Source: Escherichia coli
GTDB taxonomy: Bacteria > Pseudomonadota > Gammaproteobacteria > Enterobacterales > Enterobacteriaceae
Length of the DNA stretch: 64,000 nucleotides
Reading direction: 5' to 3' (one strand)
NCBI RefSeq assembly: GCF_024223415.1
Contig: NZ_CP100500.1
Shown: positions 1 to 64,000 of the stretch, piece by piece
Layout of the letters: every line of letters starts with the position of its first letter
Position numbering within the stretch: the first letter of the stretch is position 1
The notes under the pieces: model-generated
The model's database searches: none
Told to the model about the DNA's origin: nothing
Seen by the model: the letters and a program-made list of their open reading frames with translations, nothing else
Position numbers and translations under genes: made by a program

Positions 1-1538
1 TATTCAGCTGGCAGTGCTATGCGCCACGGAAGCAGTTCGCTGACCCGGTTGACCGGCCAGTCTGCTATGACGCCAAGCACATGGCGAAGGTAGCTTTCTG
101 GATCCACGTCATTCAGTTTGCACGTCCCTATCAGGCTGTACAGTAGCGCTCCCCGCTCACCACCATGGCCAGAGCCGAAGAACAGGAAGTTTTTACGACC
201 CAGACTTACCGCCCGCAGGGCATTTTCAGCGATGTTGTTGTCGATTTCCACCCAGCCATCGTTCGCATAGTACGTCAGTGCCGGCCACTGGTTAAGTGCG
301 TACGCGAACGCCTTCGCCAACTCTGAGTGTCGCGACAGGGTCTTCATCTTTTCACGCAACCAGCTTTCCAGGGATTTCAACAGCGGTTTCGTTTTTCGCT
401 GACGTTCAGCAAGCCGCTGCTCTGCCGGCATTCCCCTTATATCCGCCTCTATGGCGTACAACTGACCGATCTGCTCCAGGGCTTCTTCCGTCAGTGCTGA
501 CGGGATGCGGACGTGCACATCGTGGATCTTTCGGCGGGCATGAGCCCAGCAGGCAGCTTCCGTTATCCCACCATTGCGATACAGCTCGTTGAACCCGGCG
601 TACGCATCCGCTTGCAGCACACCGCTGAAGCAAGCAAGATGAGTCTGCGGATGGATGCCTTTTCTGTCCGGGCTGTAAGCGAACCACACTGCAGGTGCCA
701 ACGCTGACCCGGCATTGCGGTCATCACGAACATACGCCCACAACCGCCCGGTCTTCGTCTTCTTATTACCCGGCATCAGTACCTGGACCGGGGTATCATC
801 GGCATGGAGTTTGCCGTCAGTCATGACATAGCCATGAAGCGCCTCTTCCAGCGGAGACAGCAGCCGGCAGCATGCATCCACCCAGCCCGACAGCAGTGAA
901 CGGCTCAGCTCCACACCTTGCCGGCCGTATATTTCTGACTGGCGATACAGCGGGGTGTGCTCTGCATACTTCGAGGTCAGCACGCGGGCCAGCAGCCCCG
1001 GTCCGGCGATACCCCGCTCGATGGGCCGCGAAGGTGCAGGTGCCTGCACGATGGCATCGCACTGAGTACAGGCATGTTTTTCCCGTACCGTCCGGATAAC
1101 CCGGAAGGCGCTACGCATCAACTCCAGCTGTTCGGCGGTATCCTCGCCCAGATAGCTCAGTGAACCGCCGCAGTTCGGGCAGCACGGCGCCGCAGGCAAC
1201 AGTCGCTTTTCGTCACGGGGTAGTGATTCAGGGAACGGCTTACGGATGCGGGTCTGACGCAACGGACGCTGTACTGCCGGGTCATACACCCTACCAGTCA
1301 GCGTATCGCTCTCTTTCTGAAGCTGGTTCAGATCGGCTTCCATTTGTGCGATACGGCGGGAGACTTTTTCGGAACGACTGCCGAAGTTCATCCGGCGGAG
1401 TTTATCCAGCTGCGCCTGCAGATGGTCTATTTCGCGCTCCCGGTTGCTCAGCTTTTCCTGCAGGGCGTGGATCAGCGCTTCCTGTTCGGCCAGGCGCTGT
1501 TTCAGCAGGAAGATGTCGTCAGAAGAGATGTCGTTCAT
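1..1538 (-). CDS. IS66-family transposase (orf3), about 512 aa; stop codon runs off the window edge so it is absent from the ORF track
   Basis: Minus-strand translation starts [30 protein letters not shown] at 1538, contains the CPNCGG motif near 1160-1200, and ends ...PWRIALPAE at position 3; no in-frame stop listed in that frame. Confidence 0.85.
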
Positions 1539-1587
1539 AAGCCCGTATTTTACCGGGCTTATTCTGTGACAACCAGGATAAAGAGAT

Positions 1588-1935
1588 TTACAGCATGGTC
1601 AGGGAGGTCAGCAGCCGCTTAGGCTGTCGCCAGTCGATACCTTCCAGCAGCATCGCCAGCTGCGCCTGTGTAAGGAACACTTTGCCATCACGGGCTGACG
1701 GCCAGGCGAAGCGCCCACGCTCCAGCCGTTTGGTCAGGAGGCACAGTCCGTCACCGGTGGACCACAGCAGTTTAACCTGACTGCCGCTGCGGCCCCGGAA
1801 AATGAAAACATGGCCGGACATGGGATCGTCTTTCAGCGCCGTCTGTACTTTCGCAGCCAGGCCGTTGAAGCCATTTCTCATATCGGTGATACCGGCAACC
1901 AGCCAAATTTTGGTCCCGGAAGGTAAAGGGATCAT
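1588..1935 (-). CDS. IS66 Orf2-like accessory protein (TnpB of IS66 family)
   Basis: 115-aa [33 protein letters not shown]..., matches the IS66 orf2 family from memory. Confidence 0.85.
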
Positions 1936-2333
1936 CGCTTCAGTTCCTGTATCAGCAGAGTCAGGAGCTTTTCGCTGACATTGCCATTGAAGCGGAGCGT
2001 CCCGTGCCGGAACGTTACCTCACAGCTGATACTGAGGGTTTCCGGGTCCTCTGCGAGCGATTCTGGCTGTTCGGCAGCTGCATCGAGAGTCACAGGAAGT
2101 AGCTGGGGGCTCTCTGAAGAAGGTAATAGCAGCTTTCCCTCGCGCCATTGTTGTCGCCATTTGAACAACAGATTGGCGTTAATGCCATTTTCAAGAGCAA
2201 GTTTTGAGATGGATATCCCGGGTTCACAGGAGGCAGCAACGAGCTGCTGTTTAAATTCGGGAGGATAATTAGGGCAGCCTTTTCGCCTGCCGGGAGTCAC
2301 ATTTTTCTGCATATCTGACACTTTGGTTCCCAC
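1932..2333 (-). CDS. IS66 Orf1-like accessory protein
   Basis: 133-aa ORF overlapping orf2 by 4 bp, as is typical for IS66 family elements. Confidence 0.75.
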   Translation of the reverse strand: MGTKVSDMQKNVTPGRRKGCPNYPPEFKQQLVAASCEPGISISKLALENGINANLLFKWRQQWREGKLLLPSSESPQLLPVTLDAAAEQPESLAEDPETLSISCEVTFRHGTLRFNGNVSEKLLTLLIQELKR

Positions 2334-2764
2334 TACTTATTTGGTGGACACCACTTTGTCTAATTCGTCAGATTCTGACCAGACGGTTCAGGCTGTACGC
2401 TTACGCCTGAAAGCTGACTGCCTCCTGCTGAGGTGGGAGGCTATGATTCAGTGCGTTTATAGTCTCCGGGGTATGCATGTACCGGAGCATACCATTTCTG
2501 GTGGATAACAAGCCGGCACATTCAGACTGCAGTGAAGATGGAGGCACCTGGTTGTGAAGAACGTTTCTGCCCGTGGCTGCTTCGCATCATCAATGGTATT
2601 CATACCCGCTCAGAAATGACCGGGTGCTGAAGCCCTCCGTTATCGCGCAGTATAATGACGTATATGATCTGTGGACGAGTGAGCGGCGTGCCTGATGTAC
2701 GCCGCTATTACTGTATTTTACCACAGGGCTGGTTTTCTGCTGCCAGCCCTGTGGTTCTCAGACA

Positions 2765-3373
2765 TCAACTGTGAGCGGCATCAACCGATGTACGGTATGC
2801 CATAAGCACGTACTGATCCATCAGATTTGTCAGTGGTTCACTCTGACCCTGACGTGCAATGATCCATTGCTCCAGATCTTTTTCTGATTTGTGTTTCAGG
2901 TTTTTCGTCCAGTCGTCAAGGCTGTTTCCGGTCATTAAGTCAAGCCAGCAGAGCCAGACCAGTTTGAGACGTAACTCCGTGCCGCCAAACTGACGGAAGA
3001 GGCTGATCAGTTTGTTTGCCAGAGAATGTTGCTTCAGGCGCTCACATTCAGACAGCAGGATCCCTTCCAGCATCGGATGATGAACCAGCAGGTGTTCGCT
3101 GGTGCATAAATTCACCACCAGATCATCATCCAGGGACGGGGAGCTCCGTTTGTCCGGACCATAAATCAGCCGGTGCAGACTCTGGGGAACGATGGCAATC
3201 TCCGGTTTTTCGCCATTGAATGACACCCACCCGGGCGTCAGATTATGGAAATAGTAGATATTCGGATGACACACGCCCCATGATACGGCGTGCCGGGTGA
3301 AGCCGGTCAGCCATTTCTGGTAGTTTTCATGGAGCAGCTCGTAACGGGTCTGATACTGTTGTTTCATTTTCAT
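2765..3373 (-). CDS. hypothetical protein, island-associated, co-transcribed downstream of the alpA-like gene
   Basis: 205-aa ORF; likely start at an ATG a few codons inside the listed GTG start, with a GAGGA ribosome-binding site upstream; no family recognised. Confidence 0.5.
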   Translation of the reverse strand: MKMKQQYQTRYELLHENYQKWLTGFTRHAVSWGVCHPNIYYFHNLTPGWVSFNGEKPEIAIVPQSLHRLIYGPDKRSSPSLDDDLVVNLCTSEHLLVHHPMLEGILLSECERLKQHSLANKLISLFRQFGGTELRLKLVWLCWLDLMTGNSLDDWTKNLKHKSEKDLEQWIIARQGQSEPLTNLMDQYVLMAYRTSVDAAHS

Positions 3374-3460
3374 ATTCCTCACGGGGGATAACAGGCAGCA
3401 GAGCGCCGCCGGCAGGCCGGAGATTGCGTCTGCTGTGGGCGAAGGGTTAGTGGTTAAAAA

Positions 3461-3667
3461 TTACGGACGGGACTGTGCAATACGCGCCTGCAGCCAGGCT
3501 TCCACTTCACTTTTCAGCCAGCGGGAGCTGCGCCCCATTTTGATGGGCGCAGGAAAGCCCCCATCTTTGATGAGTTTGTCAAACCACTTATCGGTTAGGC
3601 CGGTCAGTTGAGTGATAAACGCCATGTCGACCATCTGGTCATCCATCAGCGAAACTGGGGTAGCCAT
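3461..3667 (-). CDS. AlpA-family phage regulatory protein (excisionase-like DNA-binding protein), about 68 aa
   Basis: MATPVSLMDDQMVDMAFITQLTGLTDKWFDKLIKDGGFPAPIKMGRSSRWLKSEVEAWL - typical AlpA/MerR-like HTH; start placed at the internal Met. Confidence 0.8.
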   Translation of the reverse strand: MATPVSLMDDQMVDMAFITQLTGLTDKWFDKLIKDGGFPAPIKMGRSSRWLKSEVEAWLQARIAQSRP

Positions 3668-4792
3668 GAGAATGTTCCTCCGGATGTTGTTAAACCAGCC
3701 GGTGTGGTCATGAAAACAGCGCGCCACCTTCACCGGCATAACAACCGGGGAGAAACGTAAAAAATAATCGGGAATGTGGCTGTCCGGAGATAAACGGGGG
3801 GATTGCGATGGCAGAGCCGTAGCGGAATCCCGGAGGGGGGTGTTGCAAAAGATGCTTCCGCACGCACGCGCGATAAAGAGGGGATAGTTTTCGTGAGGAC
3901 AGGGAGAGAAGCAGGCGTTCTGATAATTGCAGAGTTGTTTTCGGAGGTGGTTACAGTGAGTCAGCCCGTTCCTGGCGAGCAGGAGACTGATATCACCGAT
4001 GGGATAAGGTTGTCTGATTGGTATTATAAATATAAGAAGTCATCAGAGAGTAACGTAAAGGATTTGCCAGAATAACCTAAGAGAGTAAATCTCTCCGGTA
4101 ACAGAGCGCTATGAAGCATTCTGTATCAGAGTGCAGATACATGAACGCTGATGCGTAAAATCAGCAGTGACACGCCAGCTCCCCCTATGCCCATTCCTGT
4201 ATAAGACATGAACTGAGTGTATTAATGCTTCTGCCCTGAGACTGAGCCGGTGAGTGAGGGGCTGAGAAATCCCTCTTGACACAGCTCTAACCAGAAATAC
4301 TTCCCCGGTTGTTGCGGTGCGTCCGGATCCCCGATAACGGAACACTAAGGCTGTATTGCGGGACACCGGGTAAGTAGCAGCCCGTAAGGCGTTCTGTCAA
4401 CGCCAGAAAAAATGATTTCCCACACGCGTTATAGACTCACTCCTGTGGACCTGGAAGCCCGTAACTCTGCGGTTGCCCACTGACTGACGGAACTGACCGC
4501 AAATTTTACGAGTGCGTGCTGGGCTTCAGTCTGGTCACCTGAGCGTTCGGTAACGGAGGCGCGGGCGGTAATAGGCTGATTTTCAGGTATTACCGGCTTA
4601 CAGCGTGTGGTTGATATTGAGGGGCTGTGAGTTTCGCGTATTTGTCAGAAACCCAGACGAGTTTTCCTGTATGGGACGAAATAAGGCAGCGGCAATACCT
4701 GGAAAAATTTAATATGGTATGAAGGAGAACCTGTCGGTTACGCTTAATATACCCGGTACACTGTCAGCTCAGGGGATACATGAACCGTTATC

Positions 4793-4993
4793 TCACCAGC
4801 TACACAGTATATACACACTGACGCTGACAGTAGTCAGCAGGACCACAATAATCAGTGCCAGCAGTATGGTAACGATACGGTCTGTATTCCGGTAATAGCC
4901 GAAGGGGTCGACAGAACCACAATACGGGCAACACACTGTATTATGAGTAATCGCGTTTCCACAGTCCCTGCACTTCTTTTTGCGTATCACCAT
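4793..4993 (-). CDS. small zinc-ribbon protein with C-terminal transmembrane helix (about 66 aa), function unknown
   Basis: CRDCG...CCPYCG double CxxC followed by a hydrophobic stretch ILLALIIVVLLTTVSVSVYIL; GGAGGG ribosome-binding site 5 nt upstream of the ATG. Confidence 0.5.
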   Translation of the reverse strand: MVIRKKKCRDCGNAITHNTVCCPYCGSVDPFGYYRNTDRIVTILLALIIVVLLTTVSVSVYILCSW

Positions 4994-5156
4994 CACTCCC
5001 TCCTCACAGCCTTACCCGTAACCGGTTTTTTACATTAAAAAAACAACGCTGAAAATTCAACCGTCAGTCCGGAGACGACCGTTCGGGTTATCACAGAGTG
5101 CCTGAGACAGTGTCCTGCCGGAGGTCACTTCAGGGACTCTGCGCATTTTTTACGAC

Positions 5157-5762
5157 GTGGCTATTCCGTATGAACCATACGGAGATTTAACCATGACCTA
5201 CAAATACAACCCCTTCTGGCAGCAACGTATTCGTGAGACGGTGCGGCACGCACTGAATGTTCATCCCCGCCTGACGGCATTGCGGGTTGACCTGCGTTTC
5301 CCGGATGTACCGGCAGCAACGGACGCAGCTGTGATATCCCGCTTCATCAATGCCCTGAAAGCCCGAATCGACGCTTACCAGAAACGTAAGCATCGGGAAG
5401 GTAAACGCGTGCATCCCACCACCCTGCATTACGTCTGGGCCCGGGAGTTTGGGGAGTGCAAAGGTAAAAAACACTATCACCTGATGCTGCTGGTTAACCG
5501 GGATACCTGGTGTCGTGCCGGTGATTACCGTGCTCCGGGATCACTGGCCGGGATGATTAAACAGGCGTGGTGCAGTGCCCTGGGAGTGGATGTCGGGTGC
5601 CATGCCACGCTGGTGCATTTTCCGGCCTGGCCGGCGGTGTGGCTGGAACGCGATGATGACACTGGCTTTCAGCAGGTGCTGGAACGTGCTGACTATCTGG
5701 CGAAGGAACATACCAAAGCTCACTGCACCGGTGAGCGCAATTTTGGCTGTAGCCGGAGTTGA
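5157..5762 (+). CDS. HUH-type rolling-circle Rep-like protein (inovirus Gp2 / YagK-YfjJ-like family)
   Basis: 201-aa ORF with the motif KKHYHLMLLV (His-hydrophobic-His) and candidate Tyr motifs; family assignment from memory, not searched. Confidence 0.55.
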   Translation: MAIPYEPYGDLTMTYKYNPFWQQRIRETVRHALNVHPRLTALRVDLRFPDVPAATDAAVISRFINALKARIDAYQKRKHREGKRVHPTTLHYVWAREFGECKGKKHYHLMLLVNRDTWCRAGDYRAPGSLAGMIKQAWCSALGVDVGCHATLVHFPAWPAVWLERDDDTGFQQVLERADYLAKEHTKAHCTGERNFGCSRS

Positions 5763-6015
5763 GCACGACTGGCGCGCCAATATCCGGCAAACCAAAAGTA
5801 TGGGTTGTTGTCTGGCGGCAACGATGTATCCACTCGCCCACTGACTGTTTTTTACGTCAGTGTTCCATTGTGTGACAACCACAGTGCTGTAACAGCAACC
5901 AGCCTGCTTTACCCAAACTCCAGTCCAGATTTTAACTGAACCGCCATTCACACCCTGACCACGCTGCCCGTACCGGGACGGCTGTTGCCTGCGTGTCGTC
6001 TGGCGGCTGAGGAAT

Positions 6016-6423
6016 ATGACTATGTACGCAAAATCCTTTATCGCTCTTGATGGCAACGGACGTCTGACGGGCGCCCGTACTGCACAGGCCGCACCTTATG
6101 CTAACTACACCTGCCACTTGTGTGGCAGTGCACTCAGATACCATCCGCAATACGACACTGAACTTCCCTGGTTTGAACACACTGACGACAGGCTGACAGA
6201 GCACGGTCAACAGTGCCCTTATGTCAGGCCGGAGCGCAGAGAAATACAGTTGATTAAACGTCTGCAGCAATTCGTACCGGATGCCTTACCCGTGGTGCGT
6301 AAAGCCAGCTGGCACTGCAGACAATGTCACCACGATTATTATGGGGAGCGGTACTGCACACACTGCCAGACCGGAGGATTCAGTATTCCCCGGACAACTC
6401 AGGAGGAAATATGCGAATTCTGA
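6016..6423 (+). CDS. Cys-rich hypothetical protein A (putative double zinc-ribbon)
   Basis: 135-aa ORF; conserved pattern CxxC...PWFEH...C...CxxC...DYxGExxCxxC shared with the next ORF. Confidence 0.55.
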   Translation: MTMYAKSFIALDGNGRLTGARTAQAAPYANYTCHLCGSALRYHPQYDTELPWFEHTDDRLTEHGQQCPYVRPERREIQLIKRLQQFVPDALPVVRKASWHCRQCHHDYYGERYCTHCQTGGFSIPRTTQEEICEF

Positions 6424-6821
6424 ACTGTTATATGGCGAATGACAGCAAAGGCCATTTTGTTACGGCGAAAGAAGCAGCGAAGCACAACCGCCAGGACGTT
6501 TTGTGCTGTGTGTCCTGTGGATGCCCGTTAACACTTCAGCGGGGCAATGACGGACAACCACCGTGGTTTGAACATGACCAGATGACTGTCGCTGAGAAAA
6601 TCCTGCTGCGATGCACCTGGCTTGACCCGGCAGAGAAAGAGGCCCGTCGTTTGCATCTGCAGGGTATGACGGTTCCGGATTATACGGTGAAGGTGAGAAA
6701 GTGGTTTTGTGTGATGTGTGACGAAGATTATGAAGGAGAAAAGTGCTGCCCGCGTTGTGGTACCGGGGTATACAGCAGGGAGGGGGGGCTGCAGGAAGGC
6801 AACTGGAAGGATAGGAACTGA
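6411..6821 (+). CDS. Cys-rich hypothetical protein B, paralogue of A, translationally coupled
   Basis: ATG at 6411 lies just upstream of the stop of the previous ORF (6421-6423); same Cys/PWFEH pattern. Confidence 0.55.
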   Translation: MRILNCYMANDSKGHFVTAKEAAKHNRQDVLCCVSCGCPLTLQRGNDGQPPWFEHDQMTVAEKILLRCTWLDPAEKEARRLHLQGMTVPDYTVKVRKWFCVMCDEDYEGEKCCPRCGTGVYSREGGLQEGNWKDRN

Positions 6822-7024
6822 GCGGTTCAGTCGCGGAAATCAGTTGCAGAGCTGTAATGATATCTCCGGGAGTGCTGCGTTGGTAGGGGCATCCCGGGAT
6901 AGAGAAATTTTAGCACTTTGCCCTGAATGATTGTAGACGTTCCGAGTACTCGTACCGGTCTGAGTTATTACAGTTAGATATTCACTTTTTCTCCCGCATA
7001 CTTCACATCTGTCAACGACGGATG

Positions 7025-8757
7025 AAAAGTGGTTCTTCCGCAACCTGGGTGGAAGAAAATGGATGAAACTTTCTGGCGAACAAGGATCTAAGCTGTTTTA
7101 AGTTATGGGCAACGCAATGCACTCTCTTAAGACACTTCTACAGTTACCTTGCGGATGGCGATGCAGTCGACAAATTATTAGCTCTGACGGTATAACCCTC
7201 CATCTCCACGGAAAACGCAAAACAGCACAATGTCCTGAATGCTTTAAGCGTAGCGACTCTGTTCATAGTTGTCGTCGGCGCCGGATACAGCATCTACCCT
7301 GCTCAGGGCAGACGCTATGGCTTGTATTTTCCGTCCGCCACTGGTACTGCCGTAACCCGGCTTGTTCACGTAAAATTTTTGCCGAGTCGCTTGCTCCCTT
7401 CGCCGGTTCACACCAGCAGTCTTCACAGGCGTTACAAAATTTACAACGTCAACTGGGATTAATAGCTGGAGGTGAGGCTGGAAAACGGGCTGCAACGGCA
7501 GCGGGTCTCCGTTGCAGTGCTGATACTCTTCTTCGCAGGGTATCAATACCCCGGAGACGAAACAGTCAGGCGCGCCTCATGTCGGTATTGATGAGTGGGC
7601 GTGGCATCGGGGCCACTGCTGCGGTATGTTAATAGTCAATCTTGATACTCACCGTCCCCTCGTCCTGCTTCCCGGCCGTGATCAGCGTACGCTGGCGACC
7701 TGGTTCAGAAAATATCCGGAAATACAGGTTGTCTCGCGTGATCGCAGTGGAGTCTATGCGACAGCAGCACGTGAAGGTGCACCTCAGGCCAGACAGGTGG
7801 CCGATCGATGGCACCTGCTAAAAAATATTGGTGATGAGCCTGAACGAATGATGTACAGACATATGCCTCTGATACGTCTTGTTGTCAGAGAGTTATCACT
7901 GAAGAAATCACCTGAGCCAGAAATATCTGTGCCTGTAGCATCGCTCCGTCGTCTGGAACGCCTTAAACAGCACATCCGCAAAAAACGGCATCAGCGTTGG
8001 ACAGAGGTTATGGCCCTGCATAACAAGGGATGTAGTTTCAGGGAAATATCCCGTATTACAGGCCTGTCGCGAGTGACAGTCAGTCGCTGGGTGGGTTCAG
8101 GAACATTCCCTGAAATGTCAACTAGGCCTCCAAAGCGAGGGCTTCTGGACCCATGGAGGGAGTGGTTAAAAGAGCAACGAGAATGTGGTAATTATAACTC
8201 CGGCCGGATATGGCGGGAAATGGTGGCCAGGGGGGTTACAGGCAGTGAAACCATCGTCAGGGATGCTGTTGCCAAATGGCGTAAAGGCTGGATCCCACCG
8301 GTTACTACTGCCGCAAGACTTCCTTCAGTGTCCCGGGTAAGCCGCTGGTTGATGCCCTGGAGAATAATCAGGGGTGAAGAAAATTATGCTTTCCGATTTA
8401 TTAGTCTGATGTGTGAAAAAGAACCGGAGTTGAAAATAGCGCAGCAACTGGTACTCGAGTTCTACCGTATTCTGAAAACCTAAAATAAATCACAGCTAAG
8501 CAGCTGGTTCACTCGGGTCCACGAAAGCGGCTCAGCAGAACTTCGGTGCGTAGCTGCGGGGATGGAAGCTGATGCTGCGGCTATATGTGAGGCAATCAGC
8601 AGTCGCTGGAGTACTGGTGTTGTCGAAGGTCATGTAAATCGCCTGAAGGTGCTGATACGCCAGATGTATGGTCGAGCCGGACTTGAACTACTTAGGCGGA
8701 GGGTAATGAGTCCACTGGCATGAAAATCTTCACCCAGGTTGCGGAAGAGCCACTTTT
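7025..8757 (+). mobile_element. ISL3-family insertion sequence with imperfect terminal inverted repeats, decayed
   Basis: Left end aaaagtggttcttccgcaacctgggtg at about 7025-7051 and its near-perfect reverse complement at about 8731-8757; encloses an ISL3-type transposase. Confidence 0.7.
7105..8722 (+). pseudogene. ISL3-family transposase, disrupted by a frameshift near 7588 and an in-frame TAA at 8481-8483
   Basis: N-terminal zinc-finger region (CPECF...), ...IDEWAWHRGHCCGMLIVNLDTHRPL readable only after a frame change, then ...VVEGHVNRLKVLIRQMYGRAGLELLRRRV continues in frame after the stop. Confidence 0.75.
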
Positions 8758-8766
8758 GCACTGTTC

Positions 8767-9095
8767 GTGACAGTATGGCCTTTATGTACTCACTTTGTTA
8801 CCGGTAGCTGGATCATCACTACCGTGCTGCAAATGGTGGTGAACAGCATCAATTGTGGAATGAATGTTGCCGAAGCGACCAATGCGCCTCGTTTCCACTA
8901 TCAGTGGTTGCCGGACGAGCTGCGTGTTGAAAAGGGTTTAGTCCGGATACGCTCAAGCTGCTGGATGCAAAAGGTCAGAAAGTGGCGCTGAATGAGGCGA
9001 TGGGCAGCACGCAAAGCATTATGGTTGGGTCGGATGGTGAGTTGTACGGCGCATCCGACTCGCGCTTGGTGGATGATTTAACGGCGGGGTATTAA
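8767..9095 (+). pseudogene. ggt: gamma-glutamyltranspeptidase C-terminal fragment, frameshifted in an A-run near 8935
   Basis: GSWIITTVLQMVVNSI...NAPRFHYQWLPDELRVEKG then, after a 1-nt frame change, FSPDTLKLLDAKGQKVALNEAMGSTQSIMVGSDGELYGASDSRLVDDLTAGY; starts directly at the ISL3 right end. Confidence 0.7.
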
Positions 9096-9134
9096 TTGAC
9101 ATCCCCCGGCGCAATGTGCCGGGGGATAATGGTT

Positions 9135-10169
9135 TTATGCGGTCAATAATCGTCCGGGATTATCGATACAGAGTTTTTTGAGGATCGTTTTATCGACGCC
9201 GCGCTCCGCCAGATAGGCCAGAAAAACATCTGGAACAAATCCCCAGCCATTACCGCCATTTTTAGCCCACATTTGTTTAAGGAAGACATCGTGGCTGAGA
9301 ACAAGCTGATCGGCGTATCCCAACTCAATGAGATGAGCGACGGCATCGGCAGTCTCCTGCACCCCTGGCGCTATTCCCTCTTTCGGGAAGGTAATGTCTA
9401 GGCCAATCATGTCGAATTCCAGCCAGACACCTTTATCAAGCATTTTCCGCTGATACGCCACGTCTTTTCCTGACGGATCCGAGTGTGCGAGAGAGACTTT
9501 ATTTGGCGAGACGCCCATTTCACCTAACACAATGTCGAGTACTTCATCACCGCGACGAAGCCAGCCCGGCATGTGAATATTCATCGCCACATGAGGATTG
9601 TTAATCTGTGCCAGCGAGGCAGCCCGCAAGCTGTTATGCTCGGCTTCGGTAAATGTCGGTGAAACACCTATTTCACCGATCATTCCGGCACGAATATCCG
9701 TATCGCCAATCCCTTGATTCAATTCTTTATCGATCGTTGTCGCCAGTTCATCAACCGTTTTATGAATTCTCTGGCTTTCAAATTTTTCCAGGTAGGGACC
9801 GGAGGAAGCAACAATATTCAGACCTGTTTTTAATGCGACTTCTCGTAATGCCTGCGCATCTCGTCCGATAGACTCAGACCCTGTGGCATCAATAATGGTG
9901 CGACCACCGAGCGAGATAAAGTTATTGATTTCGAAGATCACATCTTCAATAGGTTTGCGGTCCATATTATCAGCGCAGCAATAAGGATCGTGTTTTAATG
10001 CCCACTGGATTTCTGCCGTGACTTTTTTATCAACAAGCCGTTGTGAAAAAGGATAGCAAGGAGCATCCACAACAGAGGAAAGATCGTTGAACAGATGTTC
10101 ATGAGGAAGTGTTAGCCCCATATCTTCACGGGCGACGGGGCCCGTCACAGTTTGTAGATAATCTTTCAT
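9135..10169 (-). CDS. phosphotriesterase-family metal-dependent hydrolase (Php-like, TIM-barrel amidohydrolase; possible lactonase)
   Basis: 344 aa; N-terminal GLTLPHEHL metal-binding motif characteristic of the PTE family. Confidence 0.8.
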   Translation of the reverse strand: MKDYLQTVTGPVAREDMGLTLPHEHLFNDLSSVVDAPCYPFSQRLVDKKVTAEIQWALKHDPYCCADNMDRKPIEDVIFEINNFISLGGRTIIDATGSESIGRDAQALREVALKTGLNIVASSGPYLEKFESQRIHKTVDELATTIDKELNQGIGDTDIRAGMIGEIGVSPTFTEAEHNSLRAASLAQINNPHVAMNIHMPGWLRRGDEVLDIVLGEMGVSPNKVSLAHSDPSGKDVAYQRKMLDKGVWLEFDMIGLDITFPKEGIAPGVQETADAVAHLIELGYADQLVLSHDVFLKQMWAKNGGNGWGFVPDVFLAYLAERGVDKTILKKLCIDNPGRLLTA

Positions 10170-10171
10170 GA

Positions 10172-11137
10172 TTATACCTCCATTTTCTTCATTGTTTTCG
10201 AGGTTCTGTATTCCGGAATAGTGGTAACAATTGCACCGACCAGTGCAAACAGTGTTCCGATGATCGTGACCAGATAAACGCTATTGCCCAGCGATGGAAT
10301 TAATACGTCAATCAATACTGATCCCAGTAACTGGCCCGCCGTTGAAGCAACCCCCAGCATCAGTAACCCCAGACCTCTGACCAAAATGGCCATTAAACCG
10401 ATAGACATTAGTCCAAGCGGGCCGCCAAGATACATCCACCAGACATCTGGTAATTGAACAGTGACGTGCCCTAATGCGACACGAATAGCAAGCGCTGTGC
10501 CTAAAACACAAAATCCAACGATGAAATTCTAGGTGATTGAAACCAGCATGGATCCCGTAGCTTCAGCTACTTTTGCATTTCCAGCGGGCTGCCATCCTGC
10601 AAGCAAACCAGCTAAGAACGGAAGAATGGCAAGTAAGATGAAAGAGGTAGAATGCCACTGAGGTGACACAACAAAAATCGTAGCAATAACCGCAAATAAT
10701 GCACCGATGATGCAATAAGGGGTAAAGTATTTTTTCTCGTCGACACCGATACCAAAGCGATCGCAAAGTAAACCAGACAGCAATAGCGCGGAGATCAGTG
10801 CGGTTTGAAACGTTGCGACCCCGAGTGCGCTGGCTGATGCGCCTTCAGAAAATACCACCATCGCTCCACAGAGACCGGCAAACCAGTTCCAGAGAGGAAC
10901 TTTTCGGTTTTTAATCAGAGAAGGAATTGCCGCAAATTGTTGCCGGGTTTCTTTTCGCGCCATAATAATAAAAAACATCACGACTAAACCACTGGCAAAG
11001 GAGATAACTGCGCATGCATTACCATCCTGTAACCAGTGACCTAATTGACCATTCACCGCTGATTGCATAGGGGAGAGCATACCCGCAAGAATCGTGGCAA
11101 GCATCCATAAGGGAGTTGAGTACTTATTCTTTTTCAT
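10172..11137 (-). pseudogene. DMT-superfamily (DUF606/YdcZ-like) membrane transporter interrupted by an in-frame amber codon at 10529-10531
   Basis: ORFs 10529..11137 and 10172..10435 are in the same frame; the sequence between them encodes hydrophobic helix-like residues; the single TAG (plus-strand cta) separates them. Confidence 0.7.
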
Positions 11138-11193
11138 ACATCAATCCTTCTATTATAGTAAATGGAGTAACTGGAGTTACCCCATTATTATTA

Positions 11194-11952
11194 TTATCTT
11201 GCAATATGAGTCAGTATATTTACCCACAACGCGGTATAGAACGGCCAGGACATAAACTGCTGTGTACCCCAGTGCGGTGAACAGTCACTCATAAAGCAGG
11301 CTATTTTCCCGTTGTGATAGTTACCAAAGACCAGTAATGGAGCGTTGTTTATTGTTAATACCACCTCAGCATTTTCTTTAGCGATCGCCCGGTTATAACC
11401 TAGGAAAAAAGGATATTCAGAGAACCCTTTAATAACTGGATGTTCAGGTTGTGATGGCTGTGCAATAACACCCTCTGGTTTTTCGACACGATCGTCACCA
11501 TCTAACATCGTAACCGGGAGCACATCAGCCAGAACTGTATTTTTATAATTGGCTTTTGCTTCAATTCCCATGAATGAGAGATAGCCGCCAATCATCAATA
11601 ACCCACCACCGTTATTCACATATTCTTTAATCAGTTCGAGAGCGTTTGGTTTTATGCGAAGCTGATAAAAAGTATCATTTTGTAGCAGGAAAGTATTACT
11701 ACCAATATCACTAATAACGATGGCATCATATTGTTCTAACTGTGCCACATCTTCAGGGAAGGCAATTTGTACCGTATGTGCTGGCATATAGGTGACATCT
11801 ACCTGACTATTTTTCAGACACTGGAGTAACCAGGTCGCACCTTCTTCATATTTACTTGAGGTAAAACTGTCATATCCTTTTGAATGAATCATATGAATAT
11901 GCCAGGATTCCCCAATAAAGAGCACTTTTAGTGATTTTTTGGTGTTATTCAT
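11194..11952 (-). CDS. ThuA-like / class I glutamine-amidotransferase-like domain protein
   Basis: 252-aa ORF; fold assignment from sequence impression only. Confidence 0.45.
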   Translation of the reverse strand: MNNTKKSLKVLFIGESWHIHMIHSKGYDSFTSSKYEEGATWLLQCLKNSQVDVTYMPAHTVQIAFPEDVAQLEQYDAIVISDIGSNTFLLQNDTFYQLRIKPNALELIKEYVNNGGGLLMIGGYLSFMGIEAKANYKNTVLADVLPVTMLDGDDRVEKPEGVIAQPSQPEHPVIKGFSEYPFFLGYNRAIAKENAEVVLTINNAPLLVFGNYHNGKIACFMSDCSPHWGTQQFMSWPFYTALWVNILTHIAR

Positions 11953-11965
11953 TCTCTGTCCCTTC

Positions 11966-13180
11966 TTAATGCGTAAAAATAGTTTGCTGATAATGTATAC
12001 TCTGAATTCGATGTATCACAGATTCATGTTCAGGCATGTCGGAAGCATTGCTTGTCTCCACCGCTAGGGATGCAAAGGCGCTGGCATAACACAGTGCTGA
12101 TTCCAGTGATTTTCCTTTCGCAAGTCCTGATGCCAGAGAGCCGTTAAACGCATCCCCGGCTCCTGCCGTATTTTTAACGACCGCTGGAAACGCTGGCGAA
12201 TGAATGAATTTTTTGCCATCAAATGCGAGCGAGCCCTTGCTACCGAGCGTGATAACCGTGTTTTTTACCCCTTTATTGTGGATAGCTTCTGCAGCTCGTT
12301 TAGCTGATTCAAGATCGTGTACGTCTATGCCGGACAGTAAACCAGCTTCTGTTTCATTGGGGGTGATATAATCAACATCCTGAATAAGTTCGTTGACGAT
12401 ATCATTATAGGGTGCCGGGTTAATAATGACCGGGATACTGTTTTTTTGCGCCAATGTGATCGCTTGTTGCAGAGCGGTATAATTTGTTTCGAGCTGCAGA
12501 AGTATGACATCAGAATTAATAATCGCTTCTTTCTGAATAGTTATTTCATCGGACGACATTGTCATGTTGGCACCGGGATAGATCGCAATAACATTATCGC
12601 CAGTACCTTCATTAACAAGGATCGTGGCAGTTCCGGTTTGCGTTTCTTTCGTTTGATAAATTATACTTTTATAAATCTTAGACGAATTCATAAAGTTGAT
12701 CGCATAATCACTAAAGTGATCTGTACCTACTTTTGTTATGAAATAAACATCAGTATCGGCAAAGCTTGCTGCCAGCGCCTGGTTACAGCCTTTTCCCCCC
12801 GGTGAAAATATAAAATTACTTGCCAGAAGCGATTCTCCGATAGTGGGAAGCCTCGGCAAATAACTGATGATATCAACATTAAACGAACCAATAACGCATA
12901 CTTGACTTTTCATAGTTGAGTGGCCTTTTTTTATTCCCTGGGCTGTATCATAATTTTCAAGCGCATAAGCGATTTCATTTTTCGCAATAGTATCAAGCGA
13001 GTCTAGGACGATAAAAGCACCGCCATGACATCGAGTCAGATAGCCAAGCCTGGCAAGTTCATTAAGATCTGAACGAATAGTTTCTTTCGTTACATTGAGG
13101 CTATTGGACAGATCGGATACTTTTACAGAACCGAATTTACTGAGTCGTTTCAATATTTCATGATGGCGTTCAAATTTCAT
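11966..13180 (-). CDS. fusion protein: N-terminal DeoR-type HTH plus PfkB/ribokinase-family carbohydrate kinase
   Basis: N-terminus HHEILKRLSKFGSVKVSDLSNSLNVTKETIRSDLNELARLGYL (DeoR HTH); kinase motifs GGKGCNQA and NTAGAGDAFNGSLASGL. Confidence 0.7.
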   Translation of the reverse strand: MKFERHHEILKRLSKFGSVKVSDLSNSLNVTKETIRSDLNELARLGYLTRCHGGAFIVLDSLDTIAKNEIAYALENYDTAQGIKKGHSTMKSQVCVIGSFNVDIISYLPRLPTIGESLLASNFIFSPGGKGCNQALAASFADTDVYFITKVGTDHFSDYAINFMNSSKIYKSIIYQTKETQTGTATILVNEGTGDNVIAIYPGANMTMSSDEITIQKEAIINSDVILLQLETNYTALQQAITLAQKNSIPVIINPAPYNDIVNELIQDVDYITPNETEAGLLSGIDVHDLESAKRAAEAIHNKGVKNTVITLGSKGSLAFDGKKFIHSPAFPAVVKNTAGAGDAFNGSLASGLAKGKSLESALCYASAFASLAVETSNASDMPEHESVIHRIQSIHYQQTIFTH

Positions 13181-13287
13181 GCTTCACCTCACTTCAGTTA
13201 CGTTAATATCTATCGATGTATATTGATGTGATAATCACCATAAAGTGGCGGGGAAAAGCAAAAAAAAGCAAAAATAGCCTGAGAAAA

Positions 13288-13850
13288 GGTAAGCGTTAAT
13301 GGAGAATCATATTGATGCTTATTTATTGGTGAGAACTACGTTCCATGGCAGGAGTTCATCAATACGGTTGGAAGGTTATTCCGGCAGTACGCTCAGGATA
13401 TGGCGCAGATACGCTTCCGGATCAATGTCGTTCAGAAGGCAAGTGCCGATAAGCCCATACAACAGTGCACTGCGCTCGCCGCCGAAGAACATAAAGTTTT
13501 TATTTCCGAGACAGATGGCACAAAGGGCTTTTTCCGCGGCATTATGTCTGCCTCCGCCTGACCGTCAACACTGTAATAACAGAGTGCGCCCCACTGATTC
13601 AGTACACAGCTGAACCATTCTCCCAGTCTGGATTTTTGGATAGCGTGGCATTTTTCTCCACCATGCATGCAGTGAGTCCAGTAACAGTTTGCTCTTCTTC
13701 TGCCTGACCACAAGATGTGCTGGACTGGTAAACGATGGGGATACCTGCTTACGCGAGAGCAATAAGTGGCTGGCCACAATTCTCGGTACAAAACTCTGCT
13801 GAATAGCAGCGATTTTCCCAGCGTGGTGCGTCGTTTTCATTTTACTGGTT
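13288..13850 (-). mobile_element. IS66-family remnant: terminal repeat (GTAAGCG at 13288) plus frameshifted 3' part of a transposase gene
   Basis: Minus-strand translation near 13327-13380 gives PSNRIDELLPWNVVLTNK*, resembling the IS66 transposase C-terminus; upstream frames are broken. Confidence 0.6.
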
Positions 13851-15230
13851 CTAAGTTAACAATTATCTGTTCACTAATGACTACTCTAAAAACTTGTATC
13901 AGGACTATCACTTATTTAAGTGATATTGGTTGTCTGGAGATTCAGGGGGCCAGTCTATAAACTTTTTACAAAAGGATGAATGCAGAAGGTTACTCTAATG
14001 GCCAGAGTGATGACAATGATGGTCAGACGTTGACCTGCAGAAACTGCATTTTAATTGGTCTATAAAGTCTGCAAGAGGAATCAGGGTCAGATCAGTGAGT
14101 CTTATCGCGGCCCGAAGCTATGACTGAAAGAAGGCTGGATACAGAATTGCAACAATTTGGCAATGTCAGAACACAGAAGCTTTGCAAGCAGGTGAAAGGT
14201 TATGTCTAGCAAAAGGAGTATATCAGAATACATCTACTGATGTACAAAACACAACAATAGCTTCATGATATATAAATACGTGATGACGAGTGGTACTCCG
14301 CATGGTTATTTAACTTCTCAGCACCACTAATGATCCTGAGCAACTTCGTATTTGGGCCATTGCCATGGAGTAGAAAGCTGTGTCTGAGAATGCAGAATTT
14401 GAGAAAAGAATTCGCTTTCTTGGAGAGCTTCTGAAAATGGCACGCTAACAACGTTTTGTTAAAAAATGTGAATCACTTGCCGGGGCTGCATTTTCTATTC
14501 GAGGAGAATGTTGACGTAGATATTACAGAAATCTCAGCGCATCAGGATAAACTGCTACCTTAGGTCAACCACCAAAAGAAAATACAATACGTCCAGTTTG
14601 TATGCCTTTAATAACACATCTTCTAAATGTTGAAGAATTATCCCGCCTGCTGAAGAACGTTGCTCTGAGTGTGATAAACCTTTTTATTCTTGATGATGTC
14701 AGCGAGAAGATGGAATATATCCCCGACTGGGTCGTGGTTACCCGGTTAAACATCTGGTGGCGCTAATAAATCTGGCAAGTCACATTCTGTTGAATGCTGT
14801 GACAGTGCCTTACCGAGAGAGCGAAATTGTGGTGTTCTAGTGCATAGTCGCCACCATTCCGGATAATTCTATTGCGTTGTTTTACAAGTTCTTTTACAGC
14901 GCAGATCTGTTGCTGACGTTGAATCAATAGCCTGGATTTCAGAACACAATGCCCGTTTGCTGGTTGGTCCGGCAGTAGCATTAATTCATTATCTGAATGA
15001 AATGTGTCAATCCACAGAAACCGCTGTCAATGACACATTTTGTCGGACGTTAACACGAGAAAGTCTGGCTATTCCGTAATGCCATCTTATTTCGTAATGG
15101 ATTGAGAATGCTGGATTTTTAATTATATTACGCGCAGTATTAATCGCGTAAATGTTTTGCGGTCAGCAACGGTGGGGGATCCATTGTTCTGTTCAATGAA
15201 TACCATCATACATTTGAATCAGGAGTCGGT

Positions 15231-15776
15231 ATGATGATTTTGGTGACGGGGGGCGCACGGAGCGGGAAGAGTCGCCACGCAGAGGCGCTTATTGGGGACT
15301 CTTCACAGGTTCTGTATATCGCTACCTCGCAAATCCTTGATGATGAGATGGCTGCACGGATAGAACATCATCGGCAAGGCCGCCCGGAGCACTGGCGCAC
15401 AGTGGAGCGCTGGCAACATCTTGATGAATTAATTCATGCAGACATTAACCCGAATGAGGTTGTGTTGCTGGAATGCGTTACCACAATGGTGACTAATCTG
15501 TTGTTTGATTATGGCGGCGATAAAGACCCTGATGAATGGGATTATCAGGCGATGGAACAGGCGATTAATGCTGAGATTCAGTCGTTGATTGCTGCCTGCC
15601 AACGTTGCCCCGCAAAGGTTGTATTAGTGACTAACGAAGTGGGAATGGGGATTGTGCCGGAGAGTCGTCTGGCACGACATTTTCGTGATATTGCCGGGCG
15701 GGTAAATCAGCAGTTGGCCGCTGCGGCAAATGAAGTATGGCTGGTGGTTTCGGGTATTGGAGTAAAAATCAAATGA
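15231..15776 (+). CDS. cobU: adenosylcobinamide kinase / adenosylcobinamide-phosphate guanylyltransferase
   Basis: 181 aa, [19 protein letters not shown]-loop; first gene of cobU-cobS-cobT. Confidence 0.95.
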
Positions 15777-16516
15777 GTAAATTATTTTGGGCGATGCTCT
15801 CATTTATTACGCGTCTGCCTGTACCGCGTCGCTGGTCCCAGGGACTGGATTTCGAGCATTATTCTCGCGGTATTATTACTTTTCCTTTAATTGGATTATT
15901 GCTTGGCGCGATTAGCGGGCTGGTCTTCATGGTGCTGCAGGCATGGTGTGGCGTACCACTGGCGGCACTGTTTAGCGTACTTGTGCTGGCGCTGATGACC
16001 GGGGGATTCCACCTGGACGGCCTCGCCGATACCTGTGATGGCGTATTTTCTGCACGTAGCCGCGATCGCATGTTGGAAATCATGCGTGATAGCCGTTTAG
16101 GCACCCATGGCGGTCTGGCATTGATTTTTGTTGTACTGGCAAAGATTCTGGTATTAAGCGAGTTGGCTCTGCGTGGCGAACCGATCCTTGCATCGCTGGC
16201 GGCAGCATGTGCGGTCAGCCGCGGGACTGCCGCATTATTGATGTATCGTCATCGTTATGCGCGGGAAGAAGGGCTTGGCAATGTGTTCATTGGCAAAATT
16301 GATGGGCGACAAACCTGCGTCACACTCGGCTTAGCCGCTATTTTTGCTGCCGTATTATTGCCGGGTATGCATGGTGTGGCTGCTATGGTGGTGACGATGG
16401 TGGCGATTTTCATCCTCGGTCAGCTTCTCAAACGTACGCTGGGCGGGCAAACCGGCGATACGCTGGGAGCTGCTATAGAGCTTGGTGAACTGGTCTTCCT
16501 GCTGGCACTGCTATAA
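15773..16516 (+). CDS. cobS: adenosylcobinamide-GDP ribazoletransferase (cobalamin synthase)
   Basis: 247-aa membrane protein; ATG overlaps the cobU TGA (ATGA). Confidence 0.95.
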
Positions 16517-16527
16517 AGAGACGTGAC

Positions 16528-17607
16528 ATGCAAACACTTGCCGATTTACTGAATACGATCCCTGCTATCGATCCTGCCGCTATGTCGCGTGCACAACGGC
16601 ATATTGACGGGTTACTCAAACCTGTTGGTAGCCTGGGAAGGCTGGAGGCGCTTGCCATACAACTGGCGGGAATGCCGGGGTTGAATGGCATACCGCATGT
16701 GGGCAAAAAAGCGGTACTGGTTATGTGTGCCGATCACGGCGTCTGGGAGGAAGGGGTCGCTATTTCCCCAAAAGAAGTGACAGCCATTCAGGCTGAAAAT
16801 ATGACCCGCGGAACAACCGGCGTGTGTGTGCTGGCAGCACAAGCGGGCGCTAACGTCCACGTAGTTGATGTTGGTATTGATAGTGCTGAGCCTATCCCCG
16901 GGCTTATCAACATGCGTGTCGCACGAGGTAGCGGCAATATTGCTTCAGCTCCGGCAATGAGTCGCCGTCAGGCTGAAAAGTTGCTTTTGGACGTCATATG
17001 TTATACGCGGGAGCTGGCAAAAAACGGTGTCACGCTGTTTGGTGTAGGTGAACTGGGGATGGCAAACACGACACCGGCAGCGGCAATAGTCAGCACAATC
17101 ACTGGCCGGGATCCTGAAGAAGTGGTTGGGATTGGCGCAAACCTGCCGACAGATAAACTGGCTAATAAAATTGATGTTGTGCGCCGGGCGATTACGTTGA
17201 ATCAACCAAATCCGCAGGATGGCGTTGATGTCCTGGCAAAAGTGGGTGGATTTGATTTGGTCGGAATGGCTGGCGTGATGTTAGGCGCTGCTTCCTGCGG
17301 TTTACCCGTGTTGCTGGATGGATTTCTTTCTTATGCTGCCGCGCTCGCAGCCTGCCAGATGTCTCCTGCAAACAAACCGTATCTCATTCCTTCTCACCTG
17401 TCGGCAGAAAAAGGGGCGCGTATTGCGCTGTCGCATTTGGGGCTGGAGCCTTATCTCAATATGGAGATGCGTTTAGGTGAGGGGAGTGGCGCAGCTCTGG
17501 CGATGCCCATCATCGAAGCTGTCTGTGCGATATATAACAACATGGGCGAACTTGCTGCCAGTAATATTGTTCTACCGGGGAATACGACTTCTGATTTGAA
17601 CAGTTAA
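16528..17607 (+). CDS. cobT: nicotinate-nucleotide--dimethylbenzimidazole phosphoribosyltransferase
   Basis: 359 aa; operon position. Confidence 0.95.
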
Positions 17608-17668
17608 AAACGAAAAGTCTGATAAAAGCTATACTTAACGGATAGCTTTCGCGACTTAGGAAAGGGAC

Positions 17669-18604
17669 ATGATGCGTCGTGTAAATATTTTTTGCTCATT
17701 TGCTCTGCTTTTTGCCAGCCAAAATAGCCTGGCGGTAACTTATCCATTACCTCCAGAGGGTAGCCGTTTAGTGGGGCAGTCGCTTACTGTAACTGTTCCT
17801 GATCACAATACTCAGCCGCTGGAGACTTTTGCCGCACAATACGGGCAAGGGTTAAGTAATATGCTGGAAGCGAATCCGGGCGCTGATGTTTTTTTGCCGA
17901 AGCCTGGCTCACAACTCACCATTCCGCAGCAACTGATTTTGCCCGCCACTGTTCGTAAAGGGATTGTGGTTAACGTCGCTGAAATGCGTCTTTATTACTA
18001 TCCGCCAGACAGTAATACAGTGGAAGTCTTTCCTATTGGTATCGGCCAGGCTGGGCGAGAAACCCCGCGTAACTGGGTGACTACCGTTGAACGTAAACAA
18101 GAAGCACCAACCTGGACGCCAACGCCGAACACCCGGCGCGAATATGCGAAACGAGGGGAGAGTTTGCCCGCATTTGTTCCTGCGGGGCCCGATAACCCCA
18201 TGGGGCTGTACGCGATTTATATTGGCAGGTTGTATGCCATCCACGGTACCAATGCCAATTTTGGTATTGGGCTCCGTGTAAGTCAGGGCTGTATTCGTCT
18301 GCGTAATGACGATATCAAATATCTGTTTGATAATGTTCCTGTAGGCACTCGTGTACAAATTATTGATCAGCCAGTGAAATACACAACGGAACCGGATGGT
18401 TCAAAGTGGCTGGAAGTTCATGAGCCGCTGTCGCGCAATCGTGCAGAATATGAGTCTGACCGAAAAGTGCCATTGCCGGTAACCCCATCTTTGCGGGCGT
18501 TTATCAACGGGCAAGAAGTTGATGTAAATCGCGCAAATGCTGCGTTGCAACGTCGATCGGGAATGCCTGTGCAAATTAGTTCTGGTTCAAGACAGATGTT
18601 CTAA
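17669..18604 (+). CDS. ldtA: L,D-transpeptidase (ErfK/LdtA)
   Basis: About 310 aa, signal peptide, YkuD-type catalytic region with conserved ...SQGCIRL. Confidence 0.9.
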
Positions 18605-18625
18605 GAGCGTTGATAATTAGAAAGT

Positions 18626-18655
18626 AAAAAGCCTGCTCGAAAGCAGGCTTTTTTG
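18626..18655. terminator. bidirectional Rho-independent terminator hairpin between ldtA and asnV
   Basis: aaaaagcctgctcgaaagcaggctttttt. Confidence 0.7.
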
Positions 18656-18659
18656 AATT

Positions 18660-18735
18660 TGGCTCCTCTGACTGGACTCGAACCAGTGACATACGGATTA
18701 ACAGTCCGCCGTTCTACCGACTGAACTACAGAGGA
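18660..18735 (-). tRNA. asnV: tRNA-Asn (GUU)
   Basis: Reverse complement matches the E. coli tRNA-Asn sequence including CCA. Confidence 0.95.
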
Positions 18736-18990
18736 ATCGTGTGAACGGGGCGCATATTAATGGCAGTGCATGGTGATGTCAAAGGGTGAAATGCATTTTT
18801 TTGTTTGTTTGCTGCCAATTTCAACAAAGTGGTGAGCTTTCAATCTTATTGGGTAATGAACCATCGTGGTGCATACCCTCCTTTTATAGGGCAGGTGAAT
18901 GCGACTGCAGATAAAAAGAGCCAATGACGAATCTATCATAATCTCTTATTTGACAGTTGGTTAGCTTGCGCATCAACGCCAAAATAGAAC

Positions 18991-19006
18991 TGGCAAGCAT
19001 CTTGCA
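18991..19006 (+). promoter_or_regulatory. sigma-54 promoter (-24/-12 element) for nac
   Basis: TGGCAAGCATCTTGCA fits TGGCAC-N5-TTGCA with correct GG-N10-GC spacing, about 55 bp upstream of the nac ATG. Confidence 0.7.
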
Positions 19007-19061
19007 TTCTGGTTGTAAGTAATGGCGGCACTTGGGCCGACTCTTAAAAACCGGAGGCAAC

Positions 19062-19979
19062 ATGAACTTCAGACGCCTGAAATACTTCGTAAAAATTGTA
19101 GATATTGGTAGCCTGACCCAGGCTGCTGAAGTATTGCATATCGCACAACCAGCGCTCAGCCAGCAGGTTGCCACACTGGAAGGTGAGTTTAATCAACAAC
19201 TTTTGATTCGCACAAAACGGGGCGTTACGCCAACTGACGCCGGAAAAATTCTCTATACCCATGCGCGGGCCATTTTACGTCAGTGTGAGCAGGCCCAACT
19301 GGCGGTGCATAACGTTGGTCAGGCATTATCGGGGCAAGTCTCGATTGGCTTTGCGCCAGGAACCGCTGCGTCATCCATCACCATGCCCTTATTACAGGCG
19401 GTTCGCGCTGAATTCCCGGAGGTCGTTATCTATCTTCATGAAAATAGCGGTGCAGTGCTTAACGAAAAACTGATAAATCACCAACTCGATATGGCGGTGA
19501 TTTATGAGCATTCCCCTGTGGCTGGTGTATCCAGTCAGGCTTTACTGAAAGAAGATCTTTTCCTGGTAGGGACTCAAGATTGTCCGGGGCAAAGCGTTGA
19601 TGTTAATGCTATTGCGCAAATGAACCTCTTTCTTCCCAGTGATTACAGTGCTGTTAGACTTCGTGTTGATGAGGCTTTTTCCCTACGGCGACTCACGGCA
19701 AAAGTCATTGGTGAAATTGAGTCTATTGCCACGCTTACCGCAGCGATTGCCAGCGGCATGGGCGTTGCAGTATTACCCGAATCGGCCGCGCGTTCGTTAT
19801 GTGGCGCAGTAAACGGGTGGATGTCACGCATTACCACACCTTCCATGAGTCTCTCTTTGTCATTAAATTTACCCGCCAGAGCGAACTTATCACCACAGGC
19901 ACAGGCAGTGAAAGAGTTGTTAATGTCAGTGATGAGTTCTCCAGTGATGGAAAAAAGGCAGTGGCAATTGGTGAGCTAA
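19062..19979 (+). CDS. nac: nitrogen assimilation control protein, LysR-family regulator
   Basis: 305 aa, MNFRRLKYFVKIVDIGSLTQAAEVLHIAQPALSQQV. Confidence 0.95.
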   Translation: MNFRRLKYFVKIVDIGSLTQAAEVLHIAQPALSQQVATLEGEFNQQLLIRTKRGVTPTDAGKILYTHARAILRQCEQAQLAVHNVGQALSGQVSIGFAPGTAASSITMPLLQAVRAEFPEVVIYLHENSGAVLNEKLINHQLDMAVIYEHSPVAGVSSQALLKEDLFLVGTQDCPGQSVDVNAIAQMNLFLPSDYSAVRLRVDEAFSLRRLTAKVIGEIESIATLTAAIASGMGVAVLPESAARSLCGAVNGWMSRITTPSMSLSLSLNLPARANLSPQAQAVKELLMSVMSSPVMEKRQWQLVS

Positions 19980-20080
19980 GCGTTATATCGGGATGGAATA
20001 AGATGCGGGTTTTTATTATTTGTTATGCCGGGCATTAGACTTTAACAATAACGGAAAATCTGAACTGCCCGGAGTTTACC

Positions 20081-21031
20081 GTGAATTTCCAACAACTAAA
20101 GATAATCCGCGAGGCTGCACGTCAGGATTACAACCTGACAGAGGTTGCGAATATGCTTTTTACCTCACAGTCCGGCGTCAGCCGTCATATTCGGGAACTG
20201 GAGGATGAACTTGGCATCGAAATATTTGTTCGACGAGGTAAGCGACTGCTGGGCATGACTGAACCGGGCAAAGCATTACTGGTCATTGCTGAACGTATTC
20301 TGAATGAAGCCAGTAATGTTCGTCGGCTTGCAGACCTGTTTACCAACGATACGTCTGGCGTTCTCACTATTGCAACGACGCATACTCAGGCACGTTATAG
20401 TTTGCCAGAGGTCATTAAATCTTTTCGCGAACTTTTCCCGGAGGTTCGGCTCGAGCTAATCCAGGGGACGCCACAGGAAATTGCGACGTTGTTGCATAAT
20501 GGTGAAGCTGATATTGGTATCGCCAGCGAGCGTTTGAGTAATGACCCGCAGCTCGTCGCCTTCCCGTGGTTTCGTTGGCACCATAGTTTGCTTGTTCCAC
20601 TCGATCATCCCTTGACGCAAATTACACCATTGACGCTGGAATCAATAGCGAAGTGGCCGTTAATCACTTACCGACAGGGGATTACGGGGCGCTCACGTAT
20701 TGATGACGCATTTGCCCGCAAAGGTTTGCTGGCAGATATTGTATTAAGTGCGCAGGATTCTGATGTCATTAAAACCTATGTTGCTCTTGGGCTTGGGATC
20801 GGAATAGTTGCCGAACAATCCAGCGGTGAACAAGAGGAAAAGAATTTAATCCGCCTGGATACGCGGCATCTTTTTGATGCTAATACTGTCTGGTTGGGAC
20901 TGAAGCGAGGACAACTTCAGCGTAACTATGTCTGGCGCTTTCTGGAACTTTGTAATGCAGGGCTTTCAGTTGAGGATATCAAGCGGCAGGTGATGGAAAA
21001 CAGTGAAGAGGAAATTGATTATCAGATATAG
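20081..21031 (+). CDS. cbl: CysB-like LysR-family regulator
   Basis: 316 aa, MNFQQLKIIREAARQDYNLTEVANMLFTSQSGVSRHI. Confidence 0.95.
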   Translation: MNFQQLKIIREAARQDYNLTEVANMLFTSQSGVSRHIRELEDELGIEIFVRRGKRLLGMTEPGKALLVIAERILNEASNVRRLADLFTNDTSGVLTIATTHTQARYSLPEVIKSFRELFPEVRLELIQGTPQEIATLLHNGEADIGIASERLSNDPQLVAFPWFRWHHSLLVPLDHPLTQITPLTLESIAKWPLITYRQGITGRSRIDDAFARKGLLADIVLSAQDSDVIKTYVALGLGIGIVAEQSSGEQEEKNLIRLDTRHLFDANTVWLGLKRGQLQRNYVWRFLELCNAGLSVEDIKRQVMENSEEEIDYQI

Positions 21032-21033
21032 CA

Positions 21034-21060
21034 AAAAGCCCGCTATAAAAGCGGGCTTTT
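21034..21060. terminator. Rho-independent terminator after cbl
   Basis: aaaaagcccgctataaaagcgggctttt. Confidence 0.7.
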
Positions 21061-21068
21061 CAGAAATT

Positions 21069-21144
21069 TGGCTCCTCTGACTGGACTCGAACCAGTGACA
21101 TACGGATTAACAGTCCGCCGTTCTACCGACTGAACTACAGAGGA
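21069..21144 (-). tRNA. asnU: tRNA-Asn (GUU)
   Basis: Identical sequence to asnV. Confidence 0.95.
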
Positions 21145-21304
21145 ATCGCTGTTGAGGCACATCTTAACGGCGAAAAATCTTTTGTCAAACCCGATTTTTA
21201 ATTTTCCCAACTGTTTGCCGTTTCTATCAACAGTTTGTTGCATTTGCAGACAATTTGTTGGCGAAAATCTTTGCAGCTTTGCTGATTCTCCCTCATTATT
21301 TGAA

Positions 21305-22792
21305 ATGTGGTTTCACTTTCTGCAATTAAGGTCGGCTTTGAATATCTCCTCTGCTTTACGCCAGGTTGTTCACGGCACTCGCTGGCACGCTAAACGCAAG
21401 AGCTACAAAGTGTTGTTCTGGCGCGAGATAACCCCGCTTGCTGTTCCTATCTTCATGGAGAATGCCTGTGTCCTGTTGATGGGGGTTCTGAGCACTTTTC
21501 TGGTCAGCTGGCTGGGAAAAGATGCGATGGCCGGCGTGGGATTGGCGGACAGCTTCAATATGGTCATTATGGCTTTTTTTGCTGCTATCGATCTTGGTAC
21601 TACTGTCGTTGTGGCATTTAGTCTCGGTAAGCGGGATCGACGACGAGCGAGGGTGGCGACGCGGCAGTCATTGGTGATCATGACGTTGTTTGCCGTACTG
21701 TTGGCAACGATTATTCATCATTTTGGCGAGCAAATTATTGATTTTGTCGCGGGTGATGCCACGACAGAAGTTAAAGCACTGGCGTTGACTTATCTGGAGC
21801 TGACGGTACTCAGTTATCCAGCAGCTGCCATCACTTTGATTGGTAGCGGGGCACTTCGTGGTGCAGGGAATACGAAAATACCGCTACTGATTAACGGTAG
21901 CCTGAATATTCTTAATATTATTATTAGCGGCATATTGATTTACGGCCTTTTCTCCTGGCCGGGACTGGGATTTGTCGGGGCTGGGTTGGGGTTAACCATT
22001 TCTCGTTATATTGGCGCAGTGGCAATTTTGTGGGTGCTGGCGATTGGTTTTAATCCTGCGCTAAGGATTTCGTTAAAGAGCTATTTTAAACCGCTGAATT
22101 TTAGCATTATCTGGGAAGTCATGGGGATTGGTATTCCCGCGAGTGTCGAATCAGTGTTATTTACCAGTGGTCGGTTATTAACCCAAATGTTCGTTGCCGG
22201 GATGGGGACCAGTGTTATTGCCGGAAATTTTATCGCGTTTTCAATTGCGGCTCTTATCAACTTACCCGGAAGTGCGCTCGGCTCTGCTTCTACGATCATT
22301 ACAGGCCGAAGGTTGGGTGTAGGACAGATAGCGCAAGCAGAGATTCAGTTGCGGCATGTGTTCTGGCTTTCCACTCTTGGATTAACGGCCATCGCCTGGC
22401 TAACGGCTCCCTTTGCCGGGGTTATGGCATCGTTTTACACCCAGGATCCACAGGTTAAACATGTCGTTGTGATTCTGATTTGGCTAAATGCTTTATTTAT
22501 GCCTATTTGGTCTGCCTCATGGGTGCTACCCGCTGGATTTAAGGGTGCTCGCGATGCACGTTACGCCATGTGGGTTTCTATGTTGAGCATGTGGGGTTGC
22601 CGGGTTGTAGTCGGTTATGTGCTGGGAATCATGCTTGGCTGGGGTGTGGTTGGTGTCTGGATGGGAATGTTTGCCGACTGGGCTGTGCGGGCCGTGCTGT
22701 TTTACTGGCGAATGGTTACTGGACGTTGGCTGTGGAAATATCCTCGACCTGAGCCGCAAAAGTGTGAAAAAAAGCCAGTTGTGTCGGAATAA
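21305..22792 (+). CDS. yeeO: MATE-family efflux transporter
   Basis: 12-TM MATE-like protein; start placed at the internal Met giving 495 aa (the ORF track extends further upstream to 21152). Confidence 0.85.
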   Translation: MWFHFLQLRSALNISSALRQVVHGTRWHAKRKSYKVLFWREITPLAVPIFMENACVLLMGVLSTFLVSWLGKDAMAGVGLADSFNMVIMAFFAAIDLGTTVVVAFSLGKRDRRRARVATRQSLVIMTLFAVLLATIIHHFGEQIIDFVAGDATTEVKALALTYLELTVLSYPAAAITLIGSGALRGAGNTKIPLLINGSLNILNIIISGILIYGLFSWPGLGFVGAGLGLTISRYIGAVAILWVLAIGFNPALRISLKSYFKPLNFSIIWEVMGIGIPASVESVLFTSGRLLTQMFVAGMGTSVIAGNFIAFSIAALINLPGSALGSASTIITGRRLGVGQIAQAEIQLRHVFWLSTLGLTAIAWLTAPFAGVMASFYTQDPQVKHVVVILIWLNALFMPIWSASWVLPAGFKGARDARYAMWVSMLSMWGCRVVVGYVLGIMLGWGVVGVWMGMFADWAVRAVLFYWRMVTGRWLWKYPRPEPQKCEKKPVVSE

Positions 22793-22892
22793 ACGACAAA
22801 GTGCAGATTATTTCAGCAAACGATTTCAAATTTAAAAAACAGGCTTTGACATTGTGGATGAGCGTCGCTAATATTCGCCTCGTTCTCACGAT

Positions 22893-22968
22893 TCCTCTGT
22901 AGTTCAGTCGGTAGAACGGCGGACTGTTAATCCGTATGTCACTGGTTCGAGTCCAGTCAGAGGAGCCA
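22893..22968 (+). tRNA. asnW: tRNA-Asn (GUU)
   Basis: TCCTCTGTAGTTCAGTCGGTAGAACGGCGGACTGTTAATCCGTATGTCACTGGTTCGAGTCCAGTCAGAGGAGCCA. Confidence 0.95.
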
Positions 22969-23029
22969 AATTTTAGTTTTGAGATATCTCTATAAGTCTC
23001 AAAACAGTTAAAAAATAAAAATTATTTTT

Positions 23030-23067
23030 ACCCGGCCGCTTTGTAAAAAAAAGTGGCCGGGTTTTTT
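23030..23067 (+). terminator. Rho-independent terminator downstream of asnW
   Basis: acccggccgctttgtaaaaaaaagtggccgggtttttt. Confidence 0.6.
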
Positions 23068-23423
23068 GATTTCTGTGTTTCGTGCGCTTAATCGAGTCTC
23101 ACGCTTCAGTGAGCAAATTGCCCCTCCCCAACAGACATCACGATTCACAGGGTCAAAAATTCTGTTCCATGAAGTACCGTACAAAGATAAAGAGAAAAAT
23201 GCCTTATGCGGGATGTAGCTGTCGCGTCTTTATCGGGAAACTATACGTAATTGCCACTTTGTCTTCGGTAATCAGAAAAAGAAGACCTGGAATTTTAATA
23301 AATATTATTTCTCTGGGGGCGGTATTTTTATAATCAATATGACGAGTTGAACATTATATTTATTATAAGAATTATATGAAATTAAAGAAATCTGCCATAA
23401 AGACAGATTTCTTTAAAATATAA

Positions 23424-24140
23424 TTAGAGATTTGCGACGTTATGATAAACTTTTTGAACATCGTCGTCATCTTCAAGGGCATCAACAAGCCCTTCAAAGA
23501 TTTCTAAATCTTCTGGGGAAAGCTCAACTTCAGATTGAGCAATCATTTCTAATTCTGTTGTTGAGAACTCAGTGATTCCAGCAGCTTTTAGAGCCGCGAT
23601 TCCTTTATGAAGGTCAGTAGGTTCAGTATAAATAACAATATTACCTTCTTCTTCAGTTACATCACGAACATCAACTTCAGCTTCAAGTAAAATTTCAAAA
23701 ATATGGTCAGGGTCTGTTCCTTTAAATACAATCACACCCGTATTGTCAAACATATAGCTGACAGAACCTGCCGCTCCGATATTGCCGCCTTTTTTATTGA
23801 AAATTGTGCGAACGTTAGCAATCGTACGGTTAACATTTGAAGTCAAGGTCTCGGCGATAATCATTGAGCCATTAGGACCAAAGCCTTCATAACGGCCCTG
23901 CACGAACGTTTCATCTCCGCCGCCTTTGGCTTTATCAATTGCTTTATCAATAACATGCTTTGGAACTTGTGCCTGCTTTGCTCGTTCAATAACGAATTTT
24001 AAAGATGTGTTTAATTCTGGATCGGGTTCACCTTGTTTGGCAGCAGCATAGATTTCTACACCGAATTTTGCATAAATTTTAGACGTCGCACCGTCTTTAG
24101 CCGTTTTTTTAGCAACAATATTGGCCCATTTACGTCCCAC
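23424..24140 (-). CDS. yeeN: YebC/PmpR-family probable transcriptional regulator
   Basis: 238 aa, [27 protein letters not shown]. Confidence 0.9.
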
Positions 24141-24481
24141 TGGAATGATCTCCTCGAAAATTTATTTACATTACTGGTAAATCGTTAACATGTGTTAATT
24201 CGGCATATTATATCATAACAGGAAAAATCTCGTCTATTAGAAATAAAAATATTCTAAATCCATAATCTTATATTTAATCTCATAAAAACTAATGTTGTTG
24301 GCGGATTTTTTTATAATTGTGTTTTGAAAGCATACTTGCTTTTAATATGTGGAAATCATTAAGGCTATAATAAAACTCGCATCTGCCCAAGGAAGCAAAC
24401 AGCCTGCTTTATTGCAGGCTATTTGCTGGATGACTTACTAAATCCTTCACATCTATTCCTGATAAAAAGGAACAGAACTTA

Positions 24482-25936
24482 TTACCGGAACGGCGGTTCA
24501 TTAAAGGTTCGTAATTTACGTGAATGCAGTCGGTCGCCTTCTGCGCGCAGCAAATCGATCGCCCGAATGCCAATTTGCAGGTGTTCGGAAATAGCGCCTT
24601 CATAAAAACGGTTAGCCTGACCGGGAAGTTTAATCTCACCATGCAACGGTTTATCTGAAACACACAGTAGTGTCCCGTATGGCACGCGGAAACGATATCC
24701 TTGCGCGGCAATGGTTGCACTTTCCATATCAATTGCTACGGCCCGGCTTAAGTTAAAACGAAGTGCAGAAGCTGAGTAACGTAATTCCCAGTTCCTGTCA
24801 TCTGTGGTTACCACAGTGCCAGTACGTAGCCGCTGTTTAACTTCCTCACCGGGCCTGCCGCTGACTAACTTGGTAGCGTCATAAAGCGCACGTTGCACTT
24901 CAGCAATGCTCGGAATAGGAATATCGGGCGGCAGTACCGCATCAAGAACGTGGTCATCGCGTAAATAAGCGTGTGCAAGTACATAATCTCCAATGGCCTG
25001 GCTTTCACGTAAGCCACCACAGTGACCAATCATCAACCAGACATCCGGGCGTAGTACTGCCAGATGATCGCAGATGGTTTTAGCATTTGACGGTCCCACG
25101 CCAATATTCACCAGAGTAATACCCTGACCATCGGCGGTAATTAAATGCCATGCTGGCATCTGGTGTTTTTTCCATGCAAGGTCGGAAATGGCTTCTTCTG
25201 GCGCTTCGGTTTCGGCGGTGATCCAGTTCCCGCCAGCACAAGAAAGGGCAATGTAGGGACTATCAGGATCGAGGATCTGGCTGCATCCCCAACGAACGAA
25301 TTCATCCACATAACGTGTGTAGTTGGTAAACAAGACGAACGGCTGAAAATGTTCAACTGGCGTACCGGTATAATGGCGCAACCGCGCGAGGGAAAAATCG
25401 ACGCGGCGCGCATCAAAATGCGATAGCGGGGAGAATTCCGTTGGATGATAAATGCCGTCTGCAGTTTCATCGCCAATTTGCGCCAGTTCTGTTGTCGGGA
25501 AGTAGCGAGTTAACCCAGCGCTCATTGAGCGATCAAGGGTCAATTCTGAGCCATCGATGACATAAGGATAAGGGATTTCATGCTGCGAGGGTTGCACCGA
25601 GATATGCGCACCATAATCCTGATACAGCAACGTAAGTTGTTCATTGAGATACGAACGAAAGAGAGTAGGGCGAGTAATCGTGGTGGTGTAGCTGCCTGCG
25701 TGGGTAAAACGACCAAATGCGCGCGTTTTGGGGGGATTGGTTGTGCTACCGTCCCAGGTTACGGTCAGTGATGGATAGACAAAAAGACCTTGTTTGCGGG
25801 CGTTTTCATCAGGTAATTCGCCACTTTTAATATATTTGCCAATGGCGTTGCGTAAAGCGACTACAGATTGCTCATACAGCGCGTCGAGTTTATCCAGTGC
25901 CTGAGCTGGGGTCAGACCGGAGCCCTTATTATTCAT
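24482..25936 (-). CDS. amn: AMP nucleosidase
   Basis: 484 aa from the internal Met MNNKGSGLTPAQALDKL. Confidence 0.9.
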   Translation of the reverse strand: MNNKGSGLTPAQALDKLDALYEQSVVALRNAIGKYIKSGELPDENARKQGLFVYPSLTVTWDGSTTNPPKTRAFGRFTHAGSYTTTITRPTLFRSYLNEQLTLLYQDYGAHISVQPSQHEIPYPYVIDGSELTLDRSMSAGLTRYFPTTELAQIGDETADGIYHPTEFSPLSHFDARRVDFSLARLRHYTGTPVEHFQPFVLFTNYTRYVDEFVRWGCSQILDPDSPYIALSCAGGNWITAETEAPEEAISDLAWKKHQMPAWHLITADGQGITLVNIGVGPSNAKTICDHLAVLRPDVWLMIGHCGGLRESQAIGDYVLAHAYLRDDHVLDAVLPPDIPIPSIAEVQRALYDATKLVSGRPGEEVKQRLRTGTVVTTDDRNWELRYSASALRFNLSRAVAIDMESATIAAQGYRFRVPYGTLLCVSDKPLHGEIKLPGQANRFYEGAISEHLQIGIRAIDLLRAEGDRLHSRKLRTFNEPPFR

Positions 25937-26037
25937 GTGTGTCTCCTGTTCCATACAATTACCGCACATCCGATAGTATGTCACAGGAATGTGAAACAAA
26001 AGTGTAAGGCGAAGATCGGATGATCTTCGCCAGGCTA

Positions 26038-27354
26038 TTAAGCGCGTTGATTGTCTTTCATCAACAAAGCGGTCATTGCGGAAATCAGGCATCCAGCCAG
26101 CAAATAAATGGCGACGCTATGCCAGTTCCCCGCAAAGTAAGTGATGAGTGCAGCGGCAATGAAAGGTGTAAATCCACCGCCAACCACACTGGCAACCTGA
26201 TATCCGACTCCAGCGCCACTATAGCGATAACTGGCACCAAACATTTCGGTAAACATCGGTTGTTGTACACACACCACCATGTCATGCGCAATGTTTGCCA
26301 GCATTATGGAGAAGAAAACTATCCAGAAAATAGATTGTGCTTCAAGCGCCATAAAGAAAGGAAATGCGCTCAACGTTCCGATTAACGCACCTGTGATATA
26401 AACCCTGCGGCGACCAAAACGATCGGCAAGCCAGGCAAAACAGGGAATTGTCAGGCAGCTTAATCCACCTACCAGCAAACCAATATTGAGGAAAAGTTCG
26501 CGCGGTAACCCCATATTCTGGGTTGAATAATTAAGTGCGAAGGCGGTAACGATGTACATCGTCAGCAACTCGCACAGTCGTAGCGCAATAATCTTCAGGA
26601 AAGCACCGGGATGTCGTAATAGTGCTTCGATAACCGGGATGCGTTTTTTCGCGGCCGCTTGATTATGTTGCTGTTGTTCAAATTCCGCGGACTCCTCCAT
26701 GCCATTACGCACCCACAATGCTCCCAGTACCAGTACGATGCTAAACAGGAAAGGAATGCGCCAGCCCCAGCTTAAAAACTGTTCGTCAGTCGTCATCATA
26801 CTGATCAATGAAACCAGTCCGGTTGAAAGCAGTAAACCTACACCGTAGCCAACTTGTACACCGCTACTGTAAAAGGCTTTTTTATTTTTCGGAGCACTTT
26901 CAACGGAAAGCAACGCTGCGCCTCCCCATTCGCCGCCGACGGCAAATCCCTGAATGGCACGCAGCGTCACCAGTAAAATGGGGGCCCACCACCCAATGGT
27001 CGAGAAGGAAGGAAGAATACCAATCAAGGCTGTCGCGATACCCATCATCCAGACGGTCAGCATTAACATGCGTTTACGTCCCAGTCGGTCGCCAAAGTGA
27101 CCGAAAATGACACCGCCGAGCGGACGGAACAGGAATCCGACACCAAAGGTGGCAAATGCGGCGAGCGTTCCCATAGCAGGGCTTACTTGCGGGAAAAACT
27201 CGCGATTAAACACCAGTGCGGCGGTAATGCCATAGAGTAAAAAATCATACCAGTCGACGACGGCACCAGCGAAACTGCCTAACGCAGCTCGTCGGGCGCG
27301 ACTTAACGAAAGCGTCCCTTCATCGGGACGAGTGGAGATGAGCGTGGAGTCCAT
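26038..27354 (-). CDS. shiA: shikimate:H+ symporter (MFS)
   Basis: 438-aa MFS transporter in the expected position. Confidence 0.9.
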   Translation of the reverse strand: MDSTLISTRPDEGTLSLSRARRAALGSFAGAVVDWYDFLLYGITAALVFNREFFPQVSPAMGTLAAFATFGVGFLFRPLGGVIFGHFGDRLGRKRMLMLTVWMMGIATALIGILPSFSTIGWWAPILLVTLRAIQGFAVGGEWGGAALLSVESAPKNKKAFYSSGVQVGYGVGLLLSTGLVSLISMMTTDEQFLSWGWRIPFLFSIVLVLGALWVRNGMEESAEFEQQQHNQAAAKKRIPVIEALLRHPGAFLKIIALRLCELLTMYIVTAFALNYSTQNMGLPRELFLNIGLLVGGLSCLTIPCFAWLADRFGRRRVYITGALIGTLSAFPFFMALEAQSIFWIVFFSIMLANIAHDMVVCVQQPMFTEMFGASYRYSGAGVGYQVASVVGGGFTPFIAAALITYFAGNWHSVAIYLLAGCLISAMTALLMKDNQRA

Positions 27355-27596
27355 AATGATCCTGTTTGTACTGTCTTTTTATAATTAGTATGGAAAAGGT
27401 AACTCACATTGCCGTCGATCTATAAACGAACCTTATGAGACTACCTCGACAGAGCGCATCTGCAAATGATTTTATGGCTGATTAACGGCAACATGAAAAA
27501 TTCGATGGAAGATGAAAGCGCAGGAGTTGCATAAGGATTAAGCAGGGCACCTACAGTTTTGAGATATGAAACATAAAAGTCCGCATATGCACAAAA

Positions 27597-28712
27597 TTGC
27601 CCCCTGATGATTCTGATAGACTGCATTGCATTATAACCAGTAGGGAGGCGAGGTTAATTATGTTTTTAGCATCATTGTTGAGACGTATTGCATTTAGTTA
27701 CTACGATTATAAAGCTTATAATTTCAATATTGAAAAAACAGACTTTGTTGTTATCCATATTCCCGATCAAATTGGCGATGCTATGGCCATCTTTCCAGTT
27801 ATTCGGGCGCTTGAAATGCATAAAATTAAGCGTCTTTTAATTGTTACTTCGACAATTAATTTAGAAGTCTTTAATACGCTCAAACTTGAACAGACTAAAT
27901 TAACATTAGTCACAATGACTATGCAGGATCACGCAACATTAAAAGAAATAAAAGATTTAGCGAAGAACATAACACAGCAATACGGTACGCCGGATCTTTG
28001 TATAGAGGCGATGCGTAAAAAGAACCTGAAAACGATGTTATTTATCAGTCAGTTGAAAGCAAAAACGAATTTTCAGGTAGTCGGTTTAACCATGCAGTGC
28101 TATTCCCCTTTGTGTAAGAACGCGTCCCGGATGGATCAGCATCTCAGGGCTCCCGTACCCATGACATGGGCATTTATGATGCGTGAGGCGGGTTTTCCAG
28201 CAGTCAGGCCAATATATGAATTGCCATTAAGCGAGGATGTACTCGATGAGGTGCGCGAGCAAATGCGATCGTTAGGATCTTACATTGCGCTTAATTTAGA
28301 AGGTAGCTCGCAGGAGCGTACATTTTCATTATCGATTGCAGAAAATCTAATAGCAAAAATTCAAAGTGAAACAGATATGCCAATAGTGATCGTTCATGGA
28401 CCCAAAGGGGAAGATAAAGCCAGGGTATTAGTGGATTGTTATAATAATGTCTTCCGTTTATCCTTATCATCCTCGATTAAACGTTCGGCAGCAATCATAA
28501 AAGATGCTTATATCGCAATAACTCCTGACACCTCAATATTACATATGGCAAGTGCCTATAATACCCCCGTTGTTGCAATTTATGCTGATTACAAAACGCG
28601 ATGGCCCGCAATGGCCGATGTCTCGGAGTCAGTCGTCGTTGGACAAAAAATTGACAATATAAGTCTGGATGAATTCGCAAAGGCATTAAAAAGTGTTTTG
28701 TCGAGAATATGA
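27597..28712 (+). CDS. yeeL: glycosyltransferase family 9 (heptosyltransferase-like) protein; apparently intact here
   Basis: Continuous 371-aa ORF (start uncertain, possibly internal Met); position between shiA and yeeJ. Confidence 0.65.
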   Translation: MPPDDSDRLHCIITSREARLIMFLASLLRRIAFSYYDYKAYNFNIEKTDFVVIHIPDQIGDAMAIFPVIRALEMHKIKRLLIVTSTINLEVFNTLKLEQTKLTLVTMTMQDHATLKEIKDLAKNITQQYGTPDLCIEAMRKKNLKTMLFISQLKAKTNFQVVGLTMQCYSPLCKNASRMDQHLRAPVPMTWAFMMREAGFPAVRPIYELPLSEDVLDEVREQMRSLGSYIALNLEGSSQERTFSLSIAENLIAKIQSETDMPIVIVHGPKGEDKARVLVDCYNNVFRLSLSSSIKRSAAIIKDAYIAITPDTSILHMASAYNTPVVAIYADYKTRWPAMADVSESVVVGQKIDNISLDEFAKALKSVLSRI

Positions 28713-28971
28713 GGAGTACTTATGCATAGTAGTACCGAACTGTTATGAACGGTGGTGTCATCAATACTCTGAGGCTGGTCAATCATCACAGAAAGCCAGC
28801 CTTTGGATCAAAGCAATACTCACCAAATACGATCATAGTCACACCGAACGCGATTCAGGTGGTGCCGTATTGTTATTTATTCATTTTCTTTGAGAGAGGG
28901 CAAGCTCTATAGTGGGAATGTAAAAAAGAGTGCCCCGAATGGAGCACTCTTTAAGAAATTATAGCGGAAAA

Positions 28972-37638
<8,667 letters not shown>

Positions 37639-37875
37639 TATGATTGAAAATTAATAACTTTTCGTTAAGCAGTTTTGGGTGTGAGTTGCAAGAGGGGAGA
37701 CTACTGAATTACTCAAGTTTTGTAATCGAGGGGAAAATGGTGATGGCGTTCATAGCAAAACGCCCTCAACCATAAAGGTCGAGGGCGCTTAAGATGTCAA
37801 AAACCCGCTATCCGTTAAAAAGCAATGCTCAACTAAGGTCAGTGACATTGCGCTAAAAAGCGAATTTTTAGAATT

Positions 37876-37951
37876 TGGCTCCTCTGACTGGACTCGAACC
37901 AGTGACATACGGATTAACAGTCCGCCGTTCTACCGACTGAACTACAGAGGA
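37876..37951 (-). tRNA. asnT: tRNA-Asn (GUU)
   Basis: Identical to asnV/asnU. Confidence 0.95.
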
Positions 37952-38051
37952 ATCGTGAGAACGGGGCGCATATTACTTAGCGGTACCTTGTCTGTCAACA
38001 CTAAATTTCATAAGTCATTTCAATTGGTTAATTAATCCGCAAAGTTGTTAA

Positions 38052-38849
38052 TTAATGAACATTCGTCGCCGAAAACGAGTCTGTATCATTAGCGTGATGC
38101 AGTCTCTGCAAAGGATCTTGTTGATAAAATTGGCAGAAACGTTGCCACAATGAAGGGAAACGAGGAGCAAAAAGTTCTGGGGCGCTAAAGAAATATTCAG
38201 AAAGTACGGCAAAACACTCAGCAGGATCACTGGCAGCATAAGCATCGATGCTCGCCGCATTCTCGCCAACTAATTCGATTTCTTCCTGAATGTTGTTCAT
38301 TGCAGCATGAAGATCGTGTTCCCAGCCAGCAACCTCACGCAACGGAATAAAGGGAACTCCGCTGGCGCGATCGCCGTTACGGGTGTCCAGCTTATGAGCG
38401 ACTTCATGAATAATCAGGTTAAAACCAGAAGCATCAAAAGAATCTTGTATATCCAACCAGTTCAAAACGATAGGCCCTTGCTGCCAGCTCTGACCTGACT
38501 GAACAATACGTTGGTTATGCACCAGACCGATATCGTCTTCCCATTCGTCATCGACCACAAATGGCGCAGGATAAATTAAGACTTCATGAAAACCATCCAG
38601 CCATTCCAGTCCTAACTCCAGAACGGGCAGGCAAAATAGAAGTGCTATCCGGCAGCTTCTTAATGAATCCAGTTCAAAGTCCTGTAAAGGAACAAGCCGC
38701 TTTTGCTGTAAAAAACGTTCGGCAAGAGTGACTAATTTGCTTTGTTCCTGTTCCGTCAGACACGTTAAAAGGGGGATCGATAGTGCTTCCTGCCAGGGAA
38801 GGGCAGTTTGATGTGCTGATTCTTGTACTTTCCAGGGCCACTTAATCAT
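38052..38849 (-). CDS. mtfA: Mlc titration factor A (zinc-dependent peptidase-like)
   Basis: 265 aa from [19 protein letters not shown] motif. Confidence 0.9.
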
Positions 38850-38942
38850 CGTTTTGCTCGCAAACTCGTCACTTGAACAAAATTGCACGGACAGGGACTG
38901 TTAAAATGCCAAATTTCCTGGCATCATGGCAACCATCTGAAC

Positions 38943-39032
38943 GGAGAGATGCCGGAGCGGCTGAACGGACCGGTCTCGAAAACCGGAGTAGGGGCAACTC
39001 TACCGGGGGTTCAAATCCCCCTCTCTCCGCCA
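38943..39032 (+). tRNA. serU: tRNA-Ser (CGA)
   Basis: GGAGAGATGCCGGAGCGGCTGAACGGACCGGTCTCGAAAACCGG...CTCTCCGCCA, long variable arm, anticodon CGA. Confidence 0.9.
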
Positions 39033-39701
39033 CTTTATCAATGACTTATCTCCCGACTTACCGCCTTGCTTTTCCTAAACAGAACAATCGTAGAATATTC
39101 TTGAAGGGTTAGATCGTCACTGTTTTCTGTTCGATACTGTGACATTCAGCACTTGATTCGCTATGGATCTGACAGGAAGGTTTCGAGCGAAAATCTGCAG
39201 TTATTCAGTCGTTTTCTTATCGGTCACCATTATTCTTTTAGACATTGATCCTACGAAGCTGCCGCAAAGTTGGTGGTGGGAACTGAAGTTGCGTAGAGAA
39301 GGGGTCAATAATTGAGCCAAAAAAGGAACGCGGCCGTCAGATTAAAGCCGCGGGACAAAGTCCATAATTTCCAAGAGTTGTTGAATTTCCCAGCTTTTTT
39401 GAAAGCCTTTGTATCATACTAACAAGTAAAAAAGGTTTAAATACCAAAATTAACCTATATTTCTGGTTAGCTTTACCATGACAGATGACTTGCTCCTGGA
39501 GACATTGGCGCTGCCAGTCTGTATTGGTGAGTTGTGTATTTATTGTTCGCCGCTTTCTCGGTTTTTTTCTACAGACATAATAAAAAAGACACGTCTCAAG
39601 CATGAGCGTGTCTGAGTTTGTTTTATTTATTTGTCTTGGTAAATTATTGTCGTTACTACCAGGCACTGTTCTGTTAAATAATTGAAGTCAGCGCAAAAAA
39701 A

Positions 39702-40352
39702 TCAATGAGACATCATCTCCTCGACCACTTCTTCGCTACTCAACTGATAGGGATAATACGTTGGCCAGTTTTCCATTTCATTCAATAAAGATTGCTGTGA
39801 ATCATTACCCATAAAAATGTGAAAATGAGATGATTTTCGTGGTGCAATTATATGATCGCTAAATTGAATATATTTAGGGGCTTTGCTTTCAGGATCTTTA
39901 CATTCGAATAAGTAACGAACGCCTTTCTTGCCTGATTTATAGGTGAGTATTTTGTATCCCTCGTAATCATATTTACAGGATGTTGTTTCATTATTTCTAT
40001 GGAATTCAACAATGCCGTCCTCAATGCCAATCATCTCGATATCTGTCGCATAACCTTTGTGATAATAATCTTTAATTTCAGCAAATGTTTTAGTTTTATC
40101 TGCATCCGCTTTCTTCTGAAAGACGGGATCAAGTTTGCCACTTTGCAGTAAAGGATAAACGGATTGCCAGACTCCATCCCAGTCACTGAGCGTTCGATTT
40201 TGTACATTGGCATCATCAAAAACACCATTAGCAGCTTTTTGTTCGATCTCTGTTAAAGGTTTGCCGTGTGAGTGATGACCATGCGAAAAGGCAGGAGCGC
40301 TAACAATAAAGACGCCTAAAGCAACAGCCAGTTTATGAAGACGAATCGCCAA
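39702..40352 (-). CDS. zinT: zinc/cadmium-binding periplasmic protein
   Basis: 216 aa, His-rich N-terminus [12 protein letters not shown]. Confidence 0.9.
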
Positions 40353-40385
40353 AACAGTTTCCTCCAGAGTTATTGTACATGATGT

Positions 40386-40408
40386 GTTATGTTATATTGT
40401 AACATATG
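40386..40408. promoter_or_regulatory. Zur-box-like palindrome upstream of zinT
   Basis: tgttatgttatattgtaacata (ATGTTA-N5-TAACAT) about 35-55 bp upstream of the zinT ATG. Confidence 0.5.
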
Positions 40409-40545
40409 GCGAAATGCAATAACTCTTAGAAAACGAGAGCATAGTTTTCTCAGGTGTATTTACCTATCTTATTGAAATAAAATAAATTATGTCGATGATT
40501 TGAGGTTGATGACAAACGAAACATAACCTGATGCGATCTGTGTGG

Positions 40546-40575
40546 GCCGGATAAGGCGCTCGCGCCGCATCCGGC
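40546..40575. repeat. REP (repetitive extragenic palindrome) element
   Basis: gccggataaggcgctcgcgccgcatccggc. Confidence 0.6.
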
Positions 40576-40608
40576 AGGGATAACGCGTACTTTGTCGGCA
40601 ATATGAAG

Positions 40609-41244
40609 TTATAGAGATAATTTGTTGTGAACCTGCTTGCGTAACCGGTTGAAAAAGGAAAGCAACTTCTTATACCGTAAGGCTAAAAGCAGTACCGCCA
40701 GCCCAGCGTAGATGAGCGGCTGCGGTGAAATAATCTTCACTGACCACAGATAATGTATTGGGGCCAGGATCGCGACAAGATAGACGAAATTATGCAACTG
40801 TTGCCAGTGCTTGCCGAGTTTTCGCTGCATCGCCTGGGTTGAAGTAAACGCTAAAGCAAGCAAAATAACCCAGCTGATAATTCCTAACGTTAAATAAGGC
40901 CGGGTAATTAACTCCTTACCTAATAACGCCAGATTATTCACGCCCAGCTCCAGCAATGCGTAACTGGTTAAATGCAGTGTCGCCCAGGCAAAGCACCATA
41001 AGCCTAACAGGCGGCGAGTGCGTATCAATAACGGCTGTTTTGCGTAGCGTGCCAGAGGTGTGATTAACAAGGTCGCCAGCAAAAATTTCAGTGCAGTGCG
41101 ACCGGTAAAATGCTGAATATCTTTCACTGGATCGGCACCCAGTCCACCGTGATTGATCGCCCAGACCAGCCAGAGAAACGGCAACAATCCGGCAAGATGC
41201 AGGCAAACTTTCAGCCATGTCACCTGTTTTGCTGTCAGACGCAT
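40609..41244 (-). CDS. msrQ: methionine sulfoxide reductase haem-binding membrane subunit
   Basis: 211-aa polytopic membrane protein immediately downstream of msrP. Confidence 0.9.
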
Positions 41245-42255
<1,011 letters not shown>

Positions 42256-42357
42256 TCACACTTTTTTGTCGTTAGCCAGCAAGAGCCGTTTACTGTTAAT
42301 CTGTCAGGGAGTCACCTCCCTAACAGTAGCAGAGATCTGCTTTTATATATTTATGCA

Positions 42358-42771
42358 TTAACTGCCACGATAGGTTGAATACCCATATTGGCTGAGTAAT
42401 AAAGGCACATGATAATGCTCGTTCACTTTATTGATATGAAATTCAACGGGGATCTCAGGGAAGAAACTTTCAAGATTTTGTTTCTTGAAATAGTCCCCGG
42501 TTTTAAATACGACACGGTAATCGCCAGTAGTCGCAGTTTGCTCGGGCCACAGTGCCTTAATTCGTCCATCCTTATCTGTTTTGGCGGTATTAAGTTGTAA
42601 CCAGCCGTTGTCCGCTTTCTTTTCAAGAGTGACTGTCACGTCGGCAGCGGGTTTTCCTGTTTGCTGGTTCAAAATATGCACGCTAAGAATGTTTTGTTGT
42701 GCAGCATAGACCAAAGAAGGTAATGAAAATGCAGCCGTTACTACGGAGAGTACTAAATAACGCTTTAACAT
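42358..42771 (-). CDS. hiuH: 5-hydroxyisourate hydrolase (transthyretin-like)
   Basis: 137 aa ending in YRGS. Confidence 0.9.
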
Positions 42772-42840
42772 GTTTATATCCTTGTCATGTGAATGATTTT
42801 TGAGGATAGCGAAAAAACGTCCAGGGTAACCTTACAGAAG

Positions 42841-42858
42841 CATTACAATTTTGTAATG
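42841..42858. promoter_or_regulatory. HprR-box-like palindrome in the hiuH/hprR divergent region
   Basis: cattacaattttgtaatg, perfect inverted repeat. Confidence 0.6.
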
Positions 42859-42903
42859 AACCAGGCTGTTTCTATAACATATGATTTATGGCATATTATT
42901 TTC

Positions 42904-43575
42904 ATGAAGATTCTACTTATTGAAGATAATCAAAGGACCCAGGAATGGGTAACGCAGGGGCTTTCCGAAGCGGGTTATGTCATTGATGCCGTTACTGATG
43001 GCAGAGATGGGCTTTATCTTGCGCTGAAGGATGATTATGCATTGATCATTCTGGATATTATGCTTCCGGGTATGGATGGCTGGCAGATCTTACAAACGTT
43101 AAGAACGGCAAAGCAAACTCCTGTTATTTGCCTTACTGCAAGAGATTCTGTCGATGACAGAGTCAGAGGGCTGGACAGTGGGGCAAATGATTATCTGGTA
43201 AAACCTTTTTCATTTTCTGAGTTGCTGGCAAGGGTTCGGGCACAATTAAGGCAACATCACGCTTTGAATTCAACACTAGAAATCAGCGGCTTAAGAATGG
43301 ACTCTGTTAGTCAAAGTGTGAGCAGGGACAATATCAATATTACACTGACGCGCAAGGAGTTTCAGTTACTTTGGCTACTGGCCTCCAGAGCTGGCGAAAT
43401 TATACCCAGAACGGTTATTGCGAGTGAAATTTGGGGAATCAACTTTGATAGTGATACCAATACGGTGGATGTCGCCATTCGCAGGCTCCGCGCAAAAGTT
43501 GATGATCCTTTTCCTGAAAAGCTAATCGCCACAATCCGGGGGATGGGCTATTCATTCGTAGCGGTAAAAAAATAA
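42904..43575 (+). CDS. hprR: OmpR-family response regulator
   Basis: 223 aa from MKILLIEDNQRTQEWV. Confidence 0.9.
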   Translation: MKILLIEDNQRTQEWVTQGLSEAGYVIDAVTDGRDGLYLALKDDYALIILDIMLPGMDGWQILQTLRTAKQTPVICLTARDSVDDRVRGLDSGANDYLVKPFSFSELLARVRAQLRQHHALNSTLEISGLRMDSVSQSVSRDNINITLTRKEFQLLWLLASRAGEIIPRTVIASEIWGINFDSDTNTVDVAIRRLRAKVDDPFPEKLIATIRGMGYSFVAVKK

Positions 43576-44933
43576 TGAAAAGATTATCTATAACCGTCCG
43601 TTTAACCTTGCTTTTTATATTGCTGCTGTCTGTTGCTGGCGCTGGAATTGTATGGACTCTCTATAATGGCCTGGCAAGTGAGTTGAAATGGCGCGATGAT
43701 ACAACACTCATTAACCGGACAGCGCAGATCAAGCAGTTGTTAATTGATGGGGTAAATCCAGATACGTTACCTGTGTACTTTAACCGGATGATGGATGTTA
43801 GTCAGGATATCTTGATCATTCATGGTGATAGCATCAACAAAATTGTTAACCGGACGAATGTCAGTGATGACATGTTAAATAACATACCTGCTACTGAGAC
43901 AATCAGCGCAGCTGGCATTTACAGAAGCATTATTAATGACACAGAGATAGATGCTTTACGAATTAATATTGATGAAGTTTCGCCATCATTAACGGTTACT
44001 GTGGCTAAATTGGCTTCAGCCAGACATAACATGCTTGAACAGTATAAAATTAATAGCATTATAATTTGCATTGTCGCCATTATACTGTGCTCAGTATTAA
44101 GTCCGTTGTTAATCAGAACGGGGTTACGAGAGATCAAAAAGTTGAGTGGTGTAACGGAAGCGCTGAATTATAACGATAGCCGAGAGCCTGTTGAGGTTAG
44201 CGCATTACCGAGAGAACTAAAACCTCTTGGGCAGGCGTTGAATAAAATGCACCAAGCCTTAGTCAAAGATTTTGAACGCCTAAGTCAATTTGCTGACGAT
44301 CTCGCTCATGAACTTAGAACGCCAATTAATGCATTACTGGGTCAGAATCAGGTTACGCTCAGTCAAACCAGAAGTATCGCTGAATATCAAAAAACAATTG
44401 CCGGAAACATTGAAGAGCTGGAAAATATTTCGCGGTTAACAGAGAATATACTGTTTCTTGCCAGGGCAGATAAAAACAATGTTTTGGTGAAACTGGATTC
44501 GCTTTCTCTCAATAAGGAAGTCGAAAATTTGTTGGACTATCTTGAATACCTTTCAGACGAGAAAGAGATTTGCTTTAAGGTCGAGTGCAATCAGCAAATC
44601 TTTGCGGATAAAATTTTACTGCAACGAATGTTATCGAATCTTATTGTTAACGCCATTCGATATTCACCAGAAAAATCGCGCATTCATATAACCAGTTTTC
44701 TTGATACCAACGGCTATCTTAATATTGATATCGCCAGCCCTGGAACGAAAATTAATGAGCCTGAAAAACTCTTCCGTAGATTTTGGCGGGGAGATAATTC
44801 GCGTCATTCCGTAGGTCAGGGACTTGGTCTTTCTTTAGTCAAAGCGATTGCCGAATTACATGGAGGAAGTGCTACGTATCACTATCTCAATAAGCATAAC
44901 GTGTTCCGAATTACGTTACCGCAAAGAAATTAA
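43575..44933 (+). CDS. hprS: sensor histidine kinase
   Basis: 452 aa; HAMP/HisKA/ATPase-type sequence; overlaps the hprR stop. Confidence 0.9.
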   Translation: MKRLSITVRLTLLFILLLSVAGAGIVWTLYNGLASELKWRDDTTLINRTAQIKQLLIDGVNPDTLPVYFNRMMDVSQDILIIHGDSINKIVNRTNVSDDMLNNIPATETISAAGIYRSIINDTEIDALRINIDEVSPSLTVTVAKLASARHNMLEQYKINSIIICIVAIILCSVLSPLLIRTGLREIKKLSGVTEALNYNDSREPVEVSALPRELKPLGQALNKMHQALVKDFERLSQFADDLAHELRTPINALLGQNQVTLSQTRSIAEYQKTIAGNIEELENISRLTENILFLARADKNNVLVKLDSLSLNKEVENLLDYLEYLSDEKEICFKVECNQQIFADKILLQRMLSNLIVNAIRYSPEKSRIHITSFLDTNGYLNIDIASPGTKINEPEKLFRRFWRGDNSRHSVGQGLGLSLVKAIAELHGGSATYHYLNKHNVFRITLPQRN

Positions 44934-45040
44934 CATAGGGCTTCAGTACGCCATAAATTAACCGTGAAAAAACGCAGTCACGTCGTAAGTACTAACGCAG
45001 CTGCGATTGATTATGCGCTTACATTCAAACGTAACAGGGA

Positions 45041-45892
45041 TTAACCCGCGTAAGCTGCCAGCATTTCCTGCGCCGCCAGTTTACCCAACGCATTCGCTGC
45101 GAAAGGACTGTCGCCGGTGAGAACTTTACGGTCCTTATGTACTCGCCCGGTGATGTCGTCATTAATAATGCTCATGCCCATTTTCTTCAGCTCTTCGCCG
45201 AAGTACCAGGTGAGATGACCCGGCATATAGCCAATATCTGGCGTTTGTTTGTCTGCGGCGTCTGGGAATGCGCAAATGGAATAACCATTCAGTGGGTTAT
45301 CGCCGTGGCGAAGCGCCAGAAATGCCGCCGGGCCGTGGCAAAGGGAGATAACAAAACGGTCATTTTTGATTGCCCACTGTAAAGCGGCAGCCACGTCCTG
45401 GCTTTCTGGTAAACCAATAAGTGCGCCATGACCACCAGGAACAAAGATTGCTGCATATTCGCTGTCAGCGTTGAGGCTGGCGACAACATCCGCGAGTTTC
45501 TTCGGATTGCGGAACAACGATTTATGCTGCTCAAAGAATGGCATTACTTTTTCATCTTTGTGTGGCATAGCCCAGTATTCAAACTTGGTCATCAGACCGG
45601 AAATGGTCGCCACTTCGAATTCGAAACCTGCAGCATGGAGATGATACAACGGCAGCAACGTTTCAATCGGATGGTTACCGGTCGAGAACAGTTTTCCGTT
45701 ATCGGTCGGCAAATAACGTTCGTCCGCGGCGATCACCAGAATTTTATGTTTCCCGCGATACGGTTTTGGATAGTCCACGCCATCAAGATCAGAGACGGGA
45801 CTCGTATATTGGCTAAGCGAATATTCTGAAGGGAAGAATGCATTATCTTCAGCAATATCGACCTGCGGGTTTTTACTTGTTTGAACAGTCAT
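45041..45892 (-). CDS. hchA: Hsp31 chaperone / glyoxalase III
   Basis: 283 aa, MTVQTSKNPQVDIAEDNAFFPSEYSLSQ. Confidence 0.95.
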   Translation of the reverse strand: MTVQTSKNPQVDIAEDNAFFPSEYSLSQYTSPVSDLDGVDYPKPYRGKHKILVIAADERYLPTDNGKLFSTGNHPIETLLPLYHLHAAGFEFEVATISGLMTKFEYWAMPHKDEKVMPFFEQHKSLFRNPKKLADVVASLNADSEYAAIFVPGGHGALIGLPESQDVAAALQWAIKNDRFVISLCHGPAAFLALRHGDNPLNGYSICAFPDAADKQTPDIGYMPGHLTWYFGEELKKMGMSIINDDITGRVHKDRKVLTGDSPFAANALGKLAAQEMLAAYAG

Positions 45893-46483
45893 AGTGTATT
45901 CCTTATTGTTGCTTAGTTAGGGTAGTCACTATATTTGCGACTGAGCTGGTCGTTATTTTTACCCAGGCTGGAAAATTGAGTCAATATATCGAAAGCGGTA
46001 GTCGGCGGGCGTAAGTATGTAATGATGATGCTGCACTGGTGTTGAATATTATTCACACCAACTTTTCCTTATTGAGCAACGCCGTCGCAAGTGGCCTCAA
46101 TGATTTTAGACCATTATCAGAGATCCGGGGCGGCAGGGAGAGATTTAGTGCTGTGGAATATTGTGGTGCTGATGAATATTTATATCCCGGATTGGCAGAG
46201 AAAAAGCTTTTTTCATGCACTATTTTTGCAAATATTTCTATATGGACGGCGGTTTTGTTGCGGATTAATTCATAAAGAAATGCATTTGGGTGTTGGCTGG
46301 AAGAAACGCTGGTAGATTTTATTGAGCCAGGAGGGGCGGGGTAATGTGCTGTATCGATATGCTTTGGCAATTGCGTGTGCCGCAGATGGAGATGAAATGC
46401 CAATAAAAAAGCCTGAGTTCGATGAGGGACGAACTCAGGCTAGTGTTTAGTTTTACAGTAACACGCCGCGGCGCGTTGGCTGA

Positions 46484-47671
46484 TTAGAACTGGTAGACTA
46501 AGCCCACAGCAACGATATCATCGGTAGCGATACCGTTTTCTTTGTAGAAGTCGTCGTCGTTGTCCAGCAGGTTGATTTTGTAATCAACGTAGGTGGACAT
46601 GTTTTTGTTAAAGTAATAGGTCGCACCGACTTCAACGTATTTAACCAGATCTTTGTTTGCGTAGTGATGATTACCCTGGCTATCAAAGTTATCACCATTC
46701 AATCCGCCTAAATCCTTACCTTTAGATTGCAGGTAAGCGATGGACGGGCGCAGACCGAAGTCGAACTGATACTGAGCAACAACTTCAAAGTTTTGGGTTT
46801 TGTTAGCGATGGCATCAGCATCACCGTAACCAGTCATGTTACGGGTTTCAGCATACATAGCTGCTAAGTAAACGTTATTAGCGTCGTATTTAGCACCAAC
46901 GGTCCATGCTTCTGCTGTTTCACCGCCAGCAGTTGCATCGAAGCGATCTCCATAACGAGTGTTATGCAAACCTTTGTGAACCTGATTGTCAGTACGGTCA
47001 GAATTAGAATATGCAGCACCCAGACTTAAACCAAAGTCAAAGTCATAGGAAGTGGACATACCGTAACCGTCGCCGTTCTCTTTAGCAAGTTTACGGCCAT
47101 TCCCGTTACCTGAACCTTCTTGATCAAATAATCCGCTTTTCTCGTTGTTACCTTGATACTGGAGTGCAAAGTTCAGACCATCAACTTGACCAAAGAAACC
47201 ATTGTTACGATAGGTTGCTACGCTGTTAGCACGACCGTTCATGAAGTTGTCGGCACCAGCATAGGTATCGCCACCAAATTCTGGCAGCATATCGGTCCAT
47301 GCTTCGATGTCATATACGACACCGTAGTTACGACCATAGTCGAAAGTACCATTCTGACCAAAGCCTAAACCTGCAAATGCCAGACGCGTTGCGGTATTAC
47401 CTTTGTCGCTTTCAGGACCGTTTGCGCCAATGTTAAATTCCCACTGACCATAACCAGTGAATTGGTCAGCGATCTGAGTTTCACCTTTGAAACCGATACG
47501 GGCATATGACATGTCGCCATCGCTGCCAGCATCATCAGAGAAGTAGTGCAGGCCCGCTACTTTTCCGTACAAATCCAGTTTATTACCATCTTTATTATAG
47601 ACTTCAGCCGCATTTGCTGCGCCAGCAACTAATAACGCCGGGACCAGCATTGCCAGAACTTTTCTTTTCAT
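46484..47671 (-). CDS. yedS: general outer-membrane porin (OmpC/OmpF/NmpC family), intact
   Basis: 395 aa from [22 protein letters not shown]-terminal ...VGLVYQF beta-barrel signature. Confidence 0.8.
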
Positions 47672-48235
47672 TATGTATTCCCTTGTGATTATAATCTTCA
47701 TGGATATATCAATAAGTGCCGTTATCCAAAAAAGCACATTTGGATACTATTCTATGAAGTTCATTTTATTTTAAGGGTTACATGTAACAAATGTATTTAA
47801 AAGATTTCAAAATGTTTCCAATCTATTTAATATAATTCAGAATTATGAATTCTAGATATAAGCATTCATGAGATTTATAAATATATATCAATATGTTATG
47901 AGTTAATCGGAAAGATAGGGAGTATCAATGAGTGTTGCGCTAAACGGCTGGTGTGATCACGCGCATATTAATGAAGGCATAAAAAAAAGCCGGCATCATG
48001 CCGGCCCAAAAAATATAAACAAGACGATAAAAGGCTAATAACGGGGTTATCATGACACAGAAATCAAAAAAGGTATAATTGAATTCGGTGCTAATATATT
48101 GTTTAGGTGAATTAATAAAACCATTACCATAGATAATAATAAATCTTTATTGCTGTTTTTCCGGTAATTATTGCCATTGCGCAAAAATTATCTATTTGTT
48201 CAAAAAATGATTGAGTCTTGACTGGCTCATCCAAT

Positions 48236-48601
48236 GTGAAAAAATGTGACTTTTATCACATAATAGTACTAAGTCTGAATTTTCCGGGTTATCTCAAAAT
48301 GGAATACGGTTCGACAAAGATGGAAGAGAGACTCTCTCGCAGTCCTGGTGGCAAACTGGCTTTGTGGGCTTTCTATACATGGTGTGGCTATTTTGTCTGG
48401 GCAATGGCGCGTTACATCTGGGTGATGAGCCGGATCCCCGATGCCCCTGTGTCGGGATTTGAAAGCGATTTAGGCTCTACCGCGGGAAAGTGGTTAGGGG
48501 CACTGGTTGGCTTTTTATTTATGGCTCTGGTCGGGGCATTGTTAGGCAGCATTGCCTGGTACACCCGACCTCGTCCCGCACGTAGCAGACGCTATGAATA
48601 A
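48236..48601 (+). CDS. yedR: small inner-membrane protein
   Basis: 121 aa assuming a GTG start; two hydrophobic helices. Confidence 0.7.
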   Translation: MKKCDFYHIIVLSLNFPGYLKMEYGSTKMEERLSRSPGGKLALWAFYTWCGYFVWAMARYIWVMSRIPDAPVSGFESDLGSTAGKWLGALVGFLFMALVGALLGSIAWYTRPRPARSRRYE

Positions 48602-48640
48602 AAACTGCTAAGGTTGCGACTCTTTGGCAACGGAGCGCGT

Positions 48641-49336
48641 ATGGACGTACAACACTGGCAGGCACAGTTCGAAAACTGGTTGAAAAACCATCACCAGCAC
48701 CAGGACGCGGCCCATGACGTGTGTCATTTTCGCCGCGTCTGGGCTACGGCACAGAAGCTGGCGGCAGATGACGATGTCGATATGCTGGTGATTTTAACCG
48801 CCTGTTATTTTCACGATATTGTGAGCCTGGCGAAAAATCATCCACAACGGCAGCGTTCTTCAATCCTGGCGGCAGAAGAGACGCGTCGCCTGCTCCGTGA
48901 AGAGTTCGTGCAATTTCCGGCGGAGAAAATCGAGGCCGTTTGTCATGCCATTGCCGCTCACAGTTTCAGCGCGCAAATCGCCCCCTTAACAACGGAAGCT
49001 AAAATCGTCCAGGATGCGGATCGGCTGGAAGCCCTGGGGGCGATTGGCCTGGCGCGCGTCTTTGCTGTTTCAGGGGCATTGGGCGTGGCGCTGTTTGATG
49101 GCGAAGATCCGTTCGCACAGCATCGCCCGCTGGATGATAAACGCTACGCGCTGGATCATTTCCAGACTAAGTTGCTGAAGCTACCGCAAACCATGCAAAC
49201 CGCAAGAGGCAAGCAGCTGGCGCAGCACAACGCGCAATTTTTAGTCGAGTTTATGGAGAAGCTCAGTGCCGAACTGGCGGGGGAGAATGAAGGTGTCGAT
49301 CACAAGGTGATAGATGCGTTTTCACCCGCGGGATAA
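48641..49336 (+). CDS. yedJ: HD-domain phosphohydrolase
   Basis: 231 aa from the internal Met; HD motif ...YFHDIV. Confidence 0.85.
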
Positions 49337-49402
49337 GCGCGTGGCCCTAAATGGCTGTAATTATGTTAACCTGTCGGCCATCTCAGATGGCCGGTTAAAT
49401 CT

Positions 49403-50821
49403 ATGCAGGAAAATATATCAGTAACCGATTCATACAGCACCGGGAATGCCGCACAGGCAATGCTGGAGAAACTGCTGCAAATTTATGATGTTAAAACGCT
49501 GGTGGCGCAGCTTAATGGTGTGGGTGAGAATCACTGGAGCGCGGCAATTTTAAAACGTGCGCTGGCGAATGACTCGGCATGGCACCGTTTAAGTGAGAAA
49601 GAGTTCGCCCATCTGCAAACGTTGTTACCCAAACCACCGGCACATCATCCGCATTATGCGTTTCGCTTTATCGATCTATTTGCCGGAATTGGCGGCATCC
49701 GTCGCGGTTTTGAATTGATTGGCGGACAATGCGTGTTTACCAGCGAATGGAACAAACATGCGGTACGCACTTATAAAGCCAACCATTATTGCGATCCGGC
49801 GACGCATCATTTTAATGAAGATATCCGCGATATCACCCTCAGCCATAAAGAAGGCGTGAGTGATGAGGCGGCGGCGGAACATATTCGTCAACACATTCCT
49901 GAACACGATGTTTTACTGGCCGGTTTCCCTTGTCAGCCATTTTCGCTGGCTGGCGTATCGAAAAAGAACTCGCTCGGGCGGGCGCACGGTTTTGCCTGCG
50001 ATACCCAGGGCACGCTGTTTTTTGATGTGGTACGCATTATCGACGCGCGTCGTCCGGCGATGTTTGTGCTCGAAAACGTCAAAAACCTGAAAAGTCACGA
50101 CCAGGGTAAAACGTTCCGCATCATCATGCAGACGCTGGACGAACTGGGCTATGACGTGGCTGATGCAGAAGATAACGGGCCGGACGATCCGAAAATCATC
50201 GATGGTAAACATTTTCTGCCGCAGCACCGTGAACGCATCGTGCTGGTGGGTTTTCGTCGCGATCTTAATCTGAAAGCCGATTTTACTCTGCGTGATATCA
50301 GCGAATGTTTCCCTGCACAGCGAGTGACGCTGGCGCAGCTGTTGGACCCGATGGTCGAGGCGAAATATATCCTGACGCCGGTGCTGTGGAAGTACCTCTA
50401 TCGATATGCGAAAAAACATCAGGCGCGCGGTAACGGCTTCGGTTATGGAATGGTTTATCCGAACAATCCGCAAAGCGTCACGCGTACGCTGTCTGCGCGT
50501 TATTACAAAGATGGCGCGGAAATTTTAATCGATCGCGGCTGGGATATGGCCACGGGTGAGAAAGATTTTGACGATCCGCTGAATCAGCAACATCGTCCAC
50601 GTCGGTTAACGCCTCGGGAATGCGCGCGCTTAATGGGTTTTGAAGCGCCGGGAGAAGCGAAATTCCGCATTCCGGTTTCGGACACTCAGGCCTATCGCCA
50701 GTTCGGTAACTCGGTGGTCGTGCCGGTCTTTGCCGCGCTGGCAAAACTGCTTGAGCCAAAAATCAAACAGGCGGTGGCGTTGCGTCAGCAAGAGGCACAA
50801 CATGGCCGACGTTCACGATAA
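49403..50821 (+). CDS. dcm: DNA-cytosine C5 methyltransferase (CCWGG)
   Basis: 472 aa; motifs FAGIGG and GFPCQPFS. Confidence 0.95.
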
Positions 50822-51272
50822 GGCCACTCGCAGCAAAAATATGCGCGCGATTGCCACGCGTGATACGGCGATTGAGAAGCGCCTCGCCAGTCTGTTAACC
50901 GGGCAGGGCCTGGCGTTTCGCGTTCAGGACGCCAGTCTGCCCGGAAGCCCGGATTTTGTCGTTGATGAATATCGCTGCGTGATATTTACCCATGGCTGCT
51001 TCTGGCATCATCATCACTGCTATCTGTTTAAAGTGCCTGCGACTCGAACCGAGTTCTGGCTGGAGAAGATAGGTAAAAATGTTGAACGCGATCGCCGCGA
51101 TATCAGTCGTTTGCAGGAACTCGGCTGGCGCGTACTGATTGTCTGGGAGTGTGCATTACGTGGGCGCGAGAAGCTGACGGATGAAGCGCTTACCGAGCGT
51201 CTGGAAGAGTGGATCTGCGGCGAAGGTGCCAGCGCGCAGATCGACACGCAGGGGATTCATTTACTCGCTTGA
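50802..51272 (+). CDS. vsr: very-short-patch repair endonuclease
   Basis: 156 aa from [14 protein letters not shown]; overlaps the dcm 3' end by 20 bp. Confidence 0.95.
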
Positions 51273-52181
51273 TGCGTCCTGAATAACTGGCGCAACTAAG
51301 GGTTTTGCCGGGAAGAGATATTTTCCCAACGTGACCAGTACCACCGCGAAGACAATTACGCCGAGCGCCAGCCATTCAATCTTCGACAGCGTCTCTCCGC
51401 CCAGTCCCGTACCCAGCAAGACCGCGACCACCGGGTTAACGTAGGCGTAGCTGGTGGCGAGAGCCGGACTGACATTACGGATTAAATACATATAAGCGTT
51501 GATGGCGATAATCGAACCAAACAGCGCCAGATAGCCGACCGCAAGGAAGCCTGAAAGGGAAGGGAGCGCCGTCAGTTTTTCACCTGCAATCATCGACGCG
51601 ATCATTAACACCACGCCTGCCGCCAGCATCTCAATCGCACCCGCCATCATCCCTACAGGTAAGGTAATGCGCGAGCCATAAACCGAGCCAAACGCCCAGC
51701 TAATCGAGCCGATTAAAATCAGAATCGCGCCCCACGGATTGCCGCTTAAATTTCCACCGCTATTGAGCATGATGATTCCGGCAAGCCCAATGGCAATACC
51801 CACCCATTCCAGTTTGCGCGTTTTAATGCCAAACAGGCGGCTGAAGCACAGGGTAAAGAGGGGCACGGTTGCAACCACTACGGCGGCGATGCCGGAAGGA
51901 ACATTTTGATGTTCGGCAACCGTCACCATGCCATTACCGACAGCCAGCAATAATAGGCCAATCAGCGCGGCATTAAGCAGCGGACGTAGCGGGGGGAGTT
52001 TGTGTCCGCGCAGTAGCAAAAATGCCAGCAATAAAATACCGGCTGCCAGGAATCGCACGCCTGCCATCATTAACGGAGGCCAGCTTTCCACGCCAATCCG
52101 AATGACAAAATAGGTTGAGCCCCAAATGATATACAACGCAAACAGCGCGCCAAAAAGCGGTAACAACTGGCGGAAACGCAT
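51261..52181 (-). CDS. yedA: EamA/DMT-family transporter
   Basis: 306-aa 10-TM protein. Confidence 0.9.
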   Translation of the reverse strand: MRFRQLLPLFGALFALYIIWGSTYFVIRIGVESWPPLMMAGVRFLAAGILLLAFLLLRGHKLPPLRPLLNAALIGLLLLAVGNGMVTVAEHQNVPSGIAAVVVATVPLFTLCFSRLFGIKTRKLEWVGIAIGLAGIIMLNSGGNLSGNPWGAILILIGSISWAFGSVYGSRITLPVGMMAGAIEMLAAGVVLMIASMIAGEKLTALPSLSGFLAVGYLALFGSIIAINAYMYLIRNVSPALATSYAYVNPVVAVLLGTGLGGETLSKIEWLALGVIVFAVVLVTLGKYLFPAKPLVAPVIQDASSE

Positions 52182-52353
52182 AATCCCTCACGGTGGAAAT
52201 AAAAAGGTGGGTCATAGTAAACGTGAAAATCATTCTGCTGACGAGAGATATAATTGCACTTGATTGTTAAAAAAATGTTGACCTGTGAAGCAAGTATCAG
52301 AGCTGCCGTTTTTGCTTCATACTTACACCCTTCAACAATAAAAATGAGAGGGA

Positions 52354-53271
52354 ATGCTTTTGGCCGGGAGTAGTTTACTGACGTTGCTCGATGATATCGC
52401 CACACTGCTGGACGATATCTCCGTGATGGGCAAACTGGCGGCGAAGAAAACCGCCGGTGTATTAGGGGATGACTTATCGCTCAATGCGCAACAAGTTTCA
52501 GGCGTGCGGGCCAACCGGGAACTTCCCGTGGTCTGGGGCGTGGCGAAAGGATCGCTGATTAATAAAGTGATTCTGGTGCCGCTGGCGCTGATCATCAGTG
52601 CGTTTATCCCGTGGGCGATTACGCCTCTGTTGATGATTGGTGGCGCGTTTCTCTGCTTTGAAGGAGTAGAGAAAGTGCTGCATATGCTGGAGGCTCGTAA
52701 ACATAAAGAAGATCCGGCGCAGAGCCAGCAGCGTCTGGAGAAGCTGGCGGCGCAGGATCCGCTGAAGTTTGAAAAGGACAAAATAAAAGGGGCGATTCGT
52801 ACCGATTTTATATTGTCTGCGGAAATCGTCGCCATCACGCTGGGGATTGTGGCCGAAGCGCCGTTGCTTAATCAGGTGCTGGTGCTTTCAGGCATCGCGC
52901 TGGTAGTGACCGTGGGCGTCTACGGTCTGGTAGGGGTTATCGTTAAGATTGATGACCTGGGGTATTGGCTGGCGGAAAAATCCAGCGCGCTGATGCAGGC
53001 ATTAGGTAAAGGGTTATTGATCATTGCGCCCTGGTTGATGAAAGCATTATCGATTGTCGGCACGCTGGCGATGTTCCTCGTCGGCGGCGGGATTGTGGTA
53101 CATGGTATTGCGCCGCTGCATCACGCCATTGAACATTTCGCCGGGCAGCAAAGTGCAGTGGTGGCGATGATATTACCGACTGTTTTAAATCTGATTCTTG
53201 GATTTATCATCGGCGGCATCGTGGTGCTGGGAGTGAAAGCCGTAGCGAAAATACGCGGTCAGGCACATTAA
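52354..53271 (+). CDS. yedI: DUF808 inner-membrane protein
   Basis: 305 aa. Confidence 0.85.
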
Positions 53272-53349
53272 TACTCGCACAGGCTATTATGCAAAATTCG
53301 CCATCTTCAACTAAGGTGAACAAGTTTCACTCGAAAAAAGGAGGCGAGT

Positions 53350-53592
53350 ATGAGCTTTATGGTTAGTGAGGAAGTTACGGTTAAAGAGGGCGGCCCGCGG
53401 ATGATTGTCACTGGATACTCCAGCGGTATGGTTGAGTGTCGTTGGTATGACGGTTACGGGGTCAAGCGGGAGCTTTTCATGAAACCGAGCTTGTTCCGGG
53501 GGAGGGGAGTCGTTCTGCGGAAGAAGTTTGAAAGGGTATCATTAACACCAGGCCGGATCACATCCGGCCTGGTGTGCCAATGCCTGCAATGA
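53350..53592 (+). CDS. yodC: small DUF2158-like protein; 3' end uncertain (a perfect hairpin lies inside the predicted C-terminus)
   Basis: MSFMVSEEVTVKEGGPRMIVTGYSSGMVECRWYDGYGVKRE. Confidence 0.5.
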   Translation: MSFMVSEEVTVKEGGPRMIVTGYSSGMVECRWYDGYGVKRELFMKPSLFRGRGVVLRKKFERVSLTPGRITSGLVCQCLQ

Positions 53593-53701
53593 ATGATAGT
53601 CGCGTCTTATCATGCCACCATTATAAAATTATCGCTGTTTTGCGGTACGCTATCGCCAGGTTATGCCAGAATCATAAAAAAGCAGGTTGGGAGTCGTCAG
53701 G

Positions 53702-56226
<2,525 letters not shown>

Positions 56227-56405
56227 TTACCAGGATGATTCTCAAAACAGCACAAATTATCAAAGATGATTTTTTCGGGAGCGATCCCGCTGACGCCAGA
56301 GCCACCAAGGGGTGACGTGCGTCACATTTCTATTCATAAGTAGCGTTAATCATTCATATAGCGAATATTTTCTTGTCAGCGAAAAAAATTGCGGATAAGG
56401 TGATG

Positions 56406-56492
56406 AACACATCAGATTTCCTGGTGTAACGAATTTTTTAAGTGCTTCTTGCTTAAGCAAGTTTCATCCCGACCCCCTCAGGGTCGGGATTT
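56406..56492 (+). ncRNA. dsrA: DsrA small regulatory RNA (activates rpoS, represses hns)
   Basis: AACACATCAGATTTCCTGGTGTAACGAATTTTTTAAGTGCTTCTTGCTTAAGCAAGTTTCATCCCGACCCCCTCAGGGTCGGGATTT matches DsrA as recalled, including its terminator. Confidence 0.9.
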
Positions 56493-56505
56493 TTTTATTG
56501 TGCAT

Positions 56506-56733
56506 TCAACGATTCACTTCAGAGACGCTGAAGTCATGAATATCCAGTTCGAAGGCATCCGCCAATTCACGCCATGTATGATATTCACGTCCATCGACGC
56601 TAACGTGTTCAGAATCGTTCTGGCTGCGATGAACCTCGCTTTCGCTAATTTCATTGATCGCCGCCAGCAGGGCATCGACATCGACGCTGACCTCACGTTT
56701 TGCGGTATCGCTGTACTCTTTTGCGGTTTTCAT
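56506..56733 (-). CDS. yodD: small stress-induced protein
   Basis: 75 aa from MKTAKEYSDTAKREVSVD. Confidence 0.85.
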   Translation of the reverse strand: MKTAKEYSDTAKREVSVDVDALLAAINEISESEVHRSQNDSEHVSVDGREYHTWRELADAFELDIHDFSVSEVNR

Positions 56734-56805
56734 CATCTTTCCTCGCAACCGTTACTCTGTTGTTGCCGCCAGTCGTTAAGTCCGCCTGGCATCTCTTAAG
56801 TATAG

Positions 56806-57084
<279 letters not shown>

Positions 57085-57127
57085 TCTTATTCAGCCTGAC
57101 TGGTGGGAAACCACCAGTCAGAATGTG

Positions 57128-57751
57128 TTAGCGCATGTTGACAAAAATACCATTAGTCACATTATCCGTCAGTCGGACGACATGGTAGATAACCTGTTTA
57201 TTATGCGTTTTGATCTTACGTTTAATATTACCTTTATGCGATGAAACGGTCTTGGCTTTGATATTCATTTGGTCAGAGATTTGAATGGTTCCCTGACCTG
57301 CCATCCACATTCGCAACATACTCGATTCGGTTCGGCTCAATGATAACGTCGGCATATTTAAAAAAGAGGTTATCGTTGTCTCTTTTTTCAGAATATCGCC
57401 AAGGATATCGTCGAGAGATTCCGGTTTAATCGATTTAGAACTTATCAATAAATTTTTTCTGACCAATAGATATTCATCAAAATGAACATTGGCAATTGCC
57501 ATAAAAACGATAAATAACGTATTGGGATGTTGATTAATGATGTGCTTGATGTGCTGACTGTTAGAAGCATCATGGATGAAACAGTCCTCATTAATAAACA
57601 CCACTGAAGGGCGCTGTGAATCACAAGCTATGGCAAGGTCATCAACGGTTTCAATGTCGTTGATTTCTCTTTTTTTAACCCCTCTACTCAACAGATACCC
57701 GGTTAAACCTAGTCGGGTGTAACTACATAAATCCATAATAATCGTTGACAT
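57128..57751 (-). CDS. rcsA: LuxR-type auxiliary regulator of capsule synthesis
   Basis: 207 aa, [24 protein letters not shown]. Confidence 0.95.
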
Positions 57752-58040
57752 GGCATACCCTCACTCAATGCGTAACGATAATTCCCCTTACCTGAATATT
57801 TCATCATGACTAAACGGAACAACATGGGTCACCTAATGCGCCACTCTCGCGATTTTTCAGGCGGACTTACTATCCCGTAAAGTGTTGTATAATTTGCCTG
57901 GAATTGTCTTAAAGTAAAGTAAATGTTGCGATATGTGAGTGAGCTTAAAACAAATATTTCGCCGCAGGAGTATCCTGGAAGATGTTCGTAGGTATTATTT
58001 TTCGGATAATCCTTAGGATAACATGATAAACGTTACGGAA

Positions 58041-58826
58041 TTATATTAATGGCAATTCACTAATAATATCAGCCAGCAAATTAAACATCTCACTGAATAA
58101 ATGTTCGCAAAAAGGCGCAATTAACGGCATTAATGCCGCCATTAAAGAGATACCGACAGTCAGAGTTAATGGAAATCCAATAACAAAAATGGATAATTGC
58201 GGGGCCATACGATTCAGTAAACCTAATGCCAGATTCAGGGTCAGCAGCAGAGTAATGAGCGGTAACGCCAGCATCAGCCCGTTAAGGAAAATCAAACTCC
58301 CTGCTTTGGTGAGTGCCAGAAACGCATTGCTGTTCAACGGTTCGCCACCAATCGGCAGGGTGTGAAAGGTATCGACCAGCAGTGAAATCAACCATAAATG
58401 ACCGTTAAATGTCAGGAACAGCAGTAACGCCAGCATATCCATGATACGCGCTAGAACGGGCATGTTGAGATGGCTGGCCGGATCGACAAACGTCGCAAAT
58501 GACAGCCCCATTTGCAGACCGATAATTTCGCCAGCGGTTCGCACAGCGGCAAAGGCAAATTGCATGGTGAAACCAAGCGCAATGCCGATCAGGATCTGCT
58601 GCACGGCCAGCCACAGAGCAAAGAACGAAAAAACAGGAACATCGTTGGCAGGTAATGATGGGGCAATAGCGAACGTGATCATCATTGCCAGACCCAGTTT
58701 TACCCGCTTCGGCACGCTGCGTTCGCTCAGAATTGGCGCGGTAGAAATGAGCGCCAGCACGCGCAGTAACGGCCAGAAGTACAGACTTAGCCAGGAAAGC
58801 CATTGATCGCTTGTCACCTGCAACAT
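58041..58826 (-). CDS. fliR: flagellar export apparatus protein FliR
   Basis: 261 aa from [19 protein letters not shown]. Confidence 0.9.
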
Positions 58827-58833
58827 AGTACGG

Positions 58834-59103
58834 CTACCCGATGGTATACGGCAGGTTAGTGAACAAGGTGCGGACGTAATCCAGCAACAGATTGAGCATC
58901 CACGGTCCGGCAATAATAATGGCAATAAATACGGCGATGATTTTCGGAATAAACGACAGCGTCATTTCGTTAATCTGGGTGGCGGCCTGCAAAATACTGA
59001 TGATAAGGCCCGTGACCAACGCTACCAACAATAGCGGGGCAGCCAGTGCCAGCGCGACTTTCATCGCTTCAGTCCCCATCATCATGACCGATTCAGGTGT
59101 CAT
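58834..59103 (-). CDS. fliQ: flagellar export apparatus protein FliQ
   Basis: 89 aa. Confidence 0.95.
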
Positions 59104-59112
59104 TTTGCCTCT

Positions 59113-59850
59113 CTAGCTGTAAAAGCTCTGCGCCAGCGAACCGACCAGCAATTGCCAGCCATCCACCAGTACAAACAGCATCAGTTTAAAGGGCAGAGCA
59201 ATGGTGGCGGGGGGAACCATCATCATCCCTAATGCCATCAACACGCTGGCTATCACCAGGTCGATAATCAAAAAAGGGATGAAAATCGTGAAGCCTATCT
59301 GAAATGCGGTTTTCAACTCGCTGGTCACGTAGGCCGGGAGCAAAATGCGCATCGGCACGGCTTCAGGTCCCTGCAACGGGTCGGTATTCGCTAGTCTGGC
59401 AAACAACCCTAAATCTGCCTCACGGGTCTGACGCAGCATAAACTCACGTAGCGGCTGCGCCCCTTTTTCCAGCGCCTCCTGCATTGATATTTTCTCTTCG
59501 CTGAATGGCTGGTACGCATCGACATAAATTTTGTCGATCACCGGTGACATAATAAAAAAGGTCAAAAATAGTGCCAGCCCCAGCAATACCTGGTTAGGTG
59601 GCGCGGAGGGCGTTCCCAGCGCGTTACGCAATAAACCAAAAACAATGATGATGCGGGTGAAACTGGTCATCATCAGTAAAATTGCCGGAATAAACGTCAA
59701 CGAGGTGATGAACACCAGCGTCTGCACCGGGAGCGACCAGCTTTGTCCACCGCCAGGCAGCGGCTGGCTGGTGATACCCGGCAGTTGCGCGAAGGCGAGG
59801 GGCGTAACCAGCCAGAGAAGGACAGGTGCGATAGACAACAAACGACGCAT
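59113..59850 (-). CDS. fliP: flagellar export apparatus protein FliP
   Basis: 245 aa with signal peptide. Confidence 0.95.
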
Positions 59851-60218
59851 CAGGATCTCCCACTACGCTTAAGCAAATTTTTCATGACCGACTGAAAATC
59901 GGTTTGCGGTATCTCTTCTGTTGGTGCTGAAGGGGGAAGTTTATGCAGCAGATTGATTTGCCCTGCGGTAACGCCGAGCACCAGCCGTGCATCTTCCACA
60001 TCGACCACCACAACCCGTTCACGCGCGCCCAGCGAAGCACTGGCGCTAATTTTCAGACCGTTAACGCCAGTGCGTTTCGGGGCAAATCCCAACCGTTTTA
60101 CCAGCCAGGCAGCAGCGAGGATCAGGGCAATAATGGCGATGAGTGCGCCGCTGACCTGCAGCAGTGGCGCAGCAGAAACCGGCGTGGAAGATTGCACAGT
60201 AGCGTGGTTATTCATCAC
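59850..60218 (-). CDS. fliO: flagellar protein FliO
   Basis: About 121 aa, single TM; operon position. Confidence 0.85.
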
Positions 60219-60631
60219 TAACGGCTCAGGCGACGCATTCGCTCAGACGGAGTAATGATATCGGTGATCCGCACGCCATATTTATCGGCAACGACCACCA
60301 CTTCGCCCTGGGCGATTAAATAACCGTTGATCAGAATATCCAGTGGTTCGCCCGCCAGACCGTCCAGCGCCACGACGGACCCTTGCGTCAGACGCAACAG
60401 CTCTTTGATGGTCATCCGCGTACGGCCCAGCTCGACGGTCAGCTTGACCGGAATATCCATTATCAGGTCGATATCCTGCAACGTTCCGCTGACATCACCA
60501 CCGCCAAATTGCTGGAACACCGCGTCGGCAGCGCTTTTGCTGCTGGTTGATTTTTGTTCGCTCAACGCTTCAGCCCACAGATCGTCCATTGCGCCGTTGT
60601 TGTCATCGGCCGGATTATTCATGTCACTCAT
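60218..60631 (-). CDS. fliN: flagellar motor switch protein FliN
   Basis: 137 aa. Confidence 0.95.
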   Translation of the reverse strand: MSDMNNPADDNNGAMDDLWAEALSEQKSTSSKSAADAVFQQFGGGDVSGTLQDIDLIMDIPVKLTVELGRTRMTIKELLRLTQGSVVALDGLAGEPLDILINGYLIAQGEVVVVADKYGVRITDIITPSERMRRLSR

Positions 60632-61632
60632 TTGGGCTGTTCCTCGTTCAGAGAATTTAAAATCGGGTTAATCAAATGTTCTATCCGTAACGCATACTGA
60701 CCGTTGAGAGTGCCGTACTGACTGGTCAGCACCGGGACGCCGTCAACATGGGCGATGATGCGATCGGGTTTTTCTATCGGCAGGACGTCGCCGGGTTTCA
60801 GTTTTAAAATCTGCGACAGGCGTAGCGAGATATCGGCAAAGTTGGCGACCAGCTCCAGCTGTGAATGCTGCACCTGGCGCACCAGGTTATCGCGCCAGTT
60901 CTGATCTTCATTACGCGAGTTTTCCAGCGGCGGGTTAACCAACAATTCCCGTAGCGGCTCGATCATGCTGAATGGCAGACAGATATTAAATTCGCCGGTC
61001 AGGTTGCCAATCTCCACATGGAACGGCGTGTTAACCACAATGTCGTTCGGCGAGGTGGTGATATTGGTAAATTTCACCTGCATTTCCGAACGCACGTACT
61101 CAACTTCCAGCGGATTAATCGCCTTCCAGGCGTCGCTATAGCCTTCAAGCGCCAGCTTTAACATGCGGTTGATGACGCGCTGTTCGGTATGGGTAAACTC
61201 GCGACCTTCCACTTTGGTCGGGAAGCGTCCATCGCCGCCAAACAGGTTATCCACGGCGATAAACACCAGACTCGGTGAAAACACCACCAGCCCTGTGCCG
61301 CGCAGCGGTTTCAGATGGATAAGGTTCAGGTTGGTCGGCACCGGCAGGTTGCGGGCAAATTCATGGTACGGCTGAATGCGGATGGCCCCGACGGTTATAT
61401 CCGGGCTACGACGCAGCAGGTTGAACAGCCCCATACGAAAATGGCGGGCAAAGCGCTCATTAATGATTTCCAGCGCCTGCAAACGTTCGCGCACAACCCG
61501 TCGTTGGGTATTCGGATCGTACGGACGAATGTCACTTTCGCCGCTAACACTGGCTGTCGGTTCGTCTTTGACTTCGCTGTCACCATTCAACAGCGCATCA
61601 ATTTCAGCTTGAGAAAGAATACTATCGCCCAT
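60628..61632 (-). CDS. fliM: flagellar motor switch protein FliM
   Basis: 334 aa from MGDSILSQAEIDALL. Confidence 0.95.
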   Translation of the reverse strand: MGDSILSQAEIDALLNGDSEVKDEPTASVSGESDIRPYDPNTQRRVVRERLQALEIINERFARHFRMGLFNLLRRSPDITVGAIRIQPYHEFARNLPVPTNLNLIHLKPLRGTGLVVFSPSLVFIAVDNLFGGDGRFPTKVEGREFTHTEQRVINRMLKLALEGYSDAWKAINPLEVEYVRSEMQVKFTNITTSPNDIVVNTPFHVEIGNLTGEFNICLPFSMIEPLRELLVNPPLENSRNEDQNWRDNLVRQVQHSQLELVANFADISLRLSQILKLKPGDVLPIEKPDRIIAHVDGVPVLTSQYGTLNGQYALRIEHLINPILNSLNEEQPK

Positions 61633-61636
61633 GTCG

Positions 61637-62101
61637 TTATCGCAGAATAAAAGCGGTATACAGCACGTCGGTGACATCCTGTTTCGGTTGCCCGGCAACA
61701 AGCGGGGTGGAAAGCGTGGTTTTAATCTCGGCAATCAGGTTTTTCTTGCCTTCTTCTGTCGCCAGTACGGCAGCATCCTGACGCGAAAACAGTAACAGCA
61801 AACGGCTACGGACTTCCGGCAAATACTCACTCAGCCGCGAGCGGGTAGCTTCATCTTTCAGGCGCAGGGTTATGCCGATATAAAGTACGCGATCTGCATC
61901 GCCCAGATTGACCGTAAAGGTATCCAGCGCATAGAAGACCGGGGAGGGCACGACGCGTTGCTGCGCTTTGTCGTCAGCGGCAACCTGATGCGAATGCCAG
62001 TAGCTGTAACCTGCGCTGGCACAGGCCGCGAGGGTAATGAATACCAGAATCGGGATCCAAAGCGATCGCTTGCTTTTCTTGCTTATCGCGTAATCAGTCA
62101 T
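61637..62101 (-). CDS. fliL: flagellar basal-body-associated protein FliL
   Basis: 154 aa. Confidence 0.95.
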
Positions 62102-62205
62102 GTGTTGCGGTCTTCCTGTGTCGCTACTGCTTATCGGCTAATTATCCTGCGTCTTGAGCGCAACAAAGCGGGGAAAAGACGCGGATTACGGTGCTACCTC
62201 TGACG

Positions 62206-63333
62206 TTAGGCGAAAATATCAACGCCGCTGTTGCCTGTTACACGTACTTGTAAAGAGACGGGAACCGGAAGCGTATCGTCGTCTTCCCCCGCCAGAGGTT
62301 CATGGTTTGCTGTGCGTTGGCTTTGCTGTTGCTGGGAAGCGGCCTGCTGCTGACCACTAAAGCTTTCGCCACTGATGTTGCTTTGCCCTAACTGAATGCC
62401 ACTTTCGGCCAGCTGCGTTCGCAGTACCGGAAGCGCTGCTTCCAGGGCGGCGCGTACGTGTTGATGCGGTGAAACCATCTGGATTTGCGCCTGGTTATCA
62501 TCCACTTTGAGGGAGATTTGCACTTCACCTAAATCCTGCGGGTGCAGACGCAACTCTGCACTTTGTTGCCCCTGGCGGGTGAACAGCGAAATATGCTGGC
62601 TTAATGATTGTTGCCATTCGTGAGAACCCAGCGGTGCACTCAACACAGGCGCGGCGACGGTGGGCAGTGGCTGTGTCTGGTGTGGAGTGATTAGCGGGCT
62701 GGCGGCAGCGGTCACCGGTGAAGGTGTGCTGATGACTTCCGCTTTACTCTGGGCTTCTGCTACCAGCGGTGTTAATGGCTGAGCTGGCGTGCCGGGGGCA
62801 TCATCAGGCTGTGCTGTTGTGAGTTGCGCAGAAGTCAGTTTTGTGAAGAGCGTTGGTTTCTCTGCCGGTAACACGGTTGACGGCACATCAGTCACTTTGG
62901 GCGTATTGTCAAAACCCGGCAACATCGCAAAAAGGGCGCTCAGGCTTGCGGTGACGTCTTCATTCAGATCATCCGCTTTTTCGTCTTTTGCCGTATTGTT
63001 GCCAGCCACCGCAGCCAACGTCATCGTTTGAGCGGTGGTTAATGGTGTTGATGTGGATTGTTCGTCGTTGATGACAGGCGGTGTTTCATCCACGGGGATC
63101 AGTAAATCCGCTTGTTGCGCGTCGGCAAGAATATCGCTGATCAGCGGCTCGCCTTTTGTCGTGGGCTTATCTGTTGCCACCAGCAACTGGGGGGCCGCTT
63201 TGTCGGTAGTTGTCTCGCCTGCTAATGCTTCGCTCAACAACGCGAGAAAATCTTGTGCAGCATCGCTGGCTTTGCCGCCAGGCAATGTGGTGGTGTCAAC
63301 GTCGGCGGTAATTAAGGGCGCTAAGCGAATCAT
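62206..63333 (-). CDS. fliK: flagellar hook-length control protein FliK
   Basis: 375 aa, Pro/Gln/Thr-rich. Confidence 0.9.
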
Positions 63334-63773
63334 TCAGGTTTCCTCATGGCGGCGCGCTGGGCGAACTCATCCATCTTTTTCTGATCGAGGCGGTTTTCTG
63401 CAAGCAGTGCCGCCGTGGATTGCCGTTCCTGCAGTGTCTGCCAGGCCTGCAAACGTTGTTTCTTTTCTCGCCAGCTGTTCAGGGCAATGTCAACTTTCTG
63501 CGTCCACTGATTAAGTTGCTGGCGATGCTGAGTAATGGCTTTTTCCAGCGTCTGGATAAACTGCTGATAGTTGATCCAGCGGTTGCTGGTCATCCCGGCA
63601 CTCATATCGCTGTTGAGGTTATTGCGATATTCATTCTGATAATCGATCAGCATTTTGAGCTGTTCTTCCGCCTGCTGACACCCGCGACGCATTTCACCCA
63701 GCAGGCGCGCGGCATCCTCTACCTCTTTTTCTGCCAGATCTTTCAGGGTCGCCAGCGCGCCATGTTCTGCCAT
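63330..63773 (-). CDS. fliJ: flagellar export chaperone FliJ
   Basis: 147 aa coiled-coil protein. Confidence 0.9.
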
Positions 63774-63791
63774 CTGCCGTTATCTCCTGGG

Positions 63792-64000
63792 TTATGACAC
63801 TGTCGGGAAAATACGCTCCAGCCCCTGGAGAGACGCTTCCCAGTCCGCACGTTCAAAAATGCCTTGTTGCAAATAGCCCTCCAGCTGCGGCCACAGGGCG
63901 ATGGCTTTGTCGAGCATCGGATCGCTGCCTTTGGCATACGCGCCGACGCTAACCAGATCGCGGTTACGCTGAAAACTCGACAACAGCTGTTTGAAGGTGC
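63792..64000 (-). CDS. fliI: flagellum-specific ATPase FliI, C-terminal part only (gene continues beyond the window)
   Basis: C-terminal sequence ...[14 protein letters not shown]; frame open to the window edge. Confidence 0.8.

Follow-up and report, generated by a model that had tools for sequence, protein, structure and literature searches.

RikA, the product of a reading frame in a 64,000-nucleotide stretch of the Escherichia coli contig NZ_CP100500.1 (the window), is probably (we put it at about 0.6) a bifunctional 'trigger enzyme', a ribokinase with a DeoR-type winged helix-turn-helix (wHTH) in which the kinase domain stands in DeoRC's stead. Catalytic and DNA-binding-type domains lie in one polypeptide, and Pfam matches, dN/dS and identity indicate that both are under selection. 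The comparisons further suggest, short of proof, that RikA may also be the on-off control of the small sugar-use operon to which it belongs. Support for this is indirect and comes from the selection that preserves the HTH, the strong ribosome-binding site kept at M1, the leading place of the gene in catabolic operons that lack another regulator, and operator-like DNA conserved upstream.

The fused reading frame and its relatives

An earlier note, made from the letters of the window, had described a single ORF here that joins a DeoR-like HTH to a PfkB sugar kinase. The features of the gene are as follows:

11966..13180, minus strand: rikA ORF (WP_000667430.1), a single frame that encodes the DeoR-type wHTH, the linker and the PfkB ribokinase domain
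13013..13168, minus strand: HTH_DeoR domain, aa 5-56 (Pfam PF08220, 56.4 bits, cut-off 21, E 2.6e-15)
12914..13012, minus strand: linker between the two domains, aa 57-89, which varies in both sequence and length and is predicted to be disordered
12938..12940, minus strand: codon 81, CAG (Gln), which is TAG in a second E. coli allele
12911..12913, minus strand: Met90 codon, at the aligned position where stand-alone ribokinases begin
12035..12907, minus strand: PfkB domain, aa 92-382 (Pfam PF00294, 219.3 bits, cut-off 25.8)

The single ORF was borne out (404 aa, 1,215 bp, ATG start, uninterrupted), and domain searches agreed that the N-terminus is DeoR-like and that the DeoR sensor has been exchanged for a complete ribokinase-like kinase. 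A Pfam search gave no match to the DeoRC sensor domain (PF00455) in RikA, with PfkB occupying its position. Because DeoRC is absent and PfkB is in its place, it is not appropriate to file RikA as a canonical DeoR-family protein. On sequence grounds the gene is rikA, the orthologue of Salmonella STM3547/RikA, a protein already named and partly characterised, and rikA is also the name in the newest RefSeq annotation of the E. coli gene.

The Salmonella enterica protein (STM3547) has the same HTH_DeoR+PfkB build over 404 aa, the same Met90 and D343, and the same downstream GATase1_like-DMT-PTE genes. The E. coli protein is 80-83% identical over 404 aa to those of S. enterica and S. bongori (80% to STM3547). 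The two differ in setting, E. coli rikA lying in an IS-flanked island beside cobU and the Salmonella copy beside an intact ggt, and the nonsense codon in the transporter gene of the E. coli window is a further difference from the Salmonella cassette. A literature search for STM3547 returned only the 2026 paper of McCormick, Jabbar and Escalante-Semerena (Mol Microbiol; PMC13432705), and a literature search on PfkB, DeoR and HTH fusions found no paper.

Among complete E. coli genomes, ~1,950 (37%) carry the 1,215-bp gene at ≥99% identity. Many genera encode full-length HTH_DeoR+PfkB proteins (392-430 aa). Fused orthologues, 397-412 aa long, are known from Salmonella, Klebsiella, Citrobacter, Budvicia, Providencia, Orbus, Pectobacterium, Rahnella, Vibrio, Aeromonas and further genera, and in Gammaproteobacteria the fusion is kept down to 34% identity. 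A contig scan by kinase-motif patterns with whole-protein alignment yielded mostly plain ribokinases, with three fused loci among them; more fused loci were obtained by exact-protein look-up. The earlier note had called the arrangement uncommon, which overstates the case given its frequency in E. coli, its spread over at least ~21 clusters at 50% identity, and the presence in K-12 of a second wHTH-PfkB fusion, YeiI (b2160; HTH_24 41 bits, PfkB 231 bits). YeiI adjoins a nucleoside transporter and a nucleoside hydrolase, as does the RikA-family member L089, and has been catalogued as a predicted transcription factor (PMC6055005, PMC9061257). Unlike RikA, it has an HTH of another family and a far shorter linker, and its kinase is 22% identical to that of RikA and nearer to pseudouridine kinase; we regard YeiI as an independent fusion event.

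The same note had asked whether orthologues are fused or split, and E. coli holds both forms. The TAG81 allele encodes an 80-aa HTH ORF and a 315-aa kinase ORF, and accounts for 220 E. coli alleles against 1,711 fused ones (~11% of carriers). TAG81 is a derived nonsense mutation. Since it uncouples HTH and kinase in these carriers, the fusion is dispensable in some lineages.

Conservation of the kinase and HTH domains

The kinase domain resembles E. coli RbsK (PDB 1RKD/1GQT), with ~36% identity. The GG and GAGD motifs pointed out in the earlier note were found at G128-G129 (window 12794-12799), aligned to RbsK G41-G42, and at residues 340-343 (window 12152-12163), where the catalytic D343 (NTAGAGD) aligns to RbsK D255; motifs of both types are invariant across alignments of the RikA family. 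N101, D103, K130, N133 and E231 correspond to RbsK N14, D16, K43, N46 and E143, and together with G129 and D343 they are identical to the seven polar ribose-contact or catalytic residues of RbsK. Consistent with this, the AlphaFold kinase domain superposes on 1RKD with a TM score of 0.93 and an rmsd of 1.8 A (Foldseek). E. coli RikA is thereby predicted to be an active-type ribokinase. For Salmonella STM3547, phosphorylation of ribose was shown both in vivo and in vitro and depends on D343 (PMC13432705). We do not claim strict equivalence to RbsK, because the score of RikA against the NCBIfam ribokinase equivalog TIGR02152 (284.2 bits) falls narrowly under the cut-off of 299.65. Unlike RikA, RbsK is without an N-terminal HTH and is controlled by a separate LacI-type repressor, RbsR. 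Neither a sequence nor a fold search found a solved structure with both HTH and PfkB domains.

In the AF2 model the HTH is a confident winged helix (pLDDT 77-92; H2-16, E18-20, H21-27, H32-44, E49-51, E54-56), and linker residues 61-88 have pLDDT below 50. The residues invariant in the orthologue alignment (R5, E33, T34, R36, D38, L39, R50, G53, G54 and A55) are those of the DeoR signature, and the PROSITE pattern for this signature is present in 22 of 23 close relatives. Mean pairwise identity among close relatives is 0.52 for the HTH, 0.58 for the kinase and 0.23 for the linker, and the corresponding values for the wider family are 0.38, 0.40 and 0.09. With dN/dS of 0.08-0.29 and non-synonymous divergence near that of the kinase domain, the HTH is under purifying selection and almost as conserved as the kinase. 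Its best named match is AgaR (NF040755, aa 3-61). RikA shares the N-terminal HTH_DeoR with the DeoR-family repressors (AgaR, GlpR, DeoR, FucR, SrlR), but these carry a C-terminal DeoRC sensor/oligomerisation domain where RikA has an enzyme domain. The usual targets of DeoR-family repressors are sugar catabolic operons.

Possible translation starts at M1 and Met90

The Salmonella study described RikA as a ribokinase and remarked on the DeoR domain, and reported only a ~35 kDa product that "appears to begin at Met90" (PMC13432705). A plasmid with 278 bp of native upstream DNA gave only this C-terminally tagged product in Salmonella in the conditions of that study, and RikA(90-404) fully complemented growth on ribose (PMC13432705). 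The Met90 start was deduced from gel size and tryptic identification only (PMC13432705); proteolysis in the linker, or the loss of a DNA-bound full-length form when the lysate was clarified, would produce an identical band. The start at M1 is preceded by one further element:

13184..13190, minus strand: Shine-Dalgarno sequence GAGGTGA, ending 3 nt before the M1 ATG

This sequence is near-consensus and is kept as GTGAGGTGA or TGAGGTAA in orthologues, 4-6 nt upstream of M1 across genera. Its pairing with the anti-Shine-Dalgarno is -9.2 kcal/mol here and -6.9 to -9.5 kcal/mol in 11 of 13 loci, the other two being Acerihabitans (-5.7 kcal/mol) and Orbus (-4.5 kcal/mol). The strength and conservation of this signal argue that M1 is a genuine start and that full-length protein is also made and matters. 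The pairing before Met90 is -3.2 kcal/mol in E. coli and -3.4 kcal/mol in Salmonella (-3.2 to -6.8 kcal/mol across loci), values matched by 23-25% of gene positions in these two species and by 3-25% over all loci. A purine-rich AAGG/GAGG-like tract is kept before Met90, where the Arg codons are AGA or AGG. The signal for a conserved internal ribosome-binding site at this position is not significant, because the pairing is at background level and AGR codons are common in these AT-rich genes. Conservation of Met90 across the family likewise fails, the residue being Met in 21 of 23 close relatives (RikA clade and sister clade) and in only 5 of 21 members of the wider family. No internal sigma-70 promoter that could give a kinase-only transcript was found in the HTH-coding region at the prediction threshold.

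These observations bear on two alternatives to the trigger-enzyme reading. It is possible, if rather unlikely, that two products are made by design, a full-length repressor-kinase and a Met90 kinase that does most of the catalysis, with heterodimers tuning or poisoning DNA binding. Each start has its own backing, M1 from the strong, conserved Shine-Dalgarno and Met90 from the experimental product, and the retention of Met90 in the RikA and sister clades, together with the persistence of the purine-rich tract in an otherwise freely varying linker, points in the same direction. PfkB ribokinases are said, after Sigrell et al. in 1998, to be dimers, and mixed full-length/Met90 dimers are therefore physically plausible. 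However, the SD-like signal before Met90 is no better than background, most of the distant fused relatives are without Met90, a consensus internal promoter was not found, and regulation by heterodimers is something that we purely infer. In a fuller form that we consider unlikely, RikA would be a two-isoform trigger enzyme: the M1 form, a catalytically competent ribokinase, would use its HTH to repress its own mobile catabolic cassette, mixed dimers with the Met90 form would strip the repressor off the DNA, and enzyme level and sugar would together feed back on transcription. Met90 would then be the ancestral ribokinase start and the E. coli TAG81 allele a constitutively uncoupled variant.

The second alternative, which we judge improbable, holds that RikA(90-404) is the sole functional product and that the 89 upstream codons are an annotation extension, or a relic of a separate DeoR-type gene that now has no role. 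The published findings, a ~35 kDa product alone from the native-RBS construct and full complementation by the kinase, favour it, as do the alignment of Met90 with the first residue of stand-alone ribokinases, its conservation in close relatives, and the TAG81 allele, which retains an intact kinase ORF with Met90 as its sole possible start. A relic, however, would lack the low dN/dS of the HTH, the invariant DeoR-signature residues and a frame that stays open to 34% identity. Further evidence against it comes from the weakness of the signal before Met90 compared with that before M1, from the scarcity of Met90 in the wider fused family, and from the published start itself, whose band linker proteolysis would reproduce.

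The cassette, its upstream DNA and a proposed mechanism

The fused gene is the first of a four-gene cassette, whose remaining features in the window are:

11194..11952, minus strand: second cassette gene, GATase1_like (PF07090), orthologue of STM3548 (PDB 2GK3)
10172..11137, minus strand: third cassette gene, double YdcZ-type DMT transporter, with an in-frame stop codon at 10529-10531
9135..10169, minus strand: fourth cassette gene, phosphotriesterase (PTE)-family amidohydrolase, close relative of Proteus Pmi1525 (PDB 3RHG/4QSF)
9101..9127: GC-rich hairpin with a 12-bp stem directly after the PTE stop codon, the probable operon terminator

The order rikA, GATase1_like, DMT, PTE in the window matches that at loci L083-L088 and L090. 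The in-frame stop is predicted to inactivate the DMT transporter gene in the window; the same nonsense allele occurs in 599 records, and an intact allele in 1,428. At every locus the fused gene comes first in a small, transporter-containing catabolic operon from which other regulators are absent, and the cargo differs by clade (GATase1_like-DMT-PTE; nucleoside hydrolase with a NupC-type transporter; DHDPS-type aldolase-DUF386-MFS). Cassette flanks differ between genomes and the cassette moves as a unit, which favours a self-contained regulator. The COG1735 lactonases make a phospho-sugar lactone route conceivable for the cassette. We do not claim such a route, because the match to the NCBIfam phospho-furanose lactonase (41.5) is far under the cut-off of 630; for Pmi1525, the only known activity is that of a promiscuous metal-dependent esterase.

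Upstream of rikA lie two elements, each with a single occurrence in the window:

13227..13242, minus strand: 16-bp near-palindrome TATGGTGATTATCACA (tATGr-N6-TCACw), a candidate operator or CRP-like site
13254..13269, minus strand: pair of T-rich direct repeats, period 10 bp (GCTTTTTTTT GCTTTT; GCTTTTTTTTGCTTTT), a second candidate operator or bent/UP-like DNA

The upstream 110 bp align nearly without gaps across 12 loci that include all three cargo types, and its invariant columns fall within the phased T-repeats and both halves of the 16-mer. Of the 12 loci with upstream sequence, 10 have the 16-mer between -62 and -68 relative to M1; its ATG and TCAC columns are invariant (alignment A3), and the phased G-TTT repeat is kept in 12 of 12, other-cargo loci included. 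Within this alignment the elements track the fused gene and not the cargo. A search of the native 108-bp upstream region detected no sigma-70 consensus promoter, the sole match being in an IS66 remnant. By its resemblance to a CRP site (TGTGA-N6-TCACA), the 16-mer could bind CRP instead of RikA; compared with a class II CRP site, its left half is tATGr rather than TGTGA, and its centre, estimated by hand, lies ~43-46 bp upstream of the start implied by a -10-like element, rather than at -41.5. The T-repeats could be merely bent or UP-element DNA.

These ambiguities leave some room for an HTH that functions without autoregulation, on targets elsewhere (e.g. ribose or nucleoside genes) or in a non-transcription role, since selection on the HTH is silent on which DNA is bound and the two elements could be a CRP site and structural DNA. 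We consider this very improbable, as the cassette travels as a unit amid different flanking genes and the upstream elements go with the fused gene. A sequencing or assembly error that deleted a stop between two genes, the artefact raised in the earlier note, is refuted by the identical ORF in ~1,950 complete genomes and by fused orthologues in many genera. Nothing was found in favour of an artefact, and the genuine split allele is the derived one.

For the preferred reading of RikA as a trigger enzyme, we propose that full-length protein would be translated from M1 and would dimerise through the PfkB lid, as in ribokinases. The two HTHs of the dimer would sit on a conserved operator just upstream of the rikA promoter, formed by the 16-bp near-palindrome, the phased T-rich repeats or both, and RikA bound there would repress rikA, the GATase1_like gene, the DMT transporter and the PTE-family hydrolase. 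Ribose or a ribose-like compound in the kinase domain would close the lid and alter the geometry of the HTHs, bringing RikA off the DNA and inducing the operon. The kinase-only Met90 product seen in Salmonella may coexist with full-length RikA. In this scheme we infer DNA binding and repression, as well as the choice of operator, the effector and the relation between isoforms. The disordered linker predicted between the kinase domain and the HTHs counts against the trigger-enzyme model, as do the short product and the full complementation seen in Salmonella, the TAG81 allele, the lack of a sigma-70 consensus match in the native upstream region, and the chance that the two elements are a CRP site and structural DNA.

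ROK-family repressors (Mlc, NagC, XylR), BirA, NadR and PutA join an HTH to a sugar-kinase fold or an enzyme, and substrate on the enzyme-like domain governs their DNA binding. Catalysis has generally been lost from the ROK repressors, whose kinase fold also differs from that of RikA, but the RikA orthologue has full kinase activity; BirA, NadR and PutA belong to enzyme classes other than that of RikA.

With the published Met90 start (PMC13432705), the DNA-binding domain could be an artefact of annotation. The comparisons argue for an HTH that is translated and kept by selection, and for conserved operator-like DNA that accompanies the gene. If the trigger-enzyme reading is wrong, the locus would be just a third ribokinase with a vestigial leader. 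If it is true, RikA would be both a catalytically active sugar kinase and a one-component regulator for a mobile cassette of four genes that Salmonella and over a third of complete E. coli genomes carry, and a PfkB example would join the trigger-enzyme class. It would also account for the discordant names that databases give these proteins ("DeoR regulator", "ribokinase", "HMP kinase"). The substrate that truly induces the operon would then offer a way to learn what the GATase1_like/DMT/PTE cassette metabolises.

Architecture and spread of the RikA fusion

The gene rikA joins a DeoR-type helix-turn-helix (HTH) to a complete ribokinase-like kinase in one open reading frame, as the earlier note had described. 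Both Pfam domains score above their cut-offs, and the DeoRC sensor domain usual in DeoR-family regulators was absent in the Pfam search.

11966-13180, minus strand: rikA, a single ATG-initiated frame of 404 aa
RikA residues 5-56: HTH_DeoR, 56.4 bits in Pfam (cut-off 21)
RikA residues 92-382: PfkB carbohydrate-kinase domain, 219.3 bits in Pfam

The GG and GAGD motifs that the note had placed in the kinase part are both found there (G128-G129 and 340-343), and alignment of RikA with E. coli ribokinase (RbsK) gives identical residues at N101/N14, D103/D16, G129/G42, K130/K43, N133/N46, E231/E143 and D343/D255. The top NCBIfam match is the bacterial ribokinase equivalog (284.2 bits, narrowly below the 299.65 cut-off), while the best named match of the HTH is AgaR. 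An AlphaFold2 model (mean pLDDT 86.8) has three parts: a winged helix (2-56), a linker (61-88) with pLDDT below 50 and a confident kinase domain, which in the predicted model superposes on RbsK (PDB 1RKD) with a TM of 0.93 and an rmsd of 1.8 Å. No solved structure with both HTH and kinase domains was found by sequence or by fold.

A fusion created by sequencing error is excluded, since 1,987 of 5,426 complete E. coli genomes carry the gene (nearly all at ≥99% identity) and full-length fusions occur across many genera. Proteins of 397-412 aa with PF08220 and PF00294 were found, to 46% identity, in Salmonella, Klebsiella, Citrobacter, Budvicia, Providencia, Hafnia, Pectobacterium, Brenneria, Rahnella, Pantoea, Tatumella, Orbus, Gilliamella and others. 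An exhaustive search for distant relatives covered 1.84 billion cluster representatives; among the best 150, about 21 are full-length fusions (392-430 aa), with identities as low as 34%. Both domains exceed Pfam's cut-offs in 10/10 distant representatives, of which the named ones are from Citrobacter, Morganella, Vibrio, Aeromonas, Izhakiella and Salmonella. Almost all the rest of the 150 are stand-alone ribokinases of about 300-330 aa, and in many of these the first residue aligns exactly with Met90, an internal methionine of RikA. Databases label HTH_DeoR-PfkB proteins inconsistently, as DeoR family regulator, ribokinase, PfkB kinase or HMP kinase. Given this spread, and an independent fusion, YeiI, in E. 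coli K-12, the arrangement is not very uncommon, contrary to what had been supposed. Enzyme-repressor fusions as a class are well known, as in BirA, NadR, PutA and the ROK repressors.

The helix-turn-helix and the start of translation

The name rikA, used in the newest RefSeq annotation, goes back to a study of STM3547, the Salmonella orthologue, published in 2026 (PMC13432705). Because the E. coli protein is orthologous to the described enzyme (80% identical to the S. enterica and 83% to the S. bongori protein) and the fusion architecture has been noted in print, the finding itself is already known. In that work, PROSITE placed the DeoR-type domain at residues 2-57, and the conserved STM3547-3550 cluster was remarked upon (PMC13432705). 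Purified Salmonella RikA phosphorylates ribose and kinetically resembles RbsK and DeoK, its function needs D343, it supports growth on ribose by itself, and the kinase-only form RikA(90-404) complements fully (PMC13432705).

Codons 2-57 of rikA have a dN/dS of 0.08-0.29 (Nei-Gojobori, six orthologue pairs), and among the closer pairs the pN of the HTH (0.10-0.15) is close to the non-synonymous divergence of the kinase domain. Across 23 relatives the HTH has a mean pairwise identity of 0.52, against 0.58 in the kinase and 0.23 in the linker; 21 more distant fusions give 0.38, 0.40 and 0.09, respectively. The invariant HTH positions are the DeoR signature (R5, E33, T34, R36, D38, L39, R50, G53, G54 and A55). 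Upstream of the annotated start, M1, the orthologues carry GTGAGGTGA or TGAGGTAA at optimal spacing, and predicted anti-SD pairing there is -6.9 to -9.5 kcal/mol in 11/13 loci (Acerihabitans, -5.7; Orbus, -4.5). In E. coli and Salmonella the pairing ahead of Met90 reaches only -3.2 to -3.4 kcal/mol, a value equalled or bettered at 23-25% of the gene's positions. Met90 is kept in RikA's own clade and the sister one (21/23), but only 5/21 proteins of the wider fused family have it. On these sequence grounds we read the HTH as a living part of RikA and M1 as the main start, with a Met90 start at most a clade-specific addition.

A deliberate two-isoform design is unlikely. The authors of the Salmonella study allow for a longer isoform under other conditions (PMC13432705). 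That RikA is made only as a kinase, without the HTH, is still less probable: the single available experiment, a construct that included 278 bp of the native DNA 5' of the gene, did yield only a C-terminally tagged protein of ~35 kDa, as expected from Met90 and identified by size and tryptic identification (PMC13432705), but the low dN/dS of the HTH, its invariant signature and the strong SD at M1 argue against this. Cleavage in the disordered linker, or pelleting of full-length protein bound to DNA, would be expected to give a similar band.

The earlier note had asked whether orthologues are fused or split. The fused form is dominant and ancestral, and the split form is a derived nonsense allele of E. 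coli, ~1% diverged, in which codon 81 in the linker (window 12940) changes from CAG to TAG. It leaves an 80-aa HTH ORF and a 315-aa kinase ORF starting at Met90, from which alone its kinase could be translated; RefSeq lists this allele as a pseudogene and notes the internal stop. The DMT transporter gene of the cassette (10172-11137, minus strand) is also polymorphic, with an in-frame stop at codon 203 in the window.

Allele counts in records, from 60-nt probes centred on the SNPs
rikA fused (CAG81): 1,711 records
rikA split (TAG81): 220 records
DMT nonsense codon, as in the window (10529-10531): 599 complete-genome records
DMT intact: 1,428 records

By arithmetic on these counts, fused rikA and intact DMT should occur together in at least about 1,100 genomes, strain SK1144 being one example. 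The one split lineage examined (L094/L095) combines the rikA stop with an intact DMT; the window has the reverse.

Operon context, upstream DNA and the island

At all loci examined, a short operon with a transporter begins with the fused gene, and no second regulator was found in any of these operons. The cargo GATase1_like - DMT_YdcZ - PTE is shared by E. coli, S. enterica, S. bongori, Klebsiella, Citrobacter, Budvicia, Providencia and Orbus, with different flanking genes at each locus. A second Salmonella version (L089 6001-12123) carries a nucleoside hydrolase, a NupC-type transporter, an MFS protein and an M20 peptidase, and Pectobacterium and Rahnella (L091 and L092 6001-10238) a DHDPS-type aldolase, DUF386 and an MFS protein. 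The paralogous HTH_DeoR-PfkB genes heading these different operons have the same upstream DNA architecture. Despite the differing cargo, the 110 bp 5' of M1 align almost without gaps in 12 loci, with two elements that each occur once in the 64-kb window.

13254-13269: two T-rich direct repeats with a 10-bp period, GCTTTTTTTT-GCTTTT in E. coli
13227-13242: 16-bp near-palindrome tATGr-N6-TCACw, TATGGTGATTATCACA, about 10 bp downstream of the T-repeats

In the sister clade the repeats read GTTTACTTCC-GTTT. Of the 12 loci with upstream sequence, 10 have the 16-mer 62-68 nt ahead of M1; Klebsiella and Citrobacter have a one-base variant at the same position, and the sole match in Citrobacter sp. 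FP75 is at -185. Since these elements track the regulator gene and not the cargo, they look as expected of an autoregulatory operator, for which they are candidates. The 16-mer is also similar to CRP sites, and the phased T-tracts may instead represent bent or UP-like DNA.

Selection, the ribosome-binding site, synteny and the operator-like elements strengthen the earlier suggestion of autoregulation and make it plausible, in tension with the ~35 kDa product of the only available experiment (PMC13432705). We put the probability that RikA is an autoregulating trigger enzyme, a catalytic protein doubling as regulator of its own cassette, at about 0.6.

No consensus sigma-70 promoter was detected in the region upstream of M1. 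The only sigma-70-like match facing rikA (13335 to 13306) lies within an IS66-family transposase remnant (~13289-13714, minus strand), and an outward promoter may thus be supplied by the IS end. The remnant ends about 108 bp upstream of M1, with a GTAAGCG-type terminal sequence at about 13289. On the cassette's other flank is a pseudogene of an ISL3-family transposase, interrupted by a stop codon (7105-8723, plus strand), and the four-gene module is thus bracketed by dead IS elements. A frameshifted ggt (gamma-glutamyltransferase) fragment (~8803-9095, plus strand) lies directly beside the PTE gene; as the Salmonella cassette adjoins an intact ggt, the E. coli island was apparently picked up next to ggt and took part of that gene along. 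The strongest terminator-like site of the region immediately follows the PTE stop codon and, being symmetrical, could terminate transcription from either direction.

9101-9127: hairpin with a perfect, GC-rich 12-bp stem

An IS4 fragment and a short 'cobalamin biosynthesis protein' remnant (~14739-15079), just before cobUST (cobU 15231), are leftovers of the cob operon's lost cbi section, where the island is inserted. The ORFs at 5157-6821 (plus strand), to which matching genomes give the annotations inovirus Gp2 family protein and zinc-ribbon proteins, and between which some strains carry IS100 (istAB), lie in the same region rich in mobile elements.

Substrates and parallel fusions

The GATase1_like protein of the cassette is the STM3548 orthologue (PDB 2GK3, 484 bits), with STM1381 (3SOZ) as a paralogue, and the PTE-family protein is close to Proteus Pmi1525 (3RHG/4QSF, 582 bits), known only as a promiscuous, metal-stimulated esterase. 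The possibility, raised in the Salmonella study, of ribose being an off-target substrate of RikA (PMC13432705) stands; a genuine ribokinase role fits the gene content of at least the nucleoside-hydrolase operon branch.

YeiI, entered as a predicted transcription factor (PMC9061257, PMC6055005), is a fusion independent of RikA, with a different winged helix (HTH_24, 41 bits) and a PfkB kinase 22% identical to that of RikA. In K-12 its gene adjoins nupX and rihB, a nucleoside transporter and a nucleoside hydrolase (L093 2701-6187), and this gene content mirrors the operon of the second Salmonella version. The parallel suggests that regulators of the HTH-kinase type evolved convergently for the salvage of nucleosides or ribose.

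Follow-up and report, generated by a model that had tools for sequence, protein, structure and literature searches.

What is left of the DNA that lies between a genomic island and a metabolic operon, and does any of it still serve that operon? The question is raised by about 1.4 kb of Escherichia coli DNA upstream of cobU, positions 13851-15230 of the window (the whole stretch of 64,000 nucleotides that was analysed). The last island gene before the gap encodes a PfkB-type kinase and ends at 13180, and from 15231 rightward the gene order is cobU, cobS, cobT and ldtA. The original prediction, made from the letters and a list of open reading frames (ORFs), called the stretch gene-poor and degenerate, and this was confirmed. 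The longest ORF measures 72 aa (14763-14981, minus strand), the others are of at most 64 aa, and the ORF list holds none of at least 150 aa within 13181-15230. A six-frame Pfam scan of 13301-15300 gave no match inside the stretch, only an IS66 C-terminus on its left and the start of cobU, and an Rfam scan at E<=1 over 12500-16000 gave no match. Neither an intact small gene nor a structured RNA was found among the ORFs or by the Pfam and Rfam scans. The G+C content is 39-43% in the stretch, compared with 50-54% in cobUST.

The fragments that make up this DNA are too short or too decayed for profiles, and for this reason DNA and tblastn comparisons with intact elements were used; a set consisting of K-12, other E. 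coli, plasmids and intact IS elements resolved every block (Table 1). The stretch is very probably the fossilised boundary at which a genomic island meets the cobUST operon, composed of a pile of IS fragments, the tail of a cbiG relic (cbiG') and an intact promoter block. The boundaries between fragments are sharp and abutting, at 13957, 14187, ~14740 and ~14927, and the left limit of the stretch at 13851 is arbitrary, since it cuts through the IS2-like end. About 1.2 kb (13742-14927) would thus consist of four truncated IS fragments that interrupt one another, none of which should be able to transpose or encode a protein, and the functional part would be the final ~130 bp alone, with a sigma-70 promoter, a 95-nt leader and the cobU ribosome-binding site, a block that would drive cobUST and that belongs to the E. 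coli core. Of the earlier notion of decayed cargo, the decay stands and the cargo does not: the material is a stack of truncated IS2-, IS110-, IS66- and IS4-like elements together with cbiG'.

At least 80% of the stretch was found by megablast in 2824 of 5426 complete E. coli genomes, identical copies among them, and its blocks differ from one another in their distribution across E. coli genomes. Every piece has previously been labelled a pseudogene, either in RefSeq or in K-12, and the promoter is in the literature. The importance of the stretch is small beyond clean annotation, as it amounts to dead mobile DNA common to half of sequenced E. coli.

Alignment with the K-12 region upstream of cobU, which had been proposed as a check, placed window positions 13956-14840 and 14837-15800 at the cobU-proximal end of the cryptic prophage CP4-44 with 99.5-99.8% identity and located the pseudogenes yoeG and yeeH. 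The one interruption is IS5H, borne by K-12 at ~14837-14840 and missing from the window. To the left, K-12 continues into yoeH (a pseudogene) and yoeA, whereas the window passes, by way of an IS2-like end (tip at 13957) and an IS66 remnant, into another island, which holds genes for the PfkB kinase, an amidotransferase and a DMT transporter. The DMT-family transporter gene (window ~10170-11137) is labelled a pseudogene, with an internal stop, in two near-identical genomes (L001, L002) and is intact in strain Ec-U1 (L019).

Table 1. Features in and around the stretch, in window coordinates unless another record is named.
Feature	Position	Strand	Basis or remark
IS66-family TnpC C-terminal remnant, frameshifted	13346-13714	-	context left of the stretch
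IS2-like (IS3-family) left-end fragment	13742-13957	-	presumed IRL tip TAGACTGGCCCCCTGAATCTCC... ends at 13957
Putative IS110-family-like 3' non-coding end	13958-14187	+	transposase part missing
IS66-family tnpB 3' end and tnpB-tnpC spacer	14187-14301	+	DNA match to CP099096, weak tblastn
IS66-family tnpC, first 151 codons (leucine-zipper and zinc-finger region)	14302-14745	+	tblastn
54-aa ORF	14602-14766	+	open stretch of dead tnpC frame, not a gene
IS4-family transposase internal fragment, aa 166-228 of 445 (63 codons), one stop	14739-14927	+	tblastn
cbiG' 3' end, codons ~86-145	14924-15097	+	tblastn
Predicted sigma-70 promoter of cobUST: TTGAGA (15102-15107), 16-nt spacer, TATATT (15124-15129)	15102-15129	+	consensus, conservation, SELEX
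Predicted cobU leader, 95 nt	15136-15230	+	SD AGGAG at 15221-15225
cobU	15231-15776	+	ORF, Pfam CobU at N-terminus, RefSeq annotation of identical genomes
Open cbiG' copies in other records	L004 5735-6172; L011, L013, L014 8001-8435		
Rfam matches (tRNAs, rseX, DsrA)	18663-18735, 21072-21144, 22893-22965, 37879-37951, 38943-39029, 47982-48071, 56406-56492		

The promoter and leader of cobU

The cobU promoter had been expected to lie within this stretch, and it could be placed at 15102-15129. The pair of hexamers there is the best consensus match in 13700-15300 (10/12), a pattern that alone is not evidence, with three sigma-70-like sites observed in the region and 3.3 expected from shuffled sequence. 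In K-12, in-vitro genomic SELEX with RpoD holoenzyme assigned the same hexamers to the constitutive cobUST promoter (PMC3946193), and transcription is predicted to start near 15136.

It had also been suggested that the adjacent insertion remodelled this promoter, with a hybrid or an IS-borne outward promoter changing the proximal regulation of cobU. The IS fragments do approach to within 175 bp of the -35 element, and the riboswitch/PocR-controlled leader of other Escherichia is absent here, so that the total regulatory input has changed; an in-vitro RNA polymerase site upstream of yoeG (14241-14269) might in addition allow read-through. The remodelling itself is nevertheless improbable, as hexamers and leader show little or no change whatever lies upstream. 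The -35/-10 region is identical at 28 of 28 positions in E. coli that have either pocR-riboswitch-cbiG' or a tmaR-pduV remnant there, and it is unchanged in strains with IS5, ISEc8 or IS1. These three represent independent insertions, at 14840 (IS5, K-12), ~14966 (ISEc8, O157) and 15091 (IS1, strain Ec-U1), and all of them lie upstream of the -35 element, with the IS1 of strain Ec-U1 ending, at the equivalent of 15091, 11 bp before it.

The comparison also extends well beyond single strains. The 140-bp block upstream of cobU is contiguous with the gene in 5396 of 5426 complete E. coli genomes (query 15091-15300, identity at least 95%), and because this contiguity holds irrespective of the upstream DNA, the proximal promoter is, on the evidence of sequence comparison, ancestral and conserved rather than remodelled. 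IS elements have left it undisrupted in almost all of ~5400 genomes. Outside the species, the promoter is identical at 25 of 28 positions in E. marmotae and one further Escherichia species, and the cobU promoter of E. albertii has a 6-bp deletion. The spacer has JC distances of 0.12-0.17 across species, set against dS values of 0.27-0.56 in the neighbouring genes, and the promoter block in other Escherichia is two to three times less diverged than synonymous sites.

Lawrence and Roth are reported to have described, in 1995, several promoters for the K-12 cob operon and its induction by cobinamide, and the picture of a single promoter may be incomplete. A related idea is that the leader itself acts as a cis-regulatory RNA, for example in cobinamide induction, through a hairpin at 15164-15191 and a second one at the start codon. 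Both possible hairpins come from a consensus fold over Escherichia; the second joins 15204-15211 to 15229-15236, pairing CAUCAUAC with GUAUGAUG, and would cover the start codon. They are predicted in each of the Escherichia species compared, the 5' arm of the first hairpin has only changes that preserve pairing (G-U to A-U, C-G to U-G), and the leader is two to three times better conserved than synonymous sites, with a JC distance to E. marmotae of 0.12 as opposed to a dS of 0.39-0.56 for neighbouring genes between pdu-positive E. coli and E. marmotae. Such conservation is, however, equally explicable by a promoter, an SD sequence or a protein operator. Among ~10 distinct Escherichia sequences, only one of the 30 predicted pairs has a compensatory double change and the other changes are one-sided, of a kind that by our estimate would be compatible with pairing by chance ~16% of the time when they are transitions. 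Folded as a single sequence the leader is ordinary (z = -0.69), it has no Rfam match, and 95 nt is too short for a cobalamin aptamer. On balance, a cis-regulatory RNA that works through these hairpins is quite improbable.

When 100,044 species genomes were scanned for the leader motif, it was found in Escherichia only, apart from one 'Citrobacter' MAG contig that is identical to E. coli and is probably mis-binned. That an Escherichia-specific small regulatory RNA element arose in the leader after the deletion of the cbi genes in the genus ancestor is very improbable, and a regulatory RNA in the leader of whatever kind is unproven and unlikely. If it were real, it could explain how the reported cobinamide induction of E. 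coli cobUST operates without a riboswitch.

The cbiG' relic and the upstream control of cobUST

The DNA that lies beside the promoter on its left is 72% identical to aa 86-145 of an ORF of 145 aa that pdu-positive E. coli carry (tblastn E 2e-24). On the CbiG model NF004463 this ORF covers positions 1-126 (E 1.3e-20, 73.8 bits, cut-off 546), and it matches aa 1-112 of the Klebsiella/Salmonella CbiG with 44% identity. A full-length CbiG (cobalt-precorrin 5A hydrolase), with its ~350 aa and its N-terminal, middle and C-terminal domains, is not what the Escherichia relative of 144-145 aa represents, and the window keeps just the last ~60 codons of this cbiG'. These have lost 9 nt by deletion and run into a premature stop at 15080-15082, they gave no match to NCBIfam or Pfam when scanned alone, and positions 14936-15079 are annotated by RefSeq/PGAP in identical genomes as an incomplete pseudogene, 'cobalamin biosynthesis protein'. 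Divergence from the intact E. coli copy amounts to 13.5% in the tail and to 1.5% in the adjoining spacer, and the tail is dead. Even for cbiG' in general the constraint is weak at most, with a dN/dS of 0.30-0.41 against 0.02-0.24 for pocR, cobU and cobS.

The remnant could instead have been the 3' end of cbiP, which in Klebsiella directly precedes and overlaps cobU, in keeping with the cbiP-cobU order of Salmonella and Klebsiella, and the PGAP label is unspecific enough to allow it. This reading is scarcely credible in view of the CbiG matches just described and of the finding that, in tblastx and blastn comparisons with the complete Klebsiella operon, the whole pocR-cobU interval has matches in two places only, the riboswitch leader (at 84% identity) and cbiG at its 5' end, and none in cbiP. 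As a relic of cbiG and not of cbiP, the remnant documents the loss of cobalamin synthesis in the genus Escherichia.

The context from which the cbiG' tail derives is preserved in pdu-positive E. coli, E. albertii, E. marmotae and one further Escherichia species, in which the order is pdu-pduF-pocR-B12 riboswitch-cbiG'-cobUST. The cobalamin riboswitch (RF00174) upstream of cbiG' scores 105-109 bits in pdu-positive E. coli and E. marmotae; it is absent from the window at the gathering score, and also at E<=1 in 12500-16000. Compared with this ancestral layout, the window has the homologous cbiG' tail, spacer, promoter, leader and cobUST, and it lacks pdu, pocR, the riboswitch and the first ~85 codons of cbiG'. 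The cob operon of Klebsiella and Salmonella (cbiA-P and cobUST behind a cobalamin riboswitch) has cobU, cobS and cobT in common with the window, and its cbiG is homologous at the N-terminus to cbiG'; the window is without its cbi genes. In Klebsiella the overlap of cbiP and cobU leaves no spacer or promoter block, and the promoter-bearing spacer, of 133-151 nt, was found in Escherichia only.

From these comparisons we infer the following order of events. In the ancestor of the genus Escherichia, two deletions would have taken cbiA-F and the part from the rest of cbiG through cbiP, with cbiG' left over as the cbi genes were deleted and riboswitch-cbiG'-cobUST as the resulting arrangement. In the lineage of the window, IS-mediated insertions and deletions would then have taken pdu, pocR, the B12 riboswitch and the 5' part of cbiG'. 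The riboswitch/PocR control would presumably have been lost with them, cobUST would now rely on the proximal promoter alone, and the cobUST genes of most E. coli would be cut off from PocR and the riboswitch.

Several minor observations concern the relatives that keep this region. In pdu-positive E. coli, E. albertii, E. marmotae and one further Escherichia species, cbiG' (144-145 aa) is open at constant length between the riboswitch and cobU, and the intact form may be a riboswitch-gated leader ORF for cobUST and not pure junk. In E. albertii (L011 8436-9876), the interval from cbiG' to cobS has no called cobU gene and cobT is likewise absent; cobinamide salvage seems to be in decay in this species. 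The sRNA STnc230 (RF02075) is located between pduF and pocR in pdu-positive Escherichia (L004 4192-4275, L013 6461-6544). Within the window, a perfect 10-bp inverted repeat (15000-15009/15031-15040) was considered as a feature and rejected: one mismatch interrupts it in a strain that shares 97% identity with the window, and it is broken in pdu-positive E. coli and other Escherichia species.

IS fragments on the island side

Adjoining the cbiG' tail is an internal piece of an IS4-family transposase gene (tblastn 73% identity, E 3.3e-24), which has 78-80% DNA identity to plasmid IS4-family genes and is a PGAP pseudogene in identical genomes. Its match to the NCBIfam model transpos_IS4_1 (E 2.7e-5, 23.4 bits) is below the cut-off of 115, and a full IS4-family DDE transposase (~445 aa) with ends is not present at 14739-14927. 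The K-12 pseudogene yeeH, at 14841-14927, corresponds to the right part of this piece.

The IS66-like block to its left corresponds to the junction of tnpB and tnpC. Positions 14187-14724 are 71.5% identical in DNA to an intact IS66-family element on plasmid CP099096, across both genes. At the protein level the tnpB end is weak (TnpB aa 107-124 at 14206-14259, tblastn E 0.028), and the tnpC piece has 47% identity and a tblastn E of 3.5e-24. The latter has at least three in-frame stops and at least two frameshifts, with shifted-frame segments at 14462-14563 and 14634-14678; a CxxC zinc-finger motif is recognisable in TnpC aa 1-151, and the frameshift-corrected translation matches Pfam zf-IS66 weakly, below the cut-off (E 0.078). 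The N-terminal TnpC region and the tnpB-tnpC order are thus present and support a remnant of an IS66-family member, not a working one. The TnpC DDE catalytic domain is absent from 14187-14745, which covers TnpC aa 1-151 only. Compared with IS66-family elements such as ISEc8 and the CP099096 copy (tnpA-tnpB-tnpC), with which it shares the tnpB-tnpC junction and TnpC aa 1-151, the window retains ~560 bp of ~2.5 kb and has no DDE domain, tnpA or ends. Matching terminal repeats were not found in 13300-15300, and both ends of the fragment abut other IS fragments. In K-12, the pseudogene yoeG spans 14302-14834. A sequence TGTACA-17-CATGAT, whose position (14241-14269, at the tnpB-tnpC junction) was read off the window, could drive spurious transcription towards cobU; in PMC3946193 the same hexamers appear, under yoeG, as a site of RpoD holoenzyme in vitro.

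A '53-aa plus-strand fragment' at about 14591-14752 had been noticed earlier as reading like an internal piece of a larger protein, and that impression was correct. It is the 54-aa ORF of Table 1, the longest open piece of the dead tnpC frame, and by tblastn it aligns with residues ~103-151 of IS66-family TnpC. A functional small gene might be seen in it, as it is open, its DNA is 99% conserved across thousands of genomes and some RefSeq genomes list it as hypothetical protein WP_001128468.1. There is, however, hardly any chance of this: its frame is that of a decayed TnpC and lies within the yoeG pseudogene of K-12, inspection of the sequence found no Shine-Dalgarno sequence upstream, Pfam and NCBIfam gave no match, other RefSeq genomes omit it, PGAP leaving it out even in an identical genome, and its identity is not above that of the surrounding dead DNA.

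The next block is 73% identical in DNA to the 240 bp directly after an IS110-family transposase gene on the ETEC plasmid NZ_CP023347, and the collinear upstream DNA of K-12 (yoeH) matches aa 284-337, the C-terminus, of the same transposase (E 1e-6). It is because of this plasmid match and the yoeH match that the block is putatively assigned as an IS110-like 3' non-coding end, an assignment that joins unannotated DNA adjoining an IS110-family gene, at 73%, to a weak K-12 transposase match. Of an IS110 DEDD transposase gene itself, no coding part was found in the window, where the homology is confined to DNA that follows such a gene.

At the left edge lies the IS2-like fragment, whose intact TAGACTGGCCCCCTGAATCTCC... 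tip at 13957 we take to be the IS2 IRL. By blastn it has 83% identity to the end of K-12 IS2F and 88% to a second IS2-like relic in K-12, and it is 87-92% identical to plasmid IS2/IS3-family elements. The arrangement expected of IS2 in the IS3 family, a left terminal inverted repeat followed by orfA (InsC), is present as a fragment only, truncated after ~215 bp, with a decayed InsC-like N-terminus at 13745-13837 (InsC aa 13-52, tblastn E 0.006). Terminator-like sites at 14036-14048 and 13796-13809 occur at a frequency not above that of shuffled sequence. Beyond the IS2-like end, the IS66 remnant matches Pfam DDE_Tnp_IS66_C (E 1.7e-13) and DDE_Tnp_IS66 (E 0.006) and, by tblastn, aa 380-505 of an intact TnpC (E 2e-11); it is a PGAP pseudogene in identical genomes.

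Observations elsewhere in the window and in other records

Rfam identified in the window four tRNAs with identical scores, a fifth tRNA, rseX and DsrA. The tRNA at 18663-18735 matches the position of a tRNA-Asn downstream of ldtA in near-identical genomes, and the tRNA set fits the asn-tRNA island-integration region of E. coli. A 2888-aa ORF occupies 28972-37638 on the minus strand and may encode a YeeJ-type large adhesin, which is our guess from map position only. Finally, chromosomal DNA is borne by records of 0.4-5 Mb designated 'plasmid' (NZ_CP079635.1, CP125156.1, NZ_OL790696.1) and by a 'Citrobacter sp.' MAG contig (L022). Some of these records are 99.8-100% identical to the present E. 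coli locus, and such chromosome-bearing records are probably mislabelled or mis-binned.

Follow-up and report, generated by a model that had tools for sequence, protein, structure and literature searches.

A standard asnT-asnW-asnU-asnV cluster with four unoccupied tRNA-Asn genes in Escherichia coli, and inversion of the yeeO segment between two of the copies in other strains

The closest described counterpart of the locus analysed here is the asnT-asnW-asnU-asnV cluster of E. coli K-12 MG1655 (b1977, b1984, b1986 and b1989). In other E. coli the same four genes are the attachment genes of islands with P4-type integrases, i.e. the HPI at asnT, the pks island at asnW, asnU or asnV, and small defence or RHS islands. 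Auvray et al. 2021 (PMC8209727) report asnW, asnU or asnV as the insertion site of pks and a fixed location of the HPI at asnT; an inverted asnW-asnU-asnV region also occurs in pks-positive B2 strains (PMC8209727). In another study, Russell et al. 2019 (PMC6458436) found a dynamic asnW/asnV inversion within UTI89 cultures and validated it by PCR, noting an orientation difference between CFT073 and UTI89 for which Ou et al. 2006 is cited. This published inversion of the 4.3-kb asnW-asnU-asnV region (pks-positive B2 strains, UTI89) uses the same kind of substrate as is considered here, namely identical tRNA-Asn copies in inverted orientation, whereas the preliminary description of the present locus proposed a smaller, asnU/asnW inversion that turns yeeO only. 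Earlier publications cover the locus itself, its function as a hotspot of integration and the asnV/asnW inversion.

The DNA analysed is a stretch of 64,000 nucleotides, referred to as the window. ARAGORN identifies five tRNA genes in it, four tRNA-Asn(GTT) and one tRNA-Ser(CGA), and the Rfam tRNA model RF00005 scores each Asn copy at 72.6 bits (gathering score 29). Together with the segments between them, these genes are:

18660-18735, minus strand: asnV, tRNA-Asn(GTT), 76 nt (ARAGORN, Rfam, alignment); between ldtA and nac as in K-12; site empty
19062-21031, plus strand: nac (19062-19979) and cbl (20081-21031), between asnV and asnU
21069-21144, minus strand: asnU, tRNA-Asn(GTT), 76 nt (ARAGORN, Rfam); left arm of the inverted pair around yeeO; site empty
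21145-22892, plus strand: yeeO-bearing segment between asnU and asnW; yeeO is a MATE exporter, RefSeq-equivalent CDS 21305-22792
22893-22968, plus strand: asnW, tRNA-Asn(GTT), 76 nt (ARAGORN, Rfam); right arm of the inverted pair; site empty
22969-23423, no strand: asnW-yeeN spacer, 455 bp; seat of asnW islands in other strains
23424-37638, no single strand: core genes from asnW to asnT, i.e. yeeN, amn, shiA, a GT9 gene (yeeL, intact) and yeeJ (2888-aa ORF)
37876-37951, minus strand: asnT, tRNA-Asn(GTT), 76 nt (ARAGORN, Rfam); HPI site in other strains; site empty
38943-39032, plus strand: serU, tRNA-Ser(CGA) (ARAGORN, Rfam); 1 kb beyond asnT

The coordinates, the strands and the 19.3-kb span previously noted for the four tRNA-Asn genes were exact, with 19,292 bp spanned from asnV to asnT, and the names asnV, asnU, asnW and asnT proved correct based on the gene order of K-12 MG1655. 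The window runs as the reverse complement of the K-12 orientation. Its gene order is that of K-12 (mtfA-asnT-yeeJ-yeeL-shiA-amn-yeeN-asnW-yeeO-asnU-cbl-nac-asnV-ldtA-cobTSU), and a comparison of the ES5 and K-12 annotations places the four genes between mtfA and yeeJ, yeeN and yeeO, yeeO and cbl, and nac and ldtA. Over the 23 kb around the genes, identity reaches 99.8% with E. coli ES5 and MB50 and is about 97% with many other genomes; in ES5 the order reads cobU-cobS-cobT-ldtA-tRNA-Asn(-)-nac-cbl-tRNA-Asn(-)-yeeO-tRNA-Asn(+)-yeeN-amn-shiA-GT9-yeeJ-like-tRNA-Asn(-)-mtfA-tRNA-Ser-zinT. When this 23-kb region was used as a query, 730 genomes covered 80% of it in one place, a low count for which yeeJ is probably responsible. 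Some differences from K-12 were noted. The yeeJ ORF of the window (27597-37638) encodes 2888 aa and exceeds the 7020-nt CDS of K-12 in length, the GT9 glycosyltransferase gene yeeL, a pseudogene in K-12, is intact in the window, and yodB, which takes up about 1 kb in K-12, is missing near serU, with some 230 bp of unrelated sequence (window ~39480-39700) in its stead. To the left of cobU, a variable block is found here and the CP4-44 cryptic prophage in K-12.

Some further features of the window were recorded alongside. The gene serU, 1 kb past asnT, was absent from the preliminary description. It also looks unoccupied, since its 3' flank follows the K-12 sequence colinearly over the first ~450 bp; its 25-nt and 16-nt 3' ends each occur once in the window by exact search. 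Rfam additionally places rseX at 47982-48071 on the minus strand (97.8 bits) and DsrA at 56406-56492 on the plus strand (102.5 bits), both expected K-12 neighbours and unrelated to the tRNA-Asn genes. The cumulative GC skew climbs along the plus strand of the window, and therefore asnV, asnU and asnT on the minus strand would be head-on to replication, with only asnW on the plus strand co-directional.

The four 76-nt tRNA-Asn sequences are identical, as had been claimed and as is borne out by an alignment of all four copies and a scripted identity check. This is not a matter of chance, because already the 25-nt 3' portion of the gene has 0 expected matches in shuffled sequence. Beyond the genes, the copies remain identical for another 4-12 nt upstream and 4-5 nt downstream, and any two of them therefore share 84-92 bp of exact repeat. 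The flanks had been described as similar as well, which holds for the promoter hexamers and the few adjoining bases; the rest of the flanks diverge, with an ungapped identity between copies of 14-37 out of 60 nt upstream and 18-25 out of 60 nt downstream. For asnU, the identity of the flanks to those of the other copies is near chance.

All four copies have a perfect TTGACA -35 hexamer, combined with a -10 hexamer TAATAT or, in asnU, TAAGAT; from the end of the -10 hexamer to the mature 5' end, the distance is 18-19 nt, or 16 nt in asnU. The promoter and terminator sites below are consensus or motif matches, and their functional status is putative:

18626-18653, minus strand: terminator-like hairpin directly 3' of asnV (sequence motif)
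18754-18782, minus strand: asnV promoter-like site, TTGACA, 17 nt, TAATAT (consensus match only)
21033-21060, minus strand: hairpin and T-run 3' of asnU (sequence motif)
21161-21188, minus strand: asnU promoter-like site, TTGACA, 16 nt, TAAGAT (consensus match only); within the invertible segment
22846-22874, plus strand: asnW promoter-like site, TTGACA, 17 nt, TAATAT (consensus match only); within the invertible segment
23030-23067, plus strand: terminator-like hairpin 3' of asnW (sequence motif)
37756-37788, minus strand: GC-rich hairpin and T-run ~90 nt 3' of asnT (sequence motif)
37970-37998, minus strand: asnT promoter-like site, TTGACA, 17 nt, TAATAT (consensus match only)

Each tRNA-Asn copy would thus have its own sigma-70-type promoter and a hairpin with a T-run downstream, and the four genes may be independent transcription units for the single tRNA-Asn(GUU) isoacceptor.

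The preliminary description held that none of the four tRNA-Asn genes carries an integrated element. From the 3' end of the tRNA to the next gene, the distance is 55 bp between asnV and ldtA, 37 bp between asnU and cbl, 455 bp between asnW and yeeN, and 237 bp between asnT and the yeeJ ORF. The spacing at asnU and asnV is the same as at the empty K-12 sites. For asnT and asnW, which are identical to K-12 across the tRNA, the comparison was made by base-level alignment: the 3' flank of asnT aligns base for base with the empty K-12 site, with scattered substitutions only, and the asnW-yeeN spacer is colinear with its K-12 counterpart apart from small indels and a few substitutions. The emptiness of asnU and asnV is read from the short gaps, the lack of repeats and the K-12-like order and spacing. 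Extra copies of the tRNA-Asn 3' end, searched both as the 17-nt att core (CCAGTCAGAGGAGCCAA) and as the 25-nt segment with up to 3 mismatches, were found nowhere in the 64 kb besides the four genes themselves, so that the scan for partial repeats left by att sites came out negative. No integrase is annotated from cobU to zinT in the near-identical ES5. As the 3' flanks are either too short to hold an integrase or match the empty sites of K-12, the sites are therefore empty, as they all are in K-12, where the flanks of asnT and asnW are colinear with those described here. An occupied site would be expected to show a tyrosine (P4-type) integrase gene no farther than about 200 bp from the tRNA 3' end, a 16-18 bp direct repeat of that end on the far side of the island, and extra DNA relative to an empty-site reference; at these four genes there is no integrase (as judged by the ES5 annotation), direct repeat or inserted DNA, and the claim of four unoccupied sites is upheld.

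To determine how common this state is, 901-bp queries centred on each tRNA were compared with 5,426 complete E. coli genomes. A junction was called intact when one place covered at least 80% of the query, and insertions below ~950 bp count as intact in the following figures, so that small ones would escape:

asnT junction: intact in 2,667 of 5,426 genomes (49%), interrupted at the tRNA in 51%
asnV junction: intact in 4,664 of 5,426 genomes (86%), interrupted at the tRNA in 14%
asnW junction: intact in 4,980 of 5,426 genomes (92%), interrupted at the tRNA in 8%
asnU junction: intact in 5,177 of 5,426 genomes (95%), interrupted at the tRNA in 5%

From these four separate counts, all four sites would be empty together in about 22% to 49% of the genomes. 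The empty state, which K-12 shares, is common. At asnT the match ends a few bases from the 3' end of the tRNA; the same holds for most of the rows sampled at asnU and asnV, and this pattern is typical of integration at that point. In others (e.g. H103, H104 and H184) the break is on the 5' side, and these reflect rearrangements. The occupied examples have a P4-type integrase gene on the 3' side of the tRNA, at a distance of about 160 bp. Strain SC455 carries an 8.9-kb island at asnV, with a P4-type integrase ~165 bp 3' of the tRNA, and at asnU a 6.6-kb island whose integrase is of the same kind; in the alignment made for this one example, the tRNA 3' end is repeated at the end of both islands, over 18 bp in one and 17 bp in the other. 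A 9.5-kb RHS island is found at asnU in 2014C-4423 and an integrase island at asnW in CREC-544. In SSGNw1, a pks island sits on the ldtA side of the tRNA at the yeeO 3' end, and the HPI is present as well. Interrupted junctions in 5-51% of the 5,426 genomes and integrase islands in the inspected examples bear out the earlier statement that these tRNA-Asn genes are used for integration in other E. coli. The 3' ends of the four genes serve as attachment sites for the P4-type tyrosine integrases of the HPI, pks and the small defence or RHS islands.

The copies are also of interest as repeats. With asnU on the minus strand and asnW on the plus strand, an exact 85-bp inverted repeat encloses the 1,748-bp yeeO segment, and this pair had been put forward as a substrate for inversion of yeeO. 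Synthetic hybrid junctions, in which the tRNA is preceded by the 5' flank of one copy and followed by the 3' flank of a different one, were used as search queries. The hybrid of the yeeO 5' end, the tRNA and the yeeN flank, diagnostic of the yeeO-only inversion (asnU/asnW), occurs in 34 genomes, or ~0.6% of complete genomes. The annotations of PSJ-36 and O157:H16 Santai both read cbl(+)-asn(-)-yeeO(-)-asn(+)-yeeN(-), so that yeeO points the opposite way from its orientation in the window. In PSJ-36, the one genome that was aligned, the strand switches within window positions 21064-21148 and 22888-22972, i.e. inside the 85-bp repeats. The idea of the inverted pair as a substrate is therefore corroborated by the hybrid junction in 34 genomes, by the order confirmed in two of them and by the PSJ-36 breakpoints. 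Both orientations of the asnW-yeeO segment occur among strains, and the window carries the common, unrearranged, K-12-like one. The 34 junctions come from many hosts and fall into at least five identity classes (95.8-96.5%), which suggests that the yeeO-only inversion arose more than once.

Some assemblers can place a 1.7-kb segment between short inverted repeats in the wrong orientation, and the 34 inversions are known from assemblies, so one could ask whether they are artefacts of the 85-bp inverted repeat at a locus that is not truly polymorphic. We consider this unlikely: the genomes were contributed by many laboratories from various hosts and countries, the junctions show the several identity classes just mentioned, the 85-bp repeat is shorter than a standard read, and the analogous asnV/asnW inversion has been validated by PCR (PMC6458436). 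In the literature searched, no description of the yeeO-only inversion was found; yeeO, asnU and inversion appear together only in the pks study and in an unrelated promoter survey. The inversion thus seems undescribed, and it is a minor, smaller-scale version of a published phenomenon.

Other pairs of copies have recombined as well, as indicated by the following hybrid junctions:

nac-tRNA-yeeN flank: asnV/asnW inversion, 265 genomes
yeeO 3' end-tRNA-ldtA flank, contiguous: asnV/asnW inversion without an island, 1 genome (SE15)
yeeO 5' end-tRNA-ldtA flank: nac-cbl deletion (asnV x asnU), 35 genomes
mtfA-tRNA-yeeN flank: 15-kb asnW/asnT inversion, 1 genome (ET5)

Nissle 1917, NU14, ABU 83972 and ATCC 25922, the strains recognised among the asnV/asnW-inversion matches listed, are presumably all pks-positive B2 strains. 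The presence of pks was confirmed for SSGNw1 only, the coordinates of which match those of Nissle 1917. The pks island of SSGNw1 has ldtA on one side and, on the other, the tRNA that adjoins the yeeO 3' end; the conventional 'asnW' pks site there has the 3' neighbourhood of asnV, following the asnV/asnW inversion. Because the copies are identical and recombine, naming a site after the neighbouring gene can mislead, an example being 'pks at asnW', which adjoins ldtA in Nissle-type genomes. The asnV/asnW inversion of other strains would make asnU co-directional with replication. As a separate observation, the linear 5,969-bp sequence NZ_CP196293.1 ('plasmid unnamed2' of AH21A060) corresponds to chromosomal yeeO'-asn-cbl-nac-asn-ldtA-cobT-cobS-cobU'. 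Rather than a plasmid, this is most likely a contig of the chromosome that was left unplaced, with breaks that may lie at the asn repeats.

The variable block to the left of cobU (window 1-15200) is IS-ridden and decayed and lies 3.5 kb past the asnV 3' end. It has IS66/ISEc22, cut by the window start, an HTH regulator, and IS66, IS4 and cbi remnants, and contains the following:

5157-5762, plus strand: YfjJ/inovirus-Gp2-like gene
6016-6821, plus strand: two DUF7828/zinc-ribbon ORFs
7105-8483, plus strand: ISL3 transposase pseudogene
9135-10169, minus strand: phosphotriesterase-related gene
10172-11137, minus strand: split DMT transporter
11194-11952, minus strand: glutamine amidotransferase
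11966-13180, minus strand: PfkB kinase

In some strains, pdu/pocR is found in place of this block. Its IS66, ISL3 and IS4 remnants, the YfjJ/inovirus-Gp2-like gene and the pseudogenes, together with the K-12 cryptic prophage CP4-44 at the same place, could be taken to mean that an island once attached at asnV has decayed here; equally, the AT-rich 455-bp asnW-yeeN spacer, with a GC content of 37.5% in window 23001-24000, might be what is left of an island at asnW. Such a remnant is very improbable and the reading is largely refuted. The spacer is colinear with that of K-12 and its junction is the one intact in 4,980 of the 5,426 genomes, the tRNA 3'-end repeat is found nowhere else in the window, and no integrase was found in window 1-15200. 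Moreover, the core genes ldtA-cobT-cobS-cobU separate the block from asnV and keep a fixed position in every genome inspected, including the pdu/pocR strains. The block was consequently rejected as an asnV-linked island, as it has neither an integrase nor an att repeat and core ldtA-cobTSU intervenes.

As for the mechanism of the rearrangements, the exact 84-92-bp repeats would make the copies substrates for homologous recombination. Inverted pairs (asnW with asnU, asnV or asnT) would flip the DNA between them, and the direct pair asnV and asnU would delete it. For the asnU/asnW pair, both promoter-like sites and yeeO are wholly inside the segment and both terminators are outside, and a crossover within the tRNA bodies would recreate two complete tRNA genes and leave yeeO intact. 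Since two intact tRNA genes and an intact yeeO remain, the yeeO inversion should be close to neutral, apart from its orientation relative to replication. The repeats are genes, no recombinase is nearby and the breakpoints fall in the repeats, which argues for RecA-type homologous recombination rather than an integrase as the probable route of the inversions; the pks-linked asnV/asnW inversion may be an integrase-mediated event. The least probable reading is that yeeO is a programmed invertible switch of the fim/hin type with a dedicated site-specific recombinase, for although both orientations are found in nature and the related asnW/asnV inversion is detectable in single UTI89 cultures (PMC6458436), there is no invertase or integrase at or near the segment in the window, the repeats are merely tRNA genes, the promoters travel with the segment so that no change in expression is expected, the flipped form is found in only 0.6% of genomes, and the UTI89 inversion arose without an overexpressed recombinase (PMC6458436); it was rejected.

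Based on these results, it can be said with high confidence that the window contains the standard asnT-asnW-asnU-asnV cluster, with all four 3' ends empty and with copies that are recombination substrates; none of the results speaks against this reading. The finding is real, correctly read and ordinary: the window shows a thoroughly studied hotspot of integration in its textbook, empty form. The window can therefore serve as a clean empty-site reference for scoring the HPI, pks and other islands at asnT, asnW, asnU and asnV, and the population counts of intact junctions, inversions and the nac-cbl deletion may help in typing these loci. In our view, the yeeO-only inversion is likely a real and recurrent natural polymorphism with several junction haplotypes, which together with the other rearrangements would make the tRNA-Asn copies a small hotspot of homologous rearrangement. 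Such a hotspot, if true, alters the orientation of the tRNA genes and of yeeO relative to replication.

What the first reader, a model, noticed from the sequence alone, without database searches (positions are those of the whole stretch)
18991..19006. Textbook sigma-54 promoter in front of nac
TGGCAAGCATCTTGCA matches the -24/-12 consensus with exact spacing, consistent with NtrC-dependent nac expression. It is a useful anchor for the nitrogen regulon but is known biology.
Basis: partly seen in the sequence, partly recalled or inferred. Interest (0 to 1): 0.15.

Follow-up and report, generated by a model that had tools for sequence, protein, structure and literature searches.

The report
Known sigma-54 promoter of nac

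Summary
The 16-mer TGGCAAGCATCTTGCA is at window 18991-19006 (+), with the GG-N10-GC spacing of a sigma-54 -24/-12 promoter. It lies 56 nt upstream of the ATG of nac, in the E. coli ldtA-asnV-nac-cbl locus. The same 17-mer (CTGGCAAGCATCTTGCA) is a published sigma-54 ChIP-seq site upstream of nac in K-12, flagged as experimentally confirmed in EcoCyc. NtrC ChIP-seq, gSELEX and ChIP-exo studies place NtrC in the same spacer. Motif score alone is not beyond chance in 64 kb (about 0.32 equal-or-better hits expected). The case rests on position (0.0008 expected in the spacer), an NtrC palindrome at -152 (1 found, 0.02 expected), and conservation. I found the exact 16-mer about 70 nt upstream of nac in 23 species genomes from at least 10 genera. 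In these the NtrC palindrome, an adjacent conserved block and a Nac-like box also survive in a spacer that is otherwise about 56% identical. Enhancer-promoter distance is fixed, or shortened by about one or two helical turns. Verdict: observation confirmed, interpretation supported, already known, low interest.

The parts
18990..19006 (+). Sigma-54 (RpoN) promoter core of nac, CTGGCAAGCATCTTGCA. The -24 GG is at 18992-18993 and the -12 GC at 19004-19005.
   Evidence: Sequence. PSSM 15.57 bits, rank 2 in the window. Identical to the K-12 sigma-54 ChIP-seq motif OS19 upstream of nac. Invariant in 7 Escherichia alleles (six E. coli plus Escherichia sp. E1V33). Found about 70 nt upstream of nac in 23 species genomes. 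Published PSSM conservation in 12 other genera.
19017..19017 (+). Predicted transcription start, 12 nt after the C of the -12 GC and 19 bp after the motif centre.
   Evidence: Inferred from sigma-54 geometry. It equals the prediction rule of PMC4591121, whose tabulated distance of 45 bp to the nac start matches 19062-19017. Not mapped here.
19017..19061 (+). Predicted 45-nt 5' leader of nac, with the Shine-Dalgarno GGAGG at 19053-19057.
   Evidence: Sequence. SD and ATG are conserved in all 21 aligned sequences, and leader length is 36-49 nt across genera.
18857..18873 (.). High-affinity-type NtrC (NRI) binding palindrome TGAACCATCGTGGTGCA, centred at -152. This is the enhancer.
   Evidence: One mismatch to TGCACCANNNTGGTGCA; 1 hit in the window against 0.02 expected. 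G18858, C18861, G18871 and C18872 are invariant across 21 sequences from at least 10 genera. The centre is at -150 to -152 in 18 of 21. NtrC binding in this spacer is published.
18875..18894 (.). Second conserved block ACCCTCCTTTTATAGGGCAG (ACCCC-TTAT-GGGGCAG in other genera), about 20 bp (two turns) promoter-side of the strong site. Probably the low-affinity NtrC site of the enhancer.
   Evidence: C18881, G18889, G18891, C18892 and A18893 are invariant across genera, and the 18886-18893 block has mean identity 0.95. The right half TGGGGCA (E. coli TAGGGCA) resembles the NtrC half-site TGGTGCA, but the left half is poor. Assignment to NtrC is an inference, supported by my recollection of Feng et al. 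1995, which is not held in the library.
18935..18949 (.). Nac-like (LysR-type) box ATCATAATCTCTTAT, centred at -75 between enhancer and promoter. Probable site of Nac autorepression.
   Evidence: Fits ATn-N9-TAT and the outer positions of the ChIP-exo Nac motif ATAagnaaaanttAT. Conserved as ATnAGAATCTCTTAT in most genera and invariant in E. coli alleles. A repressor bound between activator and core promoter is described for the K. aerogenes nac promoter. Binding was not tested here.
19062..19979 (+). nac coding sequence (305 aa, LysR family). The real start is the ATG at 19062, not the TTG at 19032 of the longest ORF.
   Evidence: ORF list. NCBIfam NF008410 equivalog, residues 1-305 of 305. 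RefSeq annotation. ATG and SD conserved.
20081..21031 (+). cbl, the gene downstream of nac, reported as part of the NtrC-activated nac-cbl unit.
   Evidence: NCBIfam NF009324 equivalog. 'nac-cbl' is listed as an NtrC ChIP-seq target, and cbl is among the NtrC-upregulated genes. Co-transcription was not tested here.

Best explanation
This is nacp, the sigma-54-dependent promoter of the E. coli nitrogen assimilation control gene nac. RNA polymerase carrying sigma-54 binds the -24 GG and -12 GC elements at 18990-19006 and forms a stable closed complex that cannot open on its own. Under nitrogen limitation, phosphorylated NtrC assembles on the upstream enhancer. The enhancer has a strong palindrome at -152 and probably a weak adjacent site at about -132. 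NtrC contacts the polymerase by DNA looping and uses ATP hydrolysis to open the promoter. Transcription then starts near 19017 and yields nac (and cbl) mRNA with a 45-nt leader. Nac in turn activates or represses sigma-70 promoters, which extends the Ntr response. Nac probably also binds the box at -75, between enhancer and promoter, and damps its own synthesis. Shown here: the sequence, its position, its statistical context and its conservation. Shown in the literature for the identical K-12 sequence: sigma-54 occupancy, NtrC binding in the spacer, and NtrC-dependent induction. Inferred: the exact start site, the assignment of the second block to NtrC, and Nac binding at -75.
For: The sequence and spacing are correct. 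The gene downstream is nac. The identical 17-mer is a high-occupancy sigma-54 ChIP-seq site in K-12 flagged as experimentally confirmed, and nac RNA rises under nitrogen limitation. It is listed among known sigma-54 promoters. There is an NtrC ChIP-seq peak assigned to nac-cbl. gSELEX peaks for RpoN holoenzyme alone, NtrC alone and the two together fall in the nac/asnV spacer. ChIP-exo and RNA-seq show that NtrC up-regulates nac and cbl. The NtrC palindrome with one mismatch occurs once against 0.02 expected. No sigma-70-like promoter was found on the + strand between asnV and nac. In the phylogenetic footprint, the 16-mer, its AAAAC flank, the NtrC palindrome, the adjacent block and the Nac-like box are conserved across at least 10 genera in a spacer with 56% mean column identity. 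The enhancer centre is fixed at -150 to -152 in 18 of 21 sequences, and the three exceptions are about 22 bp or about 12 bp closer, roughly two and one helical turns. Within E. coli all the elements are invariant, while the adjacent consensus-N position 19007 is T, A or G. [quoted passage not shown] Salmonella is said to lack nac.
Against: No experiment was done on this strain; all binding and expression data come from K-12. The start site is predicted, not mapped, and the primary mapping papers (Muse and Bender 1998; Feng et al. 1995) are not in the library. Motif score alone is not significant in a 64-kb window, and an equally good 17-mer sits inside an adhesin gene at 30378. My cross-genus loci were selected by exact match to the 16-mer, so conservation of the 16-mer in that set holds by construction; this is offset by the unbiased table. 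The second enhancer block matches the NtrC consensus poorly in E. coli. The published NtrC ChIP-seq interval (K-12 2059941-2060021) lies over the core promoter and the start of nac, about 130-200 bp from the predicted palindrome. That is within ChIP resolution or looping cross-links, but it is not a precise confirmation of the site.
Confidence: 0.96

Rival explanations
1. The match is a chance occurrence of the sigma-54 consensus with no promoter function, like many motif hits in a genome.
For: The PSSM score of 15.57 bits is expected about 0.32 times per 64-kb window. Random sequences reach the window's top score in 41% of trials, and an equal or better hit lies antisense inside a coding region at 30378.
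Against: Only 0.0008 such hits are expected on the correct strand of the 326-bp spacer. The site co-occurs with an NtrC palindrome for which 0.02 are expected per window. The exact 16-mer is kept upstream of nac in at least 10 genera whose spacers are otherwise about 56% identical. Sigma-54 ChIP-seq occupancy is published for the identical sequence.
Confidence: 0.01
2. The element acts as a palindromic hairpin (GCAAG-CAT-CTTGC), either as an intrinsic terminator or RNA structure, or as the binding site of a different dimeric protein, rather than as a promoter.
For: The terminator scan flags a 5-bp stem with a 3-nt loop at 18993-19005 on both strands. The segment folds at -6.9 kcal/mol.
Against: The stem is short, the energy is weak and no proper T-tract follows. 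No gene reads into it: ldtA ends at 18604 with its own strong bidirectional terminator at 18626-18653, and asnV is transcribed away from it. The partial dyad follows automatically from the TGGCA...TTGCA consensus. Sigma-54 binding is published.
Confidence: 0.01
3. Sigma-54 holoenzyme binds here, but nac is mainly expressed from a separate sigma-70 promoter, so the sigma-54 site is a poised or minor contributor.
For: Many sigma-54 ChIP sites are transcriptionally silent under the conditions tested. ChIP-exo reports some complex promoters with both RpoN and RpoD binding.
Against: No sigma-70-like -35/-10 pair was found on the + strand of the spacer. nac RNA is induced under nitrogen limitation and depends on NtrC. 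The enhancer architecture and its helical phasing are conserved.
Confidence: 0.02

Closest known systems
E. coli K-12 nac promoter (nacp; sigma-54 ChIP-seq site OS19 of PMC4591121; Muse and Bender 1998)
   Same: The 17-mer CTGGCAAGCATCTTGCA, the distance to the nac ATG (16-mer start at -71, predicted leader 45 nt), the NtrC palindrome and the Nac-like box are all identical.
   Different: Only flanking polymorphisms differ. This allele has G instead of A at 18987 (-30) and T instead of A at 19007 (-10). The 326-bp spacer is about 95.7% identical to the K-12-derived J53 allele.
Klebsiella aerogenes / K. pneumoniae nac promoter (Feng, Goss, Bender and Ninfa 1995)
   Same: It is the orthologous sigma-54 promoter; the published PSSM score for Klebsiella is 11.62 against 11.67 for E. 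coli. A repressor (Nac) binds between enhancer and core promoter. From my own recollection of the 1995 papers, which are not held: the enhancer has one high-affinity and one adjacent low-affinity NtrC site and needs more NtrC-P than glnAp2. This matches the strong-palindrome-plus-weak-block layout seen here.
   Different: I could not retrieve the Klebsiella sequence or the footprint coordinates, so the site-by-site correspondence is inferred and not shown.
glnAp2 and glnK promoters of E. coli (other NtrC/sigma-54 promoters)
   Same: They share the mechanism: a -24/-12 core with upstream NtrC sites, activated by NtrC-P under nitrogen limitation.
   Different: glnAp2 responds at lower NtrC levels, while nac and glnK fire only above a higher NtrC threshold as ammonium runs out. 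The nac core has a consensus -12 (TTGCA) with a one-base deviation at -24. glnAp2 has a consensus -24 and a deviant -12 (TCGCT).

Membership tests
Sigma-54 (RpoN) -24/-12 promoter | GG and GC dinucleotides exactly 10 bp apart within TGGCAC-N5-TTGCW | tested here: met
   TGGCAAGCATCTTGCA, GG-N10-GC, one mismatch (A for C after TGGCA). PSSM 15.57 bits against a training-set median of 14.0.
Sigma-54 (RpoN) -24/-12 promoter | Located upstream of a gene, in its orientation, at leader distance | tested here: met
   The 16-mer ends 56 nt before the nac ATG on the same strand and is intergenic. 0.0008 hits are expected by chance in this spacer.
Sigma-54 (RpoN) -24/-12 promoter | Occupied by sigma-54 holoenzyme | not testable with these tools
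   Published for the identical 17-mer in K-12: ChIP-seq fold above threshold 24 and a gSELEX peak with RpoN holoenzyme.
Sigma-54 (RpoN) -24/-12 promoter | Binding site for a bacterial enhancer-binding protein about 100-200 bp upstream | tested here: met
   NtrC palindrome at 18857-18873, centre -152; 1 found against 0.02 expected; conserved across genera.
Sigma-54 (RpoN) -24/-12 promoter | Transcription starts about 12 nt downstream of the -12 GC and depends on rpoN and the activator | not testable with these tools
   The predicted start is 19017. EcoCyc flags the promoter as experimentally confirmed, and NtrC-dependent induction is published. The primary mapping paper is not held.
Sigma-54 (RpoN) -24/-12 promoter | No overlapping sigma-70 -35/-10 promoter is needed to explain expression | tested here: met
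   The consensus scan finds no + strand sigma-70-like site between 18736 and 19061.
Sigma-54 (RpoN) -24/-12 promoter | Conserved at the orthologous position in related species | tested here: met
   The exact 16-mer lies about 70 nt upstream of nac in 23 species genomes from at least 10 genera. An unbiased published PSSM table shows conservation in 12 other genera.
NtrC (NRI) enhancer | Dyad TGCACC-N5-GGTGCA | tested here: met
   TGAACCATCGTGGTGCA, one mismatch. It also fits the ChIP-exo motif GCaCcaaaAtgGtGC.
NtrC (NRI) enhancer | Two adjacent sites on the same helical face, allowing oligomerisation | tested here: inconclusive
   A second, strongly conserved block lies 20 bp away (18875-18894) with a good right half-site only. 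In E. coli it has 8 of 14 mismatches to the full consensus (my reading).
NtrC (NRI) enhancer | Phase-dependent position relative to the promoter | tested here: met
   The centre is at -150 to -152 in 18 of 21 sequences. The exceptions are at -129/-130 and -140, shifts of about 22 and about 12 bp. These are only two independent events, so the support is modest.
Nac (LysR-type) operator | ATA-N9-TAT core (ChIP-exo motif ATAagnaaaanttAT) | tested here: inconclusive
   ATCATAATCTCTTAT at 18935-18949 is ATC-N9-TAT. The pattern is too degenerate for a statistical test. Support comes from conservation in most genera, though not in Kluyvera or some Citrobacter, and from the position between enhancer and promoter.

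The most novel reading that the evidence does not exclude
In many other enterobacterial genera (Pseudescherichia, Kluyvera, Siccibacter, Silvania and an uncultured Enterobacteriaceae genome) the bases between the -12 element and the predicted start read CTCCTCC or a similar CT-rich string. Folding predicts that this string pairs with the nac Shine-Dalgarno sequence only in transcripts that read through the promoter, not in sigma-54-initiated mRNA. If so, the nac promoter would double as a translational insulator of the kind proposed for some sigma-54 promoters. E. coli, including this window, has lost that feature (TTCTGGTTGT). For the window itself, the only open novelty is that its allele carries non-consensus bases at two flanking positions that are otherwise at least 90% conserved (-30 G and -10 T), which might tune promoter strength.
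Probability: 0.15. Interest if true: 0.25.

Novelty: already known. Interest (0 to 1): 0.07.

Why it matters
The promoter is the switch that links the sigma-54/NtrC nitrogen-starvation response to the much larger set of sigma-70 promoters controlled by Nac. It is a reliable landmark for annotating the nitrogen regulon and for orienting this window on the E. coli chromosome. Nothing here changes current understanding. The analysis does give a practical caution: a consensus-quality sigma-54 match carries too little information to be trusted on score alone in tens of kilobases. Position, an activator site and conservation are what separate this real promoter from the equally good match inside the adhesin gene.

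Tried and rejected
(1) I tried to read the primary papers: Muse and Bender 1998 (PMC107004), Bender 2010 (PMC2944532), Reitzer and Schneider 2001 (PMC99035), Atkinson et al. 2002 (PMC135341) and both Feng et al. 1995 papers (PMC177360, PMC177361). None is held. Mapped start sites and footprint coordinates could therefore not be quoted, and what I say about them is marked as recollection.
(2) The ChIP-exo supplement of PMC9853098, which might list Nac binding at its own promoter, is not held. PMC5217608 says nothing on nac autoregulation.
(3) Motif score as a stand-alone test fails at window scale.
(4) The second simple-pattern hit, at 34551-34566, lies antisense inside the 2888-aa adhesin gene. 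It scores 6.55 bits (rank 138) and is absent from the ChIP tables, so I rejected it as chance.
(5) The hairpin/terminator reading of the 16-mer was rejected.
(6) I looked by eye for an IHF consensus between enhancer and promoter and saw no convincing match. I did not pursue this.
The count of 23 nac-linked species is therefore a lower bound, and Klebsiella did not appear in the sample.

Full report
OBSERVATION. Window 18991-19006 (+) reads TGGCAAGCATCTTGCA. GG is at 18992-18993 and GC at 19004-19005, so the spacing is GG-N10-GC as in sigma-54 promoters. The core departs from TGGCAC-N5-TTGCA at one base (TGGCAA).

LOCUS. The window is E. coli chromosome. A 601-bp query around the site is 100% identical to several RefSeq E. 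coli genomes and is present in 5424 of 5426 complete genomes. The annotated order is cobU-cobS-cobT-ldtA(erfK)-tRNA-Asn(asnV, minus strand)-nac-cbl-tRNA-Asn-yeeO. ARAGORN places the tRNA-Asn at 18660-18735 (-). The ORF starting at ATG 19062 is a full-length match to the NAC equivalog model (NF008410, E=1.7e-180), and the next ORF is Cbl. The site therefore lies in the 326-bp asnV-nac spacer, on the nac strand, and ends 56 nt before the nac ATG.

IS IT MORE THAN CHANCE? The loose pattern TGGCA-N6-TTGCW occurs twice in the window against 0.52 expected. For a stricter test I built a PSSM from the 85 intragenic sigma-54 ChIP-seq motifs of PMC4591121 Table 2, a training set that does not include nac. 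The 17-mer 18990-19006 scores 15.57 bits, above the training median of 14.0, and ranks 2nd of about 128,000 positions. This is not significant at window scale. Random 64-kb sequences reach the window's top score in 41% of trials, and about 0.32 hits of at least 15.57 bits are expected per window. The top hit (30378-30394, 15.90 bits) lies antisense inside a 2888-aa adhesin gene. What sets the nac site apart is context. Only 0.0008 such hits are expected on the + strand of this spacer. An NtrC-type palindrome, TGAACCATCGTGGTGCA, sits at 18857-18873 with one mismatch to TGCACCANNNTGGTGCA; that is 1 hit in the window against 0.02 expected. No sigma-70-like promoter is found on the + strand of the spacer. 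The one good sigma-70 promoter (TTGACA-17-TAATAT, 18782-18754) is on the minus strand and belongs to asnV.

PUBLISHED EVIDENCE FOR THE IDENTICAL SEQUENCE.
- In K-12, sigma-54 ChIP-seq site OS19 has the motif CTGGCAAGCATCTTGCA, upstream of nac (b1988). Its fold-above-threshold is 24, the predicted start is 45 bp from the gene start, and the EcoCyc flag is 'experimentally confirmed'. The same paper uses nac as its positive control for induction under nitrogen limitation. The 45 bp equals 19062 minus 19017 in window coordinates, where 19017 is 19 bp downstream of the motif centre.
- PMC2831329 lists aaacTGGCAAGCATCTTGCAATctgg at -71 to -54 among known sigma-54 promoters, and 19062-18991 = 71.
- NtrC ChIP-seq reports a strong peak assigned to nac-cbl.
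- gSELEX finds RpoN holoenzyme, NtrC, and both together in the nac/asnV spacer.
- ChIP-exo with RNA-seq finds that NtrC up-regulates nac and cbl, and gives the motifs for NtrC (GCaCcaaaAtgGtGC), Nac (ATAagnaaaanttAT) and RpoN (tGGcacgattttTGCa).
- The nac and glnK promoters are described as firing only above a higher NtrC threshold than glnAp2.
- The K. aerogenes nac promoter is cited as a case of a repressor bound between activator and core promoter.
The primary mapping and footprinting papers are not in the library.

CONSERVATION.
- Within Escherichia: seven alleles of the spacer (six E. coli plus Escherichia sp. E1V33), including the K-12-derived J53, O157:H7 and ATCC 25922, keep the 16-mer, the NtrC palindrome core and the Nac-like box unchanged. 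The base just 3' of the 16-mer (19007, -10, an N in the consensus) is T, A or G in different strains.
In 23 of them a Nac N-terminus (39-40 of 40 residues identical) begins about 70 nt downstream. The remaining 97 score 2-9 of 40 and are the chance background expected for a 16-mer in 298 Gb. The 23 come from Escherichia, Citrobacter, Kluyvera, Pseudescherichia, Pseudocitrobacter, Siccibacter, Silvania, Atlantibacter, Buttiauxella, an Enterobacter sp. and an uncultured Enterobacteriaceae genome.
- An alignment of 21 upstream regions has a mean column identity of 56% but shows discrete conserved blocks: the NtrC palindrome (G18858, C18861, G18871, C18872 invariant); an adjacent block ACCCC-TTAT-GGGGCAG (window 18875-18894; five invariant positions); a box ATnAGAATCTCTTAT (window 18935-18949); the AAAAC flank 5' of the 16-mer; and the SD with the ATG. 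None of these was used to select the loci.
- The palindrome centre is at -150 to -152 in 18 of 21 sequences. In the two Kluyvera genomes it is at -129/-130 and in Pseudocitrobacter at -140, shifts of about 22 and about 12 bp, close to two and one helical turns. That is what a face-of-helix-dependent enhancer predicts, although these are only two independent events.
- My loci were chosen by the 16-mer, so its own conservation in that set is circular. The published S5 table of PMC4591121 removes this bias. [quoted passage not shown] Salmonella is said to lack nac.

MECHANISM. The best-supported reading is the established one. Sigma-54 holoenzyme sits on 18990-19006 in a closed complex. NtrC-P is made when glutamine is low. 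It binds the strong site at -152 and, cooperatively, the weak neighbour at about -132, then oligomerises, loops to the polymerase and drives open-complex formation by ATP hydrolysis. Transcription starts near 19017. Nac then acts on sigma-70 promoters and, from the box at -75 between enhancer and promoter, probably limits its own synthesis. Shown here are the sequence features, their statistics and their conservation. Sigma-54 and NtrC occupancy and NtrC-dependent induction are shown in the literature for K-12. The exact start site, the assignment of the second block to NtrC and Nac binding at -75 are inferred. I recall that Feng et al. 1995 described the Klebsiella nac enhancer as one high-affinity plus one adjacent low-affinity NtrC site, with a promoter that binds polymerase less well than glnAp2. 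That fits the anatomy seen here, but I could not check it against the paper.

RIVALS. A functionless chance match is excluded by position, the activator site, conservation and ChIP data. A hairpin or terminator reading is excluded: the scan flags a 5-bp stem, the fold is only -6.9 kcal/mol, there is no T-tract and no gene reads into it. A dominant separate sigma-70 promoter is unlikely, since none is found on the + strand and induction depends on NtrC.

VERDICT. The feature is the known nac promoter, so it is already known and of low interest. Several minor points noticed along the way are listed separately.

Noticed in passing
window 18754-18782 (-), with the A/T-rich stretch 18790-18806: A strong sigma-70 promoter for the divergent tRNA-Asn gene asnV (TTGACA-17-TAATAT, 10 of 12) is followed by a GC-rich discriminator (GCGCCCC). 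It shares the spacer with the nac enhancer and is conserved in all aligned genera that keep the tRNA.
   Followed up: partly
window 18807-18827; A1 alignment columns 100-150: A conserved palindrome TTTGCTGA-CAATT-TCAGCAAA (degenerate in E. coli: TTTGCTGCCAATTTCAACAAA) lies about 60-70 bp upstream of the asnV start, with G18807, T18809 and G18811 invariant. It is weak or absent in the three loci that lack the tRNA. A GCAAAC motif (CAGCAAAC at two of the three, CGGCAAAC at the third) recurs upstream of all three tRNA-Asn genes in the window. It may be a FIS-type activator site for the tRNA promoter rather than part of nac control.
   Followed up: partly
L006 (E. coli strain 2017.02.04CC, NZ_AP027754.1), junction equivalent to window ~18868/18869: An IS3-family element is inserted inside the strong NtrC palindrome. 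Only GTGCA and the downstream spacer stay attached to nac. This is a natural enhancer disruption that should blunt nac induction in that strain.
   Followed up: partly
window 18354-18370 (-), inside ldtA: The weak K-12 intragenic sigma-54 ChIP site IA16 (CTGGTCGATAATTTGCA, fold above threshold 1, in erfK) has decayed in this allele to CTGATCAATAATTTGTA. Both GG and GC are lost and the PSSM score drops from 11.3 to -3.75, in contrast to the invariant nac promoter 640 bp away.
   Followed up: yes
window 30378-30394 (+), antisense inside the adhesin gene 28972-37638 (-): This is the best sigma-54 PSSM hit in the whole window (CTGGCGTGCCATTTGCA, 15.90 bits). The K-12-derived J53 genome has CTGGAGTGCCATTTGCA at the equivalent place in yeeJ. 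No ChIP peak for yeeJ appears in the main tables or the held supplements of PMC4591121. It is most likely a chance match, but binding in this strain is untested.
   Followed up: partly
window 34551-34566 (+): This is the second match to the simple pattern TGGCA-N6-TTGCW (TGGCAATCCCGTTGCT). It is also antisense inside the adhesin gene and scores only 6.55 bits (rank 138), so it is a chance match.
   Followed up: yes
window 18736-19061 compared with 5,416 E. coli genomes: The asnV-nac spacer is rather polymorphic within E. coli. Only 495 records are at least 99% identical to this allele, and most are 95-99%, with the K-12-derived J53 at 95.7%. This allele has G at 18987 (-30) and T at 19007 (-10), where at least 90% of the cross-genus alignment has A.
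   Followed up: partly
L014, L022, L087, L025, L103, L066, L082 (other genera), bases -9 to -3 of their nac promoters: A CT-rich string (CTCCTCC or similar) lies between the -12 element and the predicted start. Partition-function folding predicts that the nac SD is almost fully paired in read-through transcripts (probability unpaired about 0.00) but partly open (0.23-0.89) in sigma-54-initiated mRNA. This resembles the insulator idea of bioRxiv 10.1101/086108. The E. coli window lacks the string and shows no difference (0.09 against 0.06).
   Followed up: partly
L022, L087 (Kluyvera), L023 (Pseudocitrobacter): Deletions between the Nac-like box and the promoter bring the NtrC palindrome about 22 bp and about 12 bp closer, roughly two and one helical turns. 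In Kluyvera the deletion removes much of the Nac-like box, so autorepression may be lost there.
   Followed up: partly
window 28972-37638 (-): The yeeJ-type inverse-autotransporter adhesin ORF is 2888 aa here, against 7077 nt (about 2358 aa) annotated in the K-12-derived J53 genome. The Ig-like repeats differ in copy number.
   Followed up: no
window 19032 vs 19062: The mechanical ORF list starts nac at TTG 19032 (315 aa). The annotated start, conserved across genera and preceded by an SD, is ATG 19062 (305 aa).
   Followed up: yes
window 18626-18653: A 12-bp-stem hairpin flanked by A-runs and T-runs lies between the ldtA stop (18604) and the 3' end of asnV (18660). It looks like a shared bidirectional terminator.
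   Followed up: no
window 18660-18735 (-), 21069-21144 (-), 22893-22968 (+): Three tRNA-Asn(GTT) genes lie within 4.3 kb around nac-cbl-yeeO, and the K-12 map shows a fourth next to yeeJ. Each of the three has its own TTGACA/TAAnAT promoter.
   Followed up: partly

What the first reader, a model, noticed from the sequence alone, without database searches (positions are those of the whole stretch)
27597..28712. yeeL glycosyltransferase appears intact next to yeeJ
In K-12 yeeL is annotated as a split pseudogene, as far as I recall. Here it is one continuous ORF of roughly 350-370 aa with a family-9 glycosyltransferase appearance, convergent with yeeJ. An intact glycosyltransferase beside a giant adhesin raises the possibility of adhesin glycosylation.
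Basis: partly seen in the sequence, partly recalled or inferred. Interest (0 to 1): 0.3.

Follow-up and report, generated by a model that had tools for sequence, protein, structure and literature searches.

The report
Intact orphan glycosyltransferase gene yeeL
The window carries an uninterrupted copy of yeeL, a heptosyltransferase-like sugar-transferase gene that is broken in laboratory E. coli K-12. This intact form is the normal, already-annotated state in most E. coli, and comparative evidence argues against it serving the neighbouring giant adhesin YeeJ.

Summary
Window 27597-28712 (+) is one open frame, and the likely gene is ATG 27660 to TGA 28712 (350 aa). It is collinear with K-12 yeeL, whose only disabling lesion is CAA->TAA at codon 235 (window 28362-28364).

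It is not new. The exact protein is on at least 1000 public contigs. All 14 spread-sampled genomes without the K-12 allele annotate yeeL intact. The K-12 stop allele is in 765 of 5426 complete genomes, including BL21-AI.

The adhesin-glycosylation idea is not supported:
- yeeL is intact beside a dead yeeJ in 11 of those 14 genomes.
- K-12 YeeJ works without YeeL.
- Relatives in four other genera, and a 71% variant from human-gut metagenome contigs, have no adjacent adhesin.

Distant relatives lie in LPS-type clusters or are fused to an O-antigen-ligase domain. The most likely role is therefore an accessory lipopolysaccharide-type transferase. Low interest.

The parts
27660..28712 (+). yeeL coding sequence: 350 aa plus the TGA stop, an intact family-9 glycosyltransferase
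   Evidence: Translation. 100% identical to WP_000477903.1 of strain TUM9812. The exact protein is on >=1000 contigs. Pfam PF01075. GT-B/GT9 fold.
27597..27659 (+). In-frame upstream extension of the maximal ORF (TTG 27597). Probably untranslated leader; contains the Shine-Dalgarno GGGAGG 27643-27648 and GAGG 27650-27653.
   Evidence: RefSeq annotations in related genomes all start at the ATG and give 1053 nt.
28362..28364 (+). Codon 235: CAA (Gln) here, TAA in K-12 and B strains. This is the site of the K-12 pseudogene lesion.
   Evidence: The exact K-12 63-mer containing TAA is found in 765 of 5426 genomes, including BL21-AI.
27777..27779 (+). Asp40 in the IGD motif, aligned with the WaaC catalytic-base position Asp13. 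Invariant in the family.
28317..28319 (+). Arg220, aligned with WaaC Lys192 (donor phosphate contact). Invariant in the family.
28527..28532 (+). Asp290-Thr291 in the PDTS motif, aligned with WaaC Asp261-Thr262 (donor sugar/ribose contact). Invariant in the family.
28080..28151 (+). Residues 141-164: a family-specific, highly conserved but low-confidence loop of the N-lobe, with invariant Cys147 and Cys152. Candidate acceptor-binding element.
26038..27354 (-). shiA (shikimate transporter), divergent upstream neighbour. The shiA/yeeL pairing is conserved in Pseudocitrobacter.
28972..37563 (-). yeeJ, intact long variant (2863 aa) of the inverse-autotransporter adhesin, convergent with yeeL
28925..28952 (-). 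Intrinsic-terminator-like hairpin (12 bp stem followed by a T-run) after the yeeJ stop. No T-run on the + strand, so no clear terminator is seen for yeeL.
37876..37951 (-). tRNA-Asn (asnT), the insertion hotspot upstream of yeeJ. yeeJ lies between it and yeeL.
   Evidence: Discussion in PMC5595812. In EC958 the yersiniabactin island abuts the yeeJ remnant.

Best explanation
yeeL here is a functional-looking, ancestral 'orphan' family-9 (heptosyltransferase-like) GT-B glycosyltransferase of the Enterobacteriaceae backbone.

Shown: it is intact. It has the GT9 fold with the catalytic Asp and the nucleotide-sugar contacts conserved. It is under purifying selection between lineages. It is present and intact in most E. 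coli regardless of whether yeeJ is alive.

Inferred: it is a soluble or peripheral cytoplasmic enzyme whose basic N-lobe docks on an anionic glycolipid acceptor at the inner membrane. That acceptor would be an LPS-core-type or related lipid-linked glycan. The acidic C-lobe binds a nucleotide sugar, most likely ADP-heptose, and Asp40 acts as the base for an inverting transfer. The product would be a dispensable, non-stoichiometric surface-glycan decoration. K-12 and B strains would lack it because they share the Q235* allele.

Its position next to yeeJ is a by-product of yeeJ lying between the tRNA-Asn (asnT) hotspot and the old shiA-yeeL-mtfA backbone. It is not a functional pairing.
For: Intact and collinear with K-12 apart from codon 235.

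Active site: WaaC D13, K192, D261, T262 and H266 align with invariant YeeL D40, R220, D290, T291 and H295 (the WaaC sequence was validated against 2gt1).

Charge: N-lobe +8 and C-lobe -4, against +9 and -5 for WaaC. No transmembrane segment.

Selection: 52-66% identity across genera with about 100 invariant positions. dN/dS 0.10-0.29 between lineages.

Context of distant relatives: the Carnimonas and Halotalea genes sit in clusters with a second GT9, GT4, GT2, Wzy_C and Bac_transf genes. One relative is a Wzy_C (O-antigen ligase domain)-YeeL fusion.

Composition: yeeL is 39% G+C against about 50% for its neighbours.

Backbone status: Pseudocitrobacter has yeeO-amn-shiA/yeeL-mtfA with no yeeJ. 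A 71% variant, on human-gut metagenome contigs with an E. coli-like gene order, lies between hchA and mtfA with no yeeJ.

Independence from yeeJ.

Screen-level phenotype: in ST131 strain EC958, Tn5 insertions in yeeL were enriched in hypermotile cells (logFC 7.46; PMC5425062). In that strain yeeL is intact and yeeJ is a remnant.
Against: No acceptor or donor has been shown, and the LPS-type acceptor is inferred only from distant relatives and from charge. In Enterobacterales the gene is always solitary and never in the waa cluster. The basic RRWRK stretch in the WaaC N-lobe (residues 60-64) aligns with a non-basic YeeL segment, so Kdo2-lipid A itself is unlikely to be the acceptor; reading that stretch as the Kdo2-lipid A contact rests on recalled knowledge of WaaC and was not checked here. 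NCBIfam heptosyltransferase I/II/III models score far below their cut-offs. The gene has been lost repeatedly: nonsense in K-12/B, IS1 insertions, deletions and Shigella sonnei partial forms. Nonsynonymous changes dominate within phylogroup-B2-like alleles, on tiny counts. Both point to weak current constraint. The EC958 motility hit was never validated with a clean mutant.
Confidence: 0.55

Rival explanations
1. YeeL is a dedicated glycosyltransferase for the neighbouring adhesin YeeJ, analogous to Aah/AIDA-I or TibC/TibA. It would add heptose to the passenger domain in the cytoplasm before export.
Against: The genes are convergent and not co-transcribed, with a yeeJ terminator between them. 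Of 14 sampled genomes, 11 keep intact yeeL beside a decayed yeeJ. K-12 and G1/2 keep intact yeeJ with yeeL dead or deleted. The yeeL region is present in 4930 genomes against 2782 for yeeJ. MG1655 YeeJ is surface-exposed and active in K-12, which lacks functional YeeL, and the paper does not mention glycosylation (PMC5595812). No adhesin lies next to the relatives in four other genera, nor next to the 71% variant on human-gut metagenome contigs. The TibC N-terminal beta-barrel, beta-hairpin thumb and Cys4 iron finger are absent. There is no sequence match to TibC at E<=10. YeeJ is an Ig-domain inverse autotransporter and not a beta-helix passenger.
Confidence: 0.04
2. YeeL is a protein O-glycosyltransferase with other, unlinked substrates such as flagellin, other autotransporters or envelope proteins.
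For: yeeL insertions were enriched in a hypermotility screen (PMC5425062). E. coli heptosyltransferases are reported to be promiscuous, and heptosylated flagellin has been reported in ETEC (PMC5000012). The GT9 fold is shared with TibC.
Confidence: 0.1
3. YeeL is a decaying or non-catalytic relic. It is still open in many strains but no longer does anything useful, or it has only a structural role like the GT9-fold NDH subunit PnsB1.
Against: All catalytic-site equivalents are invariant over 19 sequences from several genera. dN/dS between lineages is 0.10-0.29. In 14 of 14 sampled genomes the frame is still open although the adjacent yeeJ has decayed. An excess of nonsynonymous differences among very close strains is expected from the time lag of purifying selection.
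Confidence: 0.15
4. YeeL glycosylates a different non-protein acceptor, for example a small molecule, enterobacterial common antigen, colanic acid or a periplasmic glucan precursor, possibly linked to a neighbouring transporter.
For: The gene is solitary and lies next to transporters: shiA in E. coli and Pseudocitrobacter, and MFS genes in Erwinia and Rosenbergiella. GT-B enzymes include many small-molecule glycosyltransferases.
Confidence: 0.12

Closest known systems
LPS core heptosyltransferases WaaC (HepI), WaaF (HepII) and WaaQ (HepIII), CAZy family GT9 (PDB 2gt1/2h1h/6dfe, 1psw), and the uncharacterised Veillonella GT9 3tov
   Different: Only 12-15% identity. NCBIfam HepI/II/III models score 18-40 bits against cut-offs of 135-185. 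YeeL is encoded away from the waa cluster as a solitary gene. It has an extra 27-residue N-terminal helix and a family-specific Cys-containing loop at residues 141-164. The basic RRWRK stretch of the WaaC N-lobe aligns with a non-basic YeeL segment. WaaC E222 aligns with Gly250. Acceptor and donor are unknown.
Bacterial autotransporter heptosyltransferases (BAHT: TibC, Aah)
   Different: There is no N-terminal beta-barrel, no beta-hairpin thumb and no Cys4 iron finger. YeeL has no conserved Cys in the C-lobe. It is 350 aa against 406. It is convergent with the adhesin gene and not co-transcribed with it. The neighbour is an Ig-domain inverse autotransporter and not a beta-helix passenger. The two genes are evolutionarily uncoupled.
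K-12 yeeL pseudogene (b4497; formerly b1979/b1980)
   Same: Same locus and same 1053-nt frame, with 95.8% nucleotide identity within the gene (44 differences).
   Different: K-12 has TAA at codon 235 and the window has CAA. There are also 17 missense differences. In the literature K-12 yeeL appears only as a neutral pseudogene integration site.
YeeL-like GT9 genes of Halomonadaceae (Carnimonas bestiolae, Halotalea alkalilenta)
   Same: Full-length homology (290 bits to the family profile, 36-39% identity), with the same motifs.
   Different: These genes are embedded in a surface-glycan cluster with a second GT9, GT4, GT2, Wzy_C and Bac_transf genes. The E. coli gene stands alone.

Membership tests
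Glycosyltransferase family 9 (Pfam PF01075, GT-B heptosyltransferase-like) | Match to the family profile above the curated threshold | tested here: met
   PF01075 at 30 bits against a cut-off of 22, E 4e-7, covering only the C-lobe, residues 209-321. The precomputed hits of the homologues agree.
Glycosyltransferase family 9 (Pfam PF01075, GT-B heptosyltransferase-like) | Two Rossmann-like lobes (GT-B) most similar to solved GT9 structures | tested here: met
   [not shown]
Glycosyltransferase family 9 (Pfam PF01075, GT-B heptosyltransferase-like) | Catalytic Asp in the N-terminal GD motif, and donor-binding Lys/Arg and Asp-Thr in the C-lobe (WaaC D13, K192, D261, T262) | tested here: met
   D40, R220, D290 and T291 align with these positions and are invariant in 19 family members. 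The roles of the residues come from the WaaC and TibC literature and from recalled knowledge.
Glycosyltransferase family 9 (Pfam PF01075, GT-B heptosyltransferase-like) | Uses ADP-heptose (or another nucleotide sugar) with inversion | not testable with these tools
   Needs an enzyme assay.
LPS heptosyltransferase I/II/III orthologous groups (WaaC/WaaF/WaaQ; NCBIfam TIGR02193/02195/02201) | Score above the equivalog cut-off | tested here: not met
   40, 20.6 and 17.8 bits against cut-offs of 185, 135 and 170.
LPS heptosyltransferase I/II/III orthologous groups (WaaC/WaaF/WaaQ; NCBIfam TIGR02193/02195/02201) | Encoded in the waa (rfa) core-biosynthesis cluster | tested here: not met
   The gene lies between shiA and yeeJ, and no polysaccharide gene is nearby in any Enterobacterales context examined.
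Bacterial autotransporter heptosyltransferases (BAHT; TibC/Aah) | N-terminal beta-barrel, beta-hairpin thumb and four-Cys iron finger inserted in the C-lobe (PMC4358343) | tested here: not met
   The predicted secondary structure shows a helix and then a Rossmann lobe, with no barrel. The only conserved Cys residues are 114, 147 and 152, all in the N-lobe. Features taken.
Bacterial autotransporter heptosyltransferases (BAHT; TibC/Aah) | Closest structural and sequence relative is TibC/Aah | tested here: not met
   [not shown]
Bacterial autotransporter heptosyltransferases (BAHT; TibC/Aah) | Genetically coupled to its adhesin substrate (co-inherited, co-oriented) | tested here: not met
   The genes are convergent. 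yeeL is intact with yeeJ dead in 11 of 14 sampled genomes, and the reverse holds in K-12 and G1/2. No adhesin lies next to the relatives in other genera or next to the 71% metagenomic variant.
Bacterial autotransporter heptosyltransferases (BAHT; TibC/Aah) | Glycosylates the adhesin | not testable with these tools
   Needs mass spectrometry or glycan staining of YeeJ with and without yeeL.

The most novel reading that the evidence does not exclude
Most natural E. coli make an extra, so-far undescribed surface-glycolipid decoration, for example an additional heptose on the LPS core or a related lipid-linked glycan. It would be installed by YeeL and would influence envelope-dependent traits such as motility. 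It would have escaped notice because both laboratory lineages, K-12 and B, share the Q235* allele.
Probability: 0.3. Interest if true: 0.45.

Novelty: already known. Interest (0 to 1): 0.15.

Why it matters
Mostly it does not. The intact gene is the ordinary, already-annotated state of a widespread E. coli gene, and its closeness to yeeJ is incidental. The residual value is practical. yeeL is a conserved, catalytically plausible family-9 transferase of unknown substrate. It is inactivated by the same nonsense codon in K-12 and in BL21-AI, the one B-lineage strain seen here, so envelope chemistry learned from those strains may miss whatever it does. A repaired K-12 allele would be a simple tool to find out.

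Tried and rejected
1. Looked for a sequence link to the adhesin heptosyltransferase TibC. There was none at E<=10 with either a single sequence or the family profile, and only a second-tier structural match.

2. Tested whether the MFS transporter upstream of the Erwinia and Rosenbergiella homologues is a conserved partner or a ShiA orthologue. The proteins are unrelated, so this is coincidence.

3. Searched the literature for yeeL. Plain 'yeeL' mostly hits author names. With yeeJ or 'pseudogene' it returns metabolic-engineering papers that use K-12 yeeL as a neutral integration site. No paper links yeeJ to glycosylation. The only functional hint is an unvalidated TraDIS hit.

4. Promoter scan of the shiA-yeeL spacer gave nothing above the shuffled expectation.

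5. The first guess at the EC958 coordinates missed the locus and one request exceeded the size limit. The locus was found on the next try.

6. My first translation was off by one base and was redone.

7. Considered that the roughly 11-nt length difference from other genomes might lie inside the gene. It is entirely intergenic.

Full report
**What is there.** The frame contains an ATG at 27660, preceded by GGGAGG (27643-27648) and GAGG (27650-27653). From that ATG the product is 350 aa. This matches the 1053-nt CDS that RefSeq annotates at this locus in every related genome I inspected.

The neighbours are:
- shiA, divergent, at 26038-27354 (-).
- yeeJ, convergent, at 28972-37563 (-). It is intact at 2863 aa and starts MATKKRSGEE like K-12 YeeJ.
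- a yeeJ terminator hairpin at 28925-28952.
- tRNA-Asn asnT at 37876-37951, followed by mtfA.

**Comparison with K-12.** The K-12 gene has the same length and is flagged 'internal stop'. Codon by codon, the only disabling difference is codon 235, CAA in the window (28362-28364) and TAA in K-12. There are also 17 missense differences, 44 nucleotide differences in all, and no indel in the gene. The small length differences seen in the megablast hits are all intergenic.

**How unusual is an intact yeeL?** Not at all.
- The exact window protein is already in the public collection on at least 1000 contigs, named 'MULTISPECIES: glycosyltransferase family 9 protein'. It equals WP_000477903.1.
- The locus is found in 5284 of 5426 complete E. 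coli genomes, 4930 of them with >=80% coverage.
- The K-12 63-mer carrying TAA is exact in only 765 genomes, including BL21-AI. Another 3724 genomes differ from it by 1-3 bases.
- I took 14 genomes at even steps down the hit lists without regard to gene status. All 14 annotate an uninterrupted 1053-nt yeeL.
- Other independent lesions exist: IS1 insertions, deletions and Shigella sonnei partial forms. The gene is therefore dispensable, but being intact is the norm.

**What the protein is.**
- Pfam PF01075 (family 9) is passed, though weakly and only over the C-lobe (30 bits, cut-off 22).
- NCBIfam models for heptosyltransferases I, II and III are far below their cut-offs. Sequence or profile searches of the PDB give only marginal WaaC/WaaF hits.
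- An AlphaFold model built on a 19-sequence family alignment is confident (pLDDT 83, pTM 0.81). The exception is a conserved loop at residues 141-164.
- I validated a WaaC sequence against PDB 2gt1 and bridged it to YeeL through distant family members. WaaC D13, K192, D261, T262 and H266 align with YeeL D40, R220, D290, T291 and H295, all invariant in the family.
- YeeL shows the same charge split as WaaC: N-lobe +8 and C-lobe -4, against +9 and -5. It has no membrane-spanning segment.
- It differs from WaaC in a 27-residue N-terminal helix, a Cys-containing loop (C147, C152) and the absence of WaaC's RRWRK stretch.

**Is it linked to YeeJ?** Four independent lines say no.

1. *Integrity is uncoupled.* Of the 14 sampled genomes with intact yeeL, yeeJ is intact in 3 and is a frameshifted, truncated or nearly deleted remnant in 11. 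K-12 has intact yeeJ and dead yeeL. Strain G1/2 carries a yeeJ identical to the window's but has lost shiA and most of yeeL to an IS1 event. At genome scale the yeeL region is near-complete in 4930 genomes and yeeJ in 2782. Published surveys found complete yeeJ in 35-40% of strains.

2. *YeeJ works without YeeL.* MG1655 YeeJ is surface-exposed and promotes biofilm in K-12 backgrounds. The study does not mention glycosylation (PMC5595812).

3. *The adjacency is not conserved.* Pseudocitrobacter has yeeO-amn-shiA/yeeL-mtfA with nothing between yeeL and mtfA. A 71%-identical variant, found on human-gut metagenome contigs with an E. coli-like gene order, sits between hchA and mtfA. E. albertii has a 66% paralogue between tonB and yciA. 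Erwinia and Rosenbergiella copies have no adhesin nearby. yeeJ therefore looks like an insertion next to the asnT tRNA hotspot, into an older shiA-yeeL-mtfA backbone. In EC958 the yersiniabactin island abuts the yeeJ remnant at the same spot.

**What it most likely does.**
- An exhaustive profile search finds 1894 relatives at E<=1e-3, 34 of them at E<=1e-30.
- The nearest full-length relatives outside Enterobacterales are in Halomonadaceae. In Carnimonas and Halotalea the gene lies in a cluster with a second GT9, GT4 and GT2 transferases, Wzy_C (O-antigen ligase/polymerase domain) and an initiating Bac_transf. In Halomonas maura it is solitary.
- One metagenomic relative is a single polypeptide joining a Wzy_C domain to a YeeL-like domain.
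- These contexts fit the WaaC-like charge distribution and the low G+C of yeeL (39% against about 50% for its neighbours).

My best reading is therefore an accessory enzyme that adds a sugar, probably heptose from ADP-heptose, to an anionic lipid-linked glycan of the LPS-core type. The fold, motif conservation and selection are shown. The acceptor, the donor and any physiological effect are inferred.

The only experimental hint is a TraDIS screen in ST131 strain EC958. Insertions in yeeL were enriched among hypermotile cells (logFC 7.46), but the hit was not followed up (PMC5425062). In that strain yeeL is intact and yeeJ is a remnant, so any effect would be YeeJ-independent.

**Selection.** dN/dS between divergent alleles is 0.10-0.29, which indicates purifying but not strong constraint. 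Among closely related B2-type alleles, nonsynonymous changes outnumber synonymous ones (for example 9 to 1). The counts are too small to separate relaxed selection from the usual excess seen between very recent relatives. Together with the recurrent losses, this keeps a 'decaying or dispensable' reading alive at modest probability.

**Verdict.** The finding is ordinary, however: an already-annotated gene in its common intact state. The proposed link to YeeJ glycosylation is contradicted by comparative evidence. The remaining open question is the substrate of a conserved orphan GT9 that K-12 and at least one B-lineage strain (BL21-AI) lack. That question is of modest interest.

Noticed in passing
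window 28972-37563 (-): yeeJ here is an unusually long intact variant of 2863 aa, against 2358 aa in K-12. blastp gives two overlapping alignments, which implies about 500 extra residues of repeated Ig-like domains. That is longer than the published UMN026 variant (+906 bp). Identical DNA occurs in strains G1/2, G6/7, G8 and ES5.
   Followed up: partly
window 21069-21144, 22893-22968, 37876-37951 (tRNA-Asn) and 38943-39032 (tRNA-Ser): Three tRNA-Asn genes bracket the yeeO...yeeJ segment. In EC958 the yersiniabactin island (fyuA) abuts the yeeJ remnant at the asnT side, consistent with this being an insertion hotspot.
   Followed up: partly
window 27530 (shiA-yeeL spacer): A 9-nt stretch present in K-12 (TGGTGTTGT) is missing in the window. 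Only 38 of 5285 records match this locus at >=99% identity, so the window carries a minority allele of the whole region.
   Followed up: no
L006 10001-11059 (E. albertii CP117647.1): A 66%-identical yeeL paralogue is inserted between tonB and yciA, a completely different chromosomal site. The gene family therefore moves as a single-gene unit.
   Followed up: no
L017 1955-4288 (metagenome contig, protein P0151): A 777-aa fusion of a Wzy_C (O-antigen ligase-type) membrane domain with a YeeL-like GT9 domain, next to a GT4/polysaccharide-deacetylase protein.
   Followed up: partly
window 28080-28151 (YeeL residues 141-164): The most conserved family-specific segment (CYSPxCKxASRMDQxxRAPVPMTW, with invariant C147 and C152, plus C114 nearby) is the only internal region the structure model cannot place (pLDDT 33-38). 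It may be an acceptor-binding or metal-binding loop.
   Followed up: no
L002 7438-8135; L019 1322-2240; hits H22 and H23: IS1 elements have repeatedly hit this spot: between yeeL and yeeJ (TUM9812), inside yeeL (noe1104, Iso00225), and as a deletion of shiA and most of yeeL (G1/2).
   Followed up: partly
[not shown]
   Followed up: no
window 27660-28712 versus flanks: yeeL is 39% G+C, and yeeN and the shiA-yeeL spacer are about 40%. shiA, amn and yeeJ are about 50%.
   Followed up: no
[not shown]
   Followed up: no

Follow-up and report, generated by a model that had tools for sequence, protein, structure and literature searches.

A gene-free serU-zinT spacer in an Escherichia coli genome and its yodB-bearing counterpart in K-12

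The serU-zinT locus

The window analyzed here is the whole stretch of 64,000 nucleotides taken from contig NZ_CP100500.1 of the E. coli assembly GCF_024223415.1. The locus of interest comprises mtfA, serU, an intergenic spacer and zinT, and is followed by msrQ and then msrP beyond zinT (Table 1). The product of mtfA is 99.6% identical to K-12 MtfA (tblastn), and ZinT shares 98.6% amino-acid identity with its K-12 counterpart. The distance between zinT and serU had been given as about 670 bp in the initial annotation; with the serU end placed by ARAGORN at 39032 and the zinT ORF ending at 39702, it is exactly 669 bp. Across this locus (38700-40500) the window is 100% identical to strain WG5, which we take to be a derivative of E. 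coli C. When a longer stretch (37200-42000) was compared with the WG5 locus (L002), the first 200 bases were found to match, and the full 4801 bases were not byte-identical; the window may therefore derive from a C-type strain other than WG5. In the WG5 record, locus tags go from CSR56_RS09320 to RS09330 between the tRNA-Ser gene and zinT, while they advance in steps of five elsewhere in the table; the skipped tag may reflect an earlier annotation of a spacer feature that has since been withdrawn.

Table 1. Coordinates of the features discussed, in positions of the window.
Feature	Position	Strand	Description
yeeJ (inverse autotransporter adhesin)	28972-37638	-	2888 aa
mtfA (DgsA anti-repressor)	38052-38849	-	Left flank; annotated in the identical WG5 record
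serU, tRNA-Ser(CGA)	38943-39032	+	ARAGORN; Rfam tRNA, 57 bits; intact, island-free
serU-zinT spacer	39033-39701		669 bp, gene-free
serU-proximal spacer segment	39033-39479		447 bp; common to both E. coli haplotypes
50-aa ORF with one hydrophobic stretch	39163-39315	+	Differences among strains mostly non-synonymous
Second hairpin (CGCGGCC/GGCCGCG)	39319-39352	-	Stem 39329-39352, then U-rich tail UUCCUUUUUU
Longest ORF of the interval	39337-39666	-	109 aa
Promoter-like site	39441-39413	-	9/12 matches
Haplotype-specific segment	39480-39701		222 bp; K-12 counterpart is 995 bp containing yodB
Predicted zinT intrinsic terminator	39581-39613	-	10-pair hairpin 39587-39613, 4-nt loop; U6 at 39581-39586
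zinT (metal-binding protein)	39702-40352	-	Right flank; ORF and annotation
Intact Porin_1 ORF	46484-47737	-	E = 4.6e-142

The spacer contains a predicted standard rho-independent terminator of zinT. It starts 89 nt past the zinT stop codon and folds at -15.3 kcal/mol (z = -4.25), a value that none of 200 shuffled sequences equaled; a simple pattern scan had missed it owing to the bulge. In E. albertii the stem is apparently kept by a change from A-U to G-C on both sides, as judged by eye from the alignment. For the annotation of 39033-39701, this terminator is the only addition needed.

A second hairpin on the same strand (-12.1 kcal/mol) is not statistically distinct from shuffled sequences (z = -1.1); it is a possible back-up terminator. 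Together with its U-run and a promoter-like site, it could delimit a short transcript, about 90 nt in length. The part of the spacer in question (39316-39441, minus strand) is the least variable one within E. coli, is largely deleted in E. albertii and has no match in Rfam. A permissive Rfam search of the interval returned the tRNA alone, plus two sub-threshold overlaps of that tRNA.

Islands and prophages inserted at serU are known from other strains, including PAI-CFT073-serU and PAI-536-serU (PMC7545054). In the window, mtfA, serU, the spacer and zinT are contiguous, and there is no integrase-bearing island at serU. A second copy of the serU 3' end was not found in the window, nor were direct repeats found in 38700-40500; the spacer was rejected as the scar of an excised island, as it shows neither a duplicated tRNA end nor repeats. 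Strain Nissle 1917 belongs to the same yodB-free haplotype, but its serU is occupied by an integrase-bearing island, whereas serU in the window is unoccupied. Integrase islands that duplicate the last ~14 or ~62 nt of serU were also observed in other E. coli and in Escherichia sp. MOD1-EC7003 (loci L098 and L003). With these islands in place, the spacer stays next to zinT; the 3' part of serU corresponds to 38971-39032 of the window.

Comparison with K-12 and the search for yodB

The initial annotation gave the K-12 gene order as zinT-yodB-serU-mtfA. This order is correct: the K-12-type record NZ_CP152465.1 (L001) carries msrP-msrQ-zinT-yodB-serU-mtfA-asnT-yeeJ, with a zinT-serU spacer of 1442 bp. 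In the window, msrP, msrQ, zinT, serU, mtfA, asnT, and yeeJ follow one another in the same order and orientation, and the terminator hairpin is recognizable in both. The difference lies in the spacer, where K-12 has 995 bp encoding a 176-aa cytochrome b561 homolog, YodB (PF01292), in place of 222 unrelated bp, so that the spacer of the window is 773 bp shorter.

The 447 bp that follow serU align with K-12 without gaps, with 16 mismatches (96.4% identity). The breakpoint is marked by a shared motif, TTACCAT, which ends at 39479; from there, 222 bp of the window stand against 995 bp of K-12, and homology picks up again exactly at the zinT stop codon. The sole piece that the 222 and 995 bp have in common is a stretch of 37 nt with 78% identity, which corresponds to the zinT terminator hairpin. 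The K-12 allele is not a clean insertion, as sequence is replaced on both sides of this conserved hairpin. The difference between the two alleles is best described as the replacement of one sequence by another and not as a clean deletion. No convincing target-site duplication, terminal inverted repeat or phage gene remnant was found flanking K-12 yodB. The G+C content (41.5%, compared with 38-40% in the flanks) is uninformative on an insertion in K-12.

The K-12 copy of the hairpin (L001, positions 3135-3190) folds at -19.7 kcal/mol (z = -5.7), and is followed by UAUAUUAAU instead of the U6 tract. Because of this replacement, read-through from zinT into yodB is conceivable in K-12 and other strains bearing yodB.

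It had been noted from the start that the interval contains no reading frame resembling a membrane protein, and both Pfam and tblastn searches bear this out: no cytochrome b561-type ORF was detected. Three ORFs of the interval (109, 50, and 45 aa) gave no Pfam match at E<=0.1, while K-12 YodB (176 aa), used as a control, matched PF01292 at 3e-22. An ORF of the PF01292 type and of about 176 aa is absent from the site. No frame with multiple hydrophobic membrane-spanning segments was found; isolated hydrophobic stretches occur on the plus strand in stop-free runs of 32-53 codons. The 50-aa ORF, which includes one such stretch, was considered as a small protein and rejected, being not conserved as a protein and without a Pfam match. 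Its start codon is missing in E. albertii, as read from the alignment.

Searches for displaced or degraded copies of yodB were equally negative. When YodB was compared by tblastn with the entire 64-kb window, nothing was found at E<=1e-5, i.e., there was no sign that the gene had moved elsewhere inside the window. The alignment with K-12 that the initial annotation had proposed as a check was carried out: yodB does occupy the zinT-serU interval of K-12, and a recognizable remnant was not found in the interval of the window. The expectation drawn from K-12 synteny is the one point in favor of yodB persisting here as an unrecognizable pseudogene, decayed in place. The interval itself speaks against it. 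With filters off and a threshold of E<=100, the best tblastn match of YodB to the interval scored 20.0 bits, but 30 shuffled sequences reached 21.9 bits; moreover, the top unfiltered matches lie on the wrong strand, inside the 447 bp which K-12 has too. Similarly, a blastn search of the 222 bp against the 995 bp of K-12 (word size 7) recovered the 37-nt terminator hairpin as its sole match, which lies outside yodB. A gene of 531 bp could by no means fit into the 222 bp, which are conserved as non-coding DNA in 2304 genomes and in E. albertii. We consider decay in place scarcely credible, and it is refuted at the sensitivity of these blastn and tblastn searches.

Distribution of the two alleles and polarity of the change

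The distribution of the alleles was assessed in 5426 complete E. coli genomes. The 222-bp allele was found in 2304 of them (about 42%) and the 995-bp yodB allele in 3114 (57%), while the 447-bp segment is almost universal, at 5420 of 5426 genomes; coverage of the 669-bp spacer is 80% or more in 2281 genomes. The two alleles sum to 5418 genomes, with an overlap that is at most marginal, and these counts leave almost no room for relocation of yodB across the species. The zinT-serU interval is a dimorphic locus with an ordinary presence/absence polymorphism. The window belongs to the yodB-free haplotype, its 447-bp segment running directly into the 222 bp up to the zinT stop codon. The absence of yodB is not an assembly artefact, because the locus is 100% identical to that of WG5 and the arrangement is common to 2281-2304 complete genomes.

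Examples of the yodB-free class include WG5, Nissle 1917, SF-468, CT30, 2015C-4944, and Z142-7; yodB is carried by K-12, BL21 (BL21-AI), ATCC 8739, O157:H7, and O121 strains. The spacers of Nissle 1917, CT30, Z142-7, 2015C-4944, and WG5 measure 667-669 bp, are colinear over their full length and have no annotated gene; colinearity was also seen when the window was aligned with four other yodB-free strains. The sub-type represented by the window and WG5 is rare, with 31 genomes at least 99% identical over the 222 bp. The bulk of the yodB-free class (1890 genomes) shows 90-95% identity to the window over the same segment, which argues for a deep class, long resident in E. coli. For the 995 bp of the yodB class, identity to K-12 is 95% or more in all except ten of the 3114 best matches (98.4% in O157:H7); this comparison of allele diversity mixes coding and non-coding DNA and expresses identity to one query, not pairwise diversity.

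The polymorphism is already visible in thousands of annotated genomes. In the literature, we found no paper describing it or linking yodB with zinT; mentions of yodB are incidental and call it a cytochrome b561 homolog. At this locus, about 42% of the complete E. coli genomes, with C-type strains and Nissle 1917 among them, represent naturally occurring yodB-null strains, and they offer a ready comparison for studies of the cytochrome b561 paralog YodB.

Outgroups were taken as one genome per species with ZinT, and those from Escherichia consist of one E. albertii and one cryptic-clade genome; the ZinT clusters at 90% identity lump Escherichia species, so that the outgroups do not include a locus named as E. 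fergusonii or E. marmotae. In E. albertii NBRC 107761 (L004) the order is msrQ-zinT-567 bp-serU-mtfA, and there is no YodB. The E. albertii spacer matches that of the window through the breakpoint (blastn, interval positions 398-481, 75%). The 240 bp nearest to zinT in E. albertii can be aligned over their full length with all 222 bp of the window segment, with 144 of 216 positions identical (67%; z = 25.6 against shuffles), whereas the counterpart sequence of K-12 does not align with E. albertii (z = 1.9). Unlike the window, E. albertii has three large gaps in the part matching the 447-bp segment; identity between the two spacers is about 67-84%. YodB is likewise missing after zinT in the cryptic-clade genome, Escherichia sp. 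MOD1-EC7003, in which the spacer is shorter still (about 150 bp) and the island adjoins a serU 3' fragment. In other genera, none of 78 loci had YodB within 5 kb of ZinT.

The window-type, yodB-free layout most likely predates the split of E. coli and E. albertii, because E. albertii is without yodB and is colinear across the breakpoint. The yodB allele would then most simply be derived, as a later gain, and the polarity that we infer is the reverse of the earlier reading. Over the 26 bp that lead up to the breakpoint, K-12 shows 4 differences from E. albertii and the window shows 9; K-12 is closer to E. albertii here, and therefore both alleles have changed since the split.

We consider it probable (roughly 0.7) that the empty site of the window is the ancestral state and that yodB of K-12 is a later gain. 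The ancestral Escherichia zinT-serU spacer would have been gene-free, and yodB would never have been part of the window haplotype. The content of the spacer would amount to the zinT terminator, the conserved serU-proximal segment and non-coding filler. Along the branch that gave rise to K-12, BL21, ATCC 8739, O157:H7, and others, the 222 bp would have been exchanged for 995 bp with a self-contained yodB cassette (promoter region and ORF), probably acquired horizontally and with a putative phage-related origin.

The same comparisons bear on a true deletion, in which an E. coli ancestor had zinT-yodB-serU and the lineage of the window haplotype lost yodB. Such a loss would agree with the occurrence of yodB at exactly this site in K-12, BL21, ATCC 8739, O157:H7, and 57% of complete genomes, with the 773-bp shorter spacer of the window and with the closer match between K-12 and E. 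albertii just ahead of the breakpoint (26 bp). However, a deletion should leave the K-12 flanks joined, and the window instead has 222 bp that are absent from K-12 and homologous to E. albertii (z = 25.6). Deletion therefore needs an ancestor with both segments, followed by two independent losses. In addition, both examined Escherichia outgroups are without yodB, and yodB orthologs of intermediate identity were not found outside E. coli. We regard a true deletion as unlikely.

The initial annotation had suggested that yodB was deleted or fully decayed. The gene is indeed absent here and present in K-12, but neither process is supported: the 222 bp oppose 995 unrelated bp of K-12 and align end to end with the yodB-free spacer of E. 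albertii, which does not fit a simple deletion, and no decayed remnant was detectable by blastn at word size 7 or by tblastn with its shuffle control.

The alignable part of the window is 1.5-4% diverged from K-12, save for a few kilobases of low or high divergence; mtfA, at 0.9%, is the least diverged near the locus. The yodB-free allele sits in a large block, of at least 50 kb, that is divergent from K-12, and not in a small local patch. These observations are relevant to a further alternative, according to which E. coli was ancestrally yodB-positive and the empty allele was recombined in from an E. albertii-like or otherwise divergent Escherichia donor and then spread. Both the colinearity of the empty allele with E. 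albertii and the divergence of the window, by which large divergent blocks occur in the region, would suit an import. Against this, the 67% identity to E. albertii over the 222 bp is far too low for a recent transfer, identities of 90-95% to the window in the majority of the empty-allele class argue for long residence in E. coli, and the adjacent 447 bp are typical of E. coli at a place where E. albertii has three large gaps. Import from such a donor seems highly improbable. With the ancestral empty site as the preferred reading, the yodB-free allele would have entered the E. coli C-type strain by a route that may have involved the large divergent block within which it lies. When a gene of K-12 is absent from another strain, this should not be taken as a loss, since K-12 can be the derived state.

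Directly after serU, the first ~130-146 bp (39033-39170) are unusually conserved in Escherichia, with 93% identity to MOD1-EC7003 and 84% to E. albertii, in contrast to the decay of the remaining spacer. Even so, a stretch of ~135 bp from serU onward was found to fold less stably than shuffled sequences (z = +2.4).

Relatives of yodB and the wider window

Homologs of YodB fall at ~99% identity within E. coli, the next ones are at 77%, and nothing was found between; the nearest relatives outside E. coli are 72-77% identical. Matches of 84-92%, considered as orthologs from other Escherichia, were rejected, since they turned out to be E. coli copies carrying frameshifts or numerous errors. Two relatives with 76% identity were checked, P0010 (named Citrobacter portucalensis) and P0004 (from a 495-member cluster). 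Both are located in prophages, between holin/lysozyme and HNH/terminase/portal genes. At the nucleotide level, these prophage relatives are 71% identical to K-12 yodB, and in one of two groups (L089-L091) the homology reaches 88 bp upstream of the ORF. YodB also matches phrog_31729 at 5e-39. A Salmonella homolog with 65% identity lies at an unrelated chromosomal locus.

In lambdoid-type prophages, the cytochrome b561 genes (P0004 and P0010) thus sit between lysis and packaging genes, whereas K-12 yodB has no adjoining phage gene. The 76%-identical prophage relatives have the organization of a phage moron, a self-contained gene that brings its own upstream region and is lodged between functional modules. 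Examined as a possible moron, K-12 yodB shows homology over the cassette, including the upstream part in one group; flanking phage genes, att sites and target duplications are absent. A DNA search of the phage collection gave a sole match, which is chromosomal flank within a partial record named 'phage SerU-LTIIb'; this record takes in the yodB flank. The sequence relationships support a mobile, phage-moron-like origin of the yodB cassette, and the link between yodB and prophage cytochrome b561 genes is a modest lead on the source of the gene.

A fuller scenario can be put forward more tentatively, at somewhat less than even odds. According to it, K-12 yodB is a captured cassette of the phage-moron type, which, in the ancestor of the lineages that carry yodB, replaced the 222 bp of the ancestral spacer and removed the zinT U-tract, so that read-through from the zinc-regulated zinT may be possible; the window would represent the state before the insertion, and the two haplotypes would have coexisted since.

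Several other differences from K-12 were observed in the window. Positions 1-13900 have no regional counterpart in K-12, which has an IS5/IS2/CP4-44/flu segment there. This part of the window encodes a YagK/YfjJ-like protein, ISL3 transposase fragments, a phosphotriesterase-family protein, a YdcZ exporter, a GATase1-like protein and a DeoR-PfkB kinase. The yeeJ gene is longer than in K-12 (7077 bp, about 2358 aa), with extra Ig-like repeat units around 33.1-34.3 kb and a local divergence of up to 14%. The intact Porin_1 ORF corresponds in K-12 to a frameshifted pseudogene with an internal stop, annotated as 'ompC', and the porin region is 8-12% diverged from K-12.

Follow-up and report, generated by a model that had tools for sequence, protein, structure and literature searches.

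The spacer between the divergent hiuH and hprR genes of Escherichia coli contains an inverted repeat that is very probably the operator of the two-component system HprSR (YedVW), with the paralogous copper regulator CusR using the same site. The repeat was found in a 64 000-nt stretch of E. coli DNA (hereafter the window) and is the YedW/HprR element of strain K-12 in another E. coli strain, i.e. an element that is already known. As quoted (10.1101/2021.09.09.459708; PMC9302797) from Urano et al. (2015, 2017), the K-12 box reads CATTACAAAATTGTAATG and lies in the hiuH–hprR spacer. On the hiuH strand of the window, this 18-mer is present with no mismatches at positions 42841–42858, and the box conforms to the family consensus ATKACAAnnTTGTMAT. 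Counted from the hiuH start codon (ATG at 42771; the ATG of hprR is at 42904), it occupies positions +70 to +87 (42771 + 70 = 42841 and 42771 + 87 = 42858), so that its location agrees exactly with the one quoted for K-12.

The earlier note on this DNA had placed an HprR-type site between hiuH-msrPQ and hprRS, regarded it as known biology and proposed a comparison with published HprR sites. That comparison showed the box to be identical in sequence and in position to the element as quoted: all 18 bases agree, as do the spacer and the distance of 70–87 bp from the hiuH ATG, with no substantive difference. The assignment is thus upheld by identity with the published box, by equivalog-level identification of the flanking genes and by the reported binding of HprR, and the box is indeed one already published. 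The features of the locus are listed below by their coordinates in the window.

40609–41244, minus strand: msrQ (yedZ); NCBIfam equivalog NF003831, 240 bits, above the cut-off
41245–42249, minus strand: msrP (yedY); NCBIfam equivalog NF003767, 506 bits, above the cut-off
42358–42771, minus strand: hiuH (yedX), first gene of the regulated operon; NCBIfam equivalog NF011610, 297 bits, above the cut-off
42803–42808, minus strand: predicted −10 hexamer of hiuH, TATCCT, as read from the sequence
42830–42837, minus strand: third half-site, CTGTAAGG on the hiuH strand and CCTTACAG on the plus strand; putative role
42841–42858, no strand assigned: HprR/CusR box; arms 42841–42848 and 42851–42858, 8 nt each, spacer 2 nt
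42892–42897, plus strand: predicted −10 hexamer of hprR, CATATT, ending 6 nt before the ATG
42904–43575, plus strand: hprR (yedW), OmpR-family response regulator; HprR equivalog NF008567, 481 bits (cut-off 353)
43575–44933, plus strand: hprS (yedV), sensor histidine kinase; TIGR01386, 319 bits, RefSeq name HprS

The hprR product also matched TIGR01387 (380 bits), a match that assigns it to the heavy-metal subfamily of OmpR-type response regulators, and the RefSeq annotation is concordant with its identity as HprR. The kinase matched only the subfamily model of heavy-metal sensor kinases (TIGR01386), its name being that of the RefSeq annotation. According to RT-PCR data in the literature, hiuH-msrPQ is a tricistronic operon. 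In the list of open reading frames, hprR starts further upstream, with an ATG at 42793 (42793–43575, 260 aa), and runs straight through the box; this extension was rejected as an artefact of ORF calling, as the 223-aa start at 42904 is backed by the full-length equivalog match and by the leaderless-transcript data discussed below.

Binding and induction data

Direct evidence of binding and expression comes from the literature on K-12 and O157 strains, the induction data being from reporter and qRT-PCR measurements. In gSELEX experiments with purified HprR, a peak was found in the hiuH/hprR spacer, with a lower affinity than that for the cusR/cusC spacer (PMC8249747). In O157:H7, whose box is identical to that of the window, HprR was detected on the hiuH promoter by ChIP-seq, ChIP-qPCR and EMSA (PMC13064566). 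Hypochlorous acid causes a YedW-dependent induction of hiuH (1,500-fold), msrP (60-fold) and yedWV, i.e. hprRS (∼20-fold). Chlorite and urate hydroperoxide also act via HprSR, H2O2 is a weak activator, and the induction by HOCl, chlorite and urate hydroperoxide is lost in hprR or hprS mutants. According to the literature, H2O2 is surpassed as an inducer of HprSR by reactive chlorine species, chlorite and urate hydroperoxide. The same box is reported to serve CusR in the response to copper as well; copper induces msrP through CusSR, and this CusR-dependent induction proceeds via the same box.

Geometry of the box and chance expectation

On the plus strand, positions 42841–42858 read CATTACAATTTTGTAATG, an inverted repeat with arms CATTACAA and TTGTAATG separated by TT. 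The arms are 100% complementary and the TT spacer has no self-complementarity. The description in the earlier note, a perfect inverted repeat, is therefore accurate for the 8-nt arms and does not extend to the entire 18-mer (8 + 2 + 8): the reverse complement of the latter is CATTACAAAATTGTAATG, so that it falls short of a perfect palindrome. The interval given there, 42772–42903, coincides exactly with the hiuH/hprR spacer, the 132 nt between the start codons of the divergent genes.

The G+C content of this spacer is 32.6%, compared with 48.5% for the window. The pattern CATTACAANNTTGTAATG has a single match in the 64 kb, even with up to three mismatches allowed, a tolerance at which matches are not rare by chance (a mean of 0.39 per shuffle); for an exact match to the 16 specified bases, simple arithmetic gives an expectation of ∼64000/4^16 = 1.5e-5. 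Among dinucleotide shuffles of the 132-nt spacer, a perfect inverted repeat with arms of at least 8 nt and a spacer of 0–10 nt was found in 3.6%, and one with a spacer of exactly 2 nt in 0.4%. Judged as an anonymous repeat, with its identity set aside, the inverted repeat is suggestive of a regulatory site; it is the identity with the published site, together with the cross-genus conservation described below, that makes the evidence decisive. There was no Rfam family mapping to the hiuH/hprR spacer.

Conservation of the box and rewiring of the regulon

The box is invariant and its flanks are variable in E. coli (K-12, O157:H7 and all others sampled; the intraspecies alignment covered a spread sample of 7 genomes) and in E. 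albertii. A scan for HprR, with one genome per species, yielded 15 Enterobacterales orthologues with 62–96% identity. Distant relatives from Vibrio, Burkholderiales and Clostridia (L017–L081; 42–56% identity) were rejected as orthologues, and the scan upstream of the regulator gene detected no box in four of these (L017–L020).

Divergent arrangement of hiuH and hprRS was found in nine further taxa, namely E. albertii, Pseudescherichia, Escherichia sp. ESNIH1, Enterobacter sp., Pantoea, Erwinia, Kosakonia, Phytobacter and Shimwellia. The 10 spacers (these nine and the window) have a mean identity of only 63%, and the block CCTkACAG-N3-sATkACmA-NN-TTGTmAT is retained, with invariant columns in both arms. 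Strong conservation in this alignment is confined to one block of the spacer, the palindrome with the adjoining third half-site; the palindrome is conserved best and lies 45–50 nt before hprR in all 10 taxa. The eight taxa outside Escherichia have hprRS divergent from hiuH and no msrPQ genes downstream; among the taxa examined, hiuH and msrPQ stand together behind one box only in Escherichia. In Enterobacter sp., a gene for an HbpS-like protein (PF03928) is located 7 nt after hiuH.

Six members of the Morganellaceae have no hiuH, and their msrPQ genes follow hprRS on the same strand. In these genomes the palindrome (ATGACAAnnTTGTCAT) is found between hprS and msrP, and it is absent upstream of hprR. 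Thus, judging from its placement in the divergent spacers and in the Morganellaceae, the box appears to travel with whichever oxidant-defence operon is controlled by HprSR.

Predicted promoters and position of the box

The hprR gene figures among the leaderless genes known in E. coli, by the Rend-seq criterion of a 5′ UTR of ≤5 nt (PMC8794815). There is no Shine–Dalgarno sequence before its ATG, and the start codon approximately coincides with the transcription start. At the −10 position of hprR, the motif CAnAnT is conserved in nine of the 10 taxa. Given the published leaderless start, the centre of the box (42849.5) is located at ∼−50 to −55 of the hprR promoter, which puts the box upstream of the core promoter and not over it, as would fit activation. 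In the six Morganellaceae, where hprR is not divergent from hiuH, this conserved −10/leaderless arrangement is absent, and several of them have purine runs resembling a Shine–Dalgarno sequence before hprR.

On the other side of the spacer, the place of the predicted hiuH hexamer TATCCT is taken by TATAAC or TATAAA in most of the other genera, as well as in the msrP promoters of the Morganellaceae, 21–22 nt beyond the third half-site, and transcription of hiuH is predicted to start near 42797 ± 3. With this start, the centre of the box would be at ∼−52 to −54, the third half-site at ∼−37 and the operator would cover ∼−33 to −61. Both −10 calls rest on the cross-genus conservation of −10-like hexamers. 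A generic scan of positions 42300–43300 for sigma-70 promoters and terminators called no promoter in the spacer; both were missed because its threshold excludes promoters that depend on an activator and have poor −35 elements.

A candidate third half-site on the target-gene side

The sequence CTGTAAG (42837–42831, hiuH strand) is a direct repeat of the hiuH-proximal arm of the box, 11 bp from core to core, and the 10-taxon alignment has no variation at its positions C62, C63, T64 and C67. We oriented towards their target genes 21 promoters of the HprR/CusR/SilR/PcoR type: those of hiuH (n = 10), msrP (n = 6), K-12 cusC, and silC, silE, pcoE and pcoA of a Klebsiella plasmid. A TG[T/A]CA or TGTAA core is present exactly +11 bp to the target-gene side of the proximal arm in 17 of these promoters, and at no other target-side offset from 1 to 41 in any of the 21. 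On the regulator-gene side, such a core is found in a single promoter, at offset 12. The remaining four promoters have GTCA at the +11 place (Erwinia hiuH, Providencia sp. msrP and pcoE) or lack it (pcoA). The unit consisting of the palindrome and the third half-site is found also at cusC of K-12, at the plasmid genes silC, silE and, in the GTCA form, pcoE and, in the Morganellaceae, in front of msrP.

A flanking direct repeat has been described for AgrR of Cupriavidus metallidurans, and this was the only literature description found, with none for HprR, CusR or SilR of enterobacteria. For AgrR, footprinting, interference and mutagenesis define the core ATKACANNNNTGTMAT, and direct repeats that flank the core in phase play a part in binding and activation; the footprints extend from ∼−65 to −32 (PMC7380067). 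The AgrR consensus covers the HprR box exactly, and the feature that characterizes the extended operator of the AgrR type, a further half-site repeated directly at roughly one helical turn from one of the arms, is seen here as well. The organism and the regulator are different, AgrR responds to silver and copper, and its operator is backed by footprints and mutagenesis, whereas the third half-site described here is a prediction. At hiuH, the third half-site may contribute to HprR binding and activation. In E. coli NT1W25, an IS3-family insertion at the equivalent of position ∼42816 separates the third half-site from the predicted hiuH −10 hexamer; in this strain, hiuH-msrPQ should therefore be uncoupled from the HprR box, with the hprR side intact.

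The T-for-G variant of Escherichia

The G of the half-sites in other genera and in the CusR, SilR and pcoE boxes is replaced by T in E. coli and E. albertii (ATTACAA versus ATGACAA), and this T variant (TGTAA versus TGTCA) occupies all three half-sites. Pseudescherichia and Escherichia sp. ESNIH1 have hybrid T/G half-sites, and the plasmid pcoA box is also of the T type. Taken together with the lower gSELEX affinity of HprR for its own spacer than for the G-type cus spacer, the T variant hints that the Escherichia box is a deliberately weaker site, an idea that has two or three lineages behind it. A substitution in the recognition helix of HprR that would track the T/G variant was sought, and the helix TNxVDVAIRRLR proved to be nearly invariant; RRLRA versus RRLRR/K as a tracker of the T-type arms was rejected as a loose fit, too weak to use.

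A generalization that we put forward tentatively, as possible rather than probable, is that the HprR/CusR-family operator of Enterobacterales is an asymmetric unit of three half-sites with the direct repeat always on the side of the structural operon, that the third half-site sets the direction of activation and the ∼75-fold gap between hiuH and hprRS, and that the G-to-T change is a tuned variant of lower affinity. If this were true, the G-to-T variant would partly insulate the oxidative regulon from CusR or sharpen its threshold.

Comparison with related operators

The CusR box AAAATGACAAnnTTGTCATTTT, between cusRS and cusCFBA, is, like the HprR box, a 7-2-7 inverted repeat between divergent two-component and target operons, and at cusC, as at hiuH, the target side carries a third half-site at a distance of 11 bp (CTGTCAC in the case of cusC). 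CusR and HprR cross-recognize each other's boxes. The two boxes differ in the half-site base, T in the HprR box and G in the CusR type (ATTACAA and ATGACAA), in the A/T extensions outside the arms, which the HprR box does not have, and in the signal, oxidative in one case and copper in the other. The palindrome of CusR, CopR and CzcR in the pcoA2–cusR spacer of Pseudomonas, printed as ATTCATnnATGTAAT, shares the GTAAT half-site with the HprR box and likewise is one palindrome that activates both divergent operons; it is common to several paralogous regulators with differing outcomes, and the inner half-site bases, the regulators and the signals differ from those of the HprR box (PMC11195947). 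The PhoB and OmpR boxes have in common with the HprR box recognition by regulators of the winged-helix family, a half-site periodicity of ∼10–11 bp and activator-dependent promoters with weak −35 elements. However, PhoB and OmpR sites are tandem direct repeats, whereas the core of the HprR site is an inverted repeat to which a direct repeat is only appended.

Alternative explanations

The only serious alternative to the palindrome as the unit that activates hiuH is the 11-bp-spaced direct repeat TGTAAT-N5-TGTAAG, which is formed by the proximal arm and the third half-site and has its centre near −42. HprR would then bind as a head-to-tail dimer, as PhoB and OmpR do, leaving the distal arm mainly for the hprR side or for a third protomer. 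This arrangement, which we consider rather improbable, would refine the main explanation and not replace it. It is in line with the asymmetric distribution of the +11 half-site (target side in 17 of the 21 promoters, regulator side in one of 21, at offset 12), with the retention of this half-site across taxa and with the asymmetry of the output, 1,500-fold versus ∼20-fold. However, both arms of the palindrome are conserved as well as the third half-site or better, the publications consulted all define the HprR site as the palindrome, and in the AgrR work the inverted repeat is the core contacted site (PMC7380067).

The other readings have far lower probability. That the box is in practice a copper site of CusR, with control by HprR secondary, is very unlikely: the two regulators recognize the same sequence, msrP does respond to copper through CusSR, and the strongest gSELEX peak of HprR is at cusR/cusC and not in the hiuH/hprR spacer (PMC8249747), but the responses to HOCl, chlorite and urate hydroperoxide disappear in hprR and hprS mutants, induction by HOCl is much larger than that by copper, and the box is next to hprRS in every genus examined. 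A repressor operator placed over the hprR core promoter for negative autoregulation, which is less credible still, could be read from the TTGTAA of the right arm, which resembles a −35 element with TATAAC 16 nt downstream, and from the EcoCyc-derived annotation of HprR as a 'dual regulator'. This reading is contradicted by the leaderless start of hprR, whose 5′ end ≤5 nt from the ATG makes CATATT (42892–42897) the −10 hexamer and leaves the box at ∼−50 to −55, and by the ∼20-fold induction, not repression, of hprRS. Virtually negligible is the chance that the repeat is a fortuitous AT-rich palindrome, an RNA hairpin or the site of some other factor such as FNR or CRP. The spacer is indeed low in G+C (32.6%) and some 8-nt inverted repeat arises in 3.6% of its shuffles, but the box is an exact match to a site defined by experiment, and its conservation extends across genera; a loss of conservation at orthologous loci, which would speak against the box, was looked for and not observed. 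An RNA hairpin or terminator was rejected because a hairpin cannot form with a loop of 2 nt and the box is upstream of the hprR start and of the predicted hiuH start, and an FNR or CRP site because the box does not fit TTGAT-N4-ATCAA or TGTGA-N6-TCACA. A putative FNR site, TTGAAGATAATCAA (42920–42933; −148 to −162 relative to the hiuH ATG), falls within the coding sequence of hprR, and its deletion had no effect on a hiuH-lacZ fusion (PMC9805139).

Proposed mechanism and significance

In the scheme that follows from the HprSR operator as the preferred reading, oxidants (HOCl, chlorite, urate hydroperoxide and, weakly, H2O2) activate the kinase HprS by oxidation, and HprR then binds in the hiuH/hprR spacer and activates hiuH-msrPQ and hprRS, as reported in the literature. 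A dimer of phosphorylated HprR would place its two winged-helix domains head to head on CATTACAA and TTGTAATG, the centres of which, 10 bp apart, would lie along a single side of the double helix; this geometry is deduced from the symmetry of the palindrome, and OmpR-family regulators usually bind direct repeats. The single symmetric site would recruit RNA polymerase to two divergent promoters with weak −35 elements, and the third half-site, present on the hiuH side only, would add a contact next to the −35 region, which would explain the far stronger response of hiuH than of hprRS. CusR may compete or cooperate at the same box.

The box couples periplasmic sensing of chlorine- and urate-derived oxidants to the detoxifying protein HiuH and to methionine-sulfoxide repair by MsrPQ. 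According to the literature, the system affects the fitness of E. coli in the inflamed gut, and it affects the virulence of EHEC (PMC13064566). The value of the finding lies in the fact that a known regulatory site is directly legible in raw sequence; in addition, the third half-site, the Escherichia T variant and the rewiring of hiuH and msrPQ across families offer testable refinements of a known operator.

Strain context and the hiuH–msrP spacer

The 1.35-kb stretch around the box is 99.9% identical to that of E. coli WG5, and the locus (at least 80% of this stretch covered) is present in 5401 of 5426 complete E. coli genomes. The 132-nt spacer has at least 99% identity in 29 of 5415 E. coli records, with WG5 the closest and none identical among the matches listed; this small number suggests that the window comes from a less commonly sequenced lineage. 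There are three differences from the K-12 spacer (42797, 42817 and 42838), all of them outside the box and the third half-site.

In the mRNA of the operon, the hiuH–msrP spacer (42301–42341, minus strand) contains two adjacent hairpins, one with a 5-bp stem at 42328–42341 and the other with an 11-bp stem, CUGUUAGGGAG/CUCCCUGACAG, at 42301–42326. Together they have a dG of −26 kcal/mol and a z of −5.6, and a U-tract is lacking; K-12 and E. albertii share these stems without change, and the loop varies (GTGA, GACA, AACT). These hairpins may be an attenuator or a stabilizer of the hiuH mRNA, and could be related to the difference between the 1,500-fold induction of hiuH and the 60-fold induction of msrP.

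Elsewhere in the window, an intact porin-like ORF (46484–47737, minus strand; 417 aa from a GTG start, with a signal peptide) occupies the place of the yedS pseudogene of K-12. The remaining landmarks are those usual for this region of E. coli, namely four tRNA-Asn(GTT) genes, tRNA-Ser(CGA) (serU) and the small RNAs RseX and DsrA; the coordinates of these tRNA and sRNA landmarks are as follows.

18660–18735
21069–21144
22893–22968
37876–37951
38943–39032
47982–48071
56406–56492
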